Below, piece after piece: positions 1 through 64,000 of a stretch of 64,000 bases of DNA. The position numbers and the translations under genes are program-made. The stretch comes from Actinomycetes bacterium (lineage in GTDB: Bacteria > Actinomycetota > JAHEXW01). Each line of letters opens with the position of its first letter. Within the stretch, counting starts at the first letter, position 1. The stretch spans positions 11,033-75,032 of the forward strand of contig JAHEXW010000003.1 in the NCBI GenBank assembly GCA_023251915.1, in the 5' to 3' direction. The notes below the pieces were generated by a model that did no database searches, had not been told where the DNA came from, and saw only the letters and a list, made by a program, of their open reading frames with translations.

Positions 1-140
1 ACGGTGTAGGGGGCGTGATCGGCACGTTTAGTCGCTATTTTTCCCGCGCCAATTCCGGTTTCATTCAGCGCTACGCCATGCGTTTTGTCATCGCCTTTAT
101 GTTGTTGGCGGTGGCCGTCTATTTCGTTCTCGTTCGATGA
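1..140 (+). CDS. nuoL: 3' end of a NuoL/MrpA-like antiporter subunit (partial)
   Basis: Frame from nt 3 reads GVGGVIGTFSRYFSRANSGFIQRYAMRFVIAFMLLAVAVYFVLVR*, matching the NuoL C-terminal pattern NG-x~15-(Q/N)(T/S)G-x3-Y plus the final TM helix. TGA at 138-140. Only 46 codons are visible. Confidence 0.7.
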   Translation, partial: GVGGVIGTFSRYFSRANSGFIQRYAMRFVIAFMLLAVAVYFVLVR

Positions 141-168
141 ATAGCAACATTAGGATAAGAGGGTAACC

Positions 169-1629
169 GTGATGAGTTTTCCGATTCTGACTGCCATAGT
201 GTTCTTTCCCTTAATAGGGGCCTTGGTGACTTTGTTCTACAAGCCCGAACAGGTCCGCCTCATCAAGTGGACGGCGTTGTTGGCGTCGATTGTGCCCCTG
301 GCGCTCTCAATCATCGTCATTGTTGGTTTTCATCCCGGCGGCGGCGTGCAGTTCGCGGAACGCGTCCTATGGAGCAAGACCATTGGCGCTTCTTATTACC
401 TGGGCATCGACGGGTTAAGCTTGCCGATGGTGTTTTTGTCTGCCTTGCTCAGCGTCATCGCGGTCATCGCCTCTTGGAACATCTCGGTTAAGACGAAAGG
501 TTATTTTGCCTTACTGCTTTTGTTGGAAGTTGGCATGCTCGGCGTTTTCGTCGCCTTAGACTACATCCTCTTCTATATCTTCTGGGAGCTGGTCTTGCTG
601 CCGATGTACTTTTTAATCGGCATCTGGGGCGGCAAGCGGCGCGAGTACGCCGCACTAAAGTTCTTTCTTTATACGCTCGCCGGCTCGGTCATTATGCTCC
701 TGGCTATTTTGGCTGTCTATTTCAACGGCGGGGCGAAGACCTTCGATATTCTAGCGTTGGCGGCCAAAGGGATTCCCTTAGGGCTGCAACACATCGTGTT
801 TTGGGGTTTCTTTCTCGGGTTCGCCGTCAAGGTGCCGATATTTCCATTCCATACCTGGTTGCCGGACGCGCACGTCGAGGCGCCGACCGCTATTAGCGTT
901 CTTTTGGCCGGCGTCCTGCTGAAGATGGGAACCTACGGGTTTATCCGTGTCATTTTGACGACCACTCCGGACGCATTGAAGGAATACGCATGGATTATGG
1001 CCACGCTGGCAGTTATCAGTATCATCTACGGCGCCTTGAATGCGATGATCCAGAAAGACTTGAAGCGGATGATCGCCTATTCCAGCATCAGCCACATGGG
1101 CTACGTCGTTTTGGGCATCGCCTCCGGCACGGTAATCGGGACAAACGGTGCGATCATGCAGATGTTCAGTCATGGTCTGATTACGGCGCTCCTATTCTTA
1201 CTGGTCGGGTTCATATACGAGCGAACCCATACACGCAACATCTCCGAGCTTGGCGGTCTGCTCAATAAAACGCCAGTCTTGGCGGGGATCCTTTGTTTTG
1301 CCTCGTTTGCCTCGCTCGGCTTGCCCGGACTGAGCGGCTTCATTGCTGAGTTCCTCGTTTTGGTGGGAGCTTACTCGAGCCTGCCTTGGTTCGCGGTTAT
1401 CGCATCAGGCGGCGTCGTTATTACCGCCGGTTATTTGTTGTGGATGCTGCAACGCGTTGTCATGGGCGCGTTGCCTGATAAGTACGCCGACTTGTTGGAT
1501 GCCACGCCGCGTGAAATGTTGGCCCTGGTGCCCCTCGTCGTGCTGGTTTTGGTCGTCGGGCTCTATCCGGAGTCGGTGCTAGGGTTCATTAACCACTCAG
1601 TTGTAGCACTGGTCAAAGTCGTAGGCTAA
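169..1629 (+). CDS. nuoM: NADH-quinone oxidoreductase subunit M
   Basis: 486 aa, ~14 TM; motifs GIDGLSLP, FYIFWE, FAVKVPIFPFHTWLPDAHVEAPT, LLKMGTYG, IAYSSISHMG, LGLPGLSGF. Confidence 0.95.
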   Translation: MMSFPILTAIVFFPLIGALVTLFYKPEQVRLIKWTALLASIVPLALSIIVIVGFHPGGGVQFAERVLWSKTIGASYYLGIDGLSLPMVFLSALLSVIAVIASWNISVKTKGYFALLLLLEVGMLGVFVALDYILFYIFWELVLLPMYFLIGIWGGKRREYAALKFFLYTLAGSVIMLLAILAVYFNGGAKTFDILALAAKGIPLGLQHIVFWGFFLGFAVKVPIFPFHTWLPDAHVEAPTAISVLLAGVLLKMGTYGFIRVILTTTPDALKEYAWIMATLAVISIIYGALNAMIQKDLKRMIAYSSISHMGYVVLGIASGTVIGTNGAIMQMFSHGLITALLFLLVGFIYERTHTRNISELGGLLNKTPVLAGILCFASFASLGLPGLSGFIAEFLVLVGAYSSLPWFAVIASGGVVITAGYLLWMLQRVVMGALPDKYADLLDATPREMLALVPLVVLVLVVGLYPESVLGFINHSVVALVKVVG

Positions 1630-1643
1630 GGAAAGCAGACAAA

Positions 1644-3587
1644 TTGGCGACGCAAGCGGTTATTTGGTTGATTCCGGTTGTGCCGGCGGTCGCGTTCATC
1701 GCGCTGCTGGCTTTGGGACGCGTTCGCCGCGCCGCCGCGCCTTACATCGGCCTGACAGCCGCCGTCTTATCATTGGTCGGTGCCATCTGGGCGGTTGTCG
1801 CCGTTGGTCGCGCCGGGACGATTAATTTTGACTTCATCTGGCTGACCGTCGGTAATGTGCCGCTCAAGATCGGCATGTATATAGATCCCCTGGCCGCCGT
1901 TATGCTGGTCGTCGTGACCACGGTCAGTCTGCTCGTGCAGATCTACAGCATCGGGTACATGAAGGGCGAGAAACGCTTGTCCTGGTATTACGCGGCCGTG
2001 TCCTTGTTCACCGCCTCCATGCTCAGTCTGGTGATCGCCAACAACTTCCTCCAGCTGTACATCTCCTGGGAGCTCGTCGGCCTTTGTTCGTACCTCTTGA
2101 TCGGTTTCTGGTACGAGAAGAAGAGCGCCTCGTCGGCCGCCATGAAGGCCTTTATCATCACCCGTATCGGCGACGTGGGCTTCTTCCTGGGTCTGGCGCT
2201 CTTGTTCGTTAACACCCACACCTTCGACTTTTCCGCCGTCCGCCAGATTGTCGCGGCCGGCTCACTCGGCGCCGGCACCCTGACCGCCATCGCGCTCTTG
2301 TTCTTCGCGGGCGCGGCCGGCAAGAGTGCCCAGTTCCCGTTGCACGTCTGGTTGCCTGACGCGATGGAAGGCCCGACCCCGGTCTCGGCCTTGATCCACG
2401 CCGCCACCATGGTCGCCGCCGGCGTCTATCTGGTCGCCCGTTCCTTCTTCATCTTCGAGGCGGCCCACCCCGCTGCCCTTCAGGTCGTGGCAGGCATCGG
2501 TGCCTTCACCGCCATCTTGGCCGCGGTCATCGCGGTGACCATGACCGACATCAAGAAAGTCTTGGCCTACTCGACCATCAGTCAACTCGGGTTCATGATG
2601 GCGGCCTTGGGTGTCGGCGGCTATACCGCCGCCATCTTCCACCTGACGACACACGCCTTCTTCAAGGCGCTCTTGTTTCTGGGGGCCGGGAGCGTCATCC
2701 ACGGCGCCGGCACCCAGAACATCTATGAGATGGGCGGACTCTTGAAGAAGATGAAAGTGACCGGCTGGACCTTCCTCATAGCCACCTTGAGCATCGCGGG
2801 CATCGTGCCGCTCTCCGGTTTTTGGAGCAAAGACGAGATCTTGACGGAAGCTGCCAAATCCGGCAACTACATCATCCTAGGCGTCCTCCTGGTCACGGCC
2901 TTCCTGACCGCCTTCTACATGTTCCGCCTCTACTTCGTCGTCTTCACCGGCCCGGTGCGTGACGAACACGCGCACGAGTCGCCGGCCGTCATGACGTATC
3001 CCTTGCTCATCCTGGCCGTCCCGGCGGCCCTCTTGGGACTGGCCGGCTCGCCCTTACTCGGCAACTGGTTTACGAAGTTCATCGCACTCCCCGGCGCCGA
3101 ACACATCGCCGCCGCGCCTGATTATCTGATGATGGGTCTGTCGACCGCGGCCGCTCTGGCAGGGATCGGGTTGGCCTGGGTGATGTATAAACGTAACCTT
3201 TCGGAAGAGCGGTTTGGCCGGACATTGTTCTATTTCTTCAATATCGCCAAAAGGCGTTTCTTTCTCGACGAACTTTATCAGTTCCTGATCGTGCGACCGA
3301 TCATGCGTCTGGCTGCCGCCTCGGCCTGGTTCGACATTAAGGTTCTGGACGGGGCCGTAAACTCTGTCGGACCCTTGGCGGTGCATGGAGGTTATCGCGC
3401 GGCCCAGTTTGATTCGGTTGTGATTAACAACGTTTATGATTCCGGCATCAATATCATCAAAACGATTGGCGAGGCGACCCGGCGGCGGGTCAACACCGGA
3501 TTGATACCTAGGTATCTAGCCTATATCCTGGCCGGCTTCGTTGTGCTGGCCGTAATCGTTTACGTTCTGTTCGTTATGGTCAAATAG
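1644..3587 (+). CDS. nuoL: NADH-quinone oxidoreductase subunit L with extended amphipathic helix (TTG start)
   Basis: 647 aa; WELVGLCSYLLIGFW, KAFIITRIGD, GKSAQFPLHVWLPDAMEGPTPVSALIHAATMV, HAFFKALLFL; extra 26-aa FD..V(D/N) unit at 3330-3407. Confidence 0.95.
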   Translation: MATQAVIWLIPVVPAVAFIALLALGRVRRAAAPYIGLTAAVLSLVGAIWAVVAVGRAGTINFDFIWLTVGNVPLKIGMYIDPLAAVMLVVVTTVSLLVQIYSIGYMKGEKRLSWYYAAVSLFTASMLSLVIANNFLQLYISWELVGLCSYLLIGFWYEKKSASSAAMKAFIITRIGDVGFFLGLALLFVNTHTFDFSAVRQIVAAGSLGAGTLTAIALLFFAGAAGKSAQFPLHVWLPDAMEGPTPVSALIHAATMVAAGVYLVARSFFIFEAAHPAALQVVAGIGAFTAILAAVIAVTMTDIKKVLAYSTISQLGFMMAALGVGGYTAAIFHLTTHAFFKALLFLGAGSVIHGAGTQNIYEMGGLLKKMKVTGWTFLIATLSIAGIVPLSGFWSKDEILTEAAKSGNYIILGVLLVTAFLTAFYMFRLYFVVFTGPVRDEHAHESPAVMTYPLLILAVPAALLGLAGSPLLGNWFTKFIALPGAEHIAAAPDYLMMGLSTAAALAGIGLAWVMYKRNLSEERFGRTLFYFFNIAKRRFFLDELYQFLIVRPIMRLAAASAWFDIKVLDGAVNSVGPLAVHGGYRAAQFDSVVINNVYDSGINIIKTIGEATRRRVNTGLIPRYLAYILAGFVVLAVIVYVLFVMVK

Positions 3588-3612
3588 AGTTTAAGAAGGG
3601 AGACACGGGGTC

Positions 3613-5052
3613 TTGGCCCGAGAATTCATTTATCTGGTACCGGAAATAATAGTACTCGCGACAGCTCTGGGTGTGTTGGTGCTCGATCTGGTGCTGGGCG
3701 CCAAGCGCAAGCCGCTTATCTTAGCGCTTGCCTCTGTCGCCGGGCTGCTGGCGGCGGCTGGATTTACCGCGAACCTCATGGGACAGCGGGCCATTGTGAT
3801 GGCGGACATGTTCGTCATCGATTCGTTTGGCCTCGTGCTCAAGGTCGTTATCTTGGTCGGCGCCGCGTTATCGGTTCTCTTGGCGGTTGGGTTTCTAGAG
3901 AGACCGAAATCGCATCCCGGGGAATATGATTTCCTGATTGTGGCCTCCACTCTGGGGATGATGGTCATGACAGGCTCGAACAACCTATTGCTGGCCTTTC
4001 TTGGAATTCAGCTAACCAGTATCCCTCTGTATATATTGGCGGGCTTTAAGCGCAATGACAGTAAATCTAGCGAGGCCGCCCTTAAATATTTCTTACTGGG
4101 CGTTCTTACAGCCGCCCTCATGTTATACGGCATGTCATTACTATATGGCCTGACGGGGACGCTTAATCTGACAACTATTGCGGCTCGCCTGGGCGGGATA
4201 AAGACCAACGACCCGGTTTTGTTCTTAGGTATGGTCTTCATAATAGCCGGCTTCAGTTTCAAGATCGCCGCCGTGCCGTTCCACTTTTGGGCGCCTGACG
4301 TCTACGAAGGGTCGCCGACCTGCGTGACAGCGTTCATTTCGGCTGTCCCCAAGATTGCCGGCTTCGCGGTTCTGTTGCGACTGGTCTACACAGCCTTCCC
4401 GGCCTTGACTCCGCAATGGACAGGTTTAATGGCGCTTATGGCAGTACTGACTATGGTGACGGGCAATATCATGGCCATCCCGCAAAAGGACATCAAGCGG
4501 ATGCTGGCGTTTTCCGGGATCGCGCATGTAGGGTACGCTTTGATCGCGTTGGCCGTACCGGGCCAGAACGCCATGGGTGCGCTCGTATTTTACCTGTTGG
4601 CATACTCCGCGATGACCGCGGGCGCCTTCACGATCGTCGTCGCGGTCGGCCGCGTTTCCCATGAGCACCAAATCACGAGTTTCGCCGGCTTGGGTACACG
4701 GGCGCCGGTCCTGGCGGCGGCGATGACCGTGTTCTTGCTGTCTATGCTTGGTTTTCCGTTGACAGCCGGTTTCACGGGAAAGTTTCTGGTATTCAGCGCG
4801 GCCATCGAGAAACACTATGTCTGGTTGGCGCTGATCGGGGTTATCAATAGCGTCATCTCACTTTACTACTACTTTGGCGTCGTCCGGCAGATGTATCTGA
4901 CACCTGCGCGCGCAACGACGAAAATGCAGGTATCGGGTTTGGTATGGCTGCTGATCGCAATAGCGTTAACGGTAACGTTCGCTCTGGGCATCTACCCCGA
5001 GCCGGTAATTAATCTGACGCGTCATCTTGTTGTTCTATTTGCCAGGTTCTAG
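3613..5052 (+). CDS. nuoN: NADH-quinone oxidoreductase subunit N (TTG start)
   Basis: 479 aa; SSEAALKYFLLG, FKIAAVPFHFWAPDVYEGSPT, KRMLAFSGIAH, PLTAGFTGKF. Confidence 0.95.
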   Translation: MAREFIYLVPEIIVLATALGVLVLDLVLGAKRKPLILALASVAGLLAAAGFTANLMGQRAIVMADMFVIDSFGLVLKVVILVGAALSVLLAVGFLERPKSHPGEYDFLIVASTLGMMVMTGSNNLLLAFLGIQLTSIPLYILAGFKRNDSKSSEAALKYFLLGVLTAALMLYGMSLLYGLTGTLNLTTIAARLGGIKTNDPVLFLGMVFIIAGFSFKIAAVPFHFWAPDVYEGSPTCVTAFISAVPKIAGFAVLLRLVYTAFPALTPQWTGLMALMAVLTMVTGNIMAIPQKDIKRMLAFSGIAHVGYALIALAVPGQNAMGALVFYLLAYSAMTAGAFTIVVAVGRVSHEHQITSFAGLGTRAPVLAAAMTVFLLSMLGFPLTAGFTGKFLVFSAAIEKHYVWLALIGVINSVISLYYYFGVVRQMYLTPARATTKMQVSGLVWLLIAIALTVTFALGIYPEPVINLTRHLVVLFARF

Positions 5053-5076
5053 TAACGCATAGGGGGTTGGTGTTCC

Positions 5077-5955
5077 TTGTTTAATAAGATTCTCTTTCCG
5101 ACGGACTTCTCAGCTTACGCGGAGAAGACGCTGGAATACTTGGCGGGCTTCAAAGACATCGGCGCCGAGCATGTCGTCCTAGTGCACACGGTCCAAGAAG
5201 CGGAAGAGTATCCTGTGACGATGGCGCGTCAAGAACGCATGGCAGCCGCGCTTAAAGAGAAGGAAGAGTGGCTCCGCACGCAGGGATTGGAGGCTTCCAG
5301 CCTGGTGCCCATCGGTACTCCTTACCGGGAAATTCTTAAAGCGGCCAGGACGGAAGAGGTAGACCTGATCGTCATCGGCAGCCAGGGCAAAGGCCTGCTG
5401 GACGAGGTTCTGCTCGGCAGCGTATCCGACCGGGTTGCCCGCGAAGCGACAATGCCGGTCTTGGTCGTCAAGCACAAAGTGCTCCAAGACGCCACGGGGG
5501 TAAAGGTTGAGAAACGCAGCGCCGAATCGTTCCAAAAGATACTCTATCCCACCGACGGGTCCCCGTGCGCCCAATCAGCGTTGGAATACATCAAGGGCAT
5601 GAGCCTGCCCTTCTGTGGTCAGGTGATCATGGCTAACATTATCGACCCGAAGACCGTGGCCACCGGCAAGATAGAGGCGGCGAAAGCCGAAATGCTGGCA
5701 AAACTAAAGACCAGCGCGAAGGCCATGGAAGGCACGTGCATCCATGTGACGACCGACGTCCGGGTCGGCGTACCGTTGGAAGAGCTTCTCAAAATCGGTA
5801 AAGAGGAAAAAGTAACTCTGATCGTCATGGGCAGCACAGGAAAAGGATTCTTTCAAGAAATGCTGATTGGCAGCCTTTCCGAAAACATGATTCGGAAGGC
5901 GAGATGCCCGGTGCTGATCATTCACGACGAGATTTGCGCCATACCTGTTGATTGA
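5077..5955 (+). CDS. Universal stress protein, tandem Usp domains
   Basis: KILFPTDFS; two GSxGxG...GSVS/GSLS ATP-binding signatures; PVLII. Confidence 0.92.
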   Translation: MFNKILFPTDFSAYAEKTLEYLAGFKDIGAEHVVLVHTVQEAEEYPVTMARQERMAAALKEKEEWLRTQGLEASSLVPIGTPYREILKAARTEEVDLIVIGSQGKGLLDEVLLGSVSDRVAREATMPVLVVKHKVLQDATGVKVEKRSAESFQKILYPTDGSPCAQSALEYIKGMSLPFCGQVIMANIIDPKTVATGKIEAAKAEMLAKLKTSAKAMEGTCIHVTTDVRVGVPLEELLKIGKEEKVTLIVMGSTGKGFFQEMLIGSLSENMIRKARCPVLIIHDEICAIPVD

Positions 5956-5984
5956 CGAGCTAAAGCTTTAAGGAGCTGATCACT

Positions 5985-6866
5985 ATTTTTTCGACCATCC
6001 TGGTTCCGACGGACTTCTCCGCATATGCCAAAAAGACCCTGGAATATGTTTGGAGCCTGCAGGACATCGGAGTCAAAACGGTAATCCTGATGCACGTGAC
6101 CGCGACGATCGAAGAATATCCCGTCATGATGACGAGGCATGAGCAAGTTCGCGACCGGTTGGAGGAAGAAGCGGCGCTGCTGCGCGCGCGCGGACTGAAG
6201 GTTAAGACGCGAGCGGAGACGGGAACCGCTTACAGACAGATATTGCGCGTCGCCGAAGCCGAGGCGGCCTCGATGATAGTGATTGGTTTTCACGGCGCCG
6301 GGCTGCAAGGATTGGTTGTCGGAAGCGTGGCGGACCGTGTCACCCGGGAGTCGCCGATCCCCGTAATGCTGGTCAAATATCGTTCGGTTGATGACGGCGA
6401 AGGCGGTACGCGGCTGGAGAAGGTCACCGCGGAATCGTTCCGCAAGGTTTTTTACCCGACCGACTTCTCCTTATGTTCTACGCGCACGCTAGAATATGTG
6501 CGCGAGTTCCGCAAAGCCGGTTGCGAAGAAGTAATTCTGGCCAGTGTTATTGACACAAGGCCGCACCGCACCGCGTTTAACGCCGACCAGGCTCAGGTGG
6601 AGACGACTAAGAAGTTGGACGTGATCCGCCAGGAACTGGAAGAGCGCGGTTTGAAAGCCAAAGTCATCGTGCGCCAGGGAACGCCGCTGGAAAAACTGCT
6701 TGATATCGCCCGCGAAGAGGAAGTGTCGATGATCGTTCTGGGGTCGACAGGTAAGGGCTTCTTTAAGGAGATGCTTATGGGGAGCGTCAGTGAGAGCATC
6801 GTTCGGCGCGCCGTGTGCCCGGTCCTCGTCATCCACGATGAGGTTTGCACGCTTACATTTGACTAG
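5985..6866 (+). CDS. Universal stress protein paralog, tandem Usp domains (probable ATT start)
   Basis: The frame of the 6090 ORF stays open upstream to TAA at 5961. Codons from 5985 read (M)FSTILVPTDFS, aligning with MFNKILFPTDFS of the upstream paralog. AAGGAG at 5970-5975; 293 aa. Confidence 0.85.
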   Translation: MFSTILVPTDFSAYAKKTLEYVWSLQDIGVKTVILMHVTATIEEYPVMMTRHEQVRDRLEEEAALLRARGLKVKTRAETGTAYRQILRVAEAEAASMIVIGFHGAGLQGLVVGSVADRVTRESPIPVMLVKYRSVDDGEGGTRLEKVTAESFRKVFYPTDFSLCSTRTLEYVREFRKAGCEEVILASVIDTRPHRTAFNADQAQVETTKKLDVIRQELEERGLKAKVIVRQGTPLEKLLDIAREEEVSMIVLGSTGKGFFKEMLMGSVSESIVRRAVCPVLVIHDEVCTLTFD

Positions 6867-6980
6867 TCCTCTCGTCGCCCTCGTTATTACGAGGTTGTCT
6901 TCCAGGTGATTACCTAGTATAACGTCACCTCGGCCATCGGTATGGTGATAGATACTCTTAGTCCCTAGCTGGAGGCGATT

Positions 6981-8507
6981 ATGGCGGAGAATACGGCGTT
7001 GGACGTCAATCAAGAGAGCCTTAACGTCGACATAAAGGTCATAAATCTGATTCCCGAGGATATGGCCCGTCGCCGGTGTCTGATGCCACTTTCGATATCT
7101 CGGAGCATGCTGACCGTCGCGATGGTCGACCCCGGCGACCTGTTCTCGCTCGAGGACATGAGACTCCACGCCGGTATGGCGATCAACCCTGTCTATGCCG
7201 ATAAAAGGACGATCCTCAAGGCGATCAACAAGTATTATCGGGGCGCCTATCTTCTGGAAAAGACCGCTAGGGCTGTCAGCCAAACGAACTTCGGGTTAAT
7301 AACCGGAGACCGGATTCCAGGAGGCAAGCTAGCTCAACTGACGGAGCAGCCACCTCTCGTGCAACTAGTCGACGATATTATTCTTGAGGCGTTGCACGCC
7401 GACGCCAGCGACATCCACATTGAACCGGAGCGTGATTCGACTCGGGTCAGGTACCGCGTAGACGGGTTCCTGCATACTTTTTCTTCCCTGCCAAAGCATC
7501 TGGCGGTGCCGGTCGTATCCCGAATCAAGATTCTCGCCGAAATGGACGTTACCGAAAAACACGAACCACAGGACGGACAGATCATCAGAATGATCGGAGA
7601 CGAAGAGGTCAATCTGCGCGTCGCTACGTTCCCGACCACGAATGGGGAGAAGGTCGCGATCCGCATCATTGGCAAGGGCGCGAGTTCAATCGCTCTGAAC
7701 AGCAGCGGTCTGACAGAGGCTAACTTCGCGTTGGTTAAACGCTTGATTGCGCGACCGAGCGGCCTCGTGCTGGCTTGCGGCCCGACCGGCTGTGGCAAGA
7801 CCTCAACTTTGTATTCAATTCTGAGCCTTATGAACAGCGATAAAGTTAACATAGTGACGCTCGAGGATCCGATCGAGTTCGATCTCCCAGGAGTCAACCA
7901 GGCTAAAGTGCTGCCTAAGCGTGGTCTGACCTTTGCTCGCGGTTTGCGCGCTATCCTTCGCCAAGATCCAAATGTGGTCATGGTCGGGGAAATTCGCGAC
8001 CTGGAGACGGCCGATCTGGCAATCCGTGCGTCGCTGACGGGACACATGGTGCTGTCGACGCTGCATACAAATGACGCCTTAGGCGTTATAACCAGGTTGA
8101 TCGACATGGGTTTTGACGAATTCTTGATTTCTTCCGCGCTCAGCGGTGTTATCGCTCAACGGCTGGTTCGGACGATTTGTCCTAACTGTCGAACTGAATA
8201 CACACCCACGCCGGAAATTCTCGAATCGGTCGGGATAGTGTCGAGCGGCGGCCCAACGTTTTATCACGGCGCCGGCTGCGAGGATTGCCAGCACACCGGG
8301 TACAAAGGACGGACCGGCATATACGAGGTGATTTACGTTAACGAGGCGCTCAGACAGATGATCCTGCGGAAGGCGCCGGAACCGGATATCAGACAGGCGC
8401 TAAGAGACAGCGGCTATGCTTCCATGCTTGAGGATGGTCTGGACAAGGTCGAGCAAGGGATTACGACGCTGGACGAAGTCTTGCGCGAGACAAGGGCGTC
8501 GGATTAA
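6981..8507 (+). CDS. GspE/PilB-family secretion/pilus extension ATPase
   Basis: ASDIHIEP, Walker A GPTGCGKTSTL, TLEDPIE, DPNVVMVGEIRD, GHMVLSTLH, tetracysteine CPNC...CEDC. Confidence 0.93.
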   Translation: MAENTALDVNQESLNVDIKVINLIPEDMARRRCLMPLSISRSMLTVAMVDPGDLFSLEDMRLHAGMAINPVYADKRTILKAINKYYRGAYLLEKTARAVSQTNFGLITGDRIPGGKLAQLTEQPPLVQLVDDIILEALHADASDIHIEPERDSTRVRYRVDGFLHTFSSLPKHLAVPVVSRIKILAEMDVTEKHEPQDGQIIRMIGDEEVNLRVATFPTTNGEKVAIRIIGKGASSIALNSSGLTEANFALVKRLIARPSGLVLACGPTGCGKTSTLYSILSLMNSDKVNIVTLEDPIEFDLPGVNQAKVLPKRGLTFARGLRAILRQDPNVVMVGEIRDLETADLAIRASLTGHMVLSTLHTNDALGVITRLIDMGFDEFLISSALSGVIAQRLVRTICPNCRTEYTPTPEILESVGIVSSGGPTFYHGAGCEDCQHTGYKGRTGIYEVIYVNEALRQMILRKAPEPDIRQALRDSGYASMLEDGLDKVEQGITTLDEVLRETRASD

Positions 8508-8519
8508 CAAACCATTTTT

Positions 8520-8711
8520 CTATTTACTCATAAGCAGTCCCGTCAACCCCAGGACTATAAGAACGAGCGCAATCACTTTGCTGAGCCAAAAGGCAAAAGA
8601 GTAGCCGCGGGACCAGCTCCTGACCCAGCGTCGGGGCAGGGTTTGGGGTAAGAGAAACAGGGCCCACCCGGCGACGAACAACGTTAGCGGCACTATCTTG
8701 GCGGAAATCAT
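8520..8711 (-). CDS. Small two-TM membrane protein (63 aa), probably leaderless
   Basis: MISAKIVPLTLFVAGWALFLLPQ...VIALVLIVLGLTGLLMSK; TATAAT 6 nt upstream of ATG. Confidence 0.55.
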   Translation of the reverse strand: MISAKIVPLTLFVAGWALFLLPQTLPRRWVRSWSRGYSFAFWLSKVIALVLIVLGLTGLLMSK

Positions 8712-8732
8712 TGGACTATTATAACAGTCGGC

Positions 8733-8768
8733 TTGACACATCACGTAAAAGAGGACTAAAATAGTCCT
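8733..8768 (+). promoter_or_regulatory. Sigma-70 promoter with overlapping IscR-type-1-like palindromic operator
   Basis: TTGACA (8733-38), 18 nt spacer, TAAAAT (8757-62); inverted repeat AGGACTA-AAA-TAGTCCT (8752-68) matches the GACTR-www-YAGTC core. Confidence 0.75.
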
Positions 8769-8794
8769 ATAACAGATAGCGTTAGGCAGGCTTC

Positions 8795-9214
8795 ATGGAA
8801 TTGATCAAGAGAAACACGGATTATGCGCTGCGCGCCCTGGTCCACATGGCGGAAGCAGACAACGACAGAATACACCCGATGGGTGAGCTGGCAGCTGCTA
8901 CAGGAGCGCCGGAGACCTTCCTGAGGAAAGTCGTTCAGAAACTGGACGCTGCCGGGGTCGTTGCAACCCGGCGGGGCCGCGGCGGCGGGGTATGTTTCCA
9001 GAAAGACCCGGACGCGATAACGGTCTTAGAGGTTGTCGAGGCGGTACAAGGTCCGGTGGCGATCAATAAGTGTTTCATCGCCAACCGCGAATGTGACGAC
9101 CGTTTTGCCTGCTTGATTCGTAGTAATCTAGGCGGGATCCAAAACGATCTGCTGGAGCTGTTGCGGGCCGCGACGGTCACTAATCTGGCCCGCGACACGC
9201 GTTTGCCGGCCTGA
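8795..9214 (+). CDS. Rrf2-family transcriptional regulator with three C-terminal Cys (Fe-S type)
   Basis: TDYALRALVH, LRKVVQKL, TRRGRGGG, ITVLEVVEAVQG, C-x6-C-x5-C. Confidence 0.92.
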   Translation: MELIKRNTDYALRALVHMAEADNDRIHPMGELAAATGAPETFLRKVVQKLDAAGVVATRRGRGGGVCFQKDPDAITVLEVVEAVQGPVAINKCFIANRECDDRFACLIRSNLGGIQNDLLELLRAATVTNLARDTRLPA

Positions 9215-9248
9215 CAATGTTAGATCTCAAGAGAGGCGAGTAAAGATT

Positions 9249-9476
9249 ATGGCTGAACAATGTCCCGGCTCCAAGTTGATACGCGAACCGCAGCCTGAAG
9301 ACATCACCTGCCCGTGGTGTAAGGTGAGCGTCGAGATTTGGACCGATGAAACCAGGGCGAGATGCCGCAACTGCGGCCACGTTATCGTGCGTGAAATGAC
9401 GCAATCTTGTCTGGATTGGTGCGTGAAGGCCAAGGAATGCCTGGGGGTGTCCGAGAGTGAAGAAACGGGCCACTAA
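9249..9476 (+). CDS. Small 8-Cys metal-binding (zinc-ribbon/Fe) protein
   Basis: 75 aa: CPG, CPWC, VEIWTDE, CRNC, SCLDWC, EC; purine-rich RBS (agaggcgag). Confidence 0.75.
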   Translation: MAEQCPGSKLIREPQPEDITCPWCKVSVEIWTDETRARCRNCGHVIVREMTQSCLDWCVKAKECLGVSESEETGH

Positions 9477-9711
9477 GGTTGTCCTTGGCCTTCTTGTCCT
9501 GGTCCTGGCGATAGGAACCCTTGCGATGGTTGTTCTGTCGCGGTCAGGTCCTGGACCTTCGATTGCTCTAGACCCTACCGGAAAGAGGATCCATATCACC
9601 GGAGGCATTCTGCCGCCCGGTTGCCGTTGTCACAGCATTGATAAGAAGGTCGTTGACGAGCACAAGAAGTACGGGATCACTGATTGCGCGAAGTGCCACC
9701 CGAAGAAGTAA
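9457..9711 (+). CDS. Membrane-anchored mini c-type cytochrome
   Basis: 84 aa, GTG start, basic N-terminus plus TM helix, CRCH and CAKCH motifs, extra His. Confidence 0.65.
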   Translation: MKKRATKVVLGLLVLVLAIGTLAMVVLSRSGPGPSIALDPTGKRIHITGGILPPGCRCHSIDKKVVDEHKKYGITDCAKCHPKK

Positions 9712-10021
9712 CCCGCAGAGCGACGCCCGAGGAAATGCCGGCCAACGCCGGCACGATCGCGAAGAACGAGACTAAAATGTTCGGCCGGCTGCTCTCTACA
9801 ATCGCGATGCCTAACCAAGGCGCTGCAATATAAGCGACTGGTATCCCCAGCCCCAGAATCAAACCCCACCGCCACGAATCTTTTGGCCACATAGCGCCCA
9901 GCACTAGCCCGGCAATCAGCAAAAAAGCCACTGTCGGCAACAATTGATCTTGTTTGATTTGAATAAACCCAGCCGCAGCCGCTCCGGCGACACTGGTTAT
10001 CCAAGGGGTTAGTTTATGCAT
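9677..10021 (-). CDS. Small membrane protein (114 aa, ~4 TM), probably leaderless
   Basis: MHKLTPWITSVAG...WRWGLILGLGIP...; TATAAT 6 nt upstream of ATG 10021. Confidence 0.65.
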   Translation of the reverse strand: MHKLTPWITSVAGAAAAGFIQIKQDQLLPTVAFLLIAGLVLGAMWPKDSWRWGLILGLGIPVAYIAAPWLGIAIVESSRPNILVSFFAIVPALAGISSGVALRVTSSGGTSRNQ

Positions 10022-10152
10022 GGAAGCATTATACCTTAGCGCCGGCGTTGTCTTGTTTCGTCTCAATTCCCGCGTTCTAGAAATCCCGGGACCCAGGATG
10101 ACATCTTCACGTTTGGCCTTGTTGCTATCGTTTCTCGGACGATCCCGCTTAT

Positions 10153-10209
10153 GTAGCTGCCAACCTTTAGGTCGGCAGCCGACTGCCGGTCTAAAAGACC
10201 GGCAGCTAC
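10153..10209. repeat. REPIN-like doublet of GTAG-family REP sequences
   Basis: GTAG-CTGCCAACC-TTTA-GGTCGGCAG, then in inverted orientation GTAG-CTGCCGGTCT-TTT-AGACCGGCAG. Confidence 0.7.
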
Positions 10210-10259
10210 ATTTTTGCACCCAAAAGCCAACGAAAAAGACTCTGCGAAGTCGTGATCTT

Positions 10260-10541
10260 GCGAGTGAGTGGTGCCCCCGGATTTTCTAGGTCGCGGCTCG
10301 TGCGTTCGCGGGTGAGTTTGCCGCGCCTGCCTGCCGGCAGGCAGGTCGCCCCTTTTTGACGAGCGAGTGTCTGCGCGGGTGATGCGACTGGGGGGACCCC
10401 CGATGCGCGTGCAGGCCACCAATCGGCGAGCACGCAGTGGGGGAAGTCTGTCGCGGCAGGACCCGCGCGTGATGCGAGTGAGTGGTGCCCCCGGATTTTC
10501 GAGGTTCGCGGCTCATGCGTTCGCGGGTGAGTTTGCCGCGC
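10260..10541. repeat. Two 67-68 bp direct repeats, each containing the tRNA-Arg 3' end
   Basis: 10260-10326 and 10474-10541 differ at 3 positions; both contain TGGTGCCCCCG (= 10648-10658); perfect 20-bp palindrome CCTGCCTGCCGGCAGGCAGG at 10326-10345. Confidence 0.85.
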
Positions 10542-10609
10542 TCATTCCATTCGCTCGCAATGACGAGCTTTTCGCGCCTGCCGGCGCGAACAGGTTCGAA
10601 CAGTAAAAG

Positions 10610-10652
10610 CACCATCTCGAAATCCTACTCTCAGCAGGACTTCGAGATGGTG
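10610..10652 (-). terminator. Intrinsic terminator overlapping the tRNA-Arg 3' end
   Basis: CACCATCTCGAA...TTCGAGATGGTG inverted repeat, followed by CTTTT on the minus strand. Confidence 0.7.
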
Positions 10653-10724
10653 CCCCCGACAGGATTCGAACCTGTGGCCTACCGCTTAGGAGGCGGTCGC
10701 TCTATCCAACTGAGCTACGAGGGC
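10648..10724 (-). tRNA. tRNA-Arg(CCT)
   Basis: GCCCTCGTAGCTCAGTTGGATAGAGCGACCGCCT-CCT-AAGCGGTAGGCCACAGGTTCGAATCCTGTCGGGGGCACCA; full cloverleaf, encoded CCA. Confidence 0.97.
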
Positions 10725-10774
10725 AAGAAACGTGCATTGCGATCTGCCGGGAAGGGGCGCGGCAATCTGACTTA

Positions 10775-11719
10775 CTATCTTTTCAGCGCGGCCACGATTA
10801 TTTTGCCGATGAGATCGGTAAAATCGACGCCGGCGTGGGCGGCGGCCATCGGGAAAAGGGACGTCTCCGTCAATCCCGGGATGGTATTTAGTTCAAGCAC
10901 ATATGGCGTATCAGTTTTAGCTTCGACGATGAAATCGACGCGCGAGAAATCACGGCAACCGAGCGCTTTGTGCGCCTGCAAAGCCAGGCTCTGCACCTTC
11001 TTGGCCAACTCGTCTGGCAGGCGGGCCGGTATGAAGTACTCGGTCGCGCCCATCGTGTACATCGCTTGGAAATCGAAATGGCCTTTCTTCGGTGTGATCT
11101 CGACGGGCGGCAGGGCCCGCGCTCGTTCCGCGCCCAAGACGCTGACCGCGACTTCCTTGCCGCGGACGAACTTTTCCAGTATGACTTTGTCCCCATAGGA
11201 GAACGCGCCCAAAAGGGCGGCGGTGATATCTTCTTCTTTTTGCACGAAATTGACGCCTTGCGCCGAACCCTGGCTGGACGGTTTGATCACGAGCGGCAGG
11301 CCCAGGCGGGCGATAATGTCTTTAACCACGTTGGCCGCGCCCAGTTCCTTGACGGCGCCCGTCGACAGAGCGATGAAATCCGGAGTCGGGATGCCTTCCC
11401 GCAAGAAAATGTCTTTAGACAGAGACTTATCCATTCCCAGGACGCTGGCCAGGACACCGCTGCCTGTATAGGGAAGGCCCATAGCTTCCAGGAGACCCTG
11501 GATGGCGCCGTCCTCGCCGAAACGGCCGTGCAGGGCGATGAAGCACAAGTCGGGCTGTTCTTGACGGAGATGGTTGACGATGTGTTCATCGACATCCAGG
11601 CTGACCACCCGGTAGCCCAATGCCTTGGCGGCTGTGGCGACCCGTTTTCCGCTCTGGAAGGAGATGTCTCGCTCCAGTGAATGTCCGCCCATCAGCACGG
11701 CGATCTTCGGTTTCATCAA
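10775..11719 (-). CDS. ddl: D-alanine--D-alanine ligase
   Basis: IAVLMGGHSLERDISFQSG, ALHGRFGEDG, YTGSGVLAS, MDK, VIKP, CRDFSRVDF, ELNTIPGLT. Confidence 0.95.
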   Translation of the reverse strand: MMKPKIAVLMGGHSLERDISFQSGKRVATAAKALGYRVVSLDVDEHIVNHLRQEQPDLCFIALHGRFGEDGAIQGLLEAMGLPYTGSGVLASVLGMDKSLSKDIFLREGIPTPDFIALSTGAVKELGAANVVKDIIARLGLPLVIKPSSQGSAQGVNFVQKEEDITAALLGAFSYGDKVILEKFVRGKEVAVSVLGAERARALPPVEITPKKGHFDFQAMYTMGATEYFIPARLPDELAKKVQSLALQAHKALGCRDFSRVDFIVEAKTDTPYVLELNTIPGLTETSLFPMAAAHAGVDFTDLIGKIIVAALKR

Positions 11720-11726
11720 CAGCCTC

Positions 11727-12980
11727 CTAGAGTTTCAAGCTTCGGTAGAGTTCCATCTCTTGTTCGACGACCTCGGCCAACCGCCGCACGCCCTCCCTGA
11801 TGTCGCTCTCTTTCATGAATGAATAGTTCAGCCGCATGCAGTTGCGGCCTGTGCCGTCGGCGAAAAATGCCTTGCCCGGAACGTAGGCGACCTTCTGTTC
11901 TACCGCTTTAGCCAGCATGTTGGTCGTGTCTAGATATTCCGGGAGAGTGACCCAGACAAAGAAACCGCCTTTCGGCTTGGTCCATTTTACGCCGCGTGGG
12001 AAGTATTCCTCGCAGGCGTTGAGCATCTTATCCCGGCGTTTGATGTAGATGCCGATCAGCTTCTTAAGATGCGTTTTCATGTCAGTTTCCGCGAAATAAG
12101 CAGTCACGACCCGTTGCGTGAGGCTGGAACTGCACAGATCGGCGGCTTGCTTGGCGAAAATCAGTTTCTCGCGGATCGGACGCGGCGCCACAACCCAACC
12201 AACCCGCAGACCGGGCGACAGGATCTTGGAAAAAGTACCGAGATAGACGACGTTGTCGGGATCCAGCGTCTTAATTGACGCCAGCGGTTCTTCCTCGAAC
12301 GACAAACGCCGGTAGGCGTTATCCTCAACTATCAGTGTGTTGTATGCGCGGGCCAGTTTGACAAGTTTTTTGCGCCGGGCCAATGACATGGTCCCGCCGC
12401 TCGGGTTCTGGAAGCTCGGAATGACATAGATGAACCGGGGAGTAATCCCGCGCTTCTTTAGTTGCTCCAACTCTTCCGCGACCTTGTCGATCTTTAGGCC
12501 GTTGTCATCGCACTCGATCTGGATTATGTTGGCTTGATAGCTAAGAAACGCGTTTAAGGCCCCGACGTAGCTTGGCGCCTCGGCGATAATTGTGTCGCCG
12601 GGGTTGACGAATATCTTCCCAACCAACTCAAGACCCTGCTGGGACCCGTCGGTGATGACGATATCGTCGGGTGTGCATGCCACATCCTCGTCGGCCATAA
12701 ACTTGGTCAGCCATACACGCAGCGGTTCGTAGCCTTCCGATGAGCCATAGTTTAGCGGCGCCGGGCCGTCTTTCATGATTTCGCCTAGGATGCGAGACAT
12801 TTTGTCCAGATTCAGCGCTTTGGTATAGGGAGCGCCGCCCGCCAGCGCGATGATGTCGGGCCGCTCTGTGACAGCCAGCAGGTCGCGGACCTCGCTCGAG
12901 CGCATCGACTCGGTTCGGTCCGAGTATAGGTGTTGCCACTTATCAAAAAACAGTTCCTGGGATGATTGCTGGTCTTTCAC
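11727..12980 (-). CDS. PLP-dependent aminotransferase class I/II (probable GTG start at 12980)
   Basis: ITDGSQQGL, EAPSYVGA, YVIPSFQNPSG, EDNAY, GTFSKILSPGLRVGW; no HTH domain. Confidence 0.9.
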   Translation of the reverse strand: MKDQQSSQELFFDKWQHLYSDRTESMRSSEVRDLLAVTERPDIIALAGGAPYTKALNLDKMSRILGEIMKDGPAPLNYGSSEGYEPLRVWLTKFMADEDVACTPDDIVITDGSQQGLELVGKIFVNPGDTIIAEAPSYVGALNAFLSYQANIIQIECDDNGLKIDKVAEELEQLKKRGITPRFIYVIPSFQNPSGGTMSLARRKKLVKLARAYNTLIVEDNAYRRLSFEEEPLASIKTLDPDNVVYLGTFSKILSPGLRVGWVVAPRPIREKLIFAKQAADLCSSSLTQRVVTAYFAETDMKTHLKKLIGIYIKRRDKMLNACEEYFPRGVKWTKPKGGFFVWVTLPEYLDTTNMLAKAVEQKVAYVPGKAFFADGTGRNCMRLNYSFMKESDIREGVRRLAEVVEQEMELYRSLKL

Positions 12981-13125
12981 CTGTTCACCTGTAGTTTGCG
13001 GGGCATTTATGTAAAGCATCATTATACTATACTTTTCCATATTGCTTATCTTTAAACGCAGGATTAGAATGAAACATACAGGTCAATGAGGGCAAGTTCG
13101 TTAGCAATTCAAGGAGGCAAGCGTT

Positions 13126-13452
13126 ATGTCTGATAGTGGTGGAGATTTTTACAGTTTTCTGGGCGGGCTGCTTTTCGGAGCGGTCGCCGGCGCTGTGGCG
13201 GGTATGTTGTTGGCCCCGAAATCCGGGGTTGAGACGCGGCGTGAATTGAAAGAGAAAGCGGAAGAGGTCTACGATCGCGGCCGCGAAATGTACGCGGAGC
13301 AGCGCGACAGGCTCGATGAAGCTATTGAGTCCGGCAAAGAAGCCCTTACGTCCAAGACTGAAGAGCTGAAATCAAAGCTAGAGGAAGGCGCAGCCATTCT
13401 GCGGAAAGCCGAGACCAAACCGGCAACCGGCGGGGGCAAAGCCTCCAAATAA
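13126..13452 (+). CDS. YtxH-domain protein
   Basis: FLGGLLFGAVAGAVAGMLLAPKSGVETRREL plus coiled coil; GGAGG RBS. Confidence 0.9.
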   Translation: MSDSGGDFYSFLGGLLFGAVAGAVAGMLLAPKSGVETRRELKEKAEEVYDRGREMYAEQRDRLDEAIESGKEALTSKTEELKSKLEEGAAILRKAETKPATGGGKASK

Positions 13453-13458
13453 AGGCTT

Positions 13459-14022
13459 ATGGCCAAAAAGATCGCTGCGCTGTCTCCAGCCAATCTTGCC
13501 GACATCCCCGAACCCTGCGGCAATTGCCGCCAATGGGACCTGGAGACGCGCGGCATCGTCAACCGTCTATTGCGTGAATGGGGACCCTGCGGATTCTTGG
13601 CTTACGAGGACAAACGTCCGGTCGGTTTCACCATCTTCGGTCCGCCGGCATTCTTTCCCAAGAGCGGGCTCTTCGCAGCGGGCCCGATCAGCTCGGACGC
13701 GATATTCATCGCTTGCGTTTTTGTCGAGCCGAACTTCAGGATGAGCGGACTAGGCAAACGCCTGGTGCAGGCGCTCGCCAAAGAGGGTCACCGCCGTGAA
13801 TTTATCGCTTTGGAGGCATTCGCCGGCCGAGACGCCGACCGGCCTCCCGCTGTGCCGGTGGATTTCTTCCTAAAAGAAGGCTTTTTTGTTCTGCGTGACG
13901 ATCGGCGGCACCCGCTGGTAAGACTTGAGATAAAGAGCCTCGCGACCTGGTCGGCCAAGGCCGAGCAGGCGTTAGAGATACTAACCGCCCGGCAGTCGGC
14001 ACCGGCCAAGGCGCCGCTGTAA
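13459..14022 (+). CDS. GNAT-like acetyltransferase (actinobacterial type)
   Basis: PEPCGNCRQW, WGPCG, FIACVFVEPNFRMSGLGKRLV acetyl-CoA motif. Confidence 0.75.
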   Translation: MAKKIAALSPANLADIPEPCGNCRQWDLETRGIVNRLLREWGPCGFLAYEDKRPVGFTIFGPPAFFPKSGLFAAGPISSDAIFIACVFVEPNFRMSGLGKRLVQALAKEGHRREFIALEAFAGRDADRPPAVPVDFFLKEGFFVLRDDRRHPLVRLEIKSLATWSAKAEQALEILTARQSAPAKAPL

Positions 14023-14052
14023 TTCATCGCCAACGTGTGAGAAAGGACCATA

Positions 14053-14907
14053 TTGAACAAGCAAAACCACCGGGGTCTGGCAGCCGCACGTGTCGGTCTT
14101 TTTGCCATAGCCTATGTCGCCGCTCTCTTCGCGATCAGCGTCTTTTCCCGTTTTCTTCCCCAGATAATTTCTACCTCAGGTTTGTTGCTGCTAACGGTTA
14201 TTGTGCCACCGCTGCTGGCCATCGGTTGGCGTGTTTTCTGGGACCGCAAACCAATTGTCACTTTGGGGCTCCAGCCCGTTCGGACGTGGGTGGCCGAGGC
14301 CGTCGCCGGTTTTGCCGTGGCCGCTGTCTTAGTTGTCGGAATCTTTGCGACTTTGGGAGCGGGCGGCTGGTTGACCTGGCGCGTACATCTGGCCGGTCGT
14401 ATGACCAGCCCGATTTTGATTGCTTTGATAATCTATCTGTTCTTGGCCGCTTTATTGGTCGCGGTCAGCGAGGAGTTCGTCTTCCGCGGTTACGTCCTGC
14501 GCACCGTTTTGAACGATTGGGGCGCGCCCGTCGGTATCGCCGTATCGGCGGTGTTGTTCGGCTTGGCACACGCGTTCAATCCGGGTTTCAATTGGCTGGT
14601 CGGTGTTAATCTAGGCTTGGCTGGCGCGTTGATGGGTTACGCCGCTGTCGTCTATAAGAACCTCTGGTGGCCGATCGGGTTCCACTTGGCCTGGAATTTC
14701 TTCGAGGGCCCTGTTCTTGGGATGCCGGTCAGCGGTCTAAGTCCGTTGAGTGTCAGCCTTTTCTCCACCAAAATTGACGGACCGGCCTGGCTGGTCGGAG
14801 GCGCCTTCGGTCCAGAGGGCGGCGTCGCTGCCACGGTTGCCCTTCTCTTGGGCGTCGGTTGGTTGTGGTTCTTGGACAGACGCCGAAGGGCGGCTGGCCA
14901 TGCCTGA
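14053..14907 (+). CDS. CPBP (Abi/CAAX) intramembrane metalloprotease
   Basis: SEEFVFRGY, LFGLAH, PIGFHLAWN, GAFGPEGG. Confidence 0.92.
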   Translation: MNKQNHRGLAAARVGLFAIAYVAALFAISVFSRFLPQIISTSGLLLLTVIVPPLLAIGWRVFWDRKPIVTLGLQPVRTWVAEAVAGFAVAAVLVVGIFATLGAGGWLTWRVHLAGRMTSPILIALIIYLFLAALLVAVSEEFVFRGYVLRTVLNDWGAPVGIAVSAVLFGLAHAFNPGFNWLVGVNLGLAGALMGYAAVVYKNLWWPIGFHLAWNFFEGPVLGMPVSGLSPLSVSLFSTKIDGPAWLVGGAFGPEGGVAATVALLLGVGWLWFLDRRRRAAGHA

Positions 14908-15733
14908 GTTGCCCGAAGTCGAGACCGTTGCCCGCGATCTGGCGGAGAAGATAGTCGGTCGTTCGATCGCCGGTTTCTGGACGGATAATCCCGCAATGCT
15001 GCGCGGCAAGCCGGCGGCCGAATTTGCCTACGCCATCAATGGCGCTCGCTTGGCCGCCGTTAACCGGCGCGGCAAACAACTACTGCTTAATCTGTCGAAC
15101 GGTTTAACTCTTGTCATTCATCTCAAGATGACTGGGCAGTTGCTGGTGATGCCGACAGGTTCGCCAGTGCAACAATGGACGCACGCGATCGTAGAGCTGG
15201 ACGGCGGAATCGACTTGAGGTTTCGCGACATCCGCAAGTTTGGCTACTTTGACCTTGTTGAAACCGAGCGGATTGGGACGACGGGCGAAAAGATGCCGGG
15301 CTTGGGGCCTGAGCCTCTGGATCGCGGCTTCACCAAGGGTGTATTTGACTGGTCCATCAAGCGGCACCCGCACGCCAAGATAAAAGCCCTTTTGATGAAT
15401 CAGTCGTTCCTGGCTGGAATCGGTAATATCTATGCGGACGAGGCGCTATATTACGCGGGAGTCCGTCCGACGCGCCCAGCCGGCCGTTTGACGGCCGCGG
15501 AGCGCGACCGGCTCTACACAGGCATACGCCGCATTCTTACCGACGCGATTGAGAAGAGAGGCACGACTTTTTCCACCTTCGTTGACGCGTCTGGTCAGCC
15601 CGGCGGTTATGTTTCCTCACTCAAGGTCTACGGACGCACTGGGGAACCGTGTGTCAAGCGCGGGTGCGGAACGGTTAAGAAAGTGAAAGTCGCCGGCCGC
15701 TCAAGCCACTATTGCCCGAAATGCCAGAAGTAA
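14900..15733 (+). CDS. mutM: Formamidopyrimidine-DNA glycosylase
   Basis: MPELPEVET, RRGKQL, HLKMTG, DIRKFG, GIGNIYADE, C-terminal zinc finger ending CPKCQ. Confidence 0.96.
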   Translation: MPELPEVETVARDLAEKIVGRSIAGFWTDNPAMLRGKPAAEFAYAINGARLAAVNRRGKQLLLNLSNGLTLVIHLKMTGQLLVMPTGSPVQQWTHAIVELDGGIDLRFRDIRKFGYFDLVETERIGTTGEKMPGLGPEPLDRGFTKGVFDWSIKRHPHAKIKALLMNQSFLAGIGNIYADEALYYAGVRPTRPAGRLTAAERDRLYTGIRRILTDAIEKRGTTFSTFVDASGQPGGYVSSLKVYGRTGEPCVKRGCGTVKKVKVAGRSSHYCPKCQK

Positions 15734-15737
15734 TATA

Positions 15738-15832
15738 AAGTACGAAGTGCACAGAGAACACAAGGAGCACGAGGATGACATGGGGGCAAGGGCAGGTCTT
15801 ACGGCCATGTCGTCCTTGTACTCTTTGTAATC
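15738..15832. repeat. Hairpin element made of 9-nt periodic units
   Basis: (GARYACRAR)n-GAYGACATG arms in inverted orientation; related copies at 46999-47046, 47488-47535, 50987-51022. Confidence 0.7.
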
Positions 15833-15875
15833 TGATAGTTTGACAACAACGTAGTGGACACAAAAAGGGGGCTTT

Positions 15876-16394
15876 ATGAATCTGAAGGCAGGGTTGAGTA
15901 TTGTCGCCGCGCTTGCACTGAGCGGCGTAATGGTCGCGGGCTGTTGTTTGCCAAGCGGCCTGAGCAGCAGAATCGGCGACGAGGTCGGGAAGTCGGTAGA
16001 GTCGAACGTTAAGAAAAGCATCGAGGACAGCACAAACACAAAGATCGATACAACCAAGACCAAGGAAGTAACCGGCGAAGATCTAAAGTCGGTCCCGCGC
16101 TATCCTGACTCGACTCGTACGCTATATATCAAAGGGGAGCCGATCAGCGGTAACGTCAGCATCAGCCTCACTTACGAAACGAAGGACGCAGCGGCCAAGG
16201 TCGCCAGCTGGTACAAGGACAAAATGGCCGGTTTGGGTTGGACCGTTGTTTTGACAGTCGCAGGCCAGGACGGTGGCGAGATGATCTCTTATAAGAAAGA
16301 GGGAACCGAGACGACCGCCACGGTTAATATAACCAGAAGCAGCGATGTGACGGATATCGGGATAATGTATAACGGTGCGGAATCAGGCGCGTAG
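15876..16394 (+). CDS. Lipoprotein of unknown function
   Basis: Signal peptide with lipobox VAGC; PRYPDS...YETKD...WYKDKM..GW. Confidence 0.8.
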   Translation: MNLKAGLSIVAALALSGVMVAGCCLPSGLSSRIGDEVGKSVESNVKKSIEDSTNTKIDTTKTKEVTGEDLKSVPRYPDSTRTLYIKGEPISGNVSISLTYETKDAAAKVASWYKDKMAGLGWTVVLTVAGQDGGEMISYKKEGTETTATVNITRSSDVTDIGIMYNGAESGA

Positions 16395-16403
16395 ACGTAA
16401 AAG

Positions 16404-16931
16404 CTAGGGTCTGATTATCTGTTTGTCGGTAACTAGAATGTGGAGGCGCAGGTCGTGCGGTTCATCTGGGATGTTCTGCACGACCTGTTCTTCGTAAGCT
16501 AAACCCGCCAACTTCACGTCGGGCCGCAGTTTAGTGATGAAGCGGTCGTACCATCCGCCGCCATATCCTAACCGCAAACCGTTGGCGTCGAACGCCAAAC
16601 CCGGGATCAGAACCAGATCCGCCTCGACGGCCTCGACCCGTTTCACGATCGACCCCGTTACCTCCAGTAGGCCGAAATGATCCGGAATCAGCACCAGCTT
16701 GCCGTCGTTGGCCGCGGCGCTCATGATTCCGGCGGCGTCGACCTCGCTGCCAAACGCGACATAGGCCATCACGGCATGGGCGGTTCGAAACTCAGGCAAC
16801 GAGATTACCGCCGCAGTAATCGCCGCGTTCTTGGCGGTTCTGGCGCCTTCGCCCAACGAATCGCGCGCCTCGCGCATCGCCAGACGGACCTTTGTTTTCT
16901 CTACCGCGGCCAGCTCATCTTCGAAATCCAT
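16404..16931 (-). CDS. 5-formyltetrahydrofolate cyclo-ligase
   Basis: KxxLR, YVAFGSEV, DLVLIPGLAFDANGLRLGYGGGWYDR, EPHD. Confidence 0.93.
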   Translation of the reverse strand: MDFEDELAAVEKTKVRLAMREARDSLGEGARTAKNAAITAAVISLPEFRTAHAVMAYVAFGSEVDAAGIMSAAANDGKLVLIPDHFGLLEVTGSIVKRVEAVEADLVLIPGLAFDANGLRLGYGGGWYDRFITKLRPDVKLAGLAYEEQVVQNIPDEPHDLRLHILVTDKQIIRP

Positions 16932-16968
16932 ACGCCAACTCTAACATAAAACCTGGTATCATCTTGTC

Positions 16969-17457
16969 ATGAGAATCGGCGTAATATCTGACACCCACAT
17001 ACCAAGCGTTACCGACCGGTTGCCGGAGCGCGTCTTCGCGGAGTTTCGCGGCGCGGACTTGATTTTGCACGCCGGCGATATGGTTTCCTTGTCGGTGTTG
17101 GAGGCTCTGGAGAAGCTCACAAAGGTTGAAGCGGTCTGCGGCAACATGGACCATCTGGACGTATGCAGCACGCTGCCAGCTAAACGGATCATTGAGGCCG
17201 GCAAGTTCCGAATCGGGCTGACACACGGATTTGGTGCTCCGAACGGCCTAGTCGAGTGGGTAAAGGACCAATTCATTGGGGATAAAGTTGACGCTATTGT
17301 CTTCGGGCATAGCCATCACGCCATGAATGAGGTCATTGACGGAGTCCTGTTCTTTAATCCAGGCACGGCGACCGACCGCCGCTTCTCCCACGAACTGTCG
17401 ATCGGCATGCTGGAGGTCGACGACACCAGCATCACCGGCACCATCATTCCTCTCTAG
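16969..17457 (+). CDS. YfcE/MJ0936-family metallophosphoesterase
   Basis: ISDTH, HAGD, GNMD, THG, FGHSH, FNPG. Confidence 0.92.
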   Translation: MRIGVISDTHIPSVTDRLPERVFAEFRGADLILHAGDMVSLSVLEALEKLTKVEAVCGNMDHLDVCSTLPAKRIIEAGKFRIGLTHGFGAPNGLVEWVKDQFIGDKVDAIVFGHSHHAMNEVIDGVLFFNPGTATDRRFSHELSIGMLEVDDTSITGTIIPL

Positions 17458-17498
17458 AGGCAGATTGTCCAAGTTATTCCAGCACGACGATCCGCGTT

Positions 17499-17527
17499 TT
17501 GACATCCATATAAACATGCGCTAATAT
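17499..17527 (+). promoter_or_regulatory. Sigma-70 promoter of the AbrB-ABC exporter operon
   Basis: TTGACA, 17 nt, TAATAT; followed by the direct repeat GTATAGGTT/GTATAAGTT (possible operator). Confidence 0.6.
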
Positions 17528-17569
17528 GTGTATAGGTTGTATAAGTTGGAAAAGTAAGAGGAGTGTGAA

Positions 17570-17797
17570 ATGAGAAGGCCTATTTTTTACGGCAGCACGA
17601 CTATCAGCGACAAAGGCCAGGTCGTCATACCAGTCGAGGCCAGGAACGCCTTAAAGTTAGAGAAGGGCGAGAAACTTTTGGTCATGGGAATGCACGGCGA
17701 CGCGATCATGCTTATGAAACTGTCCGGCTTTCAAAAGATGTCGGAGGAAATGGCCATGCGGCAGAAAGAGCTGGACAAAGTATTAAAGGACATCTAG
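17570..17797 (+). CDS. AbrB/MazE/SpoVT-family DNA-binding protein
   Basis: STTISDKGQVVIPVEARNALKLEKGEKL. Confidence 0.9.
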   Translation: MRRPIFYGSTTISDKGQVVIPVEARNALKLEKGEKLLVMGMHGDAIMLMKLSGFQKMSEEMAMRQKELDKVLKDI

Positions 17798-19531
17798 TTG
17801 AAACGACTCCTCAAATACCTTAAACCCTATACGTTATCGATTGTCGTGATCTTCGTTTTGGTATATGTCCAAGTGCAGACCGACCTGCAACTTCCGGACT
17901 ATATGGCGAAAATCATCAACCAGGGGATCATCGGCAAAGACACCGGCTTGATCTGGAGCACCGGCGGATTGATGCTGCTAGTCTCGCTGTTGGGGGCCGC
18001 GTGTACGGTCGCCTACGGCTACATCGCCGTCAAGGTCGCGACCGGATTCTCGAAGACGATCAGGGAAGAGGTTTTCTCCAAGGTGGAAAGCTTCTCCTTG
18101 CGGGAATTTGATAAGTTCTCAACGGCGTCGCTGATCACCCGCTCGACCAACGACATCCAGCAGATCCAAATGGTCTTGGTCATGGTTCTGAGAATGGTTT
18201 TGTCGGCCCCGATCCTGGGCATCGGCGCTATCATTAAGGCCTACGGTAAGGCGCCTTCCATGTCTTGGATCATTGGTCTGGCCGTCGCGGTGCTGTTTGG
18301 CATGTTCATCGTTTTATTCACGATCGCCGTGCCGAAATTCAAGTTGCTGCAGAAGATGGTTGACAGGCTCAACCTCGTGACCAGAGAAAACCTGACCGGT
18401 TTGCGGGTCATACGCGCCTTTAATACCGAGGAGCAGGAAGAAGTAAAATTTGCCCGCGCCAACAGGGATTTAACCGATCTGAACTTGTTCGTTAACCGTT
18501 TGATGGTTATCATGCAGCCGATGATGATCATGATCCTCAACGTCGTCTCGATAATGATCGTCTGGGTAGGCGCCCATGAAATCGGGACGGGCAGCCTGCA
18601 AATCGGCGACATGATTGCGTTCATGCAGTACGCAATGCAGGTTATATTCGCTTTCTTGATGATATCGATCATTTTCATTCTGGTGCCGCGCGCGTCGGTT
18701 TCGGCGCAGCGGGTGGCCGACGTGATTGATACCGAACCGCTGATTCGCGACCCGCAAGAGCCAAAACGATACTCGCCAAACGTCAAAGGAATTGTCGAGT
18801 TCAAGAATGTGACGTTCTCATATCCGGGAGCGGAGACCCCTATTCTGAAGGACGTCTCTTTCACTGCCAAGGCGGGAGAGACCACGGCAATCATCGGCAG
18901 CACCGGCAGCGGCAAATCGACAGTTATTAATCTGATTCCCAGGTTCTACGACGTAACCGACGGGCAAGTACTCATCGACGGCCTGGACGTGCGCAACGTT
19001 ACTAAGGAAGACCTTTGCGACAAGATCGGTTTCGTTCCGCAAAAAGGCGTGCTCTTCACCGGCACAGTCGACAGCAATATCAAGTTCGGCCGGCCGAATG
19101 CCACTAACGCCGAGATTAAAAAAGCCGCCGAGACCGCGCAGGCTTACGATTTCATCATGGAGCTGGACGGCAAGTTTGACACGCCCATCGCCCAAGGCGG
19201 GGCAAACGTATCCGGAGGCCAGAAACAAAGGCTAGCCATAGCGCGCGCGATCATCAAGAAGCCGGAGATATATATATTTGACGACAGTTTCTCCGCGCTC
19301 GACTTTACAACCGATGCCGCCTTGCGGGAGGCGTTAAGCGCCGAAACAAGAAACGCGACAGTTCTGATCGTGGCCCAGCGGATCAGCACGATCATGACGG
19401 CCGACAAGATCATCGTGCTTGACGAGGGACGCGTCGTCGGCGTTGGCAAACACCAAGATCTGCTCAAGACCAGCCCCGTTTACCTGGAAATCGCCACCTC
19501 ACAGCTATCGCCTGAGGAGCTGGCGCTATGA
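17798..19531 (+). CDS. Heterodimeric ABC exporter, subunit with degenerate site (TM287-like)
   Basis: 6 TM plus NBD; GSTGSGKST, VSGGQKQR, Walker B FDDS (catalytic Glu replaced by Asp). Confidence 0.93.
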   Translation: MKRLLKYLKPYTLSIVVIFVLVYVQVQTDLQLPDYMAKIINQGIIGKDTGLIWSTGGLMLLVSLLGAACTVAYGYIAVKVATGFSKTIREEVFSKVESFSLREFDKFSTASLITRSTNDIQQIQMVLVMVLRMVLSAPILGIGAIIKAYGKAPSMSWIIGLAVAVLFGMFIVLFTIAVPKFKLLQKMVDRLNLVTRENLTGLRVIRAFNTEEQEEVKFARANRDLTDLNLFVNRLMVIMQPMMIMILNVVSIMIVWVGAHEIGTGSLQIGDMIAFMQYAMQVIFAFLMISIIFILVPRASVSAQRVADVIDTEPLIRDPQEPKRYSPNVKGIVEFKNVTFSYPGAETPILKDVSFTAKAGETTAIIGSTGSGKSTVINLIPRFYDVTDGQVLIDGLDVRNVTKEDLCDKIGFVPQKGVLFTGTVDSNIKFGRPNATNAEIKKAAETAQAYDFIMELDGKFDTPIAQGGANVSGGQKQRLAIARAIIKKPEIYIFDDSFSALDFTTDAALREALSAETRNATVLIVAQRISTIMTADKIIVLDEGRVVGVGKHQDLLKTSPVYLEIATSQLSPEELAL

Positions 19532-21579
19532 TGTCCGAGAGAAAAGACACAATGGCAGGAAAAGACAATCAGGGTCCGCAAAAGCCGCCGGCGGGCGGTC
19601 GAGGGCCGGGCGGCGGGCACTTTGGTCCAGGCGCCATGATGCCGGGTGAGAAGCCAAAGAATTTTAGGCGCACCATGAAGACTTTTATTTCGTATCTAAG
19701 GCCTTACTGGATGGCGATCATCATTGTTATCGTGTTCGCCATTGCGAGCACCGTCTTTGCCATCCTCAGCCCGAAGTACCTGGGTAAGATGACTAACCAG
19801 GTGGTCAATGACTACGTCAACATGAAGACCTATGACGCGGTGATAACGCAGTTTCCCAAGGGCGTGAAGATTCCGCCGGGTACAACCGGCGCCGATCTGC
19901 TGCAGACGGCTCCCCCAGCCTTAGTTAAGAAGATTCCCGCTGACAAGCTAGCGGCTTTCAGGAAACTCGACTTGAGTAAGCGCCCCACGATCGATTATTC
20001 GAAACTGCTCAGTCTGGCGTATCTGCTAATCGGGCTGTATCTATTGAGCGCCTTGTTCAGCTATATCCAAGGCTGGATCATGACGACCGTAACCCAGAAA
20101 ATCTCCTATACGTTCAGGCAAAATATTTCCGCGAAAATCAACCGAATGCCCCTCAAATACTTTGACTCCAGAAGTTTCGGCGATGTCTTGAGCCGCGTGA
20201 CAAACGACGTCGACACGATCAGTCAGACACTTAACCAGGGGATGACTCAGATCGTTACGTCCGTAACTATGATCATTGGGATTCTGATTATGATGCTGAC
20301 GATCAGCTGGCAGATGACCTTGGTCGCTCTCTTGCTTATCCCGCTCAGTTTTGGATTTATCGGTTTGATGGTCAAGTTAAGTCAAAAGCATTTCTTCGCG
20401 CAGCAACAAACCCTTGGTAAGCTCAACGGGCATGTGGAAGAGATGTACGGCGGGCACAATGTCGTCAAGGTCTTCAACGGCGAAAAGAAGAGCATCGCCA
20501 CCTTTAAGGCCATAAATAGCGACCTCTACGAAAGCGCCTGGAAATCCCAGTTTCTATCCGGTTTGATGATGCCGATCATGAATGTATTCGGCAACCTCGG
20601 GTTTGTCGGCGTATCGGTTCTGGGCGGCTGGCTGGCCGTCAAGGGAACTGTAAATATCGGCGACATCCAAGCTTTTATTCAGTACACGAGGCAATTCAAC
20701 CAACCGGTAATGCAAACCGCGAACATCGCGAACGTGTTGCAGTCGACCGCCGCGGCCGCCGAAAGAATCTTCGAATTCCTGGCCGAAGAGGAAGAGATTC
20801 CCGAGGCTGATCCTCCCGTCAAACTTGAGTCCGTTAAGGGTTCGGTTGAATTCGACCACGTTGTATTTGGCTACAACCCCGACCAAACAATCATTAAGGG
20901 ATTCAACGCCAGCGTCAAACCGGGGCAGCGTGTAGCGATAGTCGGGCCGACTGGGGCGGGCAAGACAACAATGGTCAACCTATTGATGAGATTCTACGAT
21001 GTCAACGGAGGGTCGATAAAGATCGATGGCGTCGACATTCGCGACATGAGGCGCGCTGACCTTAGACGCTTGTTTGGCATGGTGCTGCAGGACACCTGGC
21101 TCTTTAACGGGACTATAAAGGACAATGTCGCCTACGGAAACATAAAGGCAAGCGACGAAGAAATAACGGAGACAGCCATCGCCGCTCATGTCGACCACTT
21201 TGTCCGCTCTCTGCCTAACGGCTATCAGATGGAGCTGAACGAAGAGGCCGACAATATCTCGCAAGGCGAGAAACAGCTGATGACGATTGCACGCGCGATG
21301 CTGGCAAATCCGCCGATGCTGATCTTGGACGAAGCGACCAGCTCGGTAGACACGCGGACAGAGATGCTGATTCAGCAGGCCATGGAGAAGCTGATGGAAG
21401 GCCGGACAAGTTTTGTCATCGCGCACCGGCTCTCAACCATAATCCACGCCGACCTTATCCTGGTCATGGACGACGGGAATATTGTCGAGCAAGGTAAGCA
21501 TAGCGAACTTCTGGCCAAGAACGGCTTCTACGCGTCGCTTTACAACAGCCAATTTACCGCGCCGATGGTAGAGGGATAG
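19528..21579 (+). CDS. Heterodimeric ABC exporter, consensus-site subunit (TM288-like)
   Basis: GPTGAGKTT, ISQGEKQL, LILDEATS, IAHRL; enlarged loop between TM1 and TM2. Confidence 0.93.
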   Translation: MMSERKDTMAGKDNQGPQKPPAGGRGPGGGHFGPGAMMPGEKPKNFRRTMKTFISYLRPYWMAIIIVIVFAIASTVFAILSPKYLGKMTNQVVNDYVNMKTYDAVITQFPKGVKIPPGTTGADLLQTAPPALVKKIPADKLAAFRKLDLSKRPTIDYSKLLSLAYLLIGLYLLSALFSYIQGWIMTTVTQKISYTFRQNISAKINRMPLKYFDSRSFGDVLSRVTNDVDTISQTLNQGMTQIVTSVTMIIGILIMMLTISWQMTLVALLLIPLSFGFIGLMVKLSQKHFFAQQQTLGKLNGHVEEMYGGHNVVKVFNGEKKSIATFKAINSDLYESAWKSQFLSGLMMPIMNVFGNLGFVGVSVLGGWLAVKGTVNIGDIQAFIQYTRQFNQPVMQTANIANVLQSTAAAAERIFEFLAEEEEIPEADPPVKLESVKGSVEFDHVVFGYNPDQTIIKGFNASVKPGQRVAIVGPTGAGKTTMVNLLMRFYDVNGGSIKIDGVDIRDMRRADLRRLFGMVLQDTWLFNGTIKDNVAYGNIKASDEEITETAIAAHVDHFVRSLPNGYQMELNEEADNISQGEKQLMTIARAMLANPPMLILDEATSSVDTRTEMLIQQAMEKLMEGRTSFVIAHRLSTIIHADLILVMDDGNIVEQGKHSELLAKNGFYASLYNSQFTAPMVEG

Positions 21580-21631
21580 GCTCGTTGGAAACTCAGCATG
21601 CGCAGGGACGTTCGAGGCGTATAATCAGGTA

Positions 21632-23944
21632 ATGGCGAGAGAGCGAATCCGTTTATTAATCAAAGGTGTCGTTCAAGGGGTCGGATTCCGGCCCTTTGTT
21701 TATCAGCTGGCGCAACGGCACGATGTGTCCGGATTCGTCCTCAATACCGGTGAGGGCGTTGTTGTCGAGGCTGAAGGTGAACTTAAAGACCTGGAGCGTT
21801 TCCGCCACGCGCTGAAGCCGGAAGCTCCGCCCCGCGCCGTCATCGAGTCGATCAGCCCGCGCATCATGCACGTCCAGGGCGACGCCGGGTTCGTTATTCA
21901 ACCTAGTCTGGCCCAACCCGACGAATTTCAACTAGTTTCTCCGGACATCGCTACCTGCGACGATTGCGCGGCGGAAGTCTTCGATCCAGCCGACCGACGT
22001 TGGCGCTACCCCTTTACAAACTGCACTAATTGCGGGCCCCGGTTCACCATTATCGAAGACATGCCTTACGACCGGCCCAAAACCACCATGAATAAATTTG
22101 AGATGTGTTCGGATTGCCAGCGGGAGTATGATGATCCGAATAACCGGCGCTTTCATGCCCAACCAAACGCTTGTCCGGTGTGTGGGCCGAGGCTGTCGTT
22201 TGTTGGCAGACGACCCCAGGACCAGACGACCGCAGACCAGCAAACCGTAAACCTTGAGGGCGAAGAGGCCCTAGCGGCGGCGGTCGAGATGTTGCAAGCC
22301 GGGCAGATCGTCGCCATCAAGGGACTGGGTGGTTTCCAGCTGGCCTGTGACGCGGGTAACGAAGACGCCGTAAAACGACTGCGCGACAAGAAGCATCGCT
22401 ATGGCAAGCCGCTGGCGGTGATGACGGAGACGATCAAGGAGGCCGCGGAGATATGTTTTATCAATGCCGCGGAACAAGAGCTGCTAGAGTCTCCGGAACG
22501 TCCGATCGTTCTGCTGCGCCGCCGCCCTAAAGACGTTGTCGCGCCGAACATCGCACCAGGCAACAACTATATCGGCATTATGCTTCCCTACACGCCGCTG
22601 CATCAACTACTGCTGCGTGACACAGGGCTGATATTGGTCATGACAAGCGGAAATATAAGCGAGGAGCCGATTGCCGCCGAAAACACCGAGGGATTGCGAC
22701 GTCTCGAACATGTCGCCGACGGCTGGCTGCTGCACGACCGAGATATCTACTCCCGCTATGACGATCCGGTTGTCCGTATTGTCGAGGGACACCGCGTTAT
22801 GATCCGGCGCGCCCGTGGCTACGCACCCTACCCGGTTCACCTGACTTTTAAGGCCAAGAAAGAGGTTTTAGCCGTCGGCGGTGAACTCAAAAGCACGTTT
22901 TGTCTTCTTAAGGAAGGCTACGGGTTCGTGTCACAGCATATTGGCGACATGGAAAATGTGGAAACGTTTGAGCATTTCGAACGGACGCTTGAGCTTTACA
23001 AGCGACTGTTCCGAATTAATCCTGAGGTCGTCGCCTGTGACATGCATCCGGATTACTTCTCGTCCAAATTCGCGCGCGATCTCAAGGCGCCCCGTTTGGT
23101 TGAGGTCCAGCATCACCACGCGCACATCGTCAGCTGCGCGGTTGAGAACGGCTGGCGCGACCAGGTAATCGGTGTTGCTTTTGACGGTACCGGTTACGGC
23201 ACCGACGGCACGATCTGGGGCGGGGAATTTCTGCTGGCGGACTGGGCCGGTTTCGAACGGGCCGCTCATCTTAAGCAGATTCGGTTACCCGGTGGCGAGG
23301 CAGCGGTTGAGAAGCCCTACCGGACCGCGCTCTCCTATCTGTTGAGCACATATGGTGACGCCTACGCCGATCTGGGGTTGGACTTCTTGAGCCGGCTTGA
23401 TCCGGTGGAAACAGAGATTCTGGAACGTCAGGTGGCGACCGGCTTGTTGTCCCCCTTAACGTCCAGCGCCGGTCGGTTATTTGACGCCGTCTCTTCGCTC
23501 ATCGGGGTGCGGGACGCTATCGAGTTCGAGGGGCAAGCGGCAATCGAACTGGAGATGCAGTCAGACGAGGCCGAGCACGGCCGTTATGAGTTTGACTATA
23601 TAGCGGCGCCGGGCCAACCGACGGTGATCAACACCGACCCGCTGATCAAGGGCATTGTTAATGATTTGCTGAAATGCGTGCCAGCCGCCGTTATCGGTGC
23701 GAAATTCCAGGCCACGGTCGCGGACATAATAGTCGCGACCTGCGGGCGCCTAAGGGAAGCGACTGGCGTGCGAACAGTCGCCTTGTCAGGCGGTGTTTTT
23801 CAAAACGCGACTTTATACGCGAGAGTTATCAAGGGTCTAAAGAAGCAGGATTTTCGCTTACTGTTGCACAAGGAACTGCCCGTTAACGACGGCGGCATTT
23901 CTCTAGGGCAGGCTGTTGTCGCGCACACCCTCGCGGCCACGTAA
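21632..23944 (+). CDS. hypF: Carbamoyltransferase HypF
   Basis: Acylphosphatase domain GVVQGVGFRPFV, zinc fingers CDDC..CTNC / CSDC..CPVC, IKGLGGFQLAC, QHHHAH, DGTGYG, PVNDGG. Confidence 0.97.
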   Translation: MARERIRLLIKGVVQGVGFRPFVYQLAQRHDVSGFVLNTGEGVVVEAEGELKDLERFRHALKPEAPPRAVIESISPRIMHVQGDAGFVIQPSLAQPDEFQLVSPDIATCDDCAAEVFDPADRRWRYPFTNCTNCGPRFTIIEDMPYDRPKTTMNKFEMCSDCQREYDDPNNRRFHAQPNACPVCGPRLSFVGRRPQDQTTADQQTVNLEGEEALAAAVEMLQAGQIVAIKGLGGFQLACDAGNEDAVKRLRDKKHRYGKPLAVMTETIKEAAEICFINAAEQELLESPERPIVLLRRRPKDVVAPNIAPGNNYIGIMLPYTPLHQLLLRDTGLILVMTSGNISEEPIAAENTEGLRRLEHVADGWLLHDRDIYSRYDDPVVRIVEGHRVMIRRARGYAPYPVHLTFKAKKEVLAVGGELKSTFCLLKEGYGFVSQHIGDMENVETFEHFERTLELYKRLFRINPEVVACDMHPDYFSSKFARDLKAPRLVEVQHHHAHIVSCAVENGWRDQVIGVAFDGTGYGTDGTIWGGEFLLADWAGFERAAHLKQIRLPGGEAAVEKPYRTALSYLLSTYGDAYADLGLDFLSRLDPVETEILERQVATGLLSPLTSSAGRLFDAVSSLIGVRDAIEFEGQAAIELEMQSDEAEHGRYEFDYIAAPGQPTVINTDPLIKGIVNDLLKCVPAAVIGAKFQATVADIIVATCGRLREATGVRTVALSGGVFQNATLYARVIKGLKKQDFRLLLHKELPVNDGGISLGQAVVAHTLAAT

Positions 23945-24122
23945 CGACCCTAGTATTTACCCTAGTTTTTTTGTTTGCGTCTTCACAATTCGGCGCGCAC
24001 CTAATATGCTGGGATTCAACCTCATTGCAGCTATCTTGACGCATTCTTTCTCTTCTTGTCTTTTCTTCTGACATCTTTGCCAGTCGCGAAAATCTTCACG
24101 CACGCTTACTAGAGGAGGAAAC

Positions 24123-27100
24123 ATGTCCAAAATACTAAAAACCCTATGGCTCGGTCTGATTATGTCCTTTCTTCTAATTACCGGCACCGCGGCGGCGGCT
24201 TCAACAGCGCCGGCTGCGATCGGCACCATTCCCGTAAGCGCTGCGGCTCTAGCTGTTACGCCGTCTATGGCTTGGTCCAGCAGCTCTTTCGATGCGTCAA
24301 AAGCAAAGGTTGCGAGCGGCGATTTCGATGGTGACGGAATGAAAGACACCGCCATCCTTTATGACTACGGTCACGCGACCACACGTCTCTGGCTAATGAA
24401 ATCCACCGGCACAACGTTCACGTCTAGCCTGGCGTGGTCCAGCGGCAGCGGCAATTTTGATTGGAGCAAAGCGAAGATGGCCGCCGGTGATTTTAACGGT
24501 GACGGGAAATCCGATTTGGCGATCGCGTATGACTATGGCAGCGCCGACACGGGCGTTTGGATCTTCCGATCTAACGGGACGACGTTTACACCCACCCTTA
24601 CCTGGAATAGCGGTTCCAATAACTTTGATTGGAGCAAAATAAAGATGGCTGCGGGCGATGTCGACGGTGCCGCTCCGGCTCGTGACGACTTGATGTTTCT
24701 GTATGACTACGGACACGCCACCAGCCGAATTTGGATAATGAAATCGAATGGAACCACGCTTACGCCTAGCCTAGCCTGGTCGAGTGTCTCCGGCTCTTTT
24801 GACTGGAGCAAGGCAATGATCACGGCCGCTGATTACGATGGTAACGGCCAGGCCGACATGGGGATTCTTTATGACTATGGTATAGCCACCAGCCGCCTAT
24901 GGCTGATGAAATCGAACGGTACTACTATGACGTCTAATCTTGCCTGGTCGAGTGCGCCTGGCAGCTGGGACTGGAATCGCTCTAGGATAGTTTCGGGTGA
25001 GTTCAGCGGAGACGGCCAGGCTGACATCGTCATTCTCTACGACTATGGCTTTGCGACCAGCCGTCTATGGCGTTTTAAGTCTGCGGGAAGCACGATGTCC
25101 GCGGTCAATATCTGGTATAGCGGCGTCGGTGATTTTGACGCTGCGCGCACCCAAGCAACGTGCGGCGACTACGATAACGATTCGATTTGCGAGGTGGCCG
25201 CCCTTTATGACTACGGCCAAACGGCAAGCGCACTGTGGTTATTTGATGATATCAACGCCAGTTTCCTCCCAACCCTCACCTGGCCCGCGCCGGCCGCGAT
25301 TACATATGGCACGGCACTCAGTTCAACCCAGCTGAATGCCACGGCCAGTGTGCCGGGAGTGTTTGTGTATACGCCGGCCGCCGGGACGATTCTTAACGCC
25401 GGAGCCGGACGTGCTCTGTCGGTAATGTTTACGCCGACCGATCTGGTTAATTACGATCCTGTAACTCAAACAACAGCAATCACAGTGAATAAGGCCAATC
25501 AGGCGATCACTTTCGGGCCTCTGGGCGCTAAGGCTGCCAGCGATCCGCCTTTCACCGTATCCGCGACCGCAACTTCAGGTCTGGCAGTGACGTTCAGCAT
25601 AGTTAGCGGCCCCGCGACAATTAACGGCAACACGGTTACGCTTACTGGAGCGGGAACGGTTGTCGTTCGCGCCAGCCAGGCAGGCAACGGCAACTATAAC
25701 GCCGCCGCCCCTGTCGACCAATCGTTCGCGGTAACAATTGGTACGCCGACAATATCATGGCCCACGCCGGCTGACATTCCATACGGCACGGCGTTAAGCT
25801 CGACTCAGCTAAACGCGACCGCGGGCGGCGTCTCTGGAACATTCGTCTACACGCCGCCGGCTGGCACGATTCTAGAAGTCGGACCCAATCAGGTCTTATC
25901 GGTGACCTTTACGCCGACTGACCCGCTTAGTTTCAACCCGGTCACGCAAACCACAACCATCAATGTTGTTAAAGCCAGTCCCGGGTTGGCTTGGGTCACG
26001 CCCTCGGCCATCACCTACGGTACACCGTTAAGCTCTACTCAGCTAAACGCTACGGCGGCTGTGGCCGGAGTATTTGTTTACACCCCGACGGCCGGGACAG
26101 TCCTTGACGCCGGCGTCGGCCAGACATTGTCGGTCACTTTTACACCGACCGACACGACTCACTATAATTCGGCGACCTTAACAACAACGATTACAGTCAA
26201 CAAAGCCGAATCAGAAGTCAACTGGACAAATCCGGCGGACATCGTCTACGGCACCATGCTGAGCTCTACCCAGCTGAACGCAACGGCGGAAGTGCCCGGA
26301 GAGTTCGTCTATACACCGCCGAGCGGCACTCTCCTTAACGCTGGTATGGGACAGACGCTTTCTGTCGAATTCACGCCTGATGACGAGACCAACTATCGGG
26401 AAGAAACGGCCACGGTGACTATAAACGTTCTGAAGGCTGATCCGGTCATCACGTGGGCGTCGCCGGCCGACATCACTTACGGCACACCTCTAAGCTCGAC
26501 CCAGCTCGACGCAACCTCGGGCGGAGTTGCCGGGGCTTTCGTGTATACCCCGCCGGCCGGAACCGTCTTGAACGCCGGGGCGGGGCAGACATTGTCAGTT
26601 ACCTTCACACCGACAAATACCACAAACTACAACTCGGCGACCCAGACGACAACGATCACCGTCCTGAAGGCCGATCCTGTTATTGCCTGGGCGGCGCCGG
26701 CCGACATTACCTGGCCGACACCGCTTAGCTCTACTCAGCTCAACGCGACCTCAGGCGGAGTCGCGGGAGCTTTCGTGTACACGCCGCCAGCCGGAACGGT
26801 GCTCTCTGAGGGCCTTGGGCAGACGCTGTCGGTAGATTTCACACCGACGGACACGACAAACTACAACTCGGCGACCCAGACGACAACGATTAACGTTTTG
26901 CCAAGCAACGAGAAAGCGATAATCAGCTTCTCGATACCGACAGGGGCGACGACAATTAACGAAACAGCGCACACCGTCGAGGTCGCTGTTCCAGGAGAAA
27001 CCGATGTGGCCGCGCTTGTCCCGACAATCACGGTGTCGCCGATGGCCTTTGTTTGGCCGTCTAGCGGGGTCGCCCAGGACTTCACGTTCCCGATGCCCTA

Positions 27101-28490
27101 CCTTGTTACCGCGCAAAACGGCACGACTCAGTTTTACCAGGTGACAGTGGTAATTGATGATACAGGTCCGACCGGCGGAACCTTGTCTTGGAACACGGCG
27201 AATCATCCCGCCGTCATGACCGTCGAACCCACCGGCAGTCTCTACGCGGCCGGCACGATAGCTGGTCCCACAGACTCGCTGAACGGTTTGAGCGTCGTCT
27301 TCACCGATGCCCATCTTGCCCTTGCTGACGTCCCCGTCCTGTTCGACGGAGCCGCCAACGGAGTGATGCGTTACACAGGCAGCGGTGACATTTGGGATTA
27401 TTGGCCGGATACGCCGATTATCCTGGGCGAAGGCGAACACACCATGTTGGCTAACTTCATTGATACCGTCGGTAACGCAACACCGATGATTGTCACATTA
27501 CCGGTAGCGGACATTACAGCGCCGGTTATTGCCTTGAACGGAATTACACCGGTCAACATCTTCGTTGACGCTGATTATTTTGACGCAGGGGCAACGGCAA
27601 CCGATGATGTCGATGGCTTGTTCCAGGCAACCGCTACAGGCACGGTCGATACTCACGCGATCGGCACCTATACGATCACCTATAACGCGACGGACGCGGC
27701 GGGTAATCACGCCACGCCAGTCACCAGAACGGTGAACGTGCTTCCGAAGGTCTCGGTCACAGCCGCCGCCGACACCCGGGTTTTGGCGTCCAACGGCAGC
27801 TCGACGGTCCTAGCGGAGTTCTTGCCGGTCCTGACGTCACCGCTCTATCGCGGGAATGACGCTTACTATGGGATTCGCGCGGTTACGGCTGCCGACTCGG
27901 GCCCAAGTCTCCATTGGGAGATAACGGTCCACAAAGCGTCGACTGTGCTGACAGCCGGAATGGCGACCCTTACCCAGAAAGGCCGGTATGACGCGACGAG
28001 TGGTCTTGTGGCAGATGCCGCCTACGGGCCATCGGTTGTCGGTAACGACATCTTATTCACCGGAGCCTCGGGTTGGACCACGGTAACAGGAGACGACTTC
28101 ACAGACGTTGATAACGTTCATTTCAACGCTAGCGCACCTCAGGGAGACTATACGGTCACCCGGCGGCTGATCGACGAGGCGACCGGCAGCGTGATATCTA
28201 ATACTTACACGCAAACGGTCACGGTCGTCGCGAATCCCGCCAAAGCGATTATCGGATTCACGATTCCGACAGGCGTCACGATAATCAATGAGAGCGCGAA
28301 AACAATCGCTGTGTCTGTTCCGACGGGCACGGATGTGACGGCGCTTGTGCCGACGGTTACTGTATCGCCGCTGGCGCACGTGGTGCCGGCGAGCGGGCTG
28401 GCGAGGGATTTCACCTTCCCGGTGGCTTACTTGGTAACTGCGGATAATGGAACAACGCAATTCTATCTGGTGACAGTCACCGTACTTTAG
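24123..28490 (+). CDS. Large secreted repeat protein: FG-GAP/VCBS-like propeller plus Ig-like stalk repeats
   Basis: Signal peptide; six GDFxGDG...LYDYG repeats; six ~78-aa TYGTxLSSTQLNAT repeats; two KAIIxFxIP...DFTFP..YLVTAxNGTTQFY domains; APVIALNG...GATATDDVDG (DUF5011-like). Confidence 0.9.
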   Translation: MSKILKTLWLGLIMSFLLITGTAAAASTAPAAIGTIPVSAAALAVTPSMAWSSSSFDASKAKVASGDFDGDGMKDTAILYDYGHATTRLWLMKSTGTTFTSSLAWSSGSGNFDWSKAKMAAGDFNGDGKSDLAIAYDYGSADTGVWIFRSNGTTFTPTLTWNSGSNNFDWSKIKMAAGDVDGAAPARDDLMFLYDYGHATSRIWIMKSNGTTLTPSLAWSSVSGSFDWSKAMITAADYDGNGQADMGILYDYGIATSRLWLMKSNGTTMTSNLAWSSAPGSWDWNRSRIVSGEFSGDGQADIVILYDYGFATSRLWRFKSAGSTMSAVNIWYSGVGDFDAARTQATCGDYDNDSICEVAALYDYGQTASALWLFDDINASFLPTLTWPAPAAITYGTALSSTQLNATASVPGVFVYTPAAGTILNAGAGRALSVMFTPTDLVNYDPVTQTTAITVNKANQAITFGPLGAKAASDPPFTVSATATSGLAVTFSIVSGPATINGNTVTLTGAGTVVVRASQAGNGNYNAAAPVDQSFAVTIGTPTISWPTPADIPYGTALSSTQLNATAGGVSGTFVYTPPAGTILEVGPNQVLSVTFTPTDPLSFNPVTQTTTINVVKASPGLAWVTPSAITYGTPLSSTQLNATAAVAGVFVYTPTAGTVLDAGVGQTLSVTFTPTDTTHYNSATLTTTITVNKAESEVNWTNPADIVYGTMLSSTQLNATAEVPGEFVYTPPSGTLLNAGMGQTLSVEFTPDDETNYREETATVTINVLKADPVITWASPADITYGTPLSSTQLDATSGGVAGAFVYTPPAGTVLNAGAGQTLSVTFTPTNTTNYNSATQTTTITVLKADPVIAWAAPADITWPTPLSSTQLNATSGGVAGAFVYTPPAGTVLSEGLGQTLSVDFTPTDTTNYNSATQTTTINVLPSNEKAIISFSIPTGATTINETAHTVEVAVPGETDVAALVPTITVSPMAFVWPSSGVAQDFTFPMPYLVTAQNGTTQFYQVTVVIDDTGPTGGTLSWNTANHPAVMTVEPTGSLYAAGTIAGPTDSLNGLSVVFTDAHLALADVPVLFDGAANGVMRYTGSGDIWDYWPDTPIILGEGEHTMLANFIDTVGNATPMIVTLPVADITAPVIALNGITPVNIFVDADYFDAGATATDDVDGLFQATATGTVDTHAIGTYTITYNATDAAGNHATPVTRTVNVLPKVSVTAAADTRVLASNGSSTVLAEFLPVLTSPLYRGNDAYYGIRAVTAADSGPSLHWEITVHKASTVLTAGMATLTQKGRYDATSGLVADAAYGPSVVGNDILFTGASGWTTVTGDDFTDVDNVHFNASAPQGDYTVTRRLIDEATGSVISNTYTQTVTVVANPAKAIIGFTIPTGVTIINESAKTIAVSVPTGTDVTALVPTVTVSPLAHVVPASGLARDFTFPVAYLVTADNGTTQFYLVTVTVL

Positions 28491-28522
28491 CAGCGTTTGC
28501 GGCAACGCCGCGGCTGAATAAT

Positions 28523-28559
28523 AAAGCCGTTGCATCGCCTAATGTGATGCAACGGCTTT
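28523..28559. terminator. Bidirectional intrinsic terminator between convergent genes
   Basis: AAAGCCGTTGCATC-N9-GATGCAACGGCTTT perfect 14-bp inverted repeat. Confidence 0.8.
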
Positions 28560-28574
28560 CTCGCGTACAATCAG

Positions 28575-29360
28575 CTACTTAACGATTCGCCGCCGCATAA
28601 GGTAGATTGACGCCATAAAGAAGATAAGAGTAACCGCGAGCACATATAATATGTCCCACCAAAATTGTCCCGTTACCTGGCTGTTTAAAAGACAGCGCGT
28701 TGCCCGCACGCAGTGCAGCAAAGGTGTTGCCTCGATCAGGCCGGCGGCCCACGACGGCAGATTCTGCACCGGAAAGAATATTCCCGAGAACAGGAACAAT
28801 GGCGTTACGAACATCGTAAAGTAATGCGTAAAGAGAGACACGTCCGAAATCAACGCGGTAAATGTCATCCCCAGTACCGCGAACATCAAGCCGACAATAA
28901 ACAAGAGCGGGAGCGTAGCTAGGGCGAGCGGCGATTTTGCCAGACCGAACGCGGTAATCACCAAAAGGAACGCGCCGGCGCCCAACAGACCGCGGGTAGC
29001 GCCCCAGAATAACTCGCCCGTCACGATCTCCTCGATATTCAGCGGCGTCGCTAATATCGCGTCGTATACTTTCTGATACTTGAGGCGGACAAAACAATCA
29101 TACGTACAGGAGTAGGTCGCGCCCAGCATCGCCGACGAAGCCAGGAGCCCGGGCGCGATGAATTGCTGATAGGTCAAGCCTTGGACGCTGCTCACCAGCG
29201 TACCGACGCCGGTGCCCAGGCTTAACATCAGGATCAAAGGCCCGAAAAACGTTGGCACCATGGAGACCCAGAAGACCTTTCGGAACGCGCGCCTGTCTCG
29301 CTCCCACATTTTAAGCACGCCGCGCGGGGATATGGTGGCCAGGCTTCGCAGTAGGTTCAT
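28575..29360 (-). CDS. ABC-2 permease, NodJ-like
   Basis: YQQFIAPGL, YDAILATPL..EIVTGE, PLFLFSGIFFP, TPLLH. Confidence 0.9.
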   Translation of the reverse strand: MNLLRSLATISPRGVLKMWERDRRAFRKVFWVSMVPTFFGPLILMLSLGTGVGTLVSSVQGLTYQQFIAPGLLASSAMLGATYSCTYDCFVRLKYQKVYDAILATPLNIEEIVTGELFWGATRGLLGAGAFLLVITAFGLAKSPLALATLPLLFIVGLMFAVLGMTFTALISDVSLFTHYFTMFVTPLFLFSGIFFPVQNLPSWAAGLIEATPLLHCVRATRCLLNSQVTGQFWWDILYVLAVTLIFFMASIYLMRRRIVK

Positions 29361-30109
29361 TCTTCCAGCTTTCGTCCGGTGAGCTTCAAGAAGACTCCCT
29401 CAAGATCGGGTTGGCCATGCTTTTCAATGAGGGCCAGCGGCTCACCGTTTTCAACAATCTTGCCACCGTTCATAATGATCAGTCGATCGCACATCCGGGC
29501 GGCTTCGTCCATATAGTGAGTGGTAAGGATTTGTGTCATTCCTCGAGTTTTCAGATCGCGCATCTTGTCCCACAGTTGGTGACGGATCGACGGATCAAGC
29601 GCCGCAGTCGGTTCGTCCAGGATTAACAGGCGGGGATCGTTTAAGAGAGCGCGCGCCAGCAAAAGCCGGCGTTTCATGCCATTCGAGAGCTCGTCGATAT
29701 CCAGCTCGGCTTTATCCTCCAGTTCGACGAAGCGCAGCAGGTCTCGGCTCTTCGCCGTCGCCTGCGCGCGGGAAAAGTTAAAGAAGCCGGCGTAGACTTC
29801 CAGATTGGCTTGGACGGAGAGGTCGATATCCAAGTTGTTCTCGTCCGGAACAACGCCAATGGCCGCCTTCAGAGACCGCGGGTCGCGGGCGGGATCTAAA
29901 CCCAAAACATTAAGACGGCCGGAGGTCGGAGGTGACACGGCGCTGATCATTTTGACGGTCGTGGTCTTGCCTGCGCCGTTTGGTCCGAGAATGCCAAAAC
30001 ACTCGCCGTGTCTGATTGCGAAGCTGATTCCGTCGACGGCGACGAAAGCGCCGAATGATTTAGTAAGCTTGTCCGCTGATAACGCGGGCGTCGTCGTTTG
30101 TGGGTCCAT
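29357..30109 (-). CDS. ABC ATP-binding protein, NodI-like
   Basis: GPNGAGKTT, LSNGMKRRL, LILDEPT, LTTHYMDEA. Confidence 0.92.
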   Translation of the reverse strand: MDPQTTTPALSADKLTKSFGAFVAVDGISFAIRHGECFGILGPNGAGKTTTVKMISAVSPPTSGRLNVLGLDPARDPRSLKAAIGVVPDENNLDIDLSVQANLEVYAGFFNFSRAQATAKSRDLLRFVELEDKAELDIDELSNGMKRRLLLARALLNDPRLLILDEPTAALDPSIRHQLWDKMRDLKTRGMTQILTTHYMDEAARMCDRLIIMNGGKIVENGEPLALIEKHGQPDLEGVFLKLTGRKLEE

Positions 30110-30207
30110 TCGCCAATTCTAACAAACACACGGGTGCAACTGTCGCCGTGCCGCGCCGGTTGGTCATGCCGGGCCCGAAATAGTAGGATAGGGAGGGGGT
30201 AGAAGTC

Positions 30208-31401
30208 TTGCGTGCAGATAAAGATCCAAGTGTGCTGATAGTTACGGCAAGTTTTGGCGCCGGTCACACCAGCGTCTCTAACTCATTGCGGGAAGCGTTT
30301 GTTGCCCGTGGCGTTACTCGCGTCTCTATTCTGGATTTTTATGAGCTGGTTTCTCCGTTTTTTAACAAAGTCTCTCGTTTTGTCTACTCGACCGGGACAA
30401 CTTGGACGCCGGCTCTATACGGGGCCGCTTATAAAAAGGTTGATGCGCTTCCGCCCGACTCCTGGGTGCATGCCGCGGCTGACCGCTTTGGTCGCGAAGA
30501 GCTGGCCTCCAAGGTGACGACCGAAGAGCCGGATATCGTCCTGTTTACGTATCCTGCCCCCGGCGGAGTTTTGACGACGCTGCGGCGGAAGCGCTTGTTT
30601 AGCGGCATGCTGGCGACAGTCATTACCGACTATTCCGTACATTCGGGCTGGCTGCATAACCCCGTCGACTTATACTTGGTCGCCACTAACGAGATCAAGA
30701 CCGAGCTGGTGAAGCGCGGGATTGACAGAGCGCGTGTCGAAATCAGCGGGATTCCGATCGACATCTCGTTTGGCGGGATGGAGAAAGACACCGGCAATAC
30801 TTCCGGGGTGCCGGTGGTTATATTTGCTGCGCACGGCTATCGGACCAACGACGCGTTTAATGTCGCGTGCTCTCTCTCGCGTTCGGCTCCCGCGGCGAAA
30901 ATCGTGGTTCTTTACCGGGGGAACGACATGTTGGCTCGGCGCTTGGGCGAGGTGGCTAACGGCGGCAACATCGAGCTGGTGAGCTTTGCTCCCAACCTCG
31001 GACACCTTATGAGCCGAGCGGACGTCATGGTTTCTAAAGCCGGCGGTTTAACAATGACCGAGGCTATGGTTTCGGGTCTGCCGGTAGTTGTTTGGCGACC
31101 CGTTCCGGGACAAGAGGCGGAAAATACCAGGTTCATGGTCCGGGCTGGAGCCGCGTTGACGGCCAACACCATCTCTGAATTGGCAGCGGCAGTGGGTTTG
31201 ATTTTGTCGGATCCGGTCACTCGCGAGAGCATGCGCTCGGCCGCGCGCCGCACAGTGCGACGCGGTTCGGCTGACCGGGCGGTGTCCGCGGTCTTGCAAC
31301 GCTTTGTCGAGACAGCTCCACAAGAAGAGGCAGGTGAGACGAATGCCGCGACGCGCAAAGCGGGTGCTGATCTTATCGGCCAGTTATGGAGCCGGCCATA
31401 A
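30208..31401 (+). CDS. GT28 MGDG/diglucosyl-DAG synthase-like glycosyltransferase (YkoN/UgtP family)
   Basis: TASFGAGH, VITDY, SKAGGLTMTEA, PVPGQEAEN; TTG start. Confidence 0.88.
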   Translation: MRADKDPSVLIVTASFGAGHTSVSNSLREAFVARGVTRVSILDFYELVSPFFNKVSRFVYSTGTTWTPALYGAAYKKVDALPPDSWVHAAADRFGREELASKVTTEEPDIVLFTYPAPGGVLTTLRRKRLFSGMLATVITDYSVHSGWLHNPVDLYLVATNEIKTELVKRGIDRARVEISGIPIDISFGGMEKDTGNTSGVPVVIFAAHGYRTNDAFNVACSLSRSAPAAKIVVLYRGNDMLARRLGEVANGGNIELVSFAPNLGHLMSRADVMVSKAGGLTMTEAMVSGLPVVVWRPVPGQEAENTRFMVRAGAALTANTISELAAAVGLILSDPVTRESMRSAARRTVRRGSADRAVSAVLQRFVETAPQEEAGETNAATRKAGADLIGQLWSRP

Positions 31402-32512
31402 TCAGGTTTCTCGCGCCCTGCAAGAGGGTATCAAGAGCATCGACCCGACAACAGAAGTCGACATAGTTGATTTCTTCCAATTCGTCTCCGAGCCATTCAA
31501 CCGATTGACTCAGACTCTCTATGTTCAATCGGTGCGCCGCCTGCCTGCAGGCTATGGGCTTTTCTATAAGCGGACCGGCCATATTCCGCCAGATTCAGTA
31601 TGGCAACGCCAACTCAACCATTTAGGCAAAGAAAACCTACTTGACTACCTGGACAGACATGATCCGGACCTTATCGTTTGCACGTTTCCGACTCCGGCCG
31701 GCGTTCTATCCGAACTTAAGGAAGAAGGGCTTGTGGATGTGCCCGTCCATGTCGTGATTACGGATTATGTTGTACACAGTCAATGGATTCATCCGCACGT
31801 CGACCGCTATTATGTGGCCGACGGCAGTGTCGGCGCCGGGTTGGAGGAGCGGGGCATGGCGCCGGATAGAATAACCGTCACCGGAATACCGATTCGGCGG
31901 GAGTTTGCTGGACGTGTTGACCGGGCCGACGCCCGAACCGCCCTTGACCTTAGCCAAGAAATGCCGGCCGTGCTTGTGATGGCTGGCGCATTTTCGATGC
32001 TCGGCGGGTTACCTGAGATCGTCCGGGTGCTGGAACGGCTTGAGGTGCCGCATCAGACAATTGTCATCGCCGGCCACGACAAGAAGCTGGAAAAGCGTCT
32101 AAAGACGATTACAAAGAACGCTCTGTTTCCCGTGCGCGTACTTGGATTTGTCGAGGACGTCAAAAGTTATATGAGCGCTGCCGACCTCATTATCTCCAAG
32201 ACCGGCGGCATAACGGTAGCTGAGGCTCTGGCCTGCGGATTGCCGTTGGTCGCTTTTAATGTCATACCGGGACAGGAGGCCAGCAACTGCAAGTTTCTCC
32301 TAAAGAAGGGTGCAGCCCGTTATGCCCGCCAACCGGCCCAATTGGAATCGGTTCTGCGTCGCCTGCTGAATGAGCCTGACGCCTTAGCCAGGATGTCCCG
32401 CGCGGCCGCCGCTTTGGCACGTCCGGACGCCGCGCTCGATGTCGCCGCCTCGATACTGAACACACCTGTGACTTACGCGCGCGAGCTAGCCATTTCGGAT
32501 ACGCCGGCGTGA
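31343..32512 (+). CDS. Second GT28 MGDG-synthase-like glycosyltransferase
   Basis: SASYGAGH, VITDYVVHSQW, TGIPI, SKTGGITVAEA, IPGQEASN; start 31343 chosen (GGTGAG upstream); overlaps the upstream gene by 59 nt. Confidence 0.9.
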   Translation: MPRRAKRVLILSASYGAGHNQVSRALQEGIKSIDPTTEVDIVDFFQFVSEPFNRLTQTLYVQSVRRLPAGYGLFYKRTGHIPPDSVWQRQLNHLGKENLLDYLDRHDPDLIVCTFPTPAGVLSELKEEGLVDVPVHVVITDYVVHSQWIHPHVDRYYVADGSVGAGLEERGMAPDRITVTGIPIRREFAGRVDRADARTALDLSQEMPAVLVMAGAFSMLGGLPEIVRVLERLEVPHQTIVIAGHDKKLEKRLKTITKNALFPVRVLGFVEDVKSYMSAADLIISKTGGITVAEALACGLPLVAFNVIPGQEASNCKFLLKKGAARYARQPAQLESVLRRLLNEPDALARMSRAAAALARPDAALDVAASILNTPVTYARELAISDTPA

Positions 32513-33063
32513 GCGCACTAGCCCGGCTCATCCTGACCCCTTGGGAAAAGCTCTATTCGAAGGTCGCCAGGGAGAGACCGGTGACGGGTGGTTCGGGCGT
32601 CGGGGCAGTTTCACTCCACCCTTATCACGGCCCGCGCGTCTCTTTATCCGACGGTCCCGTGATTGAGTCCGGAGATCCTATTCTGGAACTTCACCTGATA
32701 AACTACCGGCTGCGCGATGTCATGGAGTCCGGCGATTCTCTGGCGTCCAACGAATTGACTTTGCTGCGACAAGAATACGCAGCTTTGGCCAGGCTCGCAC
32801 AACGCGGCCAGCTCCCCGACTTCAAAGCGGTTTACGGGATGACGCTGCTAAGTCCGCTTGTGAGGCGGTTGGGGTTCGAGGTTTTTCAGGCGCCGCCGAC
32901 ACTCATTTACAGGTTGATCGCCGCCTGGCAAGATATTCTGCGGCGGGCCTACTATCCCGGCGGTCGGGCGCGCCGCAATAAACGCGGGTTGGTCGTGTAT
33001 TGGATGCCGCGGGAGAAATTGATAGACCTGTACGGAGGCCGCGAAACGGAAAGCAAATATTGA
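32509..33063 (+). CDS. YkoP-family protein
   Basis: WE..Y, HPYHG..V.LSDG..I..GD.ILELH..N, AVYGMTLL...VRRLGF; lies downstream of YkoN-like GTs as in Bacillus ykoN-ykoP. Confidence 0.7.
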   Translation: MSALARLILTPWEKLYSKVARERPVTGGSGVGAVSLHPYHGPRVSLSDGPVIESGDPILELHLINYRLRDVMESGDSLASNELTLLRQEYAALARLAQRGQLPDFKAVYGMTLLSPLVRRLGFEVFQAPPTLIYRLIAAWQDILRRAYYPGGRARRNKRGLVVYWMPREKLIDLYGGRETESKY

Positions 33064-33140
33064 CAATTTAGCCTAATCAAGATTAGTATTTGCGGTAATA
33101 TTACGCTTACCCACGAGGACACGATTGAAAGGTAGAAAAG

Positions 33141-34775
33141 ATGCCAATAGCCAAGTTTAGGAGTCCGTTTGTTTCCGCGATTTGCGGACTGGCCCTCTCG
33201 GCGCTGATGATCGGGTCTCTGCCCGCCGTCGCCATCGCGAACGGTGACAACCCGGGACAAGAGACAGGCCGGATTCGTGCCGCCGTCAGCGCTGCCACCA
33301 CGATCTACGCCGACGCGGTAAACGGCAGTGATTCGACCGGCGACGGCACGCAAGGCAATCCTTATAAAAGCTTGAGCATGGCGGCAGGGAACGCTTATGA
33401 CGGAGATACGATCCAGCTGCTGCCGGGCACCTACAGCCCGTCAACGACGAATGAGAGCTTCTACATCGGAATGGCGGCGGTAACCCTAAGGGGTTCCGGG
33501 AGCGACAGCACGATTCTGGATGGTGAGAACGACTGGACCCAGGACAACATCAACTCGTATACGAGAATGCTTAATTACAGCAACGATAGTGGGACAACGG
33601 CGTCTATTGAGGACATGACGATCCGGGGCGCCGGTGAGGCGGCCGTGGACATTTACCGCGGCAATCTGACCATTAACAATTGCGTCTTCGCCAAAAACTA
33701 CCATGACGACAGCGGTGCGGCCATCCTGATGCGCTATGGCAACGGAACGGAAAAAATATCCATAACGAATTGTGTCTTTACTGAGAACAACTGTGACGAG
33801 AGCGGCGGGGCCATCTGTCTTTACAATCCTGGCGACACGGAGATAAGTCAGAATACGTTTTTGGAGAACGAGGCGGGCCAGGGCGCCGCGATCTTTTCGG
33901 AGGGCTCCGGTGGCAGCGCCGTTGACATCCACTGCAACAAGATCCAGGATTCAACCACTCAATATAACGGCGCGGTTTACCTGGATAACACGTCGGATTC
34001 CACGGCGGTTAAATTCTACAACAACCTGGTAACCGGGAACATTTCGGCGGGCAACTCCACGTCCGCCTTATTCTTGTCCAACGACGTCTCGACCAGCGTC
34101 TATAACAACACCTTCTCCGCCAATGCCGGGGGTAATACACTCTACGACTGGGGCGAGGTCAAGAACGCGTTGGTCTACAACAATATCTTCTGGGGCGACG
34201 CGCCCGTCGATACGGAATTGGTCGCAGGTGACTATTACTACAACGACATTCAAAATATGAGCGCGGCCGGCTTTGATACCAACATGCACGTTGATCCGCT
34301 GTTCGTGGACGCGGCCAACGGCGATTATCATCTGCAAGCCGGCAGTCCGTGCCGCGGCGCCGGCGTTTCCGATTCGACCTACCCGGCGCCCGATACCGAT
34401 CTCGACGGAGTCGGCCGACCTACCGGCACCGGTCACGTGTCGATGGGCGCATACGAGTTCGTCACAATCCAGTTCGACCCGCTTCCCGGTCTGAGCGCGC
34501 CTATCAATTTGGACGAAGGACAAGTGGTTTGGCAGAACCCGTTTATCATCAAGGTCTTCCCGACCAGCAATGCCGGCATCCAGCGCGTTGAGTTTTACGT
34601 TGACGACGTCTTGATTGGCACGGTTACCGAGCCGGACGCGTCCGGTGTCTATTCTTGCGCTTGGGATACGGCGAAGTATCATTCGCTGGTGCGCGTCGTG
34701 GCTTATGACAACCAGGGCGGTAAGGTGACGCTGACCCGCAACACGACAGTCGCGTTGCCCTATACCGGACGCTAG
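33141..34775 (+). CDS. Secreted parallel beta-helix protein with C-terminal Ig-like domain and terminal LPYTG
   Basis: Signal peptide; IYADAVNGSDSTGDGT.GNPYKSL (DUF1565-like); N..GGAI repeats; DPLFVD...DYHL..GSPC..AG; RVEFYVD; ends LPYTGR*. Confidence 0.85.
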   Translation: MPIAKFRSPFVSAICGLALSALMIGSLPAVAIANGDNPGQETGRIRAAVSAATTIYADAVNGSDSTGDGTQGNPYKSLSMAAGNAYDGDTIQLLPGTYSPSTTNESFYIGMAAVTLRGSGSDSTILDGENDWTQDNINSYTRMLNYSNDSGTTASIEDMTIRGAGEAAVDIYRGNLTINNCVFAKNYHDDSGAAILMRYGNGTEKISITNCVFTENNCDESGGAICLYNPGDTEISQNTFLENEAGQGAAIFSEGSGGSAVDIHCNKIQDSTTQYNGAVYLDNTSDSTAVKFYNNLVTGNISAGNSTSALFLSNDVSTSVYNNTFSANAGGNTLYDWGEVKNALVYNNIFWGDAPVDTELVAGDYYYNDIQNMSAAGFDTNMHVDPLFVDAANGDYHLQAGSPCRGAGVSDSTYPAPDTDLDGVGRPTGTGHVSMGAYEFVTIQFDPLPGLSAPINLDEGQVVWQNPFIIKVFPTSNAGIQRVEFYVDDVLIGTVTEPDASGVYSCAWDTAKYHSLVRVVAYDNQGGKVTLTRNTTVALPYTGR

Positions 34776-35914
34776 CGCTTTAGGAATAGATTGGCGATCG
34801 GTCCCCGCGTGACGCGCAAAGCTCGTTGCGGACACAGCTCGATGCAGCAGAAACAACGGATACATTTGTCGTAGTCAAAGACGGGCTTGCCGTCGACTAC
34901 TTGAACGGCGCCGACGGGACACGGACGCGGGCAGTGTCCGCAGCCGGTGCAGAGGTCAGGCAACAGTTCCGGGCGTTCTTGCCGTAAAAACCAACCGCTG
35001 ACCGTTTGGGCGACCGATGGAACATGGAACCGCTTGGTCTGGCCCGCCATCTCCTTGACTACGTCAGGCAATGGTTCGCCGACGATCTCGATCTGCTCAA
35101 TATCGGTGACACCCAAACCGCGCCGACCGGCGTTAACTAAAATCGGCACAGTCTTAGGGTCGACACCCAAGATGAGCGCCGCGACCGTATCCAGCGCGAC
35201 GCCGTCGCGACTGGCTAAGATTAGCCCGGGCCAGACCCTATCCTGCTCGCGCCACCGGCCGCCCAATCCGACGACTGCATCCATGACGCACAGCCGGGGC
35301 CTCAGAACACTGTAGATGTCCACAATTAGCGCGGCGAATTTCTCGTGCGTTGTTCCGAGCGCGTGATAAGCGCTTTTTGTACCGCCCGGTACAGTGCCGA
35401 AAAGGTTCTTAACCGCCCCTGTTGTTTTGGTCAGGATATGAGTCTTAAGTTTCGGAGCATCGATTATCAGATCTGCCTCGACGGCCGGGCGCGCCAGAAA
35501 CGCCTCCGGTAAAACCTCAGCGGATGGAATCGGCACAGCCACAGGCTCCAGGCCATCGAAGCTGACAACGCAGGCGCCTTGACGAGCGCAAGCGTCGCGG
35601 ATGCCGGTCGTCTGCAGCGCTCGCTCCGTCGCCCCGTGCCAGCGCAGTCCGGAGGCGTCTCCTACAGTGACGACCGCATTACGTTCGGCCGCCATTTTGA
35701 TGAGCGCTTCGGTAACCCGGTAATCGGTCGTATTGCCAGACTCTCCGTCGCTGGTCTCAACAAGGTTGGGCTTAACGAGCACTTTCTCGCCGACGTCGAT
35801 TTCATCCAAAATCGCCAAGCCGCCGCACATAAACACCGCCTGCCGCACAGCGGCTTCGACGTCCGAATAATCAATCGGGGTGCGAACGATGGCGACCTTT
35901 GCTTTAGCCATCAT
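34772..35914 (-). CDS. DUF362 Fe-S protein fused to a 2x[4Fe-4S] ferredoxin
   Basis: KVLVKPN, PKLKTH, AVKNLFG, DGVALD; CTGCGHCPRPCP and CIRCFCCIELCP. Confidence 0.9.
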   Translation of the reverse strand: MMAKAKVAIVRTPIDYSDVEAAVRQAVFMCGGLAILDEIDVGEKVLVKPNLVETSDGESGNTTDYRVTEALIKMAAERNAVVTVGDASGLRWHGATERALQTTGIRDACARQGACVVSFDGLEPVAVPIPSAEVLPEAFLARPAVEADLIIDAPKLKTHILTKTTGAVKNLFGTVPGGTKSAYHALGTTHEKFAALIVDIYSVLRPRLCVMDAVVGLGGRWREQDRVWPGLILASRDGVALDTVAALILGVDPKTVPILVNAGRRGLGVTDIEQIEIVGEPLPDVVKEMAGQTKRFHVPSVAQTVSGWFLRQERPELLPDLCTGCGHCPRPCPVGAVQVVDGKPVFDYDKCIRCFCCIELCPQRALRVTRGPIANLFLKR

Positions 35915-36668
35915 CAGCCTTCTTTGGGTCAGTTTCATGGGTCGCAGTAACGGCGGCTCGCAACGCGTCGAGCAGAATATGGCCGGCGGCATGCTGCATG
36001 TTGTCGTTGAAATCAGGGTCAAAAGTCATACTGGCCCGGCAAGGATAGCTGCCCCAGTATTTGGCTGCCCACCATTCGAGCTTGTCATCGAGCGCTTTAC
36101 CGACCAAATTACGGGCGACAAAATAAGTGTCACCGCAGGGCGCCGAGCGGATGACATCGACAGCGGTAATTACGTTATCAATGACCGTGATCTTGATCTC
36201 CGGCCGGCCGATCTTCAAGTCACGCATCATCGCCGTTATGGCGGGCCGGGCGGAATCTTCAACGAGTGAGCAGAATGGTTTAGGAAAGGCGGTCTCCAGT
36301 CCGGCTGCGGCGCAGCGTCTAGCGACCTCGCCGCGGGACCAAGGGGTTGTCCAGGCGGGATCCTCGCGCGGCACGACGATCGCCCGGCCGCCGGCCGCCG
36401 CGACGGCCGCCGGTAATTCCAACATTATCTCTTCGTGGATGTTGATGGCGATCAAAACATCGTGCGGCAGAAGAGAGTCAGGCAAAAAAGCCGCGGGGTT
36501 GTCTAAGTATTCCGGCAGAACCGCGGGGTGAGTGACAATCTGCACGATATGGTCGCGCCGGTGCGCCGCGAACCCGGCAGCATACGCATCGTTGAAAAAG
36601 AGATCAAAGGGCCCGGCCGGCAGGGCCGAATCGCCATCGCTCATAACCAGGACAAGACGGGTCGGCAT
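35904..36668 (-). CDS. DUF166-family protein
   Basis: LPEYLDNP, IAINIH, PKPFCSL, IGRPE, V.VIRSAPCG.T, YPCRASM..D; family recognised from memory. Confidence 0.75.
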   Translation of the reverse strand: MPTRLVLVMSDGDSALPAGPFDLFFNDAYAAGFAAHRRDHIVQIVTHPAVLPEYLDNPAAFLPDSLLPHDVLIAINIHEEIMLELPAAVAAAGGRAIVVPREDPAWTTPWSRGEVARRCAAAGLETAFPKPFCSLVEDSARPAITAMMRDLKIGRPEIKITVIDNVITAVDVIRSAPCGDTYFVARNLVGKALDDKLEWWAAKYWGSYPCRASMTFDPDFNDNMQHAAGHILLDALRAAVTATHETDPKKADDG

Positions 36669-36675
36669 GGTCGGT

Positions 36676-37581
36676 CTACACCAGGTAAAGGAGGTAATCG
36701 TAGGCGGTCAATGCGGCGCGCGCGCCGTCACCGGCGGCGATGATAATCTGTTTGTCAGGCTCGTCCGTGACGTCACCGGCAGCGAAGATGCCGGGACGGC
36801 TTGTTCGTCCGGAACGGTCGACGACTATTTCGCCGGTCGCATTCAGTTTGACCAAACCTTTGACAATGTCAGAGTTGGGCGTCAGCCCTATTTCGACAAA
36901 CACGCCGGTTACGGCGAGTCGTCGCGGCCGGCCGTTGACGTTAACGTCGATTGATTCAACCAGCTCGGTGCCGTCGATCCCGGTGACAGCAGTGTCTGTC
37001 AGGACCTCGACATTCTTATGATCATAGACCTTGTTTTCCAGAATCTCGTCGGCGGTTAGTTCCGGTCCCGCTTCTATCAAGTAGACCTTAGCGGCGATGT
37101 CTGCCAGCTGTAGAGCGGCTTCCGCCCCTGAGTTACCCCCGCCAACAACTGCCACGTCCGCGGCTGCGAACAAGGGCGCGTCGCAAGTGGCGCAATAGGT
37201 GATACCGCGGCCGCGAAACGTGTCTTCACCAGTAACGCCCAGCTGGCGGGGCGATTTGCCCGTTGCGATAATAACCGTGTGTGCCTGATGTTTACGTCCG
37301 TCCACGTCTTCAACGGCCCAGCCGTCCTGGCCGTCCGCGATCGATACAGCAGTTTTATAAACCATGTCCACCGCGAATTTCTTCAGATGTTCCTCGAACT
37401 TGTCGACCAGATCGCTGCCTTTGATGTAGTCAAAACCCAGATAGTTTTCAACTCCGCCGCTCCAAAGAGTCTGGCCGCCGACATCGGTCGTCAGCATTTT
37501 GACGCTCAACTGTTTGCGCGCGCAATACACCGCGGCGGTCATGCCCGCCGGTCCCGCGCCCAATATGATTACATCATTCAT
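36676..37581 (-). CDS. trxB: Thioredoxin reductase-like flavoprotein, AhpF/Cp34 type
   Basis: GAGPAG, GGQ..., ENYLG, IIATG, CATCD, GGGNSG, IFAAGD; IEAGPELTAD replaces the HRR NADPH motif. Confidence 0.9.
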   Translation of the reverse strand: MNDVIILGAGPAGMTAAVYCARKQLSVKMLTTDVGGQTLWSGGVENYLGFDYIKGSDLVDKFEEHLKKFAVDMVYKTAVSIADGQDGWAVEDVDGRKHQAHTVIIATGKSPRQLGVTGEDTFRGRGITYCATCDAPLFAAADVAVVGGGNSGAEAALQLADIAAKVYLIEAGPELTADEILENKVYDHKNVEVLTDTAVTGIDGTELVESIDVNVNGRPRRLAVTGVFVEIGLTPNSDIVKGLVKLNATGEIVVDRSGRTSRPGIFAAGDVTDEPDKQIIIAAGDGARAALTAYDYLLYLV

Positions 37582-37600
37582 CTAGCCTACCTTGTGTTAT

Positions 37601-37840
37601 TTATTTCAGAGCGGCCGTGATCTTGTCGCGATCGAAGCCCACTATGATGGTGCCGGCTATGTCGAGCACGGGCACAGTAAGTTGACTCGATTTCTTAATC
37701 ATCTCATGAAGTGCGTCGCGGTCGGCGGTAACGTCATGGTCTGTAAAAGCGACGCCCTGCTCGGTGAGCCAATCCTTGGCTTGGTGGCAGTGGGGTCAGG
37801 TCGGCGTGGAGTAAACGGTCACTTGCTTTGCTGCGGTCAT
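37601..37840 (-). CDS. Selenocysteine-containing glutaredoxin/NrdH-like redoxin (UPHC); missing from the ORF track
   Basis: MTAAKQVTVYSTPT-UGA-PHCHQAKDWLTEQGVAFTDHDVTADRDALHEMIKKSSQLTVPVLDIAGTIIVGFDRDKITAALK*; TGA at 37798-37796; AGGAGG RBS; frame open for 64 codons after TGA. Confidence 0.88.
37767..37781 (-). promoter_or_regulatory. Putative bacterial SECIS hairpin
   Basis: AGCCAA-GGA-TTGGCT; apical loop starts with G, ~21 nt 3' of the UGA. Confidence 0.6.
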
Positions 37841-37855
37841 CTCGTATACCTCCTC

Positions 37856-38593
37856 TTATCGTCCCAATAGGTTAAATGCCGTGTAAATCAAGCCGGTGCA
37901 GAACAGACCGGACAGCATTCCGATAAAATGCCACTTGATGTCATTGGGCGAGTTCTTGTCATTTAACCCCAGGATGAAAGGCAGATAGAATAACAAGAAG
38001 CCGGCCGCCGCCGCATAGGTAAAGGGAACAAACACGTCTAGCGACCCCAGCGACGGCATATTGAAACCGATTAAGGCCGGCACCACGGTGGTCGCGCCCA
38101 GGGCGGTGACCAGGTACCAGCTCGGCCGGGCATTTAGTAAGAGCGCGCCGATTGCCAGGCCTTCCAAGAGGAATATCAATGCGAGCAAAAGCGCTGGACC
38201 AATCGTAACGTTCAAGATTCCGCTCGCAACTTCATTGCTTGACGTAAGCGCGAAACCCAGATTGAACAGGCCGAGCGCAACAGCGAGAATGACGGAACGC
38301 CGGCGTTCTCCTACGACGAAAATCATAACCAGAGGGCTCACAAAGATGGCGAGCAATGCGACGACCGTAAAGACCCAGGGATTGGCAAAGATACCGCCGG
38401 CGAAAGTGTTGGCTTGGAACAACTCTGCCATCCGTCCAAGGACTCCCGAAACCATTGAAATGATAAAGAACAACACGGTGCCTGCGGCAAAGGCGTTTAT
38501 GACCAGCACGATACGTTTGGGAAGGTCTTGGGCGAGATAGACGGCCAATCCTATGAAAATGGCGATGACTGTCAACTGGGCAACTGGGTTCAT
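37856..38593 (-). CDS. Divergent ZIP/GufA-like membrane transporter
   Basis: ~8 TM; AFAAGTVLF, LLEGLAIGA, AAAGFLLF; canonical His/Asn metal ligands not evident; TATGCT 6 nt before ATG. Confidence 0.55.
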   Translation of the reverse strand: MNPVAQLTVIAIFIGLAVYLAQDLPKRIVLVINAFAAGTVLFFIISMVSGVLGRMAELFQANTFAGGIFANPWVFTVVALLAIFVSPLVMIFVVGERRRSVILAVALGLFNLGFALTSSNEVASGILNVTIGPALLLALIFLLEGLAIGALLLNARPSWYLVTALGATTVVPALIGFNMPSLGSLDVFVPFTYAAAAGFLLFYLPFILGLNDKNSPNDIKWHFIGMLSGLFCTGLIYTAFNLLGR

Positions 38594-38688
38594 AGACACA
38601 GCATAATCTCGCCAAGTTCATAGCGTCAAGGCGGCCGCTCGTGCTAAAATCTTCGTTACACGTGTTACTAAAAGGAGGGCTTGCGCCA

Positions 38689-38934
38689 ATGTGTCTTGGA
38701 GTGCCAGGTAAGGTCATCGCGGTTAAAGACGACTGGATTGCCGAAGTAGATATTAGCGGCGTGGTTATTGACGTCGGTCTGCAGTTCACCCCCGAAGCCA
38801 AGGTGGGCGACTATGTTTTGGTCCACACCGGCTACGCGATGCATGTCATGGACGAGGCCGAGGCCATGGAAACCCTAAAGCTGCTTGAGGAAATGGGTGC
38901 GGCGGCGGAATTGCCTGATGGTCAAATATCTTAG
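38689..38934 (+). CDS. hypC: Hydrogenase maturation chaperone HypC
   Basis: MCLGVPGKV, VGDYVLVHTGYAM; AGGAGG RBS. Confidence 0.96.
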   Translation: MCLGVPGKVIAVKDDWIAEVDISGVVIDVGLQFTPEAKVGDYVLVHTGYAMHVMDEAEAMETLKLLEEMGAAAELPDGQIS

Positions 38935-40024
38935 CGAGTTTCGCAACCCCGAACTTGCCGCCGGAATTCTCAGGCGCCTAGAGAAGGTTTCCACCCGCCC
39001 GGTTAGCTTCATGGAAGTGTGCGGTACGCATACCGTCTCCATCAGCAAGAACGGCCTCCGGCAGGCAGTTCCCGACAACATTCGCTTACTCTCCGGTCCC
39101 GGTTGCCCGGTCTGCGTGACAGCCAACGCCGATATTGACAGGATGATTGCGATAGCCGCGCAACCCGACGTTATTTTGACGACCTTCGGGGACATGATCA
39201 AGGTTCCCGGATCCTACTCATCACTCGCTAAAGAGAAGGCGGCGGGGTCGGACATCCGAATCGTCTATTCAACAAGAGACGCCGTGAAGCTGGCCCAAGA
39301 CAACCCCGACAAGCGCGTTGTCTTCTATGGTGTCGGTTTCGAGACCACGACGCCGACAGTGGCCATGTCTATACTCGACGCGCGGCAGAAGAACGTTGCC
39401 AACTACAGTGTTCTCTCAGTCCATAAGGTTGTTCCGCCGGCTATGAAGGCGCTCCTTGATTTGGGCGAGGTTACTCTGGACGGGTTCATTTGCCCGGGTC
39501 ACGTGTCTGTTGTAATCGGAACGCGGCCTTACGAGTTTATTCCCAAAGACTATGGGATCCCTTGTGTTGTCACCGGTTTTGAGCCTCTCGATATTCTGGA
39601 AGGTGTATTAATGCTGGTCGAACAGGTCGAACGGGGCGAAGCCAAGGTGGAAAACGCATACAAGCGGTTGGTTACAACCGACGGCAATAAGATCGCCATG
39701 GAGACGATCCACAGGGTGTTTGAACCTGGAGACGCCGACTGGCGAGGGATCGGCGTTATTCCGGGCAGCGGCCTGAATATCCGGCAAGAATTTGCCGACT
39801 TCGACGCGGCCCGCTTGTTCGCCGGGGTCGAGGTGCCGCCCGTCAAAGAGCACAAAGGCTGCCGCTGCGGTGAAGTGCTGCGCGGCGTTATCTATCCGTA
39901 CGATTGCGGTCTCTTCGGCAAGGCCTGCGTTCCCGAACATCCCATCGGACCGTGTATGGTGTCGGGAGAGGGCAGCTGTGCCGCCTACTATCGCTACGAC
40001 GAGAAACCAAGGACTGGTGCTTGA
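38918..40024 (+). CDS. hypD: Hydrogenase maturation protein HypD
   Basis: MEVCGTHT, GPGCPVCV, GFETT, PGHVS, CRCGEVLRG, PIGPCMVSGEGSCAAYY. Confidence 0.97.
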   Translation: MVKYLSEFRNPELAAGILRRLEKVSTRPVSFMEVCGTHTVSISKNGLRQAVPDNIRLLSGPGCPVCVTANADIDRMIAIAAQPDVILTTFGDMIKVPGSYSSLAKEKAAGSDIRIVYSTRDAVKLAQDNPDKRVVFYGVGFETTTPTVAMSILDARQKNVANYSVLSVHKVVPPAMKALLDLGEVTLDGFICPGHVSVVIGTRPYEFIPKDYGIPCVVTGFEPLDILEGVLMLVEQVERGEAKVENAYKRLVTTDGNKIAMETIHRVFEPGDADWRGIGVIPGSGLNIRQEFADFDAARLFAGVEVPPVKEHKGCRCGEVLRGVIYPYDCGLFGKACVPEHPIGPCMVSGEGSCAAYYRYDEKPRTGA

Positions 40025-40025
40025 T

Positions 40026-41039
40026 ATGGCTGACGATAGGGTTCTGCTGGCGCACGGAAGCGGCGGGAAGGTCTCGCATCGTTTGATTGACGAGGTCTTC
40101 ATGAAGGTCTTCACCGATCCCGTTCTAAACCGCCAGGATGATGCGGCGGTTGTGCCGGGCGGCGAACAGCTGGCCTTCACGACCGACTCCTACGTCGTCA
40201 AGCCCATATTCTTTCCCGGCGGCGACATCGGGAAGCTGGCGGTTTGCGGCACAGTGAACGATCTATCAATGAGCGGCGCCGTTCCGAAATACATCAGCGC
40301 GGCTTTTGTGATCGAAGAAGGCTTCGCCTTTGCGGAACTATATAGAGTGGTCGAATCGATGGCGGCCGCGGCCGATGAAGCCGGCGTGGCCATTGTCACC
40401 GGTGACACGAAAGTCGTCGAACGCGGGAGCGCCGACCAGATATTCATAAATACCGCGGGCGTCGGTATCATGCGACCCGGCGCAGACATCGCTGCCGCCA
40501 ACCTTCGTCCCGGCGACGCGGTGATTATCTCCGGCAGTATTGGTGACCACGGAGTCGCGGTTATGTCGACTCGAGAAGGGTTGTCATTCCGGACGGCGAT
40601 CGAGAGTGATTGCGCCCCGTTGAACGGCTTAATCGCCGCGGTGATCGACAGCGGTGCGGACGTACATGCTCTGCGTGATCCCACCAGAGGCGGTTTGGCC
40701 AGCACGCTGAATGAGTTCGCGGCCCAGTCCGGCGTTGTCGTCGCCATCGATGAAACGCAGGTGTTGGTTGCCGACCAGGTCGCTGGCGCGTGTGAGATGC
40801 TGGGACTCGACCCGTACCAGGTCGCCAACGAAGGCAAGGTTGTTGCGGTCGTCGCGGCGGCGGACGCTGACAAAGCCGTGGCCGCCATGCGCACCTCGCC
40901 ATATGGTCGGGAGGCGCGAATCATCGGTATTGTGGCCGAGGCGCCTGACGGCAAGCCTCGTGTCACGTTGAAAACAACCGTCGGCACAACGAGAATTCTG
41001 GACATGCTGGTCGGAGAACAGCTGCCGCGCATCTGTTAG
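40026..41039 (+). CDS. hypE: Hydrogenase maturation protein HypE
   Basis: AHGSGG, FTTDSYVV, GGDIGKLAVCGTVND, TGDTKVV, RDPTRGG, ANEG, C-terminal PRIC. Confidence 0.97.
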   Translation: MADDRVLLAHGSGGKVSHRLIDEVFMKVFTDPVLNRQDDAAVVPGGEQLAFTTDSYVVKPIFFPGGDIGKLAVCGTVNDLSMSGAVPKYISAAFVIEEGFAFAELYRVVESMAAAADEAGVAIVTGDTKVVERGSADQIFINTAGVGIMRPGADIAAANLRPGDAVIISGSIGDHGVAVMSTREGLSFRTAIESDCAPLNGLIAAVIDSGADVHALRDPTRGGLASTLNEFAAQSGVVVAIDETQVLVADQVAGACEMLGLDPYQVANEGKVVAVVAAADADKAVAAMRTSPYGREARIIGIVAEAPDGKPRVTLKTTVGTTRILDMLVGEQLPRIC

Positions 41040-41172
41040 CAGGCTCCGACACCCCAATATCGGTCGAAACATCTCGCGAAACTAACCCAATTAGGTGGAT
41101 ACAACCGCTAAACGTGTGTTATCCTAACCAAAACACCCCTATTAACGCCGCGAAAGACATGGAGGTGGGCTA

Positions 41173-43569
41173 ATGACAGCCCAAGAAGACCTAGAAGAGG
41201 TCAAAATCAATGAAGAACTACCCGTTATACCCCTCAAAGAACTAGTAATCTTTCCCTATCTTGTAGTACCGTTGCTCGTCGGTCGACCCAAATCAGTCGA
41301 GGCTTTGGAAGAGGCAATGCGTACCGACCACGTGGTTTTTTTGGTCGCCCAGAAACAGCAGGTCGCCGAGGAAGAGGATCCAAACCCAGACGACATATTC
41401 GAGGTCGGTACCGCCGCGACCGTGCTGCAGGTCTTGCGCCTGCCAGACGGCACGGCGCGCGCGCTGGTGGAAGGCCTGGCCCGCGGGCGCATCGTAGAGT
41501 TTACTCAGACGGAGGCTTTTCTCAAGGCACGAGTCGAGCAGATGACCCCGCCGGTTGAGCGGCGCAAAGAGAAGACCATAGAGCTTGAGGCGCTGATGCG
41601 CAACGCGGTGAATGAGTTTGAGCACGCCGCGCAACTGGGCAAGCCGATACCGAGCGAAGTCATCGTGGCCGCTCTCAACTTAGACGAGCCCGGCCGCCTG
41701 GCCGACTTCATAGCGTTCCACCTATCCCTTAAGACCAGCGAGAGGCAAGAGATTCTGGAAGCCGGTGACCCGGCGGAACGGTTGGAAAAGGTCGTCGATT
41801 TCCTATCGCGCGAAATCGAGATTCTCGAGGTCGGCGGCAAGATTCGCAACAAGGTAGAGGAACGGTTAGGCAAAACCCAAAGAGAATATTTCCTGCGTGA
41901 GCAGATGAAAGCCATCGAGGAAGAGCTGGGCGGCGAGGGCGGTTTGTCTGAAACCGACGAGCTGTCTCAGAAAGTAGAAGAGGCCGGCCTGCCTGACGAG
42001 GCCAGAGAGAAAGCGCTCAAGGAAATCGACCGACTGAGCAAGATGAGCCCGGTTTCGGCCGAAGCGCCGGTTATTCGCACCTATCTCGATTGGTTGATCG
42101 GCTTACCCTGGAAGAAGAGCAGCAAAGAGAAACTAAACATCAAACGGGCGGAAACCATCTTAAACGAAGACCATTATGGTTTGAATATGGTCAAGGAGCG
42201 CGTGCTTGAGTTTCTCGCCGTTCACCAGCTGAGCAAGCACACCAAAGGACCGATATTGTGTTTTGTCGGTCCGCCCGGAGTCGGCAAAACATCCATCGGC
42301 AAATCCATTGCCCGCTCACTCGGCCGCAAATTTATTCGCATGTCCCTGGGCGGCGTTCGGGACGAAGCTGAGATCCGCGGTCACCGCCGGACCTATGTCG
42401 GAGCGTTGCCTGGCCGCATCATTCAAAACATCCACCAAGTAGGTACGAAGAACCCGGTCTTCATGTTGGACGAGATAGACAAGGTCGGCGCCGATTTCCG
42501 GGGTGATCCGACGGCCGCTCTGCTGGAGGCGCTTGATCCGGAACAGAACAACGCTTTTGGCGATCATTATCTGGAAGTCCCGTTTGACCTGTCGGACGTG
42601 ATGTTTATCACTACGGCCAACATGCTGGACACGATTCCGCCGGCGTTGCGCGACCGGATGGAAGTCATCTCTTTCCCCGGTTACACCGACGACGAGAAGC
42701 TCAACATCGCGGACAAGTTCCTCGTGCCAAAACAGCTAAAGGAGCATGGCATCAAGGGCGCGCGGCTGTCGATTAGCAAGGATGCCCTGACCGAGGTTGT
42801 CCGGGAGTATACGCGCGAAGCCGGAGTCCGCAACCTGGAGCGTGAGATCGCGACCGTTTGCCGTAAGGTGGCCCGCCAAATCGTCGAGGGCAAGAAACGA
42901 AACGTTCGCGTGACCAAAAAGAACCTGGGTAAGTTTCTCGGAGTGCCGCGGTTTACCTACGGTATGGCCGAGGAAAAAGACCAGGTCGGCGTGGCCACAG
43001 CTTTGGCTTGGACAGAGGTGGGCGGCGACATCCTGTCGGTTGAGGCGACCATTATGAAGGGCCGCGGTAATCTGACACTAACCGGCCAGCTGGGCGATGT
43101 AATGCAGGAAAGCGCGCAGGCCGCCTTGAGCTATACGCGGGCCAACGCGGAGAAACTGAAAATATCCCAGAAATATTTCAAGGACTACGATATGCACATC
43201 CACGTTCCGGCCGGGGCGATTCCCAAAGACGGCCCGTCGGCGGGCATCACCATTGCTACAGCGATGATCTCCGCTTTAACGGGACGGCCGATACATAAAG
43301 AGGTCGCCATGACAGGTGAGATCACCCTGCGCGGCCGCGTGCTCGGCATCGGCGGGATCAAGGAAAAAGCGTTGGCGGCGCACCGAGCCGGCATTAAGCA
43401 GATCGTGTTACCGGCTGAGAACAGGAAGGATCTGGAGGAAATCCCCAGCCACGTGCAAAAGGACGTCAAGTTCTCTTTTGTGGAGACGATGGACGAAGTC
43501 ATCGACCTGGCCTTGGACGCACCAGTTGTCGAGAAATCTATACCGGTCACAAAGACTGAAACGAAATAG
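41173..43569 (+). CDS. lon: ATP-dependent Lon protease
   Basis: LPVIPL N-domain, [44 protein letters not shown]. Confidence 0.98.
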
Positions 43570-43571
43570 AT

Positions 43572-43597
43572 GTAGTTGCCGGTCTTTAGACCGGCAA
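43572..43597 (+). repeat. Single GTAG-family REP
   Basis: GTAG-TTGCCGGTCT-TT-AGACCGGCAA; near-identical to the copy at 10183-10209. Confidence 0.7.
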
Positions 43598-43653
43598 CAG
43601 CTTGGTGCATTTAGCATCTGATATAATCAGTTACCTAGTCGAAGTGAGATTAA

Positions 43654-43711
<58 letters not shown>

Positions 43712-43729
<18 letters not shown>

Positions 43730-43960
43730 AAAACAAATGATCTTAGACCCGGCCAACCGGGCGGGTTTTTGTTTTGGAAATATTTCGAAGGGTCTCGAAC
43801 CCGAGGGGGATTCTTAAAGGGGGAGAGGCTCCCCCTTTAATCTAAAGTTTAAGGAAGGGGGAACTCAAGGGGGAAACCTTTGGTTGCCCCTGTGAGGAGG
43901 ACGGACAGCTGGGTGGCCGCCCGACCGTTCGATGACCCGTTTCCCGCTCCAAAAACAAAT
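43712..43960 (+). mobile_element. ~222-bp att-like mini-element at the tRNA-Gly 3' end (remnant or non-autonomous)
   Basis: 27-bp exact direct repeat GACCCGTTTCCCGCTCCAAAAACAAAT at 43712-38 and 43934-60; inverted T-arm copy at 43790-803; 12-bp-arm hairpin at 43814-40; no ORF. Confidence 0.6.
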
Positions 43961-44192
43961 AACCACAACCCTTGAACTCAGGACGCTAATCGGCGGGTTG
44001 TCCGCTTGTGATTGTTGTTACAAAATTGACTTAAGGGCCGAAATCCTATTGAATATACCCATACAGCGCTACCAAGTAATTCTCCCCATTTCTTGAATTT
44101 GCGTAATATTTCGCAATCTATCTGCCGATACTCTCTTTGGGTGTCCTAATAGATAGATTCGTTTTGATTGGGAGGAGACACAGGGAACAAGC

Positions 44193-46055
44193 ATGACAAG
44201 TGAGAGGTCGATGATTAAAATCAGATGGCTGGCTCTGGCGTCGGCTCTAGCGTTCTTCGCGATAATGAATGTCGCGCAGTTGCGCGGCTTGCTCGTGCTC
44301 GTCGCCGTGGGCGTCGTCTATAACCTTCTGCTGTCCTCGGTGCACGGCGCTGACGTTCCGGAGAAGCTGAAAGGCCTGTCGACGTTTGTTGATCTGACGG
44401 GCCTTGCCTTGATCATCTATTTCACCGGCGGAGCCAACAGCGTCTTCGTTCTGTTTCTGGCGATATATCTCTTTGCCGTGGCTGTCCGTCACGGCGTTGG
44501 CGTGGGCCTAGCGACGGCTTTGCTGTCTTGCGCCGCGCTCTCCTACTACTATTTCTCTGATCCTTCATCTGCGACCCAATCGCTGGTCCTGACCCGCGCC
44601 GTGCTGTTCGTCTTGGCGCCTCTAGGGGCATTCTTATTGCGGACACCGCACCACGCGGACTCGCCGCGTCCGGTAGACCCAATCATTCAGACGGTGCCGG
44701 TTACTTTGCCTGACCCGGTTGAGACGATCGCTCCGGCTCCGCAGGCTGTAGTTGAAGTTCCGGCGCCTGTAGTAGTCGCGCCGCCCGTGATCCAGGCGCC
44801 CGCGCCGGAACCCGCGCCGGTTATTGAACCGCCGGCTCCGCCCGAGGTTAAGGCTCCTGTTGTCGAAGCACCTGTGGCTCACGGTCCTGTTGCGCGGCCC
44901 GCGGCAAGCCACCCGCTGAAGGAAGATAAACCGGCAAAGATAGCCACCGAACGGGGCAGCTTGGCCGATGAGGTCGCGAAAGCTGGCGAGTCGTCAACCT
45001 ATATGCCGGCGTACGAGGCGCGCGCTCTAAAAGAGAAGGTCACCGAACTGGCTATCTTGCATGAGGCTAGCAAAACCTTAGGGGCGACGCTGGTCCTTGA
45101 AGAGGTCGTCGACGCAATTGTTGATATTACAGCTAAGGGCCTGTTGGCCGACATCGCCGGGGCGCTGATTTATGACGACAAGACGGGTTTGATGACCGTC
45201 GCCGGGTTGCGCGGTTTTACGGCCGAGGAGCGGGAGGTTATCAATAGCACGGCGTTTGCGCCGGGAGAAGGCATATTGGGCGAGGCTTTCTCCAAGAAGA
45301 AAACCTTTAATGTCTCCGACCTGAGCGCCGAACGGCCGGGTTCCAGCCCGTTTAACGGCCGCATCAAGTCATTCTTGGTAACGCCCCTGGCAACGGACGG
45401 TTTTGACGTCGGCGTCCTGTTCTTAGGCAAATACATGCGCGAGCCTTTTAGCTTATCGAGCGAGGAATTCCTCGAGACCATGGCCGGGCAAGCGGCTATC
45501 GCTGTCGAGAACGCCCGGTTATACACACAAGCCCAGGAATTGGCGATCCACGACGGATTGACCGGTATCTATAACTATCGCTATCTAATGAAACAACTGG
45601 AAGAGGAGATCAAGCGGGCGGAACGTTACGGGCGGTCTCTCTCGGTCGCGATGATCGACGTCGACCTGTTCAAACACGTTAACGATACCCATGGCCATCA
45701 GCGCGGCGATGACGTCCTGCGCGGCCTGGTGCAGACCTTGACAACGAATACGCGCGAGACTGATATCGTCGCCAGGTACGGCGGGGAAGAATTCGCGGTA
45801 GTCTTGCCGGAAACCGATCTGGCCGACGCGTTGGACGTGGCCGAAAAGCTGCGCGAGGCGGTGGCCAAGGCCAGCTACGCCAGAGAAAAAGGCAGCTCCA
45901 TTAAGATTACGATCAGCCTAGGAGTCGCGACCTATCCGGCGCTGGCCAGCAACCAGGAAGACCTACTGCGGCGGGCCGACGACGCACTCTATGCCGCCAA
46001 AACCAAGCGCAATGTGGTCGTCAGCGCTGGCTCCGACAAAAGCACACTCTCCTAG
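44193..46055 (+). CDS. Membrane-anchored GAF-GGDEF diguanylate cyclase
   Basis: N-terminal TMs, Pro/Ala/Val-rich linker, GAF (AAIAVENARLY), DGLTG, RETD I-site, GGEEF. Confidence 0.93.
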   Translation: MTSERSMIKIRWLALASALAFFAIMNVAQLRGLLVLVAVGVVYNLLLSSVHGADVPEKLKGLSTFVDLTGLALIIYFTGGANSVFVLFLAIYLFAVAVRHGVGVGLATALLSCAALSYYYFSDPSSATQSLVLTRAVLFVLAPLGAFLLRTPHHADSPRPVDPIIQTVPVTLPDPVETIAPAPQAVVEVPAPVVVAPPVIQAPAPEPAPVIEPPAPPEVKAPVVEAPVAHGPVARPAASHPLKEDKPAKIATERGSLADEVAKAGESSTYMPAYEARALKEKVTELAILHEASKTLGATLVLEEVVDAIVDITAKGLLADIAGALIYDDKTGLMTVAGLRGFTAEEREVINSTAFAPGEGILGEAFSKKKTFNVSDLSAERPGSSPFNGRIKSFLVTPLATDGFDVGVLFLGKYMREPFSLSSEEFLETMAGQAAIAVENARLYTQAQELAIHDGLTGIYNYRYLMKQLEEEIKRAERYGRSLSVAMIDVDLFKHVNDTHGHQRGDDVLRGLVQTLTTNTRETDIVARYGGEEFAVVLPETDLADALDVAEKLREAVAKASYAREKGSSIKITISLGVATYPALASNQEDLLRRADDALYAAKTKRNVVVSAGSDKSTLS

Positions 46056-46066
46056 CGTAACGTCAT

Positions 46067-46096
46067 TTGACCACGTCACTCGGGCACCCGTATAAT
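46067..46096 (+). promoter_or_regulatory. Promoter of tRNA-Pro
   Basis: TTGACC, 18 nt, TATAAT, 22 nt upstream of the tRNA. Confidence 0.65.
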
Positions 46097-46118
46097 TAGG
46101 GCTGCACGCAAGGTAAAT

Positions 46119-46196
46119 CGGGATGTAGCGCAGCTTGGTTAGCGCGCCACGTTCGGGACGTGGAGGTCGCCGGTTCGAATCCGGCCATCCCGACCA
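46119..46196 (+). tRNA. tRNA-Pro(CGG)
   Basis: CGGGATGTAGCGCAGCTTGGTTAGCGCGCCACGTT-CGG-GACGTGGAGGTCGCCGGTTCGAATCCGGCCATCCCGACCA. Confidence 0.97.
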
Positions 46197-46306
46197 TCTT
46201 TCGCTGTGGCGTCGGACAAAAGTCGTCCTTCCCGAAAGCTACAGATGGCAGGCCATTTCTTGGCTTTATGATTAACGCGTGGCCATCCTTCCACTTCGGA
46301 GGCCCC

Positions 46307-46993
46307 TTGATCCACTACATCGTAAATTGGCTGGGCTTCGCGGTCTGTCATCAACTTCCGGAACGCACTTTACATTATGGCCTCGCCGCATTGCCAACCT
46401 GCGCCCGTTGTTCGGGTATCTATGTCGGTTTGCTGGCCGGGTTCGTCTATCTGGTGGCCGCCAACCGGAAACATGAAAGCGGGTTTCCGCCCTGGTGGGC
46501 ACTGGCCTTCGGCGCCGTTGGCCTAGGGTTGATGGGTTTGGACGGGGTCAGCTCGTATGCCGGATGGCGCCCGACATCAAATGAGCTAAGGTTGATCACC
46601 GGCTTACTGGCCGGGTCTGCGCTGCCGCTCGTTCTGGTGCCGATGTTTAATTTCCAGGCCTGGCAAGACGCCTCGGAAGACCGGATCATCAAAGGCTGGG
46701 CCGATTTCGGTTTATATTGCTTGGTAATCGTTGCGGCGTTCCTGGCCTTCCAGTACCGGCCCGGTTGGCTGTATTGGCCATTCTATTTGATAAACGGCGG
46801 CGCAATCGTTCTCGCGTTCGTCTACACAAATGCGATCCTAGTCGTGCTCTTGCCGTGGTGGAGCCAGAAGGCGGTTAAAGTGCGCGACCTAGCGGTGCCT
46901 CTGCTTATCGCAGGCGTAATGGGATTCGGCGAACTGGCGGCCAGCTACTGGTTACACGCGCTCGTTTTGGCTAAACTGGGACAAATAGGGTAA
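46307..46993 (+). CDS. DUF2085 membrane protein (start uncertain: TTG 46307 or ATG 46268)
   Basis: VCHQLPER, PTCARCSGIY, LDGVS, RLITG; GGAGG just upstream of TTG. Confidence 0.8.
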   Translation: MIHYIVNWLGFAVCHQLPERTLHYGLAALPTCARCSGIYVGLLAGFVYLVAANRKHESGFPPWWALAFGAVGLGLMGLDGVSSYAGWRPTSNELRLITGLLAGSALPLVLVPMFNFQAWQDASEDRIIKGWADFGLYCLVIVAAFLAFQYRPGWLYWPFYLINGGAIVLAFVYTNAILVVLLPWWSQKAVKVRDLAVPLLIAGVMGFGELAASYWLHALVLAKLGQIG

Positions 46994-47103
46994 AGAGGGA
47001 TTATAAGGATTACGGGATTACAAAGACGACATGGGCGTAAGACCCAATTTGAAATGTAGTCGCCGCGTCTTCAGACCGGCGACCGCTTGGAAGGAGCGCA
47101 AGG

Positions 47104-47487
47104 ATGGCTAAGAAGAAAGCGGAAGACAAGGATAAGGCACCGAAGAGGCAACCTGATACTTCAGTTGAGCCGGACAAGACAACCGCTGAGCAGCCGGAGA
47201 TGTCGGAGGAAGAGGCGTTGCGGGAACTGCAGGACGCGATTGACCGGATGCCGGTCCGCGACATGATTGTCAACATGATGATGAGCCTGGCCTCGACCGC
47301 TTACAAAAAACTCGGCCTGCCCGAAGAGACGAACGGTAAACATAAGGATCCAACCCAGGCCAAACAGGCCATCGACGCTCTGGATGCTCTGGTTAACTGC
47401 ATCGGTCCGGACATGGAACCCCGCGACGCGGAATCGTTTCGCCAAACCGTCGCGAACCTAAAGATGGCCTACGTCCAACAGAGCTAA
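47104..47487 (+). CDS. DUF1844-family protein
   Basis: AYKKLG, D..QAKQAIDAL, LKMAYV. Confidence 0.75.
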   Translation: MAKKKAEDKDKAPKRQPDTSVEPDKTTAEQPEMSEEEALRELQDAIDRMPVRDMIVNMMMSLASTAYKKLGLPEETNGKHKDPTQAKQAIDALDALVNCIGPDMEPRDAESFRQTVANLKMAYVQQS

Positions 47488-47574
47488 GAGTACGAAGAGT
47501 GTAAAGAGCACGAAGATGACGTGGGCGTAAACCCAGAAACGTTATCCTGGGTTCCAAGGTTGGCTTTTGCAGCG

Positions 47575-47612
47575 GCGCTTTAGTGCGTTACCGCGGTAAA
47601 GCGCTAAAGCGC
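47575..47612. terminator. Hairpin between convergent DUF1844 and sbcC
   Basis: GCGCTTTAGTGCGTTACC-GC-GGTAAAGCGCTAAAGCGC imperfect inverted repeat. Confidence 0.55.
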
Positions 47613-47619
47613 TCTCAAA

Positions 47620-49854
47620 TCAAACCAACGTAAGGCGGCTGAGGCCGTCCTCGGTTTCGCTGACCTCGATGACGTTTTCAACCTCTTCCTTTATGTCTTC
47701 CACGTGGGTGATGAGGAATATCTGGCGGAAGCGTTTGTCGAGCGCGGCCAGTGAGCGCATGATGTTCATCTTGCGCACGTTGTCCTGGCTGCCGAAGATC
47801 TCATCCAGCACGATGAAGCCGTAGTCGGAACCGGCGCGATCGGCCAGTGTTAACGAGATAGCTAGTCGCAAGCACAGGTTGGCCAGGTCTTTTTCGCCGC
47901 CGCTGAAACGGTCGACCGGGAATTTCCGGCCGTTATCGGTGATGAATATCTCGTAGTCATCGTCTAGTTCTACCTCGGTGTACTTGCCGTCCGTGAGGTC
48001 GGCTAGCAGTTCGCCGGCGCGTTCCGCCAGCATCGGCCGGATCCGGCCGATCAAGTAGGTGCGGAATTCTTTGAACATCTCCACGAGAGCCGCCAGACTA
48101 GCTTGCGTGTCTAGCAGCGCTTTAATGTCACCCGCAACTTTTTCATATGATTCCAGCTCCCGCCGCAGTCCGGCGACTCGTTCCGCAGCCAGCGCGACAG
48201 CTCCTTCGAGATCCTTGACCGCCAGCTCAAGGCCGTGCTTTTCCTCACGCGCGGTATCATAAGCGTCGCGCGACGCGGCGTAGGCGGCCGGGTCGAAGGC
48301 AGCCGCGCCGCCCGCCTCCGCCTCCTTAATAGAGGCTTCCGCCGCGGCTATCTTACCGTGCATCTCTTCTAAAGAAGCCTTAATATCTGGCAGACGCGTG
48401 AGCGCGACGTCCAAGCGTTTTACCTCGTCGCGGCGGTCAGCTAGATAGCGAAGCCGGTCTTCGACGGCCAGACCGGGGGCCAGGAACGTCGCGTCGGCCT
48501 TTGCCTCAGACATGGGCAGGGAGTCGAGCAACCGGGTCGCGCGCTGCAGGATCTCGTGAGAAGCAGCCGCTTGATTGCGCCGCGTCGCCAGGGCCGCCTT
48601 AGCGAGTTCAGCGTTTTGCGCCTGTTCTGCTTCCGCCGTCTTCAGCGCTGTGATTTCAGAGTCAATGTCCAACATACGGCGTTCGATAGCGTCCGTCTCC
48701 GCGGCGATGTGCTCATGAATCTGACCCAGATCCTTCAGTTCTTGATGGCAAGTCGGACAGACTCCGCCTGTACCGATACCGTCGACAAACGTCTCGTCCC
48801 GGCGCAGTTTGTCGATTGCCAGCCCTTCTTGTTCCCGCCGGTCCGCGAGTCTCGCCAACTTGTTCTTTATCGCAGTCAATTCGACACCCAAATCGTCCGC
48901 CTGTTTCTCGGCCGCGGCCAGATCAGTCTGGGCTGCCGCGGCGGCGGCGGTCGCTTCCTTTAGTTCGTCTTCCGCCGCGTAACGCAAGGCCGGCGCGATG
49001 GCGTCCCGGCCGGCTTGTTTGCCGGACAGGTCATCCAGCTCCGCTTGTTTCTCCGTGGCCAAAGCGCGGTAGTGGTCGATGTTTTGGGCCGCCAGTTCTC
49101 GTCGACGGGTTCGTTCTTCGCTGGTAGTTTTGCTGGCTTCTTGGGCCTCAAACGTACCTTTCGCCGCCGCCAAACGTTTAGTGACTTCGTCAACGTCGGT
49201 TCGCGCCGTTGCCAGCCGGACCGCCGCCGCCGTTTCTTCATTGATTGCCGCCGTCAGGCCGGCCTGCAGCGTGATGGGATCGGCCAGGTTCTGACGCAGG
49301 GCCGCGAGTTTGGCCTGTCCGTCGCGGCCGTCTTGTTTGGCCAGTTCAATGGCGCGGTCGACGTCGTCGATACCGAGCATACGAATGATCATCGTTTTCC
49401 GTTCAGCGGGTTTGTAATCGCTCAAGGCGTTCAGTTCTTTTTGCCGGGCGAAGAAGCTTACAAAGAACGCCTCCCGATCCATGCCGAGCAGTTTCACGAT
49501 GTAATCTTGCGCCGGGTGTGCGCCGCGCGCGATAATCTCGCCTCCGGTAATGACTGAAGCGTCGCTGGTCAGGTTCTTGCCCCGCATCTCCCGCACGACC
49601 GTGTATTCGGCGCCCCCAAGTTCGAACGTCAGCTCGACCCGGGCGACCTCATCGGCATGACTGCCTTGCCGGCGAATGTCTTCTTTGCCGGTCCGGGCCG
49701 CCGGATGTCCGTAGAGAACCCAACCTACCGCTTCCAGCAGTGTCGATTTGCCTGTCCCGTTTTGGCCCAGAATGCCAGTCAAACCGTCCGGCAGGTCAAC
49801 CTCAGCGCTGGCGTATTTACGAAAGTTGGTCAGTTTAATGTTTATCAGTCTCAC
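47620..49854 (-). CDS. sbcC: SbcC/Rad50-like SMC ATPase
   Basis: Walker A GQNGTGKST, coiled coil with zinc hook CPTC, FSGGEK, Walker B VLDEIFG, LITH. Confidence 0.92.
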   Translation of the reverse strand: MRLINIKLTNFRKYASAEVDLPDGLTGILGQNGTGKSTLLEAVGWVLYGHPAARTGKEDIRRQGSHADEVARVELTFELGGAEYTVVREMRGKNLTSDASVITGGEIIARGAHPAQDYIVKLLGMDREAFFVSFFARQKELNALSDYKPAERKTMIIRMLGIDDVDRAIELAKQDGRDGQAKLAALRQNLADPITLQAGLTAAINEETAAAVRLATARTDVDEVTKRLAAAKGTFEAQEASKTTSEERTRRRELAAQNIDHYRALATEKQAELDDLSGKQAGRDAIAPALRYAAEDELKEATAAAAAAQTDLAAAEKQADDLGVELTAIKNKLARLADRREQEGLAIDKLRRDETFVDGIGTGGVCPTCHQELKDLGQIHEHIAAETDAIERRMLDIDSEITALKTAEAEQAQNAELAKAALATRRNQAAASHEILQRATRLLDSLPMSEAKADATFLAPGLAVEDRLRYLADRRDEVKRLDVALTRLPDIKASLEEMHGKIAAAEASIKEAEAGGAAAFDPAAYAASRDAYDTAREEKHGLELAVKDLEGAVALAAERVAGLRRELESYEKVAGDIKALLDTQASLAALVEMFKEFRTYLIGRIRPMLAERAGELLADLTDGKYTEVELDDDYEIFITDNGRKFPVDRFSGGEKDLANLCLRLAISLTLADRAGSDYGFIVLDEIFGSQDNVRKMNIMRSLAALDKRFRQIFLITHVEDIKEEVENVIEVSETEDGLSRLTLV

Positions 49855-50972
49855 GAGCGCTCCTGGGCGGCACGGTCCAAGTATTCGAGACCTAACTGCA
49901 GCGTATGATCGCTGTCTTTGCCGGCGGGACGGCCGCGCAGCCAGTCACGCAGCTCTTCGTTGAGTGCCCCGATGGCAGCGGGGCCGGAAATCTCGGTCGT
50001 CGTCTCGTCGGCCCGGTTATATCTGATATCAATATGGGTGGCCTGTTTGGTGAGGTCTTTCAAGCGATTAAAATCAAGAGCATTCTGAACCTCGGGACTA
50101 ATATTGTCTATGGAGAGGCGGGCGATGCTCCCGGCCGAATCAGTTACGGCGGCTTCGATAGCCGCTTGAATGGCGTCAGCTTCCAAACCGGCCGCGTTGA
50201 TCGTCGTCAGATCTCGCATCGGGCGCAACTTCAGTTGATGCCACGCAATCTGTTTGGTGGCCAAATCAATCTCGAGAATGCCCTTTTCCTGTCCGACCTC
50301 GCCGAAACTGAGACGCTCAGTCGCCCCCGCATAGTAGGCGTTAGGCCTGACCCCAGTCTTCCGATGATAGTGGCCCAAAGCAATGTAGTCATAGTCGGGC
50401 CGCAGGTATTTCTCGGGAACAACCTGCTCGGAGAACTCGCCCATCGAAAACTCCGGGACGCCAGCTACAGCGGCGTGCAACATCAGAATGTTGTAGGGAG
50501 ACGCGGGGTCTGGTTTGGCCAGCTCCAGCTGCGCGTGCAGGTCCTCGTCCGTCTGGCACTGCGGCACGGCATGTACCATTAGCTCGCCGAGCTGAACCGT
50601 CTCATACTTGCTTCTAAAGACAGGGTGAATCAATGGGAATTCAGGCAGGTCAAATAGGCGAAAGACGCTCGCGGTGCCGCGCACCCGGGGCAAAGAATGA
50701 TTACCCGATATGACGACCAGAGGAATGCCGGCCTCGCCTAGGCGCCTCAGTTGCTCAAAAGCGACGGTCAGGGCTTGATTGGTTGGACGGACGCTATTGA
50801 AGAGGTCGCCAGAATGCAGGGCCGCATCCGGCTTCAATTCCAAAATAATGTCTATGGCCTGACGAAAGGCGTCATAAACATCGGCTTCGCGTTGGTTCAA
50901 ACCCGTCGCGGGGTCGATGGCCCGGTAGGTCTGGAAACCGAGATGAGTATCGCTGAAGTGTACAATACGCAT
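49851..50972 (-). CDS. sbcD: SbcD/Mre11 nuclease
   Basis: HFSDTHLG, HSGDLF, ISGNHS, LHAA, ALGHYH, YAGATE. Confidence 0.93.
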   Translation of the reverse strand: MRIVHFSDTHLGFQTYRAIDPATGLNQREADVYDAFRQAIDIILELKPDAALHSGDLFNSVRPTNQALTVAFEQLRRLGEAGIPLVVISGNHSLPRVRGTASVFRLFDLPEFPLIHPVFRSKYETVQLGELMVHAVPQCQTDEDLHAQLELAKPDPASPYNILMLHAAVAGVPEFSMGEFSEQVVPEKYLRPDYDYIALGHYHRKTGVRPNAYYAGATERLSFGEVGQEKGILEIDLATKQIAWHQLKLRPMRDLTTINAAGLEADAIQAAIEAAVTDSAGSIARLSIDNISPEVQNALDFNRLKDLTKQATHIDIRYNRADETTTEISGPAAIGALNEELRDWLRGRPAGKDSDHTLQLGLEYLDRAAQERS

Positions 50973-51152
50973 ATGTTAACCCGAAAGAGTACGAGGATTA
51001 CAAAGAGTACAAGGACGATGTTTGGAACAGTTCATAGCGGGTAAAAACGCCTCCATATCTTCTAAAAGGGATTATCAGTATCATACCTTTTTGATAAGAT
51101 ATATGCCTATACGACCTTGGGCAACTTGTGCCCGTTCAATGCGGAGGGAATT

Positions 51153-51893
51153 ATGACTCTCGCGATCATCGGCGGCACCGGTCTGGAGAATCTGGCCGGC
51201 AGTCTCGAACACAGGGAACAGAAGACGGTAACGACTCCGTTTGGAGACGCTTGGCTGACCAAGGGCGAGTTGGATGGGTCACCGTTAATCTTCCTGGCCC
51301 GTCACGGCTTGACTCACGCGACGGCGCCGCACAACATCAACTACCGCGCCAACATGCGGGCGCTCAAGGACGAGGGTGTTACCAACATCATGGCCGCGGC
51401 CGCGGTCGGATCGGTGAAAAACGAGATCAAGCCGGGTGATTTTGTCGTCATCGATCAATTCATCGACTTTACCAAGAACCGAGCGGCGACCTACTCGACC
51501 GACGGCGAACCACTCTATCACACCGACATGACGGAGCCTTACGACGGCGGTCTCCGGCGCTTGCTTATGACTGCCGCCGACGCCAAAGGGGTATCCTTGC
51601 GGCGGGGAGGAACGTATGTCTGTACCGAAGGCCCCCGTTTTGAGACAGCCGCGGAAATCCGGATGTTCCAGACGCTCGGGGGCGACGTGGTCGGTATGAC
51701 CGGCGTACCCGAGGTTGTTCTGGCGGCTGAGCTACAGATGCCGTACGCGGCTTTGTGTATCGTGACCAACTACGCGGCCGGTCTAGCCGGTCACGGTCTA
51801 ACGTACGAGGAATGCGCCGACGAAATGGAACGGCGCCAGGCGACGCTGATGGATGTGTTCATGAGCGCGGCCAAAGCGGGAAAACTTCTTTAG
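51153..51893 (+). CDS. mtnP: MTAP-family purine nucleoside phosphorylase, probably methylthioinosine-specific
   Basis: IIGGTG, TPFG, ARHG, NYRAN, DQFID, HTDMTEPY, GPRFET.AE, VVGMT; VTN at the specificity position. Confidence 0.9.
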   Translation: MTLAIIGGTGLENLAGSLEHREQKTVTTPFGDAWLTKGELDGSPLIFLARHGLTHATAPHNINYRANMRALKDEGVTNIMAAAAVGSVKNEIKPGDFVVIDQFIDFTKNRAATYSTDGEPLYHTDMTEPYDGGLRRLLMTAADAKGVSLRRGGTYVCTEGPRFETAAEIRMFQTLGGDVVGMTGVPEVVLAAELQMPYAALCIVTNYAAGLAGHGLTYEECADEMERRQATLMDVFMSAAKAGKLL

Positions 51894-51900
51894 GAGCAGT

Positions 51901-53196
51901 TTGAACAAGACCTTAATCTCTAACACGACCGTCATTACCATGAATGACGCGGCCGACATCCTAGAAGCAGCCGATGTCCTGGTTGAAGACAATCACATAG
52001 CGGCGGTAGGCCCGACGGGCACCCTGAATGAACGGGACGCGAGCGTCGTAGACGGGCGCGACCGGGCTGTATTGCCGGGCCTCGTAAATGCCCATACGCA
52101 CGCCGCCATGACTCTCTTGCGCGGTTACGCCGATGACCTGCCTCTCACGGAATGGTTAGAGACGAAGATCTGGCCGCGGGAAGCGTTTTTGCGAGAAGGC
52201 GACGTTTACGCAGGTACGATGCTGGCGGCGGCGGAGATGATTCGGGGGGGAACGACTTGCTACGCCGACATGTATTTCTCCTCTGCCGAGATGGCGGCGG
52301 CGGCGACGGACGCGGGTCTGCGCGCCAGCGTGAGCGGTGTCCTCCTGGGTATTCTGCCGTCGATCGATGAAGACCTGCGGCGGGAGATTGCTTTTGTCGA
52401 AAGCTGGAACGATCCAGATGGCCGTGTGACAGGCGCTTTCGGTCCGCATTCTCTGTACACTTGCGGGGCCGAAGTTCTGCGAGGGGTGGCCGAAGAGGCC
52501 AAACGCCTGGGTGCGCTGGTTCATTTGCACCTTTTGGAGACGGCCCACGAACGGGATGATATAGTGGCGCTGCAGGAGCGAACCCCCCTGCACGCGCTGC
52601 GGGAAGCCGGTCTATTGGAAACGCCTGTGTTGGCGGCGCATTGTGTCTATCTAGCCGAACGCGATGTAGACGTTCTGGCCGGGCAGCCTTTTGCGGCCGC
52701 GCATTGTCCCGGCAGTAATCTTAAGCTCGCCAGCGGAATCGCGCCGGTGCCTGACTTTCTCAAAAAAGGTCTAACGGCGGCGCTGGGGACCGATGGCGCA
52801 GCGTCGAACAACAATTTGGATATGCTGGAAGAAGCCCGACTGGCGGCCTTGATCCATAAAGCCAACCGGTCCGACGCCACTGCTGTCACCGCCTATCAGG
52901 CATTATTCATGGCGACGCGCGCCGGCGCGACGGCGCTAAACCAAGCGGGAACGATCGGGCAGTTAACGCCCGGATATAAGGCCGACTTGTTGCTGATTAA
53001 TCTGACCGCTCCTCATATGACGCCGCAACACAACGTTGTGGCCAATATCGTTTACAGCGCCGGCGCCTCGGATGTCACCGACACGATGGTAGACGGCCGC
53101 TGGCTGATGCGCGACCGCGAGGTACTGTCATTTAATGAGAGCGAGACCATAACTAAGGGAGCGGCCACAGCCGCGGACCTGGTTATAAGAACCTAA
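51901..53196 (+). CDS. mtaD: 5'-methylthioadenosine/S-adenosylhomocysteine deaminase
   Basis: PGLVNAHTHAAMTLLRG, WLETKIWP, DMYF, PHSLY, HLHLLE, AAHCV, HCPGSNLKLASG, LGTDGAASNN.LDM. Confidence 0.9.
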   Translation: MNKTLISNTTVITMNDAADILEAADVLVEDNHIAAVGPTGTLNERDASVVDGRDRAVLPGLVNAHTHAAMTLLRGYADDLPLTEWLETKIWPREAFLREGDVYAGTMLAAAEMIRGGTTCYADMYFSSAEMAAAATDAGLRASVSGVLLGILPSIDEDLRREIAFVESWNDPDGRVTGAFGPHSLYTCGAEVLRGVAEEAKRLGALVHLHLLETAHERDDIVALQERTPLHALREAGLLETPVLAAHCVYLAERDVDVLAGQPFAAAHCPGSNLKLASGIAPVPDFLKKGLTAALGTDGAASNNNLDMLEEARLAALIHKANRSDATAVTAYQALFMATRAGATALNQAGTIGQLTPGYKADLLLINLTAPHMTPQHNVVANIVYSAGASDVTDTMVDGRWLMRDREVLSFNESETITKGAATAADLVIRT

Positions 53197-53199
53197 CTA

Positions 53200-53256
53200 C
53201 CTATTGTCCAATTGATTGGGCAATGAATATTGCGCAATTGCTTATTGGACAATAGG
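53200..53256. promoter_or_regulatory. 13-bp inverted repeat between mtaD and iorA (operator or terminator)
   Basis: CCTATTGTCCAAT (53200-12) and ATTGGACAATAGG (53244-56). Confidence 0.5.
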
Positions 53257-53291
53257 CTTTACGGAAAGTGTATGTATTTCAAGGGGGTTTT

Positions 53292-55103
53292 ATGACGAAA
53301 AAGTTAATGAGCGGCAACGAGGCGCTTGCGCGCGGGGCCTTCGAGGCGGGCGTGACCGTCGCAGCCGGTTATCCCGGGACGCCTTCGACCGAGATTCTGG
53401 AAGAGCTAGTCAAAAGCGAGGGTGTCTACGCGGAGTGGGCGCCGAACGAAAAGGTAGCATTTGAGGTTGGAATCGGTGCATCGATCGCCGGAGCCCGCGT
53501 TTTGGTGACGCTGAAGCAGGTGGGCCTGAATGTCGCGGCCGACCCTTTGTTCACCTTCAGTTATACGGGCGTGAACGGCGGATTTGTCTTCATCAACGCC
53601 GACGACCCGCAGCTGCACAGCTCGCAGAACGAACAGGACAACCGGCACTATGCCCGTGCGGCCAAAATCCCCATGCTGGAGCCGGCCGACAGCGCCGAAG
53701 CGAAAGCCATGTTGATCAAGGCCTATGGTATCTCGGAAGAATTCGACACGCCGGTCATGCTGCGGACTACTACCCGGATCTCTCACTCCAAATCGATCGT
53801 CGAATTAGGCGAACGTTCAGAGGTTGGCAACAAGCCGTATGAAAAAAGATTCGACAAGTTCGTGATGTTGCCTGGTAACGCGTTCAAGCGTCACATCTTT
53901 GTTGAGGAACGCCTGCGCCGGCTTGCCGAATTCAACGACGCCGGTGATCTGAATCCGATTATTTCCGGCAGTCCCAAGCTTGGCATCATCGCCGCCGGAG
54001 CTGCTTACGAATATGCGCGCGAGGCGTTTCCCGCTGCCAGCCACCTAAAGCTAGGCATGACTTATCCTCTGCCTGCCGAGACGATCCGTGCGTTTGCCGC
54101 CGGAGTGGAGCGGTTGTTTGTGGTCGAGGAGCTTGACCCGTTCCTGGAAGACCAGATCAAGGCCATGGGCATCGAAGTGACAGGCAAGGCCTGCCTGCCT
54201 TTGATTGGCGAGTTGAACCCAGATATCGTTTTCAAGGGTATTACCGGAGCCTACGACGAAGCCAAGGATCTGGCGCGTCCCGGATTGGCTGAGGAACTGG
54301 CCGAGAGCGACCGTCTGCAGACTGATTTCGCCGACGCGCCGATGCGTCCGCCGATCATGTGCCCCGGCTGTCCGCATCGTGCCGTCTACAGCGTCTTGAA
54401 ACGTCTTAAGGTCATCGTTAACGGTGACATTGGCTGCTACACGCTGGGGGCGCTGCCGCCGTTGAGCGGCCTGGACACCCAACTGTGCATGGGCACCGGA
54501 GTCTCGGTAGTGCACGGCTTCGGCTTGGCCGATCCGGATTTTAGAAAGCGCGCCGTCGGCGTCATCGGCGATTCAACGTTCATCCACTCCGGCATAACCG
54601 GGTTGATCGATATCGTTTACAACGGCGGCCAGAACACGGTAATCATCTTGGACAACCGCATCACAGCCATGACCGGCCGGCAACAGAACCCGGCCACCGG
54701 ACGCACGCTGCGCGGCACCCCGGCGCCAGAACTAGATTTCGAACAGCTGGCTGCGGCCATTGGCGTCAAATCGGTCCGCGTCGTCGATCCTTACGAGACC
54801 GAAGAGGTCGAGCGGGCGGTCAAGGAGGAACTGGCAAAGGATGAGGCGTCGTTGATTATCGCGCGCCGTCCCTGTCTGCTGGTGGAGCGTTTCACAGCCC
54901 CGCCGTTCGCAGTCGACCCGGTTACATGCAAAGACTGCGGCGCTTGTTCCAACATCGGGTGTCCGGCCATTGCCAAGTCCGGCGCCCCGATCAAACCAGG
55001 CGGCCCCGCCAAACCGGTGATCGACCCGGCCGTCTGTGTCGGGTGCGCGCTGTGTTTTAAGGCCTGCAAGTTCGACGCGATCTCACAGGCCAAGGAGGGC
55101 TAG
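53292..55103 (+). CDS. iorA: Indolepyruvate:ferredoxin oxidoreductase alpha subunit
   Basis: MSGNEALARG, YPGTPSTEI, WAPNEKVA, GLNVAAD, SQNEQDNR, MCPGCPH, GDIGCY, IGDSTF.HSG, C-terminal 2x[4Fe-4S]. Confidence 0.96.
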   Translation: MTKKLMSGNEALARGAFEAGVTVAAGYPGTPSTEILEELVKSEGVYAEWAPNEKVAFEVGIGASIAGARVLVTLKQVGLNVAADPLFTFSYTGVNGGFVFINADDPQLHSSQNEQDNRHYARAAKIPMLEPADSAEAKAMLIKAYGISEEFDTPVMLRTTTRISHSKSIVELGERSEVGNKPYEKRFDKFVMLPGNAFKRHIFVEERLRRLAEFNDAGDLNPIISGSPKLGIIAAGAAYEYAREAFPAASHLKLGMTYPLPAETIRAFAAGVERLFVVEELDPFLEDQIKAMGIEVTGKACLPLIGELNPDIVFKGITGAYDEAKDLARPGLAEELAESDRLQTDFADAPMRPPIMCPGCPHRAVYSVLKRLKVIVNGDIGCYTLGALPPLSGLDTQLCMGTGVSVVHGFGLADPDFRKRAVGVIGDSTFIHSGITGLIDIVYNGGQNTVIILDNRITAMTGRQQNPATGRTLRGTPAPELDFEQLAAAIGVKSVRVVDPYETEEVERAVKEELAKDEASLIIARRPCLLVERFTAPPFAVDPVTCKDCGACSNIGCPAIAKSGAPIKPGGPAKPVIDPAVCVGCALCFKACKFDAISQAKEG

Positions 55104-55104
55104 G

Positions 55105-55695
55105 ATGACTCAGGACAAGACAACCAACATTCTGATCGTCGGGGTAGGCGGTCAGGGCATTTTGCTATCGGCCGACATTCTGGCGCTCCTGCTGGTAGGA
55201 CAGGGCTTCGACGTCAAACAGGCCGAGATCCACGGCATGAGCCAGCGGGGCGGTTCCGTGCATTCGATGGTTCGCTACGGGACGGCTATTTCCAGCCCTC
55301 TTATTAGCCGGGGCGACGTCGACTACTTGATGGCCTACGAAGAGCTGGAGGCGTTGCGTTGGGCGCCCTTCGTAAAGCCGGGCGGAACGGTCATCGTCAA
55401 CAAAAAGCAGATAGCGCCGGCGCCGGTGGCGCTGGGGGTCGCTGCCTATCCGGAGGATCCTCTGGCGCGGCTGCGGCAGAATTTCGCGCGCACTACTTTG
55501 GTCGAGGCCGACCGGCTGGCGCAAGAAGCCGGTAATGTTCGGGCCGCGAACCTGGTGATGTTGGGCGCGCTGGCCGCGGGTCTGCCGTTCAGCAAGGAAT
55601 TGTGGCGCGACACTATCGCCGGACGCGTTCCGCCGAAAACACTTGAGGTTAACCAGGATGCCTTTGAGCTGGGGTGGGAGGTAGCGAATGCCTGA
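55105..55695 (+). CDS. iorB: Indolepyruvate:ferredoxin oxidoreductase beta subunit
   Basis: GVGGQG, EIHGMSQRGGSV, E.LEALR, NLVMLG. Confidence 0.95.
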   Translation: MTQDKTTNILIVGVGGQGILLSADILALLLVGQGFDVKQAEIHGMSQRGGSVHSMVRYGTAISSPLISRGDVDYLMAYEELEALRWAPFVKPGGTVIVNKKQIAPAPVALGVAAYPEDPLARLRQNFARTTLVEADRLAQEAGNVRAANLVMLGALAAGLPFSKELWRDTIAGRVPPKTLEVNQDAFELGWEVANA

Positions 55696-56107
55696 TTACA
55701 AAGTACGACAGCTGGCGGTCTTCATGGAGAATAAGCCTGGGCGTTTGAATGAGATAACGCGGGCGTTGGCCAATGCGCATGTCAATATCCGGGGCTTCAG
55801 CGTGGCTGACATGGCCGACTACGGCATCTTTCGGGTTATCGTCCACGATCCCGATACAGCCAAGTCAGTTCTCGACGAGCTTGGGTTTGCCGCGAAAGAA
55901 AGCGATGTCATCTGCGCGAACGTCCCAGACGAACCCGGTGGTTTGGCGCGCATCTTAGATGTTTTTTCCCAAGCGGGGATTAGTGTAGAGTATATGTACA
56001 TTATCGCCGAGACCAAGATCGCGTTTAGCGTCGAAGACATCGACCGCGCGATCGAGGTGCTGGTCGGCGCAGGCGTAGAACTACTAACAAAGGGGGCAAT
56101 TCAGTGA
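55688..56107 (+). CDS. Tandem ACT-domain protein
   Basis: QLAVFMENKPGRL, NIRGFSVAD..DYGIFR, PDEPGGL, VEYMY. Confidence 0.9.
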   Translation: MPDYKVRQLAVFMENKPGRLNEITRALANAHVNIRGFSVADMADYGIFRVIVHDPDTAKSVLDELGFAAKESDVICANVPDEPGGLARILDVFSQAGISVEYMYIIAETKIAFSVEDIDRAIEVLVGAGVELLTKGAIQ

Positions 56108-57282
56108 GACAGAGAATCTTTGTACTGATTTTAGCCGTTGCGGCTCTAGCCTTGGCGGTCGCCGGATGTAAGGCCGACACTAGCAAGACGGGAACGGTGA
56201 CGACGAAAGAGCCGATCAAGATAGGTGCCGTACTATCTGTTACCGGAGCCAACGCGCCGCTGGGCGACGCCGAAAAAAAGACATTGGAAATGGAAGTCGA
56301 TAAGCTTAACAAGGCCGGCGGAATCAAGGGCGCTCCGGTCGAGCTTACCATCGAAGATGACGAATCGGACGCCTCCAAAGCGGTCGCGGCTCTGAATAAG
56401 TTGCTCAAGGTGGACAAGGTAGTCGCCATAATCGGCGGCACCGGAACCACCCCGACCATGGCGATGAAACCGATCACGGCCAAGGAAAAGACGCCGCAGA
56501 TCGCGCTTGTCGCCGGCAACCAAGTCACCAAGGACGATTACAAGTGGATCTTCCGCACCGCCCACAACGAAACCTATGTTTTTAAGAAGGCAATCGATTA
56601 CCTCAGTCAGACGGTTAAGGTTAAGAATCTCGCGATTCTGCATGATTCGAACGCGTATGGTCAAGGGGGCGCCGACGAGATCAAGCGCATAGCGACCGCG
56701 ATGGGCCTGCCTATCGTGGCGACAGAGAAATACGATTCAACCGCAACCGACGTTACCACCCAGCTGACAACCATTAAGGGCGCCAATCCCGATTGTCTGA
56801 TCATCTGGGGGACCAATCCGGTGCCTGCCGTGGCTGTCAAGAACATGAAGCAACTAGGTATGACCATGCCTGTCTTGGGTAGCCAAGGCATAGCTAACGC
56901 CAAGTTCATCGAGCTGGCGGGGGCCGCCGCCAACGGCGTAGTCTTCCCGGCAGGTTGGGTGCTGGTACCGAATGATATTCCGGCAAGTAACCCGCAAAAG
57001 CCGGTCATCGACGGATTCGTCAAGGATTACACCGCAAAATATAAGGCAGCCCCCAATAGCTTCGCGGGGCACGCCTGGGACGCCTTCCATATCCTCGTTA
57101 AGGCCATAGAGACGGTCGGCCCGGACAAGGCCAAAATCAGGGGCCAGATTGAAAAGACCACGAACTTTGTCGGCGTTGACGGCATCTTTCAGTACTCGGC
57201 AACCAATCACGACGGACTCGATCGAGAGGACCTCGTGATCATCAAGATTGAAAACGGTAAGTGGGTGCTCGGCTCTCAATAG
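56104..57282 (+). CDS. Liv-family ABC substrate-binding lipoprotein 1
   Basis: Lipobox VAGC; IKIGAVLSVTG, DDESD, IGGTGT, TDVTTQL, FVGVDG. Confidence 0.92.
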   Translation: MRQRIFVLILAVAALALAVAGCKADTSKTGTVTTKEPIKIGAVLSVTGANAPLGDAEKKTLEMEVDKLNKAGGIKGAPVELTIEDDESDASKAVAALNKLLKVDKVVAIIGGTGTTPTMAMKPITAKEKTPQIALVAGNQVTKDDYKWIFRTAHNETYVFKKAIDYLSQTVKVKNLAILHDSNAYGQGGADEIKRIATAMGLPIVATEKYDSTATDVTTQLTTIKGANPDCLIIWGTNPVPAVAVKNMKQLGMTMPVLGSQGIANAKFIELAGAAANGVVFPAGWVLVPNDIPASNPQKPVIDGFVKDYTAKYKAAPNSFAGHAWDAFHILVKAIETVGPDKAKIRGQIEKTTNFVGVDGIFQYSATNHDGLDREDLVIIKIENGKWVLGSQ

Positions 57283-57352
57283 GGCCGGGCGTTTCGCCCC
57301 AGGCGTGGGCTACCCGGAAAATGGCTTGCGAAACAGGAGGGAGGTTATTGGA

Positions 57353-58528
57353 TTGGCAAGAAAGTTAAGTACCAGATTGTTGGTTGTTTTGGCGGTGGCC
57401 GCGGTTTTTATCGCCGGCTGCGCTAAGACGGCCACGACCACGAAAACTGAGGTGAAGCAGCCCTTTAAGGTCGGGGCGGTCCTCAGTGTAACGGGAGCCA
57501 ACGCGCCGCTGGGCGACGCGGAGAAAAAAGCGCTCGAGCTCGAAGTCGCCAGTATCAACAAAGACGGCGGGGCCAACGGCCACCAGCTGGAAATCGTCAT
57601 CGAAGACGACGAATCGGACACGACCAAGGCAGTTGCGGCCGTTAATAAGTTGATCAAGGTCGACAAAGTCGTGGCCGTTGTCGGCGGCACCGGCACGGGT
57701 TCAGCCATGGGCATCAAGCCCATTATTACCGCCAGTAAGATTCCATTCGTAGCTATGGCCGCCGGTAACGGTATCACCGCGGCGGACAACACCTGGGTTT
57801 TTAGAGCTCCCGCGAAGAACGCGGTCGCGGCGGACAAAGCGCTGGAGTACATAAGCAAGACGCTAAAGCTCAAGAAGATCGCGGTGTTGTACGACTCCAA
57901 TCCGTTTGGGCAGGATGGCATCGACGAAATCAAGAAGGAAGTTATCGCCAAGGACATGACCATCGTCTCAGAACAGAAGTACGAGACTAACGCGACTGAT
58001 GTGACCGCGCAGTTGACGACCATTAAAGCCGCCAACCCGGAATGCGTCATAGTCTGGGGAACGAACCCGATGCCCGCGAAGGCGGCGCAGACGATGAAAC
58101 AATTGTCGATGACAATGCCGTACATTGGCAGCCACGGTATCGCCAACACCAAGTTCATCGATTTGGCGGGAGACGCGGCGAATGGCGTTGTCTTCCCGGC
58201 AGGCAAGATACTGATTCCGTCCAGCATTAAAGACGCCGGACAGAAGGCCGCTGTCGACAAGTTCATCACCGACTACAAGGCCAAGTACGACGGTATCGCG
58301 CCGAACACGTTCGCCGGCCACGCTTACGACGCGCTTCATATCGTGTCCGACGCGCTCGGTATAGCGGGCTCCGACAGCGCGAAGCTTCGCACGCAGATCG
58401 AAAAGACGTCCGGCTTTGCCGGTCCCGACGGCATCTACAAATACTCGAAAACGAACCATGACGGTCTGGCGACAAGTGATCTCATCATGATCAAGATCGT
58501 CGGCGGGAAGTGGACGCTGGTCGAATAA
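57353..58528 (+). CDS. Liv-family ABC substrate-binding lipoprotein 2 (TTG start)
   Basis: Lipobox IAGC; close paralog of the upstream SBP (shared GAVLSVTGANAPLGDAEKK); AGGAGGGAGG RBS. Confidence 0.92.
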   Translation: MARKLSTRLLVVLAVAAVFIAGCAKTATTTKTEVKQPFKVGAVLSVTGANAPLGDAEKKALELEVASINKDGGANGHQLEIVIEDDESDTTKAVAAVNKLIKVDKVVAVVGGTGTGSAMGIKPIITASKIPFVAMAAGNGITAADNTWVFRAPAKNAVAADKALEYISKTLKLKKIAVLYDSNPFGQDGIDEIKKEVIAKDMTIVSEQKYETNATDVTAQLTTIKAANPECVIVWGTNPMPAKAAQTMKQLSMTMPYIGSHGIANTKFIDLAGDAANGVVFPAGKILIPSSIKDAGQKAAVDKFITDYKAKYDGIAPNTFAGHAYDALHIVSDALGIAGSDSAKLRTQIEKTSGFAGPDGIYKYSKTNHDGLATSDLIMIKIVGGKWTLVE

Positions 58529-59416
58529 TTGTTGCTAAGCAAGGTTCTGCAGTTTGTTATCACCGGGGTCGCGAACGGAGCTATATACGCGCTAATCGCC
58601 TTGGGGTTTACGTTGATCTACAACTCGAGGCAGATCATAAACTTCGCGCAAGGCGAGTTTGTGGTTATCGGCGGCATGGCGGCGTACACGTTCTATGTGA
58701 CGGCACATCTGCCGCTGCCCGTGGCGCTCTTGGCCGCGATCCTGGTGGTAACGCTGTTGGGGGTGGCGTTTGAGCGGTTTGTGATCTTGCCGCTCAAAAA
58801 CGCCGCCTCCATTTCTCTAATCATCGCTACCATCGGAATGTCGATATTTCTACGTACCGGGGCAATGCTGATCTGGGGCAAAGAGGCTATGACCCTGCCG
58901 CACTTCTTCGGCGACAAGCCCTGGAACATAATGGGCGCAACTATTCTGCCCCAACAGATCTTTATTATCGCCATCACCCTGGTTATTGTTGTCGGCATGC
59001 AGTTGTTCTTTCGCCTCACCGTTACCGGCAAGGCAATGCTGGCTGCGTCGATGAATCCCGAGGCCGCCCGACTTATGGGAATACGAAGCGAACGAATGGT
59101 CATGTATTCATTCGCGTTCTCCGCGGCCTTGGGCGCCGTTGCCGGTGTCAGTATCGCGCCGCTGGTGATGATGAGTTTCGGCTCAGGAGCGGCTTTGGGG
59201 ATCAAGGGCTTCAGCGCGGCCATCTTGGGCGGTTTGACCAATCCGCTTGGAGCGGTTCTGGGCGGTTTGAGTCTGGGCGTGATCGAGTCGGTTGGCGCCG
59301 GACTGATATCGTCCGCTTTCAAGGAAGCGATTGCCCTGATTGTATTGCTCATGGTGCTGCTCATTAAGCCATCCGGCGTTTTCGGCAAGATTGGAACGAG
59401 GCGCCATGCGCGCTAA
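58529..59416 (+). CDS. livH: Branched-chain-type ABC permease LivH
   Basis: IYALIALGFTLIY...INFAQGE, TGKAMLA...A.LMGI, KGFSAAILGG. Confidence 0.92.
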   Translation: MLLSKVLQFVITGVANGAIYALIALGFTLIYNSRQIINFAQGEFVVIGGMAAYTFYVTAHLPLPVALLAAILVVTLLGVAFERFVILPLKNAASISLIIATIGMSIFLRTGAMLIWGKEAMTLPHFFGDKPWNIMGATILPQQIFIIAITLVIVVGMQLFFRLTVTGKAMLAASMNPEAARLMGIRSERMVMYSFAFSAALGAVAGVSIAPLVMMSFGSGAALGIKGFSAAILGGLTNPLGAVLGGLSLGVIESVGAGLISSAFKEAIALIVLLMVLLIKPSGVFGKIGTRRHAR

Positions 59417-60389
59417 CAGACGCCGGCTTGTCAATTGGCTAGGTATCGTTTGCGGCTTTGGTCTGCTGGCCTCTCTGCCCTTATTCCTAAATGACTTCTT
59501 GATGACCATCGCGGTGGTTATCGGCATTAACGTCATAATAGTTTTTGGCCTTTCGCTCTTAATGGGCTACGCCGGGCAAATATCGCTCGGCCATGCCGGA
59601 CTGTACGGCCTAGGCGCGTATACCAGCGCCGTTATGTCTACGAAACTACATCTTGATCCGTGGCTGACAATAGTCGCCGGAGCGTTGTTGGCGGGGGCGG
59701 CCGCCTATTTGATCGGTCTGCCGGCCTTGCGCCTGCGGGGTCACTATCTGGCGATGGCGACTCTGGGCGCCGGCGTTATCATGCAAATCATGTTTGTCGA
59801 GCTGTCGGGCATCACCGGCGGGCCGGCCGGCATTTCGAGCATCCCGAATCTTAAGATCGGGCACCTGATCCTGGATCAGACAGGCGCCTATTTTTACGTC
59901 GTGTTAGCCGCGGTCGCCGTGAGCCTATGGCTTTCATTAAACGTCGTTCGCAGCCAGAAGGGGCGGGCGTTGCGGGCGATGCACGGCAACGAGCTGGCTG
60001 CCGCTTCGATCGGCGTCGACACGGCCCGGGCAAAGCTTTTCATATTCACGCTCAGCGGCGTCTTTGCCGGCCTGGCCGGCGGCTTGTACGCCCATTACTT
60101 AACCTATATCAGTCCCGATTCCTTTGGGACTTCCTTGTCCATATTGCTGGTGGCGATGGTCGTTATCGGCGGCAGCCAAAGCGTCGTTGCGGCCGGTTTG
60201 GGCGCCGCCTTACTGACGGTTATCTCCGAATATTTCCGCACCTACCAGGATTGGAGCCTCGTTTTCTTTGGTCTCAGCCTGGTCCTGGTGATGATATTCG
60301 CGCCGCGCGGATTGTTTGTCGAGACCGCGGCGGTCGCTAAACGTCTTGTTGCCAGGGTGGTGAAGCGTCGTGGCCCTGTTGAAAGTTAG
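59406..60389 (+). CDS. livM: Branched-chain-type ABC permease LivM
   Basis: GYAGQISLGHA, LRLRGHYLAMATL, ITGGPAG, GRALRA...A.SIG, MVVIGG. Confidence 0.92.
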   Translation: MRANRRRLVNWLGIVCGFGLLASLPLFLNDFLMTIAVVIGINVIIVFGLSLLMGYAGQISLGHAGLYGLGAYTSAVMSTKLHLDPWLTIVAGALLAGAAAYLIGLPALRLRGHYLAMATLGAGVIMQIMFVELSGITGGPAGISSIPNLKIGHLILDQTGAYFYVVLAAVAVSLWLSLNVVRSQKGRALRAMHGNELAAASIGVDTARAKLFIFTLSGVFAGLAGGLYAHYLTYISPDSFGTSLSILLVAMVVIGGSQSVVAAGLGAALLTVISEYFRTYQDWSLVFFGLSLVLVMIFAPRGLFVETAAVAKRLVARVVKRRGPVES

Positions 60390-61140
60390 CGGTCTTGCCA
60401 AATCGTTCGGGGGTGTGAAAGCAGTCTCTGACCTGAGCTTCGCCGTCGCACCCAACCAAATCAAGGCCATCATCGGCCCGAACGGCGCAGGCAAGACAAC
60501 CGTGTTCAATCTGTTATGCGGCGTATTCGCCGCCGACGCCGGCACTGTAGAGTTCGCCGGCCGGAACATCAGCTCACTTGCTCCGTATGTGCGGGCGCGT
60601 CTGGGCGTCGGACGAACGTTTCAAAACACCCTATTGTTTGACGAGATGAGCGTGGAAGAGAACGTGATGGCGGCGACAGAGGCGGGGCTGCGCTTGAACG
60701 CTTTCGCTTATCTGTTTCGCTGGCCGGCGGTAGCGCGAGCCGAAAGACAACGCCGCGAGATCGCGGCCGAAGCGCTCAAGCTGGTTGGTTTGCAAGATAA
60801 AGCCAGGGACCCCGCCGGCAATCTGCCCGCCGGGGAAAGAAGGCTGTTGGAGATCGCGCGGGCCCTTGGAACCCGCCCCGAGATTGTTCTGCTGGATGAA
60901 CCGGCCGCCGGTTTAAACAATGCCGAGACAGATCGCCTCAAACACGCCATCCGTGCCATACGGGATCGAAGCATAACAGTCCTGCTGGTTGAACACGATA
61001 TGGGTTTGGTAATGGAGATTTGCGACGAAATCGTTGTTCTGGATCAGGGCGCCAAGATCGCCGAGGGACCGCCTCTCTTGATTCAGGAGGACGATCGAGT
61101 GATAGAGGCCTATCTGGGGAGGCCGGCCGACAATGCTTAA
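60370..61140 (+). CDS. livG: ABC ATP-binding protein LivG
   Basis: GPNGAGKTT.FN, RTFQ, LLDEPAAG, VEHDM, V.EAYLG. Confidence 0.93.
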   Translation: MALLKVSGLAKSFGGVKAVSDLSFAVAPNQIKAIIGPNGAGKTTVFNLLCGVFAADAGTVEFAGRNISSLAPYVRARLGVGRTFQNTLLFDEMSVEENVMAATEAGLRLNAFAYLFRWPAVARAERQRREIAAEALKLVGLQDKARDPAGNLPAGERRLLEIARALGTRPEIVLLDEPAAGLNNAETDRLKHAIRAIRDRSITVLLVEHDMGLVMEICDEIVVLDQGAKIAEGPPLLIQEDDRVIEAYLGRPADNA

Positions 61141-61852
61141 GGTCGAGCGCTTGAGCGCCGGGTATGGTCACGTGGCCGCCTTGAAAGAGGTAGACCTGCA
61201 GGTAAAAGACGGCGAAATCATTACCGTTATCGGCGCTAACGGGAGCGGCAAATCGACGCTTCTGAAAGCAATCGCCGGTTCTCTGCGACCCCGCGGCGGA
61301 TGCGTTATTTTTAACGGCAAAGACATCACGGGGCGTCCGGCCGATCGGGTCGTCGCCGCCGGCTTGTGTTTGGTCCCGGAAGGGCGGCAGCTGTTCGGCG
61401 ACATGACTGTTCTGGAGAATCTCCAGATGGGCGGATATCTGTTCCTTAGGCGCCGCCGCCAGTCCGAATTCCGCGCAAAACTGGACTTTGTATACGACCT
61501 ATTCCCTGTCTTGCGCGATCGGACGAACCAAGCGGCTGGGACGCTTTCCGGCGGAGAGCAGCAAATGCTGGCAATCGCCCGGGCGTTAATGAGCGACCCG
61601 AAGCTGCTGCTTCTAGACGAGCCGTCGATGGGGCTGGCGCCAATGATAATCAGAGACATATTCGCCGCCCTGCGGCGGTTGAACGACCAAGGTTTGACTA
61701 TCTTGCTGGTTGAGCAGGATGCTAATATATCGCTAGCGTTGGCTGACCGCGGCTACGTCTTCCAGACCGGCCAGAACGTCATGGCGGGCGACGCGACTGA
61801 CTTATTGAACGACCCGGCCGTCAAAGAGATTTACTTTGGAAAGAAAATCTGA
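61133..61852 (+). CDS. livF: ABC ATP-binding protein LivF
   Basis: [41 protein letters not shown]. Confidence 0.94.
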
Positions 61853-61858
61853 CAGTTC

Positions 61859-61918
61859 GACCTGAGAGACCGGAAAGACCTGGGAGGCTTGAGTTCTACA
61901 GGTCCTCCAGGTCCCGCG
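61859..61918. repeat. Hairpin of 9-nt periodic GACCTG units between livF and paaK
   Basis: GACCTGAGA-GACCGGAAA-GACCTGGGA...AGGTCCTCC-AGGTCCCGC. Confidence 0.5.
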
Positions 61919-61944
61919 GATCTAGCACCAGATGGAGGTTTTTT

Positions 61945-63249
61945 GTGTCCAAGATATGGAATCCGGAATACGAGCAAATCAGCCACGCCCGGCTGGAAGA
62001 GCTGCAGCTTCAGCGACTGCAATGGGTCGTCAAGTGGGCGTATGAGCGCGTTCCTGCCTACAAGCAGAAATTCGACGCGGCCGGCATCAAACCAAAAGAC
62101 GTCAAAAAACTAGGGGATCTCGCGCGCCTTCCTTTTACGACGAAGGATGAACTGAAAGAGGATTACCCCTACGGTTTCTTCGCTCTCCCGATGAACAAAA
62201 TTGTCCGCATTCATTCGACGTCTGGCACAACCGGCACGCCGGTTGTCGTTGGCTATTCCCGAGGAGACCTGAACACGTGGGCGGAACTGGTGGCCCGTAT
62301 CGTCACCGCGGCCGGCGTGACAGAAGACGACCTGGCGCAAATATCTTTCGGTTACGGCATGTTTACCGGCGGCTTCGGCCTCCACTACGGTCTGGAGCGC
62401 GTCGGCGCGGCCGTCCTGCCGGCGTCGACCGGCAACACGGAACGACAGATTCGCATCATGCGCGATTTTGGCACGACAACCCTTATCAGCACCCCCACGT
62501 ATGCCCTGCATTTGTGCGAGGTTGCGGATACGATGGGCGTTGACCTGAGAAAACTGCCTCTGCGCATCGGATTGTTCGGCAGCGAACCGTGGAGCGAGGG
62601 AATGCGGGGCGAGATTCAGGAACGCATGGGAATTCTAGCGACCGATAACTACGGTTTGACCGAGGTGATGGGCCCGGGTGTCGCGGGCGAATGCGAGGAA
62701 CAGAACGGCCAGCACTTCAACGAGGATCATTTCATTCCCGAAATTATCAACCCGGAAACGGGCGATGTCTTGCCCCGCGGAGAGACAGGCGAGCTGGTGA
62801 TTACGACTCTGACCAAAGAGGGTTTTCCGATGATCCGTTACCGGACCCGCGACCTGACTTACCTCATGCCCGACGAGTGTCCTTGCGGCCGGACCCTGGT
62901 CAAGATGGCCCGGGTCTTGGGTCGCACCGACGACATGCTGATCATAAAGGGAGTTAATGTTTTCCCCTCCCAGATAGAGCAGGTCCTGACGGAAGTCGAA
63001 GGCGTCGAACCGCAATACCAAATAATACTAAAAAAGAAAGGCGTGATGAACGACATCGAGGTCAACGTCGAGATGTCGGAGAAGTTCTTCCCGGACGCAA
63101 TGCGCAAACTGGTCGAGTTCGAGCGGGCTATCGAGGCTAGACTGCAAACCGTGCTGGGCATATACGTCAAAGTCAATCTGGTTGAGCCGATGTCAATCGA
63201 GCGAACGGGCGGCAAAGCCAAACGAGTCATAGATAGGAGGGACGCTTAG
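61945..63249 (+). CDS. paaK: Phenylacetate--CoA ligase family protein 1
   Basis: [71 protein letters not shown]. Confidence 0.93.
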
Positions 63250-64000
63250 ATGCTGTACGACGAGAAACACGAAGCGATGAACCGCGACGACCTGGAGCAG
63301 CTGCAATTTACTCGGCTACAAGCGACATTGGAACGTGCTTACGGCGGCGTGCCCTTCTTTAGAAAGAAATTCGACGCGGCCGGCTTGAAGCCCGGTGATA
63401 TCAAGAGCCTGGCGGACCTGACCAAGATTCCATACATGGTCAAGCAAGAGATGAGGGACAATTACCCCTTCGGGTTGTTCGCTACACCTATGGATGACGT
63501 CGTTCGTTTACACGCCTCGTCCGGGACGACCGGACAGGTCACAGTCGTTGGGTACACACAAAATGACATAGACAACTGGGCCGATCTGATAGCCCGCTGC
63601 CTAACTTCTTACGGCGCCACCAAACACGATATGATCCAGGTCGCCTACGGTTACGGCCTGTTTACCGGCGGTCTCGGCTTACATTACGGCGCTGAGCGGT
63701 TGGGGGGTACGGTCATTCCGATTTCGGGCGGCAATACCAGGCGGCAGATCCAGGTCATGCAAGACTTCAAGGCGACCGTGTTATGTTGCACACCTTCGTA
63801 CGCGCTGCATATGGCTGAAGCGGCGGGGGAGATGGGTGTAGACATCCGCAACCTGCCCTTGAAGATCGGCGTTTTTGGCGCCGAACCTTGGAGCGAAAGC
63901 ATGCGGGCGCAGGCGGAAGAGAAGATGGGAATCGACGCTTACGACATCTATGGTCTGTCTGAGGTCCTCGGACCCGGCGTTGCCTGCGAATGCGAGGCCA
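63250..64000 (+). CDS. paaK: Phenylacetate--CoA ligase family protein 2 (partial, runs off the window)
   Basis: [10 protein letters not shown]..., [42 protein letters not shown]. Confidence 0.92.

Follow-up and report, generated by a model that had tools for sequence, protein, structure and literature searches.

The locus described here raises the question of whether one complex I membrane arm may hold two NuoL subunits. The analysed DNA is a 64,000-nt stretch (the window), and the host is an uncultured groundwater actinobacterium with a respiratory complex I operon that contains four pump subunit genes. The best reading of the locus, to which we assign a probability of about 0.5, is a four-pump "2L" complex.

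Gene content and organization of the operon

The operon encodes four antiporter-like subunits in the order L1-M-L2-N. The window begins inside the first of these genes. Positions 3–137, read in frame 3 and followed by a stop codon at 138–140, encode GVGGVIGTFSRYFSRANSGFIQRYAMRFVIAFMLLAVAVYFVLVR*, which is the exact end of P0005, a protein of 614 aa encoded on the same 97,170-nt contig as the window and called NuoL1 here. The upstream part of the operon was pieced together from P0005, P0176, P0261, one Logan contig, and ENA gene lists. The complete operon comprises 12 genes arranged as nuoB-C-D-(truncated GltD-like/NuoI fusion)-A-H-J-K-L1-M-L2-N, with NuoB, C, D, I, A, H, J, and K all represented in the gene lists of L063 and of a 9,648-nt ENA contig from the same organism. 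Neither nuoEFG nor a hydrogenase module occurs in the operon. On the ENA contig, the N-terminus of nuoL1 follows nuoK after 12 nt.

The features that fall within the window are listed in Table 1. The second NuoL gene, nuoL2, sits between nuoM and nuoN. The intergenic gaps measure 12–31 nt and contain ribosome-binding sites. Promoter or terminator signals across the operon gaps were not above chance, and an RNA run of the same sample gave zero coverage of the locus. The nuoM gene shares 74% identity with the M gene of L023 and 68.6% with that of L024, and nuoN shares 72, 69, and 62% identity with the N genes of L023, L022, and L024, respectively. Exact-match look-ups with the GTG-start form of NuoM, with NuoL2, and with P0005 returned no record. 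The universal stress protein gene downstream of nuoN holds an equivalent position in L022, L023, L024, and L028.

Table 1. Complex I genes, NuoL2 segments, and the downstream neighbour in the window.
Feature	Position	Strand	Remarks
nuoL1 3' end	3..140	+	Last 45 codons (end of HL and TM16) and stop; gene starts upstream of the window
nuoM, 485 aa	172..1629	+	Pfam Proton_antipo_M 2.8e-83; exact product in ENA ERZ27297709
nuoL2, 647 aa	1644..3587	+	Complete NuoL-type subunit that includes an HL and a TM16; Pfam Proton_antipo_N 4.1e-19, Proton_antipo_M 1.2e-81
nuoL2 core, 1308 nt	1863..3170	+	Codons 74-509; second copy is nuoL1 codons 72-507
NuoL2 lateral-helix region, residues 538-619	3255..3500	+	Module 1 3327-3404, module 2 3405-3482
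NuoL2 TM16, residues 620-646, plus last residue	3501..3584	+	AlphaFold2 helix 620-646; mean hydrophobicity 0.66-0.92
nuoN, 479 aa, last gene of operon	3613..5052	+	Pfam Proton_antipo_M 2.1e-75; exact product on record
Tandem-domain universal stress protein	5077..5955	+	Two Pfam Usp stretches; conserved downstream neighbour

The initial annotation had read the start of the window as a NuoL-type C-terminus followed by nuoM, a second full nuoL, and nuoN. The match to P0005, the ORFs, and the Pfam domains bear this out, and the first NuoL proved to be full-length and under selection, neither a fragment nor a pseudogene.

Two genuine NuoL proteins

NuoL1 and NuoL2 are both genuine NuoL proteins, and each possesses a lateral helix (HL) and a TM16 of its own. 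NuoL1 carries the same two Pfam domains as NuoL2 (Proton_antipo_N, 1.9e-18; Proton_antipo_M, 1.1e-81). The best solved relatives of NuoL2 are NdhF1, Nqo12, and NuoL, with which it aligns through the start of the HL, and MrpA and MrpD score far lower. A structure search confirmed the NuoL fold (TM-score about 0.8). The AlphaFold2 model of NuoL2 (mean pLDDT 88.7) contains a helix at residues 538–593, a break, a helix at 603–613, and a TM helix at 620–646, and that of NuoL1 contains a helix at 532–586 and a TM helix at 590–613; in these single-chain models, confidence is low for HL module 2 and TM16. Across 110 homologues in the family alignment, the pump residues E143, K227, H333/H337/K341, and K396 do not vary. 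We take E143, K227, K341, and K396 to correspond to E144, K229, K342, and K399 of Escherichia coli. All the invariant pump residues fall inside the core that is common to L1 and L2.

An identical core maintained by gene conversion

The core shared by NuoL1 and NuoL2 comprises 436 aa (1308 nt) at 100% identity and spans roughly TM3–TM15. The two proteins differ only in the first ~72 residues, which include the first two TM helices, and in the lateral helix and last TM helix. They are 76% identical overall, with terminal segments that are only 22–24% identical. Logan unitigs stop at position 1890, resume at 3143, and reach 212 nt upstream of the window start, and a unitig inside the repeat (1861–2351) has a depth of 21.4 vs 9.1–11.3 in the flanks. 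The unitig breaks and the doubled depth indicate a nucleotide-perfect repeat that is present twice.

A perfect repeat of 1.3 kb interrupts short-read assemblies and must be bridged by the 97-kb contig, and a second NuoL might therefore be an assembly artefact, produced by collapsing or duplicating the repeat or by merging two strains into a chimera. However, there are two distinct N-termini and two distinct C-termini. One k31 unitig links the L1 tail to M at single depth, and a second, also at single depth, extends from M across the L2 head and into the core, with a gap of 19 nt in M between the two unitigs and with the core at double depth. These joins and depths leave A-R-B-R-C as the sole consistent linear path. 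The same L1tail-M-L2head join, with the same repeat boundaries, was seen independently in L001, another MAG that represents a sister species (82.6% nucleotide identity, dS 1.07), and L026 has a similar L-M-L order with diverged copies. An artefact is scarcely credible on this evidence.

In both L001 and ERZ27297709, the k141 contigs stop about 139 nt within the same repeat boundaries. The L001 and ENA contigs are both 2,324 nt long yet differ in sequence; their equal size arises because both are bounded by k-1 bases of the repeat. Since the sister species breaks at the same repeat boundaries at a dS of about 1, the cores evolve in concert. Ongoing gene conversion maintains their identity. In the core phylogeny, L1 and L2 group together within the L2-type clade (100/97), and the ends of L1, unlike its core, resemble L1-type orthologues. 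This phylogenetic pattern shows that the core is of L2-type ancestry and overwrote the L1 core. A simple recent tandem duplication of L was ruled out by the low identity of the ends and by their different ancestry. Against L001, the L1 tail gives a dN/dS of 0.037, the L2 N-terminus one of 0.24, and M one of 0.04, and these ratios place the L-specific ends under purifying selection.

The bacterial paralogues tufA and tufB are known to evolve in concert by gene conversion. As in that case, the paralogues described here stay identical within a genome while orthologues diverge. In contrast to tufA/tufB, conversion here affects only a 1.3-kb block inside the genes of two subunits that belong to one complex, and the terminal segments that make the contacts remain divergent. 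Concerted evolution of an internal block in two subunits of one complex is unusual.

Lateral helix modules

The initial annotation had described a 26-codon quasi-duplication in the second NuoL. Its motifs lie where it placed them, with FDIKVLDGAVN starting at nucleotide 3330 and FDSVVINNVYD at 3408, a spacing of 78 nt. The two 26-codon units of nuoL2 share only 5 of 26 amino acids and 21 of 78 nucleotides, which excludes a recent internal duplication and is too little for nuoL2 by itself to sustain a duplication. The family alignment contains two phased FDxxVIDGxVN motifs and supports it, and the low identity of the units marks the duplication as old.

The HL of L1 contains a single module and that of L2 contains two. 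Between the conserved Asp at its start and the invariant Gly before TM16, the HL spans 78 residues in L2 vs 53 in one-module relatives; a hand count from a slightly different start gives 52 in L1 and 80 in L2. Relative to the NuoL/NdhF chains from three three-pump enzymes of solved structure, L2 has about 29–34 extra residues after the first motif. The lengthened helix had been taken as a sign of a fourth pump, and this argument fails. In related loci, about 36 of the 47 complete NuoL genes have a two-module HL, and most of these genes sit in plain K-L-M-N operons, so the 26-aa extension is normal in three-pump homologues. HLs with three modules (L023, L028) and with five (L031) also coexist with three pump genes, and an HL insertion has already been noted in three-pump clusters (PMC9040806). 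HL length was consequently dropped as a ruler for pump number, since two, three, and five modules all occur with three pump genes.

Quinone site and electron input

NuoD keeps the quinone-site residues His38 and Tyr87 (Thermus thermophilus Nqo4 numbering), and its ATHGVLR and RMDY motifs align to STHGVLR and RMDY of Nqo4. The genes hypF and an Ior-like gene lie 16–48 kb downstream of the operon. Coupling to H2, which had been suggested from the presence of such genes in the window, was rejected on the retained quinone-site residues and on this distance.

The GltD-like/NuoI fusion protein of this operon, P0176 (499 aa), contains a Fer4_20 domain, positions 1–119 only of the 291 in the Pyr_redox_2 profile, and the NuoI Fer4_7 domain, and thus has no complete Pyr_redox_2 (FAD plus NAD(P)H) domain. 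Pyr_redox_2 is complete in L024, and L027 and L062 carry a full-length form of 614–626 aa. A deletion has removed the NAD(P)H-binding part from the fusion of this organism and of its nearest relatives (488–508 aa vs 614–634 aa). The electron donor would be other than a NuoEFG module. It is probably of low potential, because the flavoprotein fused to NuoI has no NAD(P)H domain, and ferredoxin is a possible donor of this kind.

Pump-gene arrangements in related operons

Gene content is fluid in this clade, with L-M-N, M-L-N, L-M-L, L-N with an M remnant (L022), and L-M followed by hypB (L002) all represented. L024 is arranged as K-L1type-M-N with a single L, and L023, L025, and L028 as K-M-L-N with a single L of L2-type. 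The L026/L062 lineage has another L-M-L order, in which the first L already has two modules; the copies in L026 are diverged and not identical. True 2M clusters in the sample (L020, L053, L055) have the order K-L-M-M-N, and the MrpD-like loci (L033, L036, L041, L043) are only about 30% identical to the core described here.

The single-L relatives of both types have M, N, and Q-module genes orthologous to those of the studied operon, suggesting that both L types may fit one site beside M. L1 and L2 might then be alternative distal subunits, with three pumps per complex (N-M-L1 or N-M-L2), and the differences in clamp-helix length and TM1–2 could alter, for example, stability, coupling, or partner binding. 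In three-pump operons, the sole NuoL normally has a two-module HL, and no catalytic difference is expected between identical pump cores, both of which agree with such an exchange. However, the two genes share one operon that gives no hint of separate regulation, both have been under purifying selection across a dS of about 1, and we know of no complex I with interchangeable L subunits from one transcript. In solved structures, the segments that differ make contacts with neighbouring subunits, which would suit different positions in the arm better. We regard alternative subunits, the main rival to a four-pump complex, as rather unlikely.

The fluid gene content, with one or the other L lost in relatives, would also fit two further possibilities, namely that one L, with or without a neighbour, works outside complex I as an antiporter-like module (L2-N or L1-M), or that one copy arose as a side effect of recombination, is tolerated, and is being lost. 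Against these stand a dN/dS far below 1 for the L-specific ends and ORFs that are intact in two species. Mrp small-subunit genes were not seen nearby, and L022 looks rearranged or broken rather than like a designed L-N module. Both possibilities together are improbable.

Comparison with known complex I relatives

As summarized in PMC6606698 and PMC9040806, 2M complex I has a fourth antiporter-like gene, usually lacks nuoEFG, carries a NuoL with one extra 26-residue HL module, and has been proposed to raise the ion/electron ratio or to drive reverse electron flow to ferredoxin (Chadwick, Hemp, Fischer & Orphan 2018, ISME J 12:2668). The operon described here resembles 2M complex I, as characterized in those summaries, in its fourth antiporter-like gene, in the absence of nuoEFG, and in the 26-residue HL module of L2, a lengthening that is non-specific. 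In 2M complex I as summarized there, the extra subunit is a second NuoM, whereas only one M-type gene occurs here, the extra gene is of L-type with its own HL and TM16, and the two L cores are identical.

In the green complex I of rhizobia and the five-pump Complex_I_3 of Ca. Manganitrophaceae, two L-side MrpD-like subunits replace NuoL (Degli Esposti & Martinez-Romero 2016; Yu et al. 2022, PMC9040806). These enzymes share with the present operon two L-side antiporter-like subunits and one HL with a 26-aa insertion. Their L-side subunits are MrpD-like and adjacent, whereas both subunits here are NuoL-type, with nuoM between their genes. Complex I-like enzymes of 11 subunits lack NuoEFG, and in some of them a GltD-type flavoprotein replaces NuoI or is fused to it (mbx-like operons; Degli Esposti 2015, PMC4758237). 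The present operon likewise has no N-module and joins a GltD-like Fer4_20/FAD domain to the NuoI ferredoxin domain, but it differs in the deleted NAD(P)H-binding part and in its four pump genes. Canonical NuoL, Nqo12, ND5, and NdhF share the fold, domains, pump residues, and TM15-HL-TM16 extension with L1 and L2, but occur once per complex, with a one-module HL in the solved examples compared.

A literature search for a second, two, or additional NuoL returned nothing relevant. To our knowledge, the described cases of complex I with extra pumps all add NuoM or exchange NuoL for MrpD-like subunits. The 1308-nt core identical between L1 and L2 is new here.

A proposed four-pump complex and its implications

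The initial annotation had proposed a four-pump version with two NuoL subunits. The full-length L1 and the tight four-antiporter operon without nuoEFG support this proposal in part, and its argument from HL length and its suggestion of H2 coupling fell away. In the four-pump "2L" complex, a single membrane arm would take in all four antiporter-like subunits, probably ordered as Q-site ... N-M-L1-L2. L1 would contribute a standard one-module HL, which the HL of L2 would exceed by one 26-residue module. Such an enzyme would act as a quinone reductase, with four pump modules and the E-channel, moving about 5 ions per 2 electrons. Four- and five-pump relatives of complex I provide a precedent (PMC9040806, PMC6606698). 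The reading is weakened by the unreliability of HL length as a ruler, by the close relatives that use a single L of either type, and by the two-module HL of the first L in the L026/L062 lineage.

With somewhat less than even confidence, we suggest that the two NuoL subunits lie in tandem, each with its own strap helix, and form a double clamp over four pumps. The cores would be interchangeable cassettes under gene conversion, with position in the arm set only by the TM1–2 and HL/TM16 adaptors. The 1.3-kb direct repeats flanking nuoM would also permit unequal crossing-over that adds or removes whole pump units, which would explain the L-M-N, M-L-N, and L-M-L-N forms in close relatives.

Extra-pump relatives of complex I are read either as adaptations of the ion/electron ratio to the available energy or as machines for reverse electron flow. 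For genome annotation, the present data add evidence that HL-module counts cannot predict pump number. Two bona fide NuoL subunits pose the structural question of whether one arm has room for two lateral helices and two TM16 anchors, an arrangement for which we know of no structural precedent. They also constitute a natural experiment, in which the identity of the pump cores confines any functional difference between the two positions to about 70 N-terminal and 110–140 C-terminal residues.

Genomic organization of the nuo operon

The window begins with the end of an ORF whose last 45 residues are similar to the C-terminus of the second NuoL (L2). In a protein search with L2, the first match after the window's own protein was P0005, a 614-aa protein from the 97,170-nt contig that contains the window. 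P0005 carries both NuoL domains and its final 45 residues are exactly those of the window, so the upstream ORF is a complete NuoL (L1), as the initial annotation had supposed. The following genes nuoM, nuoL2 and nuoN are separated by short gaps (31, 14 and 25 nt for L1-M, M-L2 and L2-N), and a ribosome-binding site is present in each; sites resembling promoters or terminators were not above chance. No further antiporter-like gene was found within the 64-kb window.

Protein searches also identified a 499-aa GltD-like/NuoI fusion (P0176) and NuoJ (P0261) on this contig. The upstream gene order was taken from contigs encoding exactly these two proteins and is GalT-nuoB-C-D-P0176-A-H-J-K. There, 12 nt after nuoK, a 117-aa ORF begins and runs off the end of the contig; it is the L1 N-terminus. 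Together with the window genes, this gives the operon nuoB-C-D-(gltD'-nuoI)-A-H-J-K-L1-M-L2-N. Neither nuoEFG nor a hydrogenase module, for which the upstream region was checked, is present in this operon. The hyp and Ior genes of the window had been read as a hint of ferredoxin or H2 coupling; both lie far from the operon and no link was seen. The quinone-site His and Tyr of Thermus thermophilus Nqo4 are kept in NuoD, and therefore the enzyme is a quinone reductase.

The module joined to NuoI in these fusions is of the GltD/NfnB-like type. Complete fusions of 614–634 aa, with Fer4_20 and FAD/NAD(P)H domains, occur in the related loci L024, L027 and L062. In L023 and L028, as in the window's organism, the fusion is shortened to 488–508 aa and retains little of the NAD(P)H/FAD domain. 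P0176 retains the Fer4_20 cluster domain, approximately the first 119 of 291 flavin-domain positions, and the NuoI ferredoxin domain. The window's lineage has lost the part that binds NAD(P)H, and so have L023 and L028. The shortened form accompanies L2-type NuoL.

Coordinates of the features in the window and in related loci
Feature	Location	Remarks
nuoL1, 3' end	window 3-137	frame 3; stop codon 138-140
nuoM	window 172-1629	strong Pfam support
nuoL2	window 1644-3587	strong Pfam support
Core within nuoL2	window 1863-3170	
nuoN	window 3613-5052	strong Pfam support
Genes 3' of nuoN	window 5077-9214	two tandem-domain Usp proteins, PilB/T2SSE ATPase, Rrf2 regulator; Usp and Rrf2 hold the same position in relatives
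PilB/T2SSE ATPase	window 6981-8507	with MshEN domain
Rrf2 regulator	window 8795-9214	
hypF	window 21632-23944	HypF carbamoyltransferase; ~16.6 kb downstream of operon end
Ior-like	window 53268-55103	indolepyruvate/2-oxoacid:ferredoxin oxidoreductase alpha-like; ~48 kb downstream of operon end
GltD-NuoI fusion, window's organism	L063:7455-8954	upstream of window
GltD-NuoI fusion, relatives	L024:5888-7792; L023:4849-6315; L062:5903-7783	
Tandem complex I-type clusters	L027:1-19864	two, complete, on one contig, each carrying a GltD-NuoI fusion (614 aa in one, 619 aa in the other)
nuoL with 3 or 5 modules	L031:1660-3867; L023:10001-12010; L028:11478-13487	
nuoL with apparently chimeric tail	L025:3522-5441	P0012
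Four pump genes	L054:~6300-12931	metagenome; K-M(503)-L(700)-M(495)-N, single NuoL between two NuoM
Additional gene pair, N-like (486 aa) plus M-like (488 aa)	L004:61-3000	shares its contig with an ordinary K-L-M-N set that lies ~5 kb downstream
Region after nuoM	L002:2088-2533	related Actinomycetota MAG; after two-module nuoL and nuoM, ~300 nt without a gene, then a HypB-like start at the expected place of nuoL2 and nuoN
nuoM remnant (109-117 aa)	L022:2261-2590	before nuoL-nuoN; UvrA-like fragments upstream; locus rearranged, broken or misassembled

Identical cores of the two NuoL subunits

L1 residues 72–507 and L2 residues 74–509 form a core of 436 aa that is 100% identical and holds all conserved proton-path residues. 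The N-terminal parts share ~24% identity; for the C-terminal parts, of 107 aa in L1 and 138 aa in L2, the figure is ~22%. The repeat was checked against k31 unitigs of the groundwater run, which cover 98% of the region. The unitig over window 1-885 extends 212 nt past the window start, reaching 28–29 nt into the L1 repeat; another stops at 1890, 28 nt inside the L2 repeat, and one resumes at 3143, 28 nt short of the repeat end. The intra-repeat unitig (1861-2351) has a depth of 21.4, compared with 9.1–11.3 outside. With two heads, two tails, a single-copy L1tail-M-L2head segment and a core of double depth, the only linear order is L1-M-L2. The unitig ends and doubled depth rule out assembly as the source of the identical cores, and it is very improbable that the second NuoL itself is an assembly artefact. 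The organism's k141 assembly yields three contigs broken at the same places, each ending ~139 nt inside the repeat.

The same repeat-boundary breaks occur in L001, a locus from a different MAG and species. L001 and the window share 82.6% nucleotide identity, with NuoM 93% identical and a dS of 1.07. Orthologues are thus near silent-site saturation while the paralogous cores are identical in each genome, indicating concerted evolution of the cores through gene conversion. With support of 100/97, the core tree places L1 and L2 together within the L2-type clade. The sequences closest to the L1 N- and C-terminal parts are L1-type orthologues (46–51% and 39–41% identity, versus 24% and 22% to L2), and therefore the L2 core overwrote that of L1. 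The L1 tail has a dN/dS of 0.037 and the L2 head one of 0.24; for M the ratio is 0.04. These ratios indicate purifying selection on both specific ends, and both genes appear to be in use. A separate role for one NuoL, or decay of one copy, is accordingly considered unlikely.

Lateral helix length and NuoL content of relatives

The two lateral helix (HL) motifs of L2 lie at 3330 and 3408, as initially annotated. The two 26-codon modules share only 5 of 26 residues and 21 of 78 bases, so this duplication is old. After the first motif, L2 is ~29–34 residues longer than Nqo12, mycobacterial NuoL and cyanobacterial NdhF1; L1 is not. The module count within this operon is one for L1 and two for L2. 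AlphaFold2 predicts for L1 a single 55-residue helix directly followed by the last transmembrane helix (TM16), and for L2 a helix of 56 residues separated by a break from a short helix that precedes TM16, with low confidence beyond the first module.

For 47 complete NuoL genes from related loci, HL length was taken as the distance between the conserved Asp where HL starts and the invariant Gly that precedes TM16. The values fall into quantised classes: 53 residues (one module; L019, L021 and L046), 77–79 (two; about 36 loci, with L2 at 78), 102 (three; L023 and L028) and 153 (five; L031). P0038 (715 aa) also has five modules. The two-module class is the large majority among the 120 best database matches too. 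Most two-module nuoL genes belong to plain K-L-M-N operons, and the kilobases of sequence flanking these to either side contain no other pump gene. The nuoL genes with three or five modules likewise belong to operons with only three pump genes. Genuine 2M clusters of the same sample (L020, L053 and L055) have two modules as well. Three-pump clusters whose NuoL carries the 26-aa insertion have been noted before (Yu et al., 2022; PMC9040806). Because long HLs are common in three-pump operons, the extra L2 module does not count as evidence of a fourth pump, contrary to the initial annotation.

M and N are orthologous throughout the clade and L content is variable. The arrangements are K-L(L1-type, one module)-M-N in L024, K-M-L(three modules)-N in L023 and L028, K-M-L(chimeric tail, two modules)-N in L025, K-L(two modules)-M-N in L027, K-L(two modules)-M-L'... 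with diverged copies in L026/L062, and L1-M-L2(-N) in the window and L001. These gene orders show a clade that readily gains and loses L genes and HL modules, and in which either L type can act as sole L beside the same M. The helix region of the L025 tail starts L1-type (FTGWTVINALNSFAWL) and ends L2-type (SRKAYTGSLSRYLG), which suggests recombination between the two L types.

Putative assembly of the enzyme

L1 and L2 might be alternative distal subunits, the main competing explanation. This less probable reading is supported by the existence of single-L relatives and by two-module HLs being normal in three-pump enzymes. The L1/L2 differences are confined to TM1-2 and HL/TM16. In solved complex I structures, these segments are turned towards the proximal neighbour and act as a strap on the arm. 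That the differing parts are the neighbour-facing and strapping segments fits two positions rather than one. We consider that all four antiporter-like subunits may be placed in one arm, at roughly even odds (probability about 0.5).

No description of a two-NuoL operon was found in the literature search. In 2M complex I, the extra subunit is a NuoM, whereas here it is a NuoL; green complex I and Manganitrophus Complex_I_3 have MrpD-like subunits in place of NuoL, whereas here there are two NuoL. The defining features of all three were tested and are absent, and therefore the window operon belongs to neither kind. A two-NuoL enzyme would work like these systems. Four other loci (L033, L036, L041 and L043) encode two L/MrpD-like proteins (~30% identical to the core), then M, and N where the contig reaches, with an additional M-like gene between the two L-like genes in L041; these clusters probably belong with green complex I or the Manganitrophus enzyme.

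In a four-pump enzyme, the arm order would most simply be Q-site ... N-M-L1-L2, with the short-HL L1 occupying the canonical place and L2, whose HL is one module longer, next to it on the outer side. Such an enzyme would move ~5 ions per electron pair, which would be affordable if the donor were more reducing than NADH; that the NAD(P)H domain has been lost agrees with this. Of the new facts, the most solid is that an internal block of two subunits evolves in concert. The most interesting claim is the proposed four-pump assembly.

Follow-up and report, generated by a model that had tools for sequence, protein, structure and literature searches.

Directly behind tRNA-Arg(CCT) in an uncultured groundwater actinobacterium lies a stretch of DNA in which short pieces of the tRNA gene recur in both orientations, and it raises the question of what kind of array this is and what it does there. 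The locus belongs to a window of 64,000 nucleotides (the whole stretch of DNA that was analysed) from a 1.42-Mb genome of 56.5% GC in 39 contigs, here called G000. A preliminary description had read it as an array of tRNA-matched mini-elements. Reading away from the tRNA, and with antiT standing for the inverted tRNA copy, the following features were found.

10648..10724, minus strand: tRNA-Arg(CCT), intact, CCA encoded (ARAGORN; Rfam tRNA 72.6 bits)
10603..10653, minus strand: CCA-anchored trailer hairpin with U-tract, terminator-like, T1 (inverted repeat, 21 nt, 90%)
10590..10600, minus strand: antiT, exact 11-nt reverse complement of tRNA positions 50-60 (against 10665-10675)
about 10571..10590, no strand: small palindrome directly after the antiT (inverted-repeat search)
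10494..10564, minus strand: core module of unit 1 (BLAST and motif counts in the genome; relatives)
10474..10493, minus strand: direct repeat 1, the tRNA 3' end CGGGGGCACCA and 9 nt CTCACTCGC (repeat search)
10280..10473, minus strand: interior of unit 2, GC-rich REP-like pieces (repeat and motif searches)
10326..10345: perfect 20-nt palindrome in unit 2 (inverted-repeat search)
10280..10326, minus strand: second copy of the core module (direct-repeat search)
10260..10279, minus strand: direct repeat 2, the tRNA 3' end and the same 9 nt; end of the array

The terminator whose stem had been said to include the CACCA end is present. Its arms (10609-10629 and 10633-10653) are 21 nt each and 90% complementary, the 5' arm begins within CACCA and a T-run follows; CCA-anchored hairpins of this kind are present at most other units of the genome. 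The antiT, reported earlier as an 11-nt inverted copy of the T-arm and indeed exact, covers the 5' strand of the T-stem and the T-loop and lies at offset 48-58 from the tRNA end, within the genome-wide 48-67. From the T-arm to this inverted copy the sequence folds into a single long hairpin (-59 kcal/mol, z = -9.45). Both palindromes of the preliminary description were recovered, and the one after the antiT is, by comparison with the tRNA-Val, tRNA-Lys and tRNA-Leu units, the counterpart of the 'inner hairpin' of the Family-2 units described below.

The two repeats of 67-68 bp, each holding the last 11 nt of the tRNA, stood in part. The 3'-terminal 11-mer TGGTGCCCCCG is copied at 10483-93 and 10269-79 inside two 68-nt repeats with 95.6% identity and a spacing of 214-215 nt, but the 5' half of these repeats is dispersed REP-like sequence and is not purely tRNA-derived. 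The first ~36 nt of the unit-1 core are part of a dispersed REP-like family marked by the 11-mer GTCATTGCGAG, which occurs 56 times in the genome, and the remainder (GCAAACTCACCCGCGA..CGCGAACCT.GAAAATCC) is common only to the distal units of the tRNA-Val(CAC) array. A search for this core in relatives gave only partial matches, away from tRNAs, in G001, a genome of the same genus. The four ORFs of the array region had no Pfam match, in line with the earlier statement that no protein-coding gene is evident. Contigs assembled from the source metagenome span the array at about 10x and confirm its arrangement, and no alternative joint was found among them.

Units of the same layout were found behind about 17 of the 39 tRNA genes when all 39 were scanned for an inverted T-arm copy and a 3'-end repeat. 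The shared order is the tRNA 3' part, a CCA hairpin, the antiT, a non-coding core, a direct copy of the tRNA's own 3' part (T*, sometimes in tandem) and a trailer. The antiT is an inverted copy of the T-arm and variable region, exact over 11-20 nt and placed at offset 48-67 apart from a single case at offset 10, while T* matches its tRNA over 11-41 nt or more at an offset of about 146-208; the two were found at the same tRNAs, or at others among the ~17. The direct repeat measures 11 nt at Arg(CCT), 27 nt at Gly(CCC) and up to 41 nt or more at Ala(CGC). Some loci carry extra copies one period further downstream, and the number of tandem units is two at Arg(CCT), three at Ile, at least two at Val(CAC) and about 1.5 at Ala and Leu(CAA). 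The core begins 18-31 or 55-83 nt behind the tRNA in this genome and its relatives. All units of the genome, and nearly all in the relatives, lie directly 3' of the tRNA in the orientation of its operon.

For 38 tRNAs we counted inverted matches of at least 11 nt within 110 nt and direct matches of at least 11 nt at 110-280 nt, and compared them with three controls.

Cognate tRNA and trailer (38 tRNAs): inverted 12, direct 14
Shuffled trailers, mean count per set: inverted 0.01, direct 0.04
Mirrored upstream sides (38): inverted 1, direct 0
Non-cognate tRNA/trailer pairs: inverted 3.5%, direct 6.9%

Matches of 11 nt are thus far beyond what shuffling yields, and each array is matched to its own tRNA, as had been proposed. 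Shuffles, mirrored upstream sides and non-cognate pairs together rule out a chance origin of the pattern.

The recurrence of the layout at tRNA-Gly, with sequence of its own, was likewise found in the window, and this unit, not the Arg(CCT) locus, is the informative one. It consists of the following parts.

43654..43729, plus strand: tRNA-Gly(CCC), intact (tRNA search; Rfam)
43726..43778, plus strand: CCA-anchored terminator hairpin (sequence; fold)
43790..43803, plus strand: antiT, a 14-mer, reverse complement of tRNA positions 50-63
43804..43925, plus strand: Family-1 core with hairpins P1, P2 and P3 (model R1, 122.6 bits; covariation)
43926..43960, plus strand: T*, altered copy of the tRNA 3' part

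An exact 27-nt direct repeat (43712-38 and 43934-60) links the tRNA to T*, whose T-loop contains an inserted T; behind T* comes a trailer of ancestral type, as judged from trailer homology with G001. The segment 43700-43806 folds at -51.1 kcal/mol (z -5.4), and a single-sequence fold of the unit is no better than shuffles (z -1.1). Within the core, the single-stranded UAAGGAAGGGG and the P2 loop GAAAC..UGGUUG are conserved.

Across the units, the 3' arm of the CCA hairpin terminates in TGG and a U-tract is usually present. The antiT is mostly an exact complement of the real tRNA, and T* mostly carries one extra base, placed 2-3 nt before TTCG or inside the T-loop. The duplex of antiT and T* (the anti:T* stem) is predicted at -20 to -39 kcal/mol, against -9 to -17 in shuffles, and it borders the core on either side and so closes it. 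Since the antiT complements the tRNA and also pairs with T*, it is able to pair back, with the tRNA, or forward, with T*. The anti-T-loop often reads GAUGAGAA rather than GAUUCGAA, both in the units of Actinomycetota and in those of Escherichia coli considered below. The GAGAA form, found in many units and in E. coli, sets a tandem G.A opposite UUCGA, which is an RNA-type feature.

The arms enclose at least three core types in this genome, and a fourth, unrelated one is found in E. coli. Family 1 (Ala-CGC, Gly-CCC, Arg-ACG, Gly-TCC, His, Leu-TAG, Gln-CTG and Glu-CTC) has a core of roughly 120 nt at the tip of the stem. In Family 2 (Val-CAC, Val-TAC, Lys-TTT and Leu-CAA) a small tip hairpin is combined with a bulged hairpin, GGA(G)CUUUUC...GAAAAGUCC, that interrupts T*. 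The third type is that of Arg(CCT), present also in distal units of tRNA-Val(CAC) and nowhere else; REP-like pieces occur within the Arg(CCT), Ile, Thr and distal Val(CAC) units. A layout that stays the same around at least three unrelated core types in this genome, and around a fourth one in E. coli, argues for a general principle and not for a single family of miniature inverted-repeat transposable elements (MITEs), which upholds the preliminary description on this point. MITEs are defined by constant terminal inverted repeats, a target duplication of fixed length and a cognate transposase. Here the arms are tRNA-specific except for the T-loop box, the duplications range from 11 to about 100 nt, and no transposase for the units was found among the TnpB, reverse transcriptase and tyrosine recombinase families searched; on these points the units do not qualify as a MITE.

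The Family-1 core gives evidence on the molecule that is under constraint. An alignment of 16 sequences supports three hairpins, with 90.6% of cells paired and compensatory changes in 16 pairs, and none of 500 shuffles scored as high. With 42 sequences the values are 90.7% of cells paired and compensatory changes in 28 of 29 pairs (reached by 0 of 500 shuffles), in an alignment that favours the structure because it was fitted to model R1. Covariation in hairpins can arise in DNA too, through template switches that correct palindromes. In helix P2, 18 G.U pairs stand against one A.C, and this asymmetry identifies the strand under constraint as the tRNA-sense strand. The same asymmetry removes an opposite-strand tRNA-like gene from consideration. 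A hammerhead-like reading of the motif CUGANGA was also rejected; its bases lie within a covarying helix and the GAAA strand is absent. The core matched no Rfam family, and a search of the units with Rfam 15 at gathering and lenient thresholds returned tRNAs only. In the one metatranscriptome from the same sample, available as assembled contigs, the tRNA alone was visible.

With model R1, each of the five genomes of the class proved to have the core (8, 2, 6, 4 and 20 copies), as did 14 of about 296 other sampled Actinomycetota, there mostly right behind tRNAs with matching arms. It spans several classes of the phylum. Copies away from tRNAs in three genomes (G004, G161 and G278) have a different 5' hairpin and lie at assorted intergenic sites, and in G262 cores follow one another in tandem about every 126 nt, with only GGTTCGGACGCGAACC boxes between them. 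As a candidate for a new family of structured RNA, the Family-1 core is well supported.

Relatives show that units come and go. The tRNA-Arg(CCT) of G001 is identical, but behind it lies a simple terminator of unrelated sequence, and there are no units. The preliminary description had pointed to empty sites in relatives as a check, and a clean one exists at tRNA-Gly(TCC) of G001, where the Gly-His spacer of the Pro-Gly-His-Arg-Lys-Leu cluster is 18 nt long. The corresponding spacer of G000 holds a 157-nt insert and a duplicated 3' end, and the ancestral trailer follows the distal copy. Deletion remnants were seen at His and Leu-TAG in G001 and at Arg-TCT in G000. Family-1 units sit at different tRNAs in different genomes, and in a short tree of the cores, which has no support values, the copies of G003 and of G004 each form a genome-specific clade; an extra hairpin of ~35 nt is common to all cores of G003. 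In the same tree, again with no support values, the copies of G000, G001 and G002 are intermixed and only Arg-ACG pairs by tRNA. Information thus passes from one tRNA locus to another inside a lineage, whether by gene conversion or by spread.

A known class of repeats has this layout. The tRNA-linked repeats (TLRs) of E. coli have been known, according to the account in PMC8144298, since Egan & Landy 1978 and were treated by Rudd 1999. In K-12 there are 22 of them at ten loci, one to five at each; their hallmark is that the last 18-19 bp are the same as those of the tRNA or rRNA upstream, and they are without known function (PMC8144298). Those of the rrn operons are made by terminator read-through, are processed and bind Hfq and CsrA, and the authors proposed the repeat as an RNase E processing signal (PMC8144298).

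The TLRs of E. coli, among them the tyrT 178-bp repeats (RtT RNA) and the rrA, rrB and rrF repeats of the rrn operons, are the closest known counterpart of our units. At the tyrT-tyrV locus of K-12, positions 56-77 of tRNA-Tyr recur in inverted form at offset 60-81, followed by a partial sense T copy, a structured segment and a 19-nt copy of the 3' end at offset 160-178. The period of 178 is that of the classical 178-bp repeat, which is RtT RNA (rttR, RF00391), and in the Rfam consensus structure of RtT the inverted copy (antiT) is paired with the 3' repeat. RF00391 is found at 16 places in K-12, at tyrTV, proK, the lysT cluster, valU-lysV, serX and the serV-arg cluster. The proK, serX and lysQ/lysV loci show a terminator, an antiT at 51-78, a direct repeat at 139-181 and a duplicated trailer with terminator; over these loci and tyrT/tyrV the offsets are 51-81 for the antiT and 139-181 for the direct repeat.

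Like TLRs, the actinobacterial units sit directly behind the tRNA and on its strand, end in the same 3' sequence as that tRNA, measure about 130-230 nt and number one to three in tandem at a locus. In both, a terminator hairpin precedes the unit and often recurs behind it, the inverted T-arm copy is paired with the 3' repeat, and a single core family serves several tRNAs with tRNA-specific ends. They differ in the length of the repeat (11-41 nt or more, against 18-19 in E. coli), in the position of the core, which is at the stem tip in Family 1 and interrupts T* in RtT and also in our Family 2, in their density (about 17 of 39 tRNAs, against ten loci in E. coli) and in belonging to another phylum. 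The cores have no detectable sequence homology to E. coli RtT: RF00391 did not match the units of G000 at E up to 10, and its best score, 28.5 bits against a cut-off of 45, was for a mini-unit after tRNA-Ser(GCT) of G002. Membership in the class is therefore by architecture and not by demonstrated common descent.

The arrays thus have the defining layout of TLRs and are of a known kind; what is new is the phylum and the cores, and the density is unusually high. The identification of the Arg(CCT) locus as an array of TLR type is one that we hold with high confidence. It is a two-unit and more degenerate example, whose units look the most degenerate of all members. They have neither a Family-1 core nor an anti:T* stem of their own and are partly REP-like, so they may be decayed or merely duplicated DNA.

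As to what the units are, they are probably TLR-like passengers of tRNA operons that are transcribed, are trimmed by way of their tRNA-like 3' end, and are gained, lost and homogenised through recombination. Read-through of a leaky first hairpin would transcribe the unit, antiT and T* would form the stem that closes the core, and the tRNA-identical 3' tail would recruit the enzymes of tRNA 3'-end processing to cut or trim the passenger RNA, leaving a small stable RNA. At the level of DNA, unequal recombination between the direct repeats could give both tandem duplication and clean loss of a unit. Gene conversion could homogenise cores or spread them between the tRNA loci of a genome, with the shared core, the near-universal T-loop box GGTTCGA and its inverted copy as the route. 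This scheme leaves unaccounted for the first origin of arms that fit a new tRNA. We put the probability of the explanation as a whole, a two-unit TLR array together with this RNA and DNA mechanism, at roughly 0.6; the RNA-processing mechanism taken by itself we regard as close to an even bet, and slightly under it.

The main rival to the reading as TLR RNA is a selfish DNA element that does not encode its own mobility and that travels as folded single-stranded DNA or as a double-stranded circle. Its anti:T* stem would imitate the T-arm duplex of a tRNA gene, as the attC and CTX-phage attP hairpins imitate their targets, and a recombinase of the host, or one acting in trans (Xer-like or other), would insert it in the T-loop and so restore the tRNA 3' end. 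Such integration predicts exactly the order seen, that is, the tRNA 5' part, an element-borne 3' end with a new trailer, antiT, core, an altered strand of the T-stem 5' side, and the original 3' end with the original trailer. The extra base of T* also resembles extrahelical bases or junction scars, the units vary in presence between relatives, form tandem arrays (with the boxed array of G262 as an example), occur away from tRNAs in three genomes and have genome-specific core clades, and the tyrT region is enriched in exonuclease-resistant 'mobilome' DNA of stressed E. coli (preprint 10.1101/2024.07.17.603846). Like integron attC and CTX-phage attP(+), the units have an imperfect stem with extra bases, able to imitate a duplex target, and a variable structured tip, but they come with no IntI-type integrase and with tRNA-specific arms, and the likeness is one of resemblance only. 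A search for PF00589 in G000 found only two tyrosine recombinases, both Xer-sized (296 and 315 aa), and no phage-type integrase; none of the five genomes of the class has TnpB (PF07282) or reverse transcriptase (PF00078), on which ground an RNA-guided or retro-mobile element (IS200/605 TnpB omega-RNA, retron or group II intron) was rejected. Moreover, the arms fit more than 20 tRNAs, which a site-specific enzyme would not need and a moving element could not carry along, every tRNA-linked unit is oriented with its tRNA, and the G.U bias is on the sense strand. We consider a selfish DNA element unlikely, and the earlier term 'mini-element', in so far as it meant mobile DNA, was not borne out: the covariation and the G.U bias fit a transcribed RNA of the tRNA-sense strand at least equally well.

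Integrase islands are classically recognised by direct repeats of a tRNA 3' end beginning in the T-loop, and such islands do occur at two tRNAs of the relatives, so decayed att sites of ordinary tyrosine-integrase islands once resident in these tRNA genes were also considered. Islands with T-loop att sites share with the units the T-loop-starting repeats, a functional 3' end supplied by the element and an original trailer at the distal side; the units differ in having no integrase or cargo genes, and in their structured core, inverted T-arm and variable repeat extent. The real islands, at tRNA-Val(GAC) and tRNA-Gly(CCC) of the relatives, have plain junctions with neither antiT nor core, which counts against a selfish element as well, and model R1 found nothing convincing at nine integrase loci, among them no full-length island with antiT and core. 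Loss of cargo would have had to stop at the same ~200 bp at about 17 tRNAs, with a conserved structured core as the remaining cargo and an antiT foreign to known att sites. With only the Xer-sized recombinases in G000 and no Pfam-matched ORF in the array, an island remnant was rejected and is very improbable. A somewhat better case, still a poor one, can be made for functionless by-products of local rearrangement in the highly transcribed, hairpin-rich 3' flanks of tRNA genes, where template switching and slippage would give direct-inverted-direct triplications that later trap REP-like repeats. It would account for three copies of the tRNA 3' part per locus (direct, inverted, direct), each matching its own tRNA, for the variable repeat extent and for the REP-like pieces; parts of the Arg(CCT), Thr, Ile and distal Val(CAC) units are indeed copies of dispersed repeats as in REP/BIME sequences, but REPs are not matched to tRNAs and lack the inverted and direct arms. 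Left unexplained are a 120-nt core whose unpaired motifs are conserved and whose helices covary across classes, its constant placement exactly between the arms, and offsets that are constant in two phyla.

Returning to the passenger reading, the same design with unrelated cores in distant phyla suggests that the architecture itself, and not a sequence, is selected or generated. TLRs may then form, as a tentative and speculative extension, a class of tRNA-operon passengers across phyla that hijack end-processing with an anti-T-arm/T-arm stem and a tRNA-identical tail. If so, units may also spread between tRNA genes by way of the universal T-loop box, and the Family-1 core would be a new small RNA, widespread in actinobacteria and with its own function, possibly titrating an RNA-binding protein (compare CsrA and Hfq for the rrn TLRs) or reporting read-through. 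The actinobacterial units give comparative leverage on a question about TLRs open since 1978, and their constant parts (the anti:T* stem, the 3' tail and the dual hairpins) are directly testable in E. coli K-12. Such units also break assemblies at tRNA loci and can be mistaken for att sites of genomic islands.

In G004 one further core runs directly into position +1 of a full tRNA-Ser(CGA). Ahead of this core stand a copy of tRNA positions 1-20 and an arm partly complementary to the 5' end of the tRNA, and the arrangement is the same formula applied at the 5' end.

Family-1 cores, the non-coding cores of about 120 nt with hairpins P1, P2 and P3, were also found away from tRNAs. Seven such copies are present in G004, a relative within the class (L046, L052, L054, L059, L060, L062 and L063), and four more in two other Actinomycetota, G161 and G278 (L085, L086, L093 and L094). 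A 5' region, CCCTCCCTTGATGGGAGG .. AAAGRGCG..hairpin, is conserved among these copies, and their third hairpin is of a different type. Their sites are various intergenic positions, one of which lies immediately 5' of a ribosome-binding site and ATG. A further locus in the Actinomycetota genome G262 (L089, C59:9870-10360) carries at least four cores in tandem, spaced about 126 nt apart from start to start and separated solely by a palindromic box, GGTTCGGACGCGAACC; no tRNA was found within 1.6 kb of this array.

All Family-1 cores include an invariant, unpaired segment between P1 and P2, UAAGGAAGGGG (positions 43849-43870 of the window). This segment resembles a Shine-Dalgarno sequence or a GGA motif, and it is not followed by a start codon in the Family-1 cores.

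One Family-1 core is joined to the 5' end of a tRNA. At L042 (G004, C6:1-450) the core runs straight into an intact tRNA-Ser(CGA) at its position +1, and upstream of the core lie a copy of positions 1-20 of this tRNA and an arm that is in part complementary to the tRNA's 5' end. Outside the window, the source genome G000 includes two partial copies of the tRNA-Met(CAT) 5' end upstream of that tRNA (C4:2620-3210). Each copy is split in the D-loop by a hairpin module of about 70 nt, and together they flank a small GIY-YIG-like open reading frame. Here the 3' layout may have a counterpart at a tRNA 5' end; alternatively, the arrangement may be what is left of a homing endonuclease.

A further CCA-anchored trailer family, CCA|TTCTTCGCC..hairpin..GGCTACGAATGG followed by CAGGCCA, was observed behind several different tRNAs in G001, G003 and G004 (L009, L039, L043, L047, L061 and L065). 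Some tRNA genes of G004 (L057, L033 and L066) apparently lack an encoded CCA but nonetheless have units with matching arms, and the CCA itself is therefore dispensable for the layout.

Classical integrase genes directly adjoin tRNAs in the relatives (L067, L070, L071 and L072), namely tRNA-Val(GAC) in G001 and G002 and tRNA-Gly(CCC) in G003 and G004. Integrase genes of this kind are absent from G000.

The arrays of the window also include or adjoin repeats:

10151-10211, REP-like hairpin ATGTAGCTGCCGGTCTTTTAGACCGGCAG.., at the far end of the tRNA-Arg(CCT) array
10529-10564, member of a dispersed repeat family, also found genome-wide, that starts with (C)GTCATTGCGAG(C)GAATG.AATGAGCG
43570-43600, REP-like hairpin ATGTAGCTGCCGGTCTTTTAGACCGGCAG.., immediately upstream of tRNA-Gly

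By motif count, ATGTAGCTGCCGG occurs 7 times in the G000 genome, and an 11-mer of the dispersed family 56 times. This dispersed repeat supplies part of the unit sequence behind tRNA-Arg(CCT), tRNA-Thr(CGT), tRNA-Ile(GAT) and tRNA-Val(CAC).

Follow-up and report, generated by a model that had tools for sequence, protein, structure and literature searches.

A selenocysteine glutaredoxin operon with DUF166 and DUF362 genes as a candidate electron-supply module of class II ribonucleotide reductase in uncultured Actinomycetota

Results

Organization of the operon and its promoter

The window, a 64,000-nucleotide stretch of contig JAHEXW010000003.1, originates from an uncultured groundwater actinobacterium, and the clade sharing the locus is a small group of uncultured anaerobic Actinomycetota. 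Five genes are arranged on the minus strand in the order ZIP-like membrane protein, selenocysteine (Sec) glutaredoxin (Grx), thioredoxin reductase (TrxR)-like flavoprotein, DUF166 and DUF362-ferredoxin. The features are as follows:

38600..38629, minus strand: sigma-70-type promoter, TTGACG-18-TATGCT (consensus scan)
37856..38593, minus strand: ZIP-like membrane protein, 245 aa, 8 helices, divergent ZIP fold (AlphaFold and Foldseek)
37601..37840, minus strand: Sec-glutaredoxin of YruB/Cp9 type, 79 aa, active site T-U-P-H-C (read-through ORF and profiles)
37766..37782, minus strand: SECIS-like hairpin AAGCCAA-GGA-UUGGCU(C), GG in the apical loop (predicted fold)
36676..37581, minus strand: low-Mr TrxR-like flavoprotein, 301 aa, CATC redox centre, GGGNSG (Pyr_redox_2)
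36669..36675, minus strand: 7-nt trxR-DUF166 junction, the site of the ~1.75 kb nrdJ in sister operons, scarless deletion (junction comparison)
35904..36668, minus strand: DUF166 protein, 254 aa, invariant C133, C178, C210, H78 and H226 (PF02593, 158 bits; alignments)
34772..35914, minus strand: DUF362 (LarA-clan) protein with C-terminal 2x[4Fe-4S] ferredoxin domain, 380 aa (PF04015, 158 bits, and Fer4)

The tight minus-strand coupling described in the initial annotation was verified for all five open reading frames: the gaps are 15, 19 and 7 nt, followed by a DUF166/DUF362 overlap of 8-11 nt in which the DUF362 start (35914/35911) overlaps the DUF166 stop. Profile matches agreed with the identities proposed for Grx, reductase, DUF166 and DUF362, and the quoted motifs were all located (IEAGPELTAD and CATC for the reductase, PFCSL, SAPCG and YPCRASM for DUF166, and CxxCxxCxxxCP twice for the DUF362 protein).

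The promoter ends 6 nt before the ATG of the ZIP-like gene at 38593. Its -35 box, -10 box and the ATG are (nearly) invariant in six lineages, in which the proteins are 46-85% identical; this conservation makes a leaderless transcript probable, as had been proposed. Linkage unique to this genome, named at the outset as counter-evidence, does not apply: the arrangement was found again in at least nine further lineages, and chance is ruled out. As a gene arrangement, the five-gene operon is real and conserved in the clade; the sequencing runs containing the locus sequence are DNA runs only, and co-transcription is putative.

A recoded glutaredoxin and an NADH-type reductase

The Grx gene contains an in-frame TGA (UGA) at 37796-37798. 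The position of this codon was conserved in all of the 11 clade loci scanned, with the protein conserved on either side, and the Geothermincolales homologues carry Cys at the Sec position. The SECIS-like hairpin lies 13 nt 3' of the UGA, and its stem-loop is identical in five lineages, synonymous positions included. This comparative evidence bears out the initial Sec-Grx claim and shows that the UGA is recoded as Sec. The protein matched PF00462 (E = 1.5e-17) and TIGR02196 YruB (90.2 bits, cutoff 88.55), but reached 44 bits against the NrdH profile (cutoff 86).

The TrxR-like protein matched Pyr_redox_2 (E = 8.5e-48), and its scores for the AhpF C-terminal half (322 bits) and TIGR01292 (301 bits) were both under cutoff. 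Its closest solved structures are AhpF C-terminal halves (1hyu/1fl2). The motif alignment separated the clade members from TrxB proteins encoded at other loci, which have the canonical HRR: clade-wide, a conserved Glu (LIE) replaces this motif of NADPH-type enzymes. Judged by these motifs, the clade reductase is of NADH type and AhpF/Cp34-like. The initial assignment of an AhpF/Cp34-like NADH-type reductase paired with a Cp9/YruB-type redoxin thus held, on the basis of the Glu substitution, the AhpF structural relatives and the YruB score.

DUF166, DUF362-ferredoxin and the ZIP-like protein

The AlphaFold model of DUF166 has a pLDDT of 94.6; neither a fold nor a sequence match to it was found in PDB, and relatives of known function were not detectable. 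A motif census showed that the N-terminal CxxCx3CxxC common in the family is absent from window-clade DUF166. This 4-Cys motif is missing exactly in the clade with an overlapping downstream DUF362-2x[4Fe-4S] gene, the only clade in which DUF362 lies directly downstream of DUF166. For the DUF362 protein, the ferredoxin part alone matched solved structures.

The ZIP-like protein had no Pfam or NCBIfam match (Pfam Zip not significant, E = 3.3), and a sequence-level match to solved ZIP structures was absent. The nine best PDB matches of its AlphaFold model (pLDDT 84) in Foldseek were all BbZIP (TM 0.52-0.57, probability 1.0), so that the ZIP-like label stands at the level of fold but not of sequence. 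The family comprises 18 protein clusters only, and those with a known locus all lie in this operon. Some family members are labelled ZupT by JGI.

Sister operons carry nrdJ, which was deleted in the window lineage

In at least six related lineages the operon additionally contains nrdJ, the gene of a class II (adenosylcobalamin) ribonucleotide reductase (RNR), between the reductase and DUF166. It is a 580-aa ORF in L085, L087/88, L089/90, L091 and L092, the last with a PAS/GGDEF gene additionally inserted ahead of DUF166, and it scored 699 bits against TIGR02504 NrdJ_Z (cutoff 400). The operon NrdJ ends in a C-terminal CX4C tail and is without the Cys-rich C-terminal domain found in many NrdJs (PMC5704485).

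By tblastn, nrdJ was absent from the window. The window and L082 have an identical junction of stop, 7 nt and ATG, and gene coordinates give an equal 7-nt gap in L173; in the tree, the window and L082 fall within the nrdJ-bearing members (100/100). In another sister, L001, a 3' fragment of nrdJ lies immediately upstream of DUF166. Orthologous NrdJ with >66% identity from nrdJ-less lineages was not found among 5.8 billion proteins. As read from the junctions and the tree, nrdJ was cleanly deleted once, in an event common to the window lineage and two close relatives. The slot before DUF166, occupied by nrdJ in sisters and emptied here, is therefore ancestrally that of NrdJ, which contradicts the initial suggestion that DUF166 and DUF362 had taken the place of AhpC.

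The five remaining genes are intact. Between two nrdJ-less lineages, each of them had a dN/dS of 0.03-0.07 at a dS of 1 or more, showing at the codon level that they were kept by strong purifying selection after the loss.

Neighbourhoods of DUF166 elsewhere

The survey yielded 571 confirmed DUF166 loci, and neighbourhoods were counted in the best-scoring 80 of the 571. These 80 were spread over Actinomycetota, Bacillota, Armatimonadota and Archaea, at odds with the description of the family as mostly known from archaea. Within the same 80, nrdJ was upstream of DUF166 in ~19 and CODH/ACS clusters accounted for ~28. Adjacency of nrdJ and DUF166 was observed in three actinobacterial clades (mostly <300 nt, up to 1.5 kb), and in three Bathyarchaeia loci nrdJ was 1.5-3.5 kb upstream. 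DUF166-CODH fusions occur in L053 and L080, and CODH/ACS-dependent autotrophy of Methanococcus maripaludis requires DUF166 (bioRxiv 10.1101/2024.03.05.583561). Among 80 diverse NrdJ loci, DUF166, YruB-type Grx or TrxR was found within 6 kb in none (0/80), indicating that the NrdJ-DUF166 link is lineage-restricted and could be inherited ancestral gene order.

Discussion

Since sister operons carry nrdJ, the Sec-Grx and the reductase are most likely the electron supply of the operon NrdJ. The ancestral order would have been ZIP-like protein, Sec-Grx, NADH-type TrxR, class II NrdJ, DUF166 and DUF362-ferredoxin. We infer that NADH would reduce the reductase at its FAD and its CATC disulfide, that the reductase would in turn reduce the U-P-H-C selenenylsulfide of Grx, and that Grx would re-reduce the C-terminal CX4C tail of NrdJ in each turnover. 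Trx/NrdH-type hydrogen-donor systems follow the same reduction logic as the proposed module. All five genes remained constrained after the nrdJ loss, and therefore an NrdJ-independent role is also needed; the redoxin pair would have to serve further disulfide clients in the window lineage. We regard it as reasonably probable that the operon is an NADH-driven RNR hydrogen-donor module that lost nrdJ, with DUF166 and DUF362 having an NrdJ-independent job. DUF166 itself would most likely be a Cys/His redox or metal-cluster protein servicing difficult metallo-/radical enzymes, its proposed clients being NrdJ in Actinomycetota and CODH/ACS elsewhere. Clade DUF166, having lost its own 4-Cys motif (a probable Fe-S or Zn site), would probably be fed electrons in trans by the two [4Fe-4S] clusters of the translationally coupled DUF362 protein.

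Several observations run against this reading: the direct client is gone from the window, yet the genes persist, the NrdJ-DUF166 link is lineage-restricted, DUF166 lacks detectable relatives of known function, and Grx scores as YruB, not NrdH. To our knowledge, a single YruB-type system has been characterised biochemically, and its substrate is a peroxiredoxin (Prx). A Cp34/Cp9-type NADH peroxiredoxin reductase, with Prx/AhpC encoded elsewhere and DUF166/DUF362 as unrelated passengers, would fit the YruB/Cp9 cutoff reached by Grx and the NADH/AhpF-like reductase, and the characterised Cp34/Cp9 pair reduces a peroxiredoxin (Reynolds 2002, cited in PMC3720550). The RNR reading is supported in that Cp9-type redoxins pair with the Cp34 reductase and a Cp9/NrdH-like redoxin reduces class Ib RNR (PMC3720550). 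In Clostridium pasteurianum cp20 is adjacent (PMC3720550), whereas the annotated clade loci have no Prx gene, either inside the operon or up to 8-10 kb away, and the lack of a local AhpC noted initially was upheld by the absence of AhpC/Prx families from the Pfam lists of recurring loci. Moreover, the client position is held by nrdJ in relatives, and the tight coupling together with the paired 4-Cys loss and DUF362 gain argues against passengers, leaving peroxide defence very unlikely. The relay envisaged in the initial annotation, from NAD(P)H through TrxR and Sec-Grx to DUF166/DUF362 as terminal client in Fe-S assembly/repair or S/Se handling, with NrdJ a mere passenger, is consistent with the 7-nt trxR-DUF166 gap left by the deletion and with the purifying selection on the five genes. 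It also gains from five Bathyarchaeia loci with a two-domain Trx/Grx-fold protein beside or near DUF166, from iscS-iscU immediately upstream of the ZIP-like gene in L092, and from a selenoprotein DUF166 branch (DfsP), a common trait of redox-active Cys positions (PMC1976440). However, the constant DUF166 neighbour across Actinomycetota is nrdJ rather than Grx/TrxR, the reductases upstream in other clades lie 6-7 kb off and are TrxB of the ordinary HRR type, the 28 CODH/ACS-type loci have no adjacent redoxin, and the three invariant Cys of DUF166 are far apart in sequence and resemble metal ligands more than a redox-active disulfide; we consider such a relay unlikely.

Both dominant DUF166 contexts hold corrinoid enzymes, namely NrdJ and AcsC/AcsD with RACo and AcsE, which would suit corrinoid maintenance, in which DUF166, fed by the DUF362-ferredoxin, reduces or loads cob(II)alamin for NrdJ and the CODH/ACS corrinoid Fe-S protein. 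This is improbable in our estimate, because the fusion partner of DUF166 is CODH rather than a corrinoid protein, the window lineage kept DUF166 despite the nrdJ loss, a B12-binding domain or fold was not detected in DUF166, and HypA and a P-loop Ni-insertion-type ATPase are encoded immediately beside it in Bathyarchaeia. The latter loci instead favour metallocentre maturation, as do CooC adjoining DUF166 in several archaeal loci, the DUF166-CODH fusions and the co-fitness of M. maripaludis DUF166 with CooC2 and CODH/ACS (bioRxiv 10.1101/2024.03.05.583561). In that case, Ni/Fe-S centres of hydrogenase and CODH would be built or repaired with the help of the ZIP-like importer, DUF166 and DUF362-ferredoxin, with Grx/TrxR supplying thiol reduction, e.g. 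to a HypD cascade, and the operon would belong functionally to a surrounding hyp cluster: where contigs are long enough, hypC-hypD-hypE is divergently adjacent to the operon in clade members and hypF is found a few kb past the opposite end, at 13 kb in the window. Nevertheless, hyp genes are near DUF166 in this single clade only, NrdJ, the most constant Actinomycetota neighbour, is an enzyme without Ni or Fe-S centres, and the weak local hhalign match between IscU and the SAPCGD region (E = 0.011), which would favour maturation, was not significant with HMMER or Foldseek, so that maturation, too, has a poor chance of being the main role.

The proposed hydrogen-donor module that lost nrdJ retains from the initial interpretation the gene identities, the redoxin pairing and the absent local Prx; the replacement in the AhpC slot gives way to NrdJ as ancestral client. 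With NrdJ, DUF166 and DUF362 gain a new testable partner.

Results

A compact minus-strand operon behind a conserved promoter

The operon comprises five genes:

38593–37856, minus: ZIP-like membrane protein, 245 aa (open reading frame, ORF)
37840–37601, minus: glutaredoxin (Grx), 79 aa, open only when the TGA at 37798–37796 is read as selenocysteine (Sec)
37581–36676, minus: thioredoxin-reductase-like flavoprotein, 301 aa (ORF)
36668–35904, minus: DUF166 protein, 254 aa (ORF)
35914–34772, minus: DUF362 protein with a C-terminal 2x[4Fe-4S] domain, 380 aa (ORF)

Consecutive ORFs are separated by gaps of 15, 19 and 7 nt and then overlap by 8–11 nt, so that the spacing described in the initial annotation is borne out by the ORF coordinates; the gene identities proposed there agree with the Pfam and NCBIfam assignments. 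We infer from this spacing, and from it only, that the five genes are co-transcribed. The sequencing runs matching the locus were three DNA runs only, all of them groundwater metagenomes. For the ZIP-like gene, the invariant ATG at 38593 was preferred as start over the GTG at 38599. A promoter (TTGACG-18-TATGCT) ends 6 nt before this ATG, and six lineages, with proteins only 46–85% identical, show little or no change in the -35 box, the -10 box and the ATG. This proximity and conservation make a leaderless operon transcript, as suggested earlier, plausible.

The intergenic region between hypC and the ZIP-like gene contains, at 38645–38680, a conserved element, GTAACACGTGTAACGAAGATTTTAGCAC, with an 8-bp palindrome, ACACGTGT. 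Located some 15–45 nt before the -35 box and almost unchanged across four lineages, it is a possible operator serving both the hypCDE promoter and the divergent redoxin promoter. In the window, hypF (21632–23944) and hypC-hypD-hypE (38689–41039) bracket the operon, with hypF about 13 kb past the DUF362 end and many genes in between. The same bracketing was observed in members of the clade (the window and the relatives sharing the operon) with contigs long enough, and hyp genes occur near DUF166 in no other clade. A plus-strand gene for a 544-aa beta-helix protein (33141–34775; DUF1565/Pel9A-like plus Big_7) runs towards the operon and shares 4 nt with its end. The window lineage has this gene, which is absent at the same position in the related loci L082, L085 and L173, indicating a lineage-specific insertion.

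Relatives carry nrdJ between the reductase and DUF166 genes

Relatives were obtained by exact-protein look-ups, with DUF166 homologues at 80% to 44% identity. L082–L084 (DUF166 80% identical) and L173/L174 (75%) contain the same five genes, and their reductase and DUF166 genes are likewise 7 nt apart; the linkage is thus not unique to the window genome. An extra gene is present at this junction in L085 (DUF166 66%), L087/88 (58%), L089/90 (57%, with an intein) and L092 (44%), and also in L091, which was found via this gene's product and has its DUF166 gene cut off by the contig end. The product, of about 580 aa, scored 699 bits against TIGR02504 (cutoff 400), the profile of the adenosylcobalamin-dependent (class II) ribonucleotide reductase (RNR) NrdJ. 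The NrdJ proteins of the clade have a Cys-x4-Cys tail (DCRSHYCPA; CPTPLC in another clade) and are without the Cys-rich domain of 150–220 aa that is present in 70% of NrdJs (PMC5704485). The initial annotation had placed DUF166 and DUF362 where AhpC would stand; in the relatives, it is nrdJ that takes the client position. The claimed lack of AhpC itself was confirmed, as neither the operon nor the flanks of annotated clade loci contained a member of the AhpC/Prx families.

No RNR gene was found in the 64-kb window, and a catalytic RNR gene is accordingly not part of the window's transcription unit. A tree of DUF166 groups the window with L082, and this pair is nested with 100/100 support inside a clade of otherwise nrdJ-bearing members, and the sister row, locus L001, has a 3' fragment of nrdJ directly upstream of DUF166. 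The simplest history is that nrdJ was lost once and without a scar, in a common ancestor of the window lineage and those of L082 and L173; having an RNR catalytic gene in the transcription unit is an ancestral trait that the window lineage has lost. When the L085 NrdJ was compared with 5.8 billion proteins, orthologues were found only in nrdJ-bearing lineages and the next matches were at 66% or less, which argues that nrdJ was lost and not relocated, although incomplete assemblies could hide a copy.

The nrdJ gene of L089/L090 (5014–8004) contains an intein with Intein_splicing and LAGLIDADG domains within a 996-aa product, and inteins in L072 (2266–6507, a 1413-aa ORF) and L035 are suggested only by ORF length and by tblastn matches that are split. 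L092 (1687–3279 and 7121–7984), the most distant member of the clade, has iscS and iscU directly before the ZIP-like gene, a PAS/GGDEF gene between nrdJ and DUF166, and DUF362 2 kb further on.

The operon has remained under purifying selection after nrdJ loss

For the window compared with L082, neither of which carries nrdJ, dN/dS was 0.03–0.07 for all five genes at a dS of at least 1, that is, at saturation, indicating that the operon has long been kept functional without a cis-encoded NrdJ. The five operon proteins of this pair are 80–91% identical and the flanking Lon, HypC, HypD and HypE 95–99%; DUF166, at 80%, is the fastest-evolving operon protein. The faster evolution of the operon proteins may reflect adaptation or relaxation following nrdJ loss.

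The glutaredoxin gene has the features of a selenoprotein gene

The glutaredoxin scored 90.2 bits against TIGR02196 (YruB; cutoff 88.55) with Sec scored as Cys, and 44.3 bits against TIGR02194 (NrdH; cutoff 85.75). The CxxC motif of YruB/Cp9 redoxins is present as UPHC, a Sec-for-Cys variant; glutaredoxins with UxxC are established selenoproteins (PMC9312934, Table). All 11 of the 11 clade loci scanned have the TGA at the same codon, with protein conservation of 53% to 87% flanking it on both sides. A hairpin, AAGCCAA-GGA-UUGGCU, follows 13 nt after the UGA, has GG in its loop and is identical in five lineages, synonymous positions included, which fits a bacterial SECIS element. The gene thus combines the in-frame UGA, stem-loop and two-sided coding conservation by which bacterial selenoprotein genes are recognized. 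None of selA, selB, selC, selD or tRNA-Sec was found in the examined part of the 64-kb window.

Glutaredoxin homologues of the Geothermincolales have Cys (CPYC) in place of Sec. CPYC homologues 50–55% identical to the window protein are encoded in the Geothermincolales-type loci L012 (349–564), L020 (601–819), L021, L024 and L076, where 5–8 kb separates them from nrdJ-DUF166 downstream; the stretch between contains genes in both orientations, so the linkage is doubtful. Other actinobacterial clades also have reductase and glutaredoxin genes 5–7 kb before DUF166; these were rejected as orthologues, since they encode an ordinary HRR-type TrxB and a CPYC glutaredoxin.

The reductase resembles the C-terminal half of AhpF

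The motifs expected of TIGR01292 members, GAGPAG (FAD), the CATC redox centre and GGGNSG (dinucleotide), are conserved in the reductase throughout the clade, and a conserved Glu (L-I-E) replaces the HRR of NADPH-dependent enzymes in the whole clade. The score against TIGR01292 was 301 bits, below the equivalog cutoff of 343. Against AhpF (TIGR03140), it was 322 bits (cutoff 503), with only positions 213–513 of the 515-position profile matched, as the protein is without the N-terminal double thioredoxin-fold domain of AhpF. Its closest solved relatives are C-terminal halves of AhpF (1hyu, 1fl2).

These features make apt the comparison that the initial annotation drew with Cp34/Cp9, the NADH-dependent pair of Clostridium pasteurianum. 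There, an NADH-dependent thioredoxin-reductase-like protein (Cp34) works with a YruB glutaredoxin homologue (Cp9) and a peroxiredoxin (Cp20), according to Reynolds, Meyer and Poole (2002) as cited in PMC3720550; the Figure 6 legend of that paper places the redoxin gene in the middle, flanked by the genes for the reductase and the peroxiredoxin. The window shares with this system a YruB-family redoxin beside a low-Mr, HRR-less flavoprotein resembling the C-terminal half of AhpF. It differs in that the redoxin contains Sec (UPHC), the order is glutaredoxin then reductase, no peroxiredoxin gene adjoins the pair, and nrdJ fills the client slot in the relatives.

The membrane protein has a predicted ZIP fold

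The ZIP-like family consists of only 18 protein clusters, and all examined loci lie in this operon. Pfam Zip (PF02535) had no match in the window protein and reached only E = 3.3 in one homologue, and no sequence-level match to a solved ZIP was found. The predicted model (pLDDT 84) has the eight-helix ZIP fold, and its top nine Foldseek hits were all BbZIP of Bordetella bronchiseptica (PDB 5TSA and others; probability 1.0, TM 0.52–0.57, 19–20% identity). The family has no invariant His, its only invariant features being Asn, Glu and an ERRR run; unlike in BbZIP, the classical His-containing metal site, in TM4/TM5, therefore appears not to be kept. The earlier ZIP-like assignment stands at the level of fold, with BbZIP alone, and not at the level of sequence.

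DUF166 accompanies nrdJ in some lineages and CODH/ACS in others

DUF166 is widespread across bacteria and archaea, with 571 loci confirmed in a scan of one genome per species, the best 80 of which were kept. About 19 of these 80 have nrdJ upstream in the same orientation. In three actinobacterial clades it adjoins DUF166, the distance being under 300 nt in most loci and 1.5 kb at most: one Geothermincolales-like, one Oleimmundimicrobium-like, and the window's clade plus L001. In three Bathyarchaeia loci, nrdJ lies 1.5–3.5 kb upstream. Reciprocally, a survey of 80 NrdJ loci drawn from many phyla gave none with DUF166, a YruB-type glutaredoxin or a thioredoxin reductase within 6 kb, indicating that the link is lineage-restricted. 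NrdJ-DUF166 may thus be one old retained gene order, although it has outlasted divergence down to 36–47% identity with flanks otherwise changed. A 932-aa NrdJ-DUF166 fusion in L026 was rejected as a spurious alternative-frame ORF, the real genes being separate.

CODH/ACS clusters account for about 28 of the best 80 loci (AcsC/AcsD, ACS, CooC, RACo, AcsE). In two loci, DUF166 is fused to the N-terminus of a CODH (Prismane/CooS) catalytic subunit: L053 (7875–10571; a Bacillota MAG; 898 aa, with a full-length CODH domain) and L080 (689–2719; Candidatus Hakubella). A further arrangement, in Bathyarchaeia (L079, 6713–9764; also L071, L072, L063, L066 and L078), runs from an AsnC-type regulator through a two-domain thioredoxin-fold (PDO-like) protein and DUF166 to HypA and a P-loop (CooC/HypB-like) ATPase. 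The only member of PF02593 with genetic data is MMP_RS05055 of Methanococcus maripaludis, which adjoins cooC2 and CODH/ACS, is co-fit with CooC2 and is needed for CODH/ACS-dependent autotrophy (bioRxiv 10.1101/2024.03.05.583561). The window protein belongs to the same Pfam family and differs in its nrdJ-associated actinobacterial branch, its lack of the 4-Cys motif described below and its coupling to the DUF362-ferredoxin. In the passages on DUF166 found in full texts by name and by COG, Pfam and InterPro accessions, RNR is nowhere mentioned.

The window DUF166 scored 157.7 bits against PF02593 (cutoff 24.4) and 48.8 bits against DfsP (NF041372), below the cutoff of 200. Three Cys (PFC, SAPCG, YPC) and two His are invariant in the alignments. 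The window and every clade locus in the motif census lack an N-terminal CxxCx3CxxC motif that 57 of the remaining 71 loci scored possess. DUF166 is a listed selenoprotein family (PMC1976440, PMC9312934); Sec-containing members were rejected among the 90 loci examined, where in-frame stops are natural termini only. The predicted model (pLDDT 94.6) had a best TM of only 0.32 among PDB folds, and a sequence search of the PDB also gave no match. A comparison by hhalign of the SAPCGD region with one IscU was weak (E = 0.011, probability 3.9%, 41 columns), and no NifU_N match was obtained in 41 members with HMMER or by fold search. The name thymidylate synthase, attached by JGI to several homologues, was rejected because no similarity to a solved or curated enzyme was detected; it is also at odds with the M. 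maripaludis mutant, which is defective only in autotrophy (bioRxiv 10.1101/2024.03.05.583561).

A DUF362-ferredoxin is paired with DUF166 only in this clade

The DUF362 protein scored 157.8 bits against PF04015 (cutoff 24), with additional Fer4_10 and Fer4 matches, and its translation contains two CxxCxxCxxxCP motifs. DUF362 is a member of the LarA clan (PMC11770544), and matches of the window protein to solved structures cover the ferredoxin part only. Only in the window's clade is DUF166 followed by a DUF362-2x[4Fe-4S] gene, in most cases with an overlap; this is the same clade whose DUF166 is without the 4-Cys motif. This complementary loss and gain suggests that the Fe-S input module of DUF166 has shifted in trans to the DUF362-ferredoxin, a reading that supports the cooperation of the two proteins proposed in the initial annotation.

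Discussion

In the best-supported reading, electrons would pass from NADH to the reductase, from the reductase to the Sec-glutaredoxin, and from there to the C-terminal Cys pair of NrdJ. Redoxins in RNR operons are known from class Ib nrdHIEF and from NrdH with class III NrdD3 (PMC9176816, Table 1), and a Cp9/NrdH-like redoxin is able to reduce class Ib RNR (PMC3720550). As in the NrdH/TrxR donor systems, the clade encodes a small glutaredoxin-like redoxin together with an RNR bearing a C-terminal Cys-pair tail, with the same expected path from reductase to redoxin to RNR tail. Unlike them, it has a non-NrdH redoxin containing Sec, a class II NrdJ and a dedicated, operon-encoded NADH-type reductase, and in the window the RNR gene is deleted. 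The donor type is thus known already, and what differs is the Sec redoxin and its dedicated reductase. Wei and colleagues (2015; reference 70 of PMC9176816) reportedly described a ferredoxin:disulfide reductase acting with NrdH and a class III RNR in Methanosarcina barkeri. That system is a precedent for an Fe-S protein in the RNR operon of a strict anaerobe, with ferredoxin electrons entering the redoxin/RNR path. By analogy, DUF166 and the DUF362-ferredoxin could play such a channelling role, although neither has detectable homology to the FTR-like reductase of M. barkeri.

Since the RNR gene is deleted in the window, the redoxin pair there must serve other clients, candidates being DUF166 itself, a different RNR or a peroxiredoxin encoded elsewhere, and DUF166 and DUF362 must have an NrdJ-independent function. 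The relay of the initial annotation, from glutaredoxin to DUF166/DUF362, is a less likely rival reading; in the relatives, the slot after the redoxin pair belongs to nrdJ. Peroxide defence of the Cp34/Cp9 type is another such rival, given the likeness of the redoxin pair, with AhpC/Prx genes missing from the operon and flanks. DUF166 could also act in corrinoid maintenance or in a hyp-linked maturation of metallocentres. A purely corrinoid-specific role is argued against by the DUF166-CODH fusions, and a purely CODH/ACS- or Ni-specific one by the NrdJ context. On its sequence features and contexts, DUF166 is best described as a probable Cys/His redox or metal-cluster protein accompanying demanding enzymes, NrdJ and CODH/ACS.

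A bolder proposal, which we regard as improbable, is that DUF166 is an unrecognised redox-delivery or re-activation protein for the oxygen-sensitive radical and metallo-enzymes of strict anaerobes, NrdJ and CODH/ACS among them. Low-potential (ferredoxin-level) electrons would then arrive via the 4-Cys cluster of DUF166 itself or, in the window's clade, via the DUF362-2x[4Fe-4S] protein in trans; class II RNR would be fed through the Sec-glutaredoxin or directly, and CODH/ACS would be another client. If this were true, anaerobic NrdJ enzymes would have in DUF166 a physiological reductant or activator, a point still open for many class II RNRs (PMC5704485).

Sec-glutaredoxins, NADH-type reductases and operons combining a redoxin with an RNR all have precedents. 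Apparently unreported are the arrangement of six genes, the linkage of DUF166 to NrdJ, the complementary pattern in which the 4-Cys motif is lost and the DUF362-ferredoxin gained, and the survival of the operon once nrdJ had gone. What the window itself contains is a remnant of the operon after nrdJ loss, the more modest finding. DUF166 has so far been discussed only in the context of CODH/ACS, and NrdJ with its redoxin and reductase, with or without DUF166 and DUF362, would offer a much simpler in vitro system for its activity. The arrangement bears on how class II RNRs are reduced in strict anaerobes, and would give DUF362 its first concrete partner.

Follow-up and report, generated by a model that had tools for sequence, protein, structure and literature searches.

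The locus raises the question of whether an in-frame TGA near the start of a short reading frame ends translation or is read as selenocysteine (Sec) and, in the latter case, what kind of protein results and which partners it would work with. The DNA analyzed, here called the window, is a single stretch of 64 kb, and a sequence-only reading had proposed that it hides a selenoprotein glutaredoxin (grx) just ahead of a gene for a thioredoxin reductase. We consider it very probable that grx is a functional gene for a Sec-containing, glutaredoxin-like redoxin of the YruB/Cp9 type, with cGrx1 as its closest characterized relative. Three features are needed at the outset:

37601..37840, minus strand: putative selenoprotein glutaredoxin gene, 79 codons, with T-U-P-H-C (translation, Pfam, TIGR02196, PDB match, AlphaFold, dN/dS)
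37796..37798, minus strand: in-frame TGA, codon 15, with a predicted Sec reading at the attacking residue of UxxC (recurs across assemblies and orthologues)
37849..37854, minus strand: Shine-Dalgarno sequence AGGAGG (sequence; 8-nt spacer to the ATG)

Read along the minus strand, the gene runs from an ATG at 37840-37838 to a TAA at 37603-37601, and reading through the TGA gives a product of 79 aa (MTAAKQVTVYSTPTUPHCHQAKDWLTEQGVAFTDHDVTADRDALHEMIKKSSQLTVPVLDIAGTIIVGFDRDKITAALK). The position first given for the TGA (codon 15, 37798-37796) and the extent of the 79-aa frame are correct to the base, the TVPV motif and the GFD are both present in the translated product, the AGGAGG was found 8 nt from the ATG (37854-37849), and the 19 nt said to separate grx from the next gene are exactly what is measured from its stop to the ATG of the reductase gene (37581). 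That gene finding had missed grx is equally true of the public annotation, in which the stretch is empty for two assemblies of the locus, both with a gap of ~275 bp at this position; in every public gene call seen, for the locus as well as its orthologues, grx is absent or cut to a 33-aa fragment. Of 5.8 billion predicted proteins, even the closest reaches no more than 64-68% identity, and because the gene goes uncalled the whole orthologue group is invisible in protein databases.

A reading frame interrupted in this way could be a dead gene that has suffered a nonsense mutation, or its TGA could be an error of sequencing or assembly; the omission of grx by gene callers would agree with this, as would the zero coverage of the region in three metatranscriptomes of the same study. 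However, the DNA of grx, TGA included, agrees base for base in three assemblies from two samples. L023, a Logan contig of depth 9.5 assembled from a groundwater metagenome, matches the window at every base of grx; contig X2, which comes from another sample within that study, spans the TGA with zero differences; and an ENA assembly has an identical reductase gene and leaves the same gap at grx in its gene calls. Reassignment of TGA throughout the genome (codes 4 or 25) was also considered and ruled out, because TGA is the ordinary stop of 12 of the 56 long ORFs in the window and also ends orthologous grx genes themselves.

Six orthologues were available for comparison, comprising the window gene and those of L001 (JANXYU01), L047/L048 (L047 being Ga0265292_1000002), L049 (GCA_936416925.1), L050 (GCA_040960625.1) and L052 (GCA_020052375.1). 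The first of these relatives, L001, was found by a scan of genome collections and shares the gene order of the window, with amino acid identities of 99% for Lon, 95-99% for HypCDE, 85% for a membrane protein, 87% for Grx, 87% for the reductase, 80% for a DUF166 protein and 91% for a DUF362 protein. Four more syntenic loci (L047/L048, L049, L050 and L052) were reached via Lon homologues, and in each of them grx is again uncalled and lies in the gap between the membrane-protein and reductase genes; the orthologous loci adjoin hypCDE-lon. An actinobacterial lineage, which had been suggested from the window alone, is borne out by the record title of L001, the closest syntenic relative (‘Actinobacteria bacterium’), and by the named Lon homologues, which belong to the Actinomycetota.

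The TGA is codon 15 in L001, L047/L048, L049 and L050 and the homologous codon 17 in L052, within an active-site stretch that reads YSTPTUPYCHQAKDWL in L047/L048, L049 and L050 and YTTTTUPYC in L052, and the five orthologous proteins are 58-89% identical to the window Grx. The sequence-only reading had named Cys in close relatives, with no conserved hairpin, among the findings that would speak against it; all five close relatives have the TGA together with the same downstream hairpin, which is the opposite of the refuting outcome. AGGAGG lies upstream of the start codon in all five orthologues examined, and the start codon is conserved too. Between the window and L001, codons 16-79 differ by 28 synonymous and 7 non-synonymous changes (dS 1.45; dN/dS 0.034), and translation therefore continues past the TGA, under strong purifying selection. 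An alternative start cannot explain this selection, because, beyond the TGA, residue 46 is both the next Met and the next possible start. The claim that the TGA falls on the attacking Cys of a CxxC motif was confirmed by alignment, the column being Cys in 47 of the 47 nearest predicted homologues. Comparison at the level of sequence thus shows the UGA of codon 15 to be translated, not terminating, and to occupy the attacking position of UxxC. With the TGA kept in five orthologues at saturating synonymous divergence, with dN/dS as low as this downstream of it and with a conserved ribosome-binding site and start codon, the view that grx is dead or misread has for practical purposes already been refuted.

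The true stop of grx also varies, being TAA in the window (after ALK), TAG in L001 and, at the same position, TGA in L047, L049 and L050. In these last three TGA has two meanings within one short gene, and a local signal is therefore needed. A candidate for it was proposed in the hairpin already mentioned:

37767..37781, minus strand: SECIS-like apical hairpin AGCCAA-GGA-UUGGCU (6 bp, 3-nt loop, G first)
37751..37797, minus strand: extended predicted stem, or lower helix, around the apical hairpin (fold prediction)

Counted from the TGA, the stem starts at 14 nt and the loop at 20 nt, such that the distance of about 21 nt given for the hairpin at first holds for the loop and not for the stem. 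The consensus for bacterial SECIS elements comprises an apical loop of 3-9 nt, a stem of 4-16 bp, 16-37 nt from the UGA to the loop and an MFE of <= -7.5 kcal/mol, with G in either of the first two positions of a loop that is mostly N1-G-[G/U]-N-N2, where N1 and N2 are paired (PMC13188914). The window hairpin agrees with this consensus throughout (A-GGA-U loop with G-G first and A-U closing; 6 bp; 20 nt; -18.4 kcal/mol when the 63 nt that begin at the UGA are folded, lower helix included), so that the suggested fit of a G-first loop to the generic bacterial model stands, and constraint at synonymous sites, described below, adds to it. L001, L047, L049 and L050 do not share the lower helix, and support is therefore limited to the apical hairpin.

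Within the single gene, the 71-nt fold is unremarkable against dinucleotide shuffles (z = -1.03; 30 of 200 shuffles as stable), and shuffling of synonymous codons gives p = 0.25, with a shuffled mean of -4.6 against the observed -6.1 kcal/mol, because the peptide QAKDWL itself nearly encodes the hairpin. Support for the hairpin therefore comes from comparison. Rfam returned noise and no family match at the hairpin (E <= 10 on 37550-37900), and at the gathering threshold only tRNAs in the window. It could be held that the codon is indeed Sec and the hairpin only a by-product of QAKDWL, with the true SelB element lying elsewhere or having another shape; besides the frequency with which synonymous shuffles give similar hairpins, the unconserved lower helix and a similar hairpin in a Cys form (L003, with KAKQWL) would fit this. 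Against it, all six actinobacterial orthologues have the 15-nt hairpin without a single change. When only codons with the same amino acid in all six are considered, four of the five in the hairpin are invariant as opposed to two of 22 elsewhere (Fisher p = 0.004; p = 0.005 in a five-sequence version), that is, the codons of Q20, A21, K22 and D23 are constant whereas 20 of the 22 other conserved-residue codons vary, and the one exception is the third base of Leu25, which lies outside the 6-bp stem. Relative to L001, dS is 0.32 over codons 9-26 and 1.65 over codons 27-79 (Fisher p about 0.02). Moreover, the spacing, loop size and G-first loop match the consensus, and unrelated peptides (KEFLS, KEYLS) in other Sec clades accompany a hairpin of this kind with equal spacing. 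We therefore regard a mere by-product of the peptide as very improbable. The frozen codons show, by comparison of the orthologues, that the hairpin is held constant at the RNA level, and we infer that it is the bacterial SECIS, which would recruit SelB and Sec-tRNA(Sec).

A broader picture emerges from the wider family, in which the same column carries TGA in nine genes outside the actinobacterial set, from Syntrophaceae (L011), Clostridiaceae (L014), Acidobacteriota (L015) and metagenomes (L039-L044). This brings the total to six actinobacterial and nine other loci with TGA, alongside ~30 other loci that, like the nearest predicted proteins, have Cys at this column. Switching between TGA and Cys at the catalytic column recurs across several phyla; on a maximum-likelihood tree five changes of the Sec label are required, at least two of them forced by well-supported branches, and the window and L001 form a Sec pair of their own (support 100/92). 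All ten of the Sec forms analyzed have a hairpin of 6-8 bp at equal distance, with a 3-nt, G-first loop in nine of them and a 5-nt loop in L011. Few Cys forms have a hairpin at this place, and a 26-nt segment folds less stably in them, with a mean energy of -2.6 kcal/mol over 23 Cys forms versus -7.1 kcal/mol over the ten Sec forms (p = 3e-4, Mann-Whitney); after control by synonymous shuffling the hairpin has p <= 0.05 in six of the ten Sec forms versus four of 22 Cys forms. Between the hairpins of L039 and L044 there is a compensatory change from a U-A to a C-G pair.

These comparisons also bear on a scenario in which the UGA is read through without any Sec system, by near-cognate insertion of Trp, Cys or Gly or by leakiness of UGA-C, which would yield a protein without selenium. 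Termination at a UGA that precedes C is weak, and the hairpin in the window gene by itself does not exceed what its codons would lead one to expect (p = 0.25, as above), both of which count in favor of this scenario. However, Trp or Gly at residue 15 would destroy the active site, because the column is invariably Cys in the 47 nearest homologues; the frozen synonymous sites of the hairpin in six orthologues would be unneeded for leaky read-through; the pairing of TGA and hairpin recurs in known Sec users (Syntrophaceae, Clostridiaceae, Acidobacteriota); and a relative, L054, carries selA-selB-tRNA-Sec. Read-through without Sec therefore seems to us highly unlikely.

The relative in question, more distant than the orthologue-bearing ones, is an Actinomycetota MAG with a Lon that is 67% identical, and has selA, selB and tRNA-Sec(UCA) directly upstream of lon, with the tRNA called by both ARAGORN and Rfam (RF01852, 74.9 bits). 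A search with the SelA of L054 retrieved many actinobacterial SelA proteins, including a group 71-94% identical (P0254-P0263, P0266-P0268) in which selA-selB lie beside LppM/PGA_cap genes; no selA-selB locus from that group was in an assembly or contig with a Sec-grx, and none had high-identity genes in common with the window. Neither selA, selB, selD nor tRNA-Sec was found within the 64-kb window by Pfam searches on its ORFs and by Rfam, and an all-frame scan for ORFs with a single TGA read through, together with gap analysis and Pfam on ~50 ORFs, gave no further selenoprotein genes there. Sec decoding in the wider lineage is evident from L054, and its presence in the source organism is strongly implied by the conservation of the TGA and its hairpin.

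The identity of the redoxin was addressed by family models and by structure. The product matches the Pfam Glutaredoxin family PF00462 (E = 1.5e-17; 63.9 bits, cutoff 22.9) and, over its full length, TIGR02196 (YruB; 90.2 bits, cutoff 88.55; model positions 1-74 of 74). The initial label of an NrdH/YruB-like redoxin thus holds for YruB, whereas NrdH (TIGR02194) at 44.3 bits versus 85.75 is not supported by its model and applies as a functional analogy only; the Grx3, mycoredoxin and UXX-star models likewise stayed under their cutoffs. Among PDB entries, dithiol cGrx1 from Clostridium oremlandii (7C10) is the top match, at E = 7e-17 and 45% identity (33 identities over 73 residues). An AlphaFold model (pLDDT 86) has the b-a-b-a-b-b-a fold with residue 15 at the N-terminal end of helix 1, and again finds its best fold match in 7C10 (TM 0.87/0.91, rmsd 1.2 Å), followed by the Cp9/NrdH-like BC3987, methanoredoxin and NrdH. 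In its native form cGrx1 is a selenoprotein, its motif being U(C)PXC, and the crystallized form has Cys for Sec (PMC7642778). The window redoxin has its fold, size, U-P-H-C and TGA at the attacking residue in common with this protein of C. (Alkaliphilus) oremlandii OhILAs (7C10/7C12). For cGrx1, which has a clostridial host, reduction by glutathione and a role as donor to the selenoprotein MsrA have been proposed (PMC7642778), whereas the window grx is paired with its own AhpF-type reductase, has no msrA nearby and belongs to an actinobacterial host.

This pairing is part of a conserved gene order, in which grx is the second gene, flanked by the following:

37856..38599, minus strand: polytopic membrane protein, 247 aa, first operon gene (hydropathy; conserved position)
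36676..37581, minus strand: AhpF-C-terminal-type thioredoxin-reductase-like flavoprotein, 301 aa, CATC disulfide (Pfam Pyr_redox_2, TIGR, PDB)
35904..36668, minus strand: DUF166 protein with three conserved Cys (Pfam PF02593, E = 4e-46)
34772..35911, minus strand: DUF362 protein with a C-terminal 2x[4Fe-4S] ferredoxin domain, last operon gene (Pfam DUF362, Fer4)

An operon is suggested by the short gaps of 15, 19 and 7 nt and by the overlap of the DUF166 and DUF362 genes; scans of it for promoters and terminators gave counts not above those of shuffles. The membrane protein had no Pfam or NCBIfam match even at E = 1, and its hydropathy profile of ten overlapping hydrophobic windows corresponds to roughly seven membrane segments by manual count; every orthologous locus has it at this position, with 45-85% identity. 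The DUF166 gene, 7 nt past the reductase gene, is conserved in orthologous operons, and the DUF362 gene, which overlaps its end, is conserved in L001, L049 and L050. The DUF166 copy in the window is without a TGA; selenoprotein members of this family are known (NCBIfam NF041372, PMC13188914).

The flavoprotein reaches 322 bits against the AhpF model TIGR03140 (model positions 213-513), which is below the cutoff because the N-terminal domain of AhpF is absent, and 301 bits against the TrxR model, with a cutoff of 343. Its best PDB matches are AhpF structures (1HYU and 1FL2, E = 1e-67), and its dinucleotide-binding strand VYLIEAGPELTAD aligns with VTLLEFAPEMKAD of AhpF. The HRRD motif is characteristic of NADPH-dependent TrxR; the window reductase is without HRRD, and hence is likely to use NADH. 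The reductase gene and grx stand side by side in the orthologues, as they do in at least 10 loci with a Cys form from other phyla, and on gene order and homology the AhpF-type flavoprotein is probably the reductase of Sec-Grx. The flavoprotein most resembles the part of AhpF that makes up its C-terminal two thirds, and the separate window redoxin would correspond to the fused N-terminal redoxin domain of AhpF, with two genes in place of one fusion. This domain is also known in UxxC selenoprotein forms, and the match of the window redoxin to the PDO/AhpF-N model is weak (TIGR02187, 18.9 bits versus 185).

A further parallel is provided by Cp34/Cp9 of Clostridium pasteurianum, where an NADH-dependent TrxR-like reductase passes electrons to a YruB-type redoxin and from there to the peroxiredoxin Cp20 (PMC3720550). 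Like Cp9, the window redoxin falls in TIGR02196 and is a small protein of the CPxC type encoded beside a TrxR-like flavoprotein in which an AhpF-like motif replaces HRRD, but Cp9 has Cys where the window redoxin has a predicted Sec. Also unlike Cp9/Cp34, the window operon is without a peroxiredoxin (none was found in the operon or the 64-kb window by Pfam on ORFs) and instead includes the membrane protein, DUF166 and DUF362-ferredoxin, with NrdJ in four of the five orthologous loci. By analogy with this pair, or with the two halves of AhpF, the AhpF-type flavoprotein whose gene starts 19 nt further on, and which probably uses NADH, would return the redoxin to its reduced state; the redoxin itself would cycle between a selenolate/thiol form and a Sec15-Cys18 selenenylsulfide. 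Electrons would then pass from NADH to the FAD and CATC of the reductase, on to Sec15-Cys18 and finally to disulfides of a client protein. The client would not be encoded in the window operon; the most likely ancestral client would be the class II ribonucleotide reductase (RNR) of the orthologous operons.

In L047/L048, L049, L050 and L052, which are four of the five orthologous loci, a class II RNR gene lies between the reductase and DUF166 genes, scoring 691-699 bits against TIGR02504 (cutoff 400); the L047 copy carries an intein. In the two copies that were read, those of L049 and L050, the C-terminal sequence is DCRAHYCPA or DCRSHYCPA and thus has a Cx4C tail, the kind of RNR tail that receives electrons from thioredoxin-type donors. 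No RNR gene was found in the 64 kb of the window, and the operon of L001 is likewise without one. With NrdH-redoxin, the hydrogen donor that works with thioredoxin reductase for class Ib RNR, the window redoxin shares a glutaredoxin fold of 75-80 aa and, in L047, L049, L050 and L052, a gene neighborhood with RNR and a TrxR-type enzyme. It differs in having UPHC and not CVQC and in the shortfall against the NrdH model (44.3 versus 85.75 bits), and the RNR of its relatives is the class II NrdJ and not class Ib.

It is tempting to combine these observations, and we do so tentatively, as the whole chain is more likely to fail somewhere than to hold. The Sec-redoxin and its private AhpF-type reductase could form a dedicated, selenium-dependent hydrogen donor for class II (B12-dependent) RNR within a clade of anaerobic Actinomycetota, as a selenoprotein counterpart of NrdH. 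DUF166 and the DUF362-ferredoxin might let electrons in by a second route, linked to ferredoxin, or might carry out an additional step in making deoxynucleotides, and the reductase-redoxin module would have been retained in the source genome after nrdJ left the operon.

Glutaredoxins (PF00462, UxxC) are among the experimentally verified prokaryotic selenoproteins (PMC13188914), UxxC forms have been catalogued since 2004-2005 (PMC1088965, PMC1794560) and turned up in the Sargasso Sea and in surveys of genomes from 2005-2006, and the Actinobacteria are on record as a phylum rich in selenoprotein families. The UxxC glutaredoxin is therefore a kind of selenoprotein that is already known, and what is new is its membership of this lineage and its gene context. 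The locus places Sec use and a conserved candidate SECIS in an uncultured, anaerobic groundwater lineage of the Actinomycetota, and would link a redoxin that is a selenoprotein with an NADH-type reductase of its own and possibly, in the relatives, with ribonucleotide reduction; it does not change what is known of the mechanism of Sec decoding. The consistent mis-annotation of grx at the locus and in its orthologues adds to its relevance. Membership of the UXX-star family NF041212 was rejected, at 58.6 bits versus 66 and with no second Sec near the C-terminus; as in UXX-star proteins (NF041212, NF041114), a small glutaredoxin fold is combined with a predicted Sec at the active site.

The selenocysteine glutaredoxin gene, with its in-frame TGA at codon 15, is poorly represented in public gene calls, which are either empty over this stretch or hold only a 33-aa C-terminal fragment (stretches compared: L047:4332-4433, in a syntenic actinobacterial orthologue locus; window 37601-37855; and the matching ENA contig stretch). 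Against 5.8 billion predicted proteins, the full-length protein reaches 64-68% identity with its best match; the named matches are mostly Cys forms from Patescibacteria, Omnitrophota and Woesearchaeota.

A TGA at the same glutaredoxin column also occurs in glutaredoxin-like genes that form their own clade and share the motif G-U-M-F-C, namely L015 from the Acidobacteriota (Acidiferrales) and those on the metagenome contigs L039 and L041-L044. Every clade member seen carries the TGA, and the clade hairpin, GUGAAAGA-GUU-UCUUUCAC, shows a compensatory change in L044, which has GCGAAAGA...UCUUUCGC.

Operon content varies amongst the relatives. Four related Actinomycetota genomes carry a class II (B12-dependent) ribonucleotide reductase gene that separates the gene for the AhpF-type reductase from the DUF166 gene:

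L047:415-3405, minus strand, class II ribonucleotide reductase gene
L049:1634-3379, minus strand, class II ribonucleotide reductase gene
L050:1738-3486, minus strand, class II ribonucleotide reductase gene
L052:1-1719, minus strand, class II ribonucleotide reductase gene

The L047 gene is interrupted by an intein that carries a LAGLIDADG domain. In the window (36668-36676) and in the orthologue locus L001, the reductase and DUF166 genes are separated by only 7 nt, with no ribonucleotide reductase gene between them.

A more distant relative, L054 (Actinomycetota MAG, assembly GCA_030019215.1), contains the following:

L054:4108-7765, minus strand, selA, selB and tRNA-Sec(UCA) cluster directly upstream of lon
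L054:1796-1975, molybdenum-cofactor riboswitch (RF01055, 40.4 bits) preceding moaA/moaC

The order lon, then tRNA-Gly(CCC) (window 43654-43729) is common to the window, L047, L049, L050 and L052. Directly past this tRNA gene, L052 carries an integrase of phage type together with a primase-like Toprim/DUF3987 cassette (L052:10443-11674). The tRNA gene has thus served as an integration site within the clade, a point relevant to the mini-element proposed at window 43703-43960.

The hydrogenase maturation genes are split within the window (21632-23944 and 38689-41039), with hypF at 21.6-23.9 kb and hypC-hypD-hypE divergent from the redox operon, just ahead of lon; the 64-kb window holds no hydrogenase structural gene. 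Two further features are as follows, the first probably a large surface protein and the second lying at the start of the window:

24123-28490, plus strand, protein of 1455 aa that combines FG-GAP with several Ig-like domains (CFAP65/HYDIN-type, Bact_surface_Ig-like, DUF5018)
169-5052, plus strand, a run of three Proton_antipo_M genes (NuoL/M/N or Mrp type), then two tandem-Usp-domain proteins
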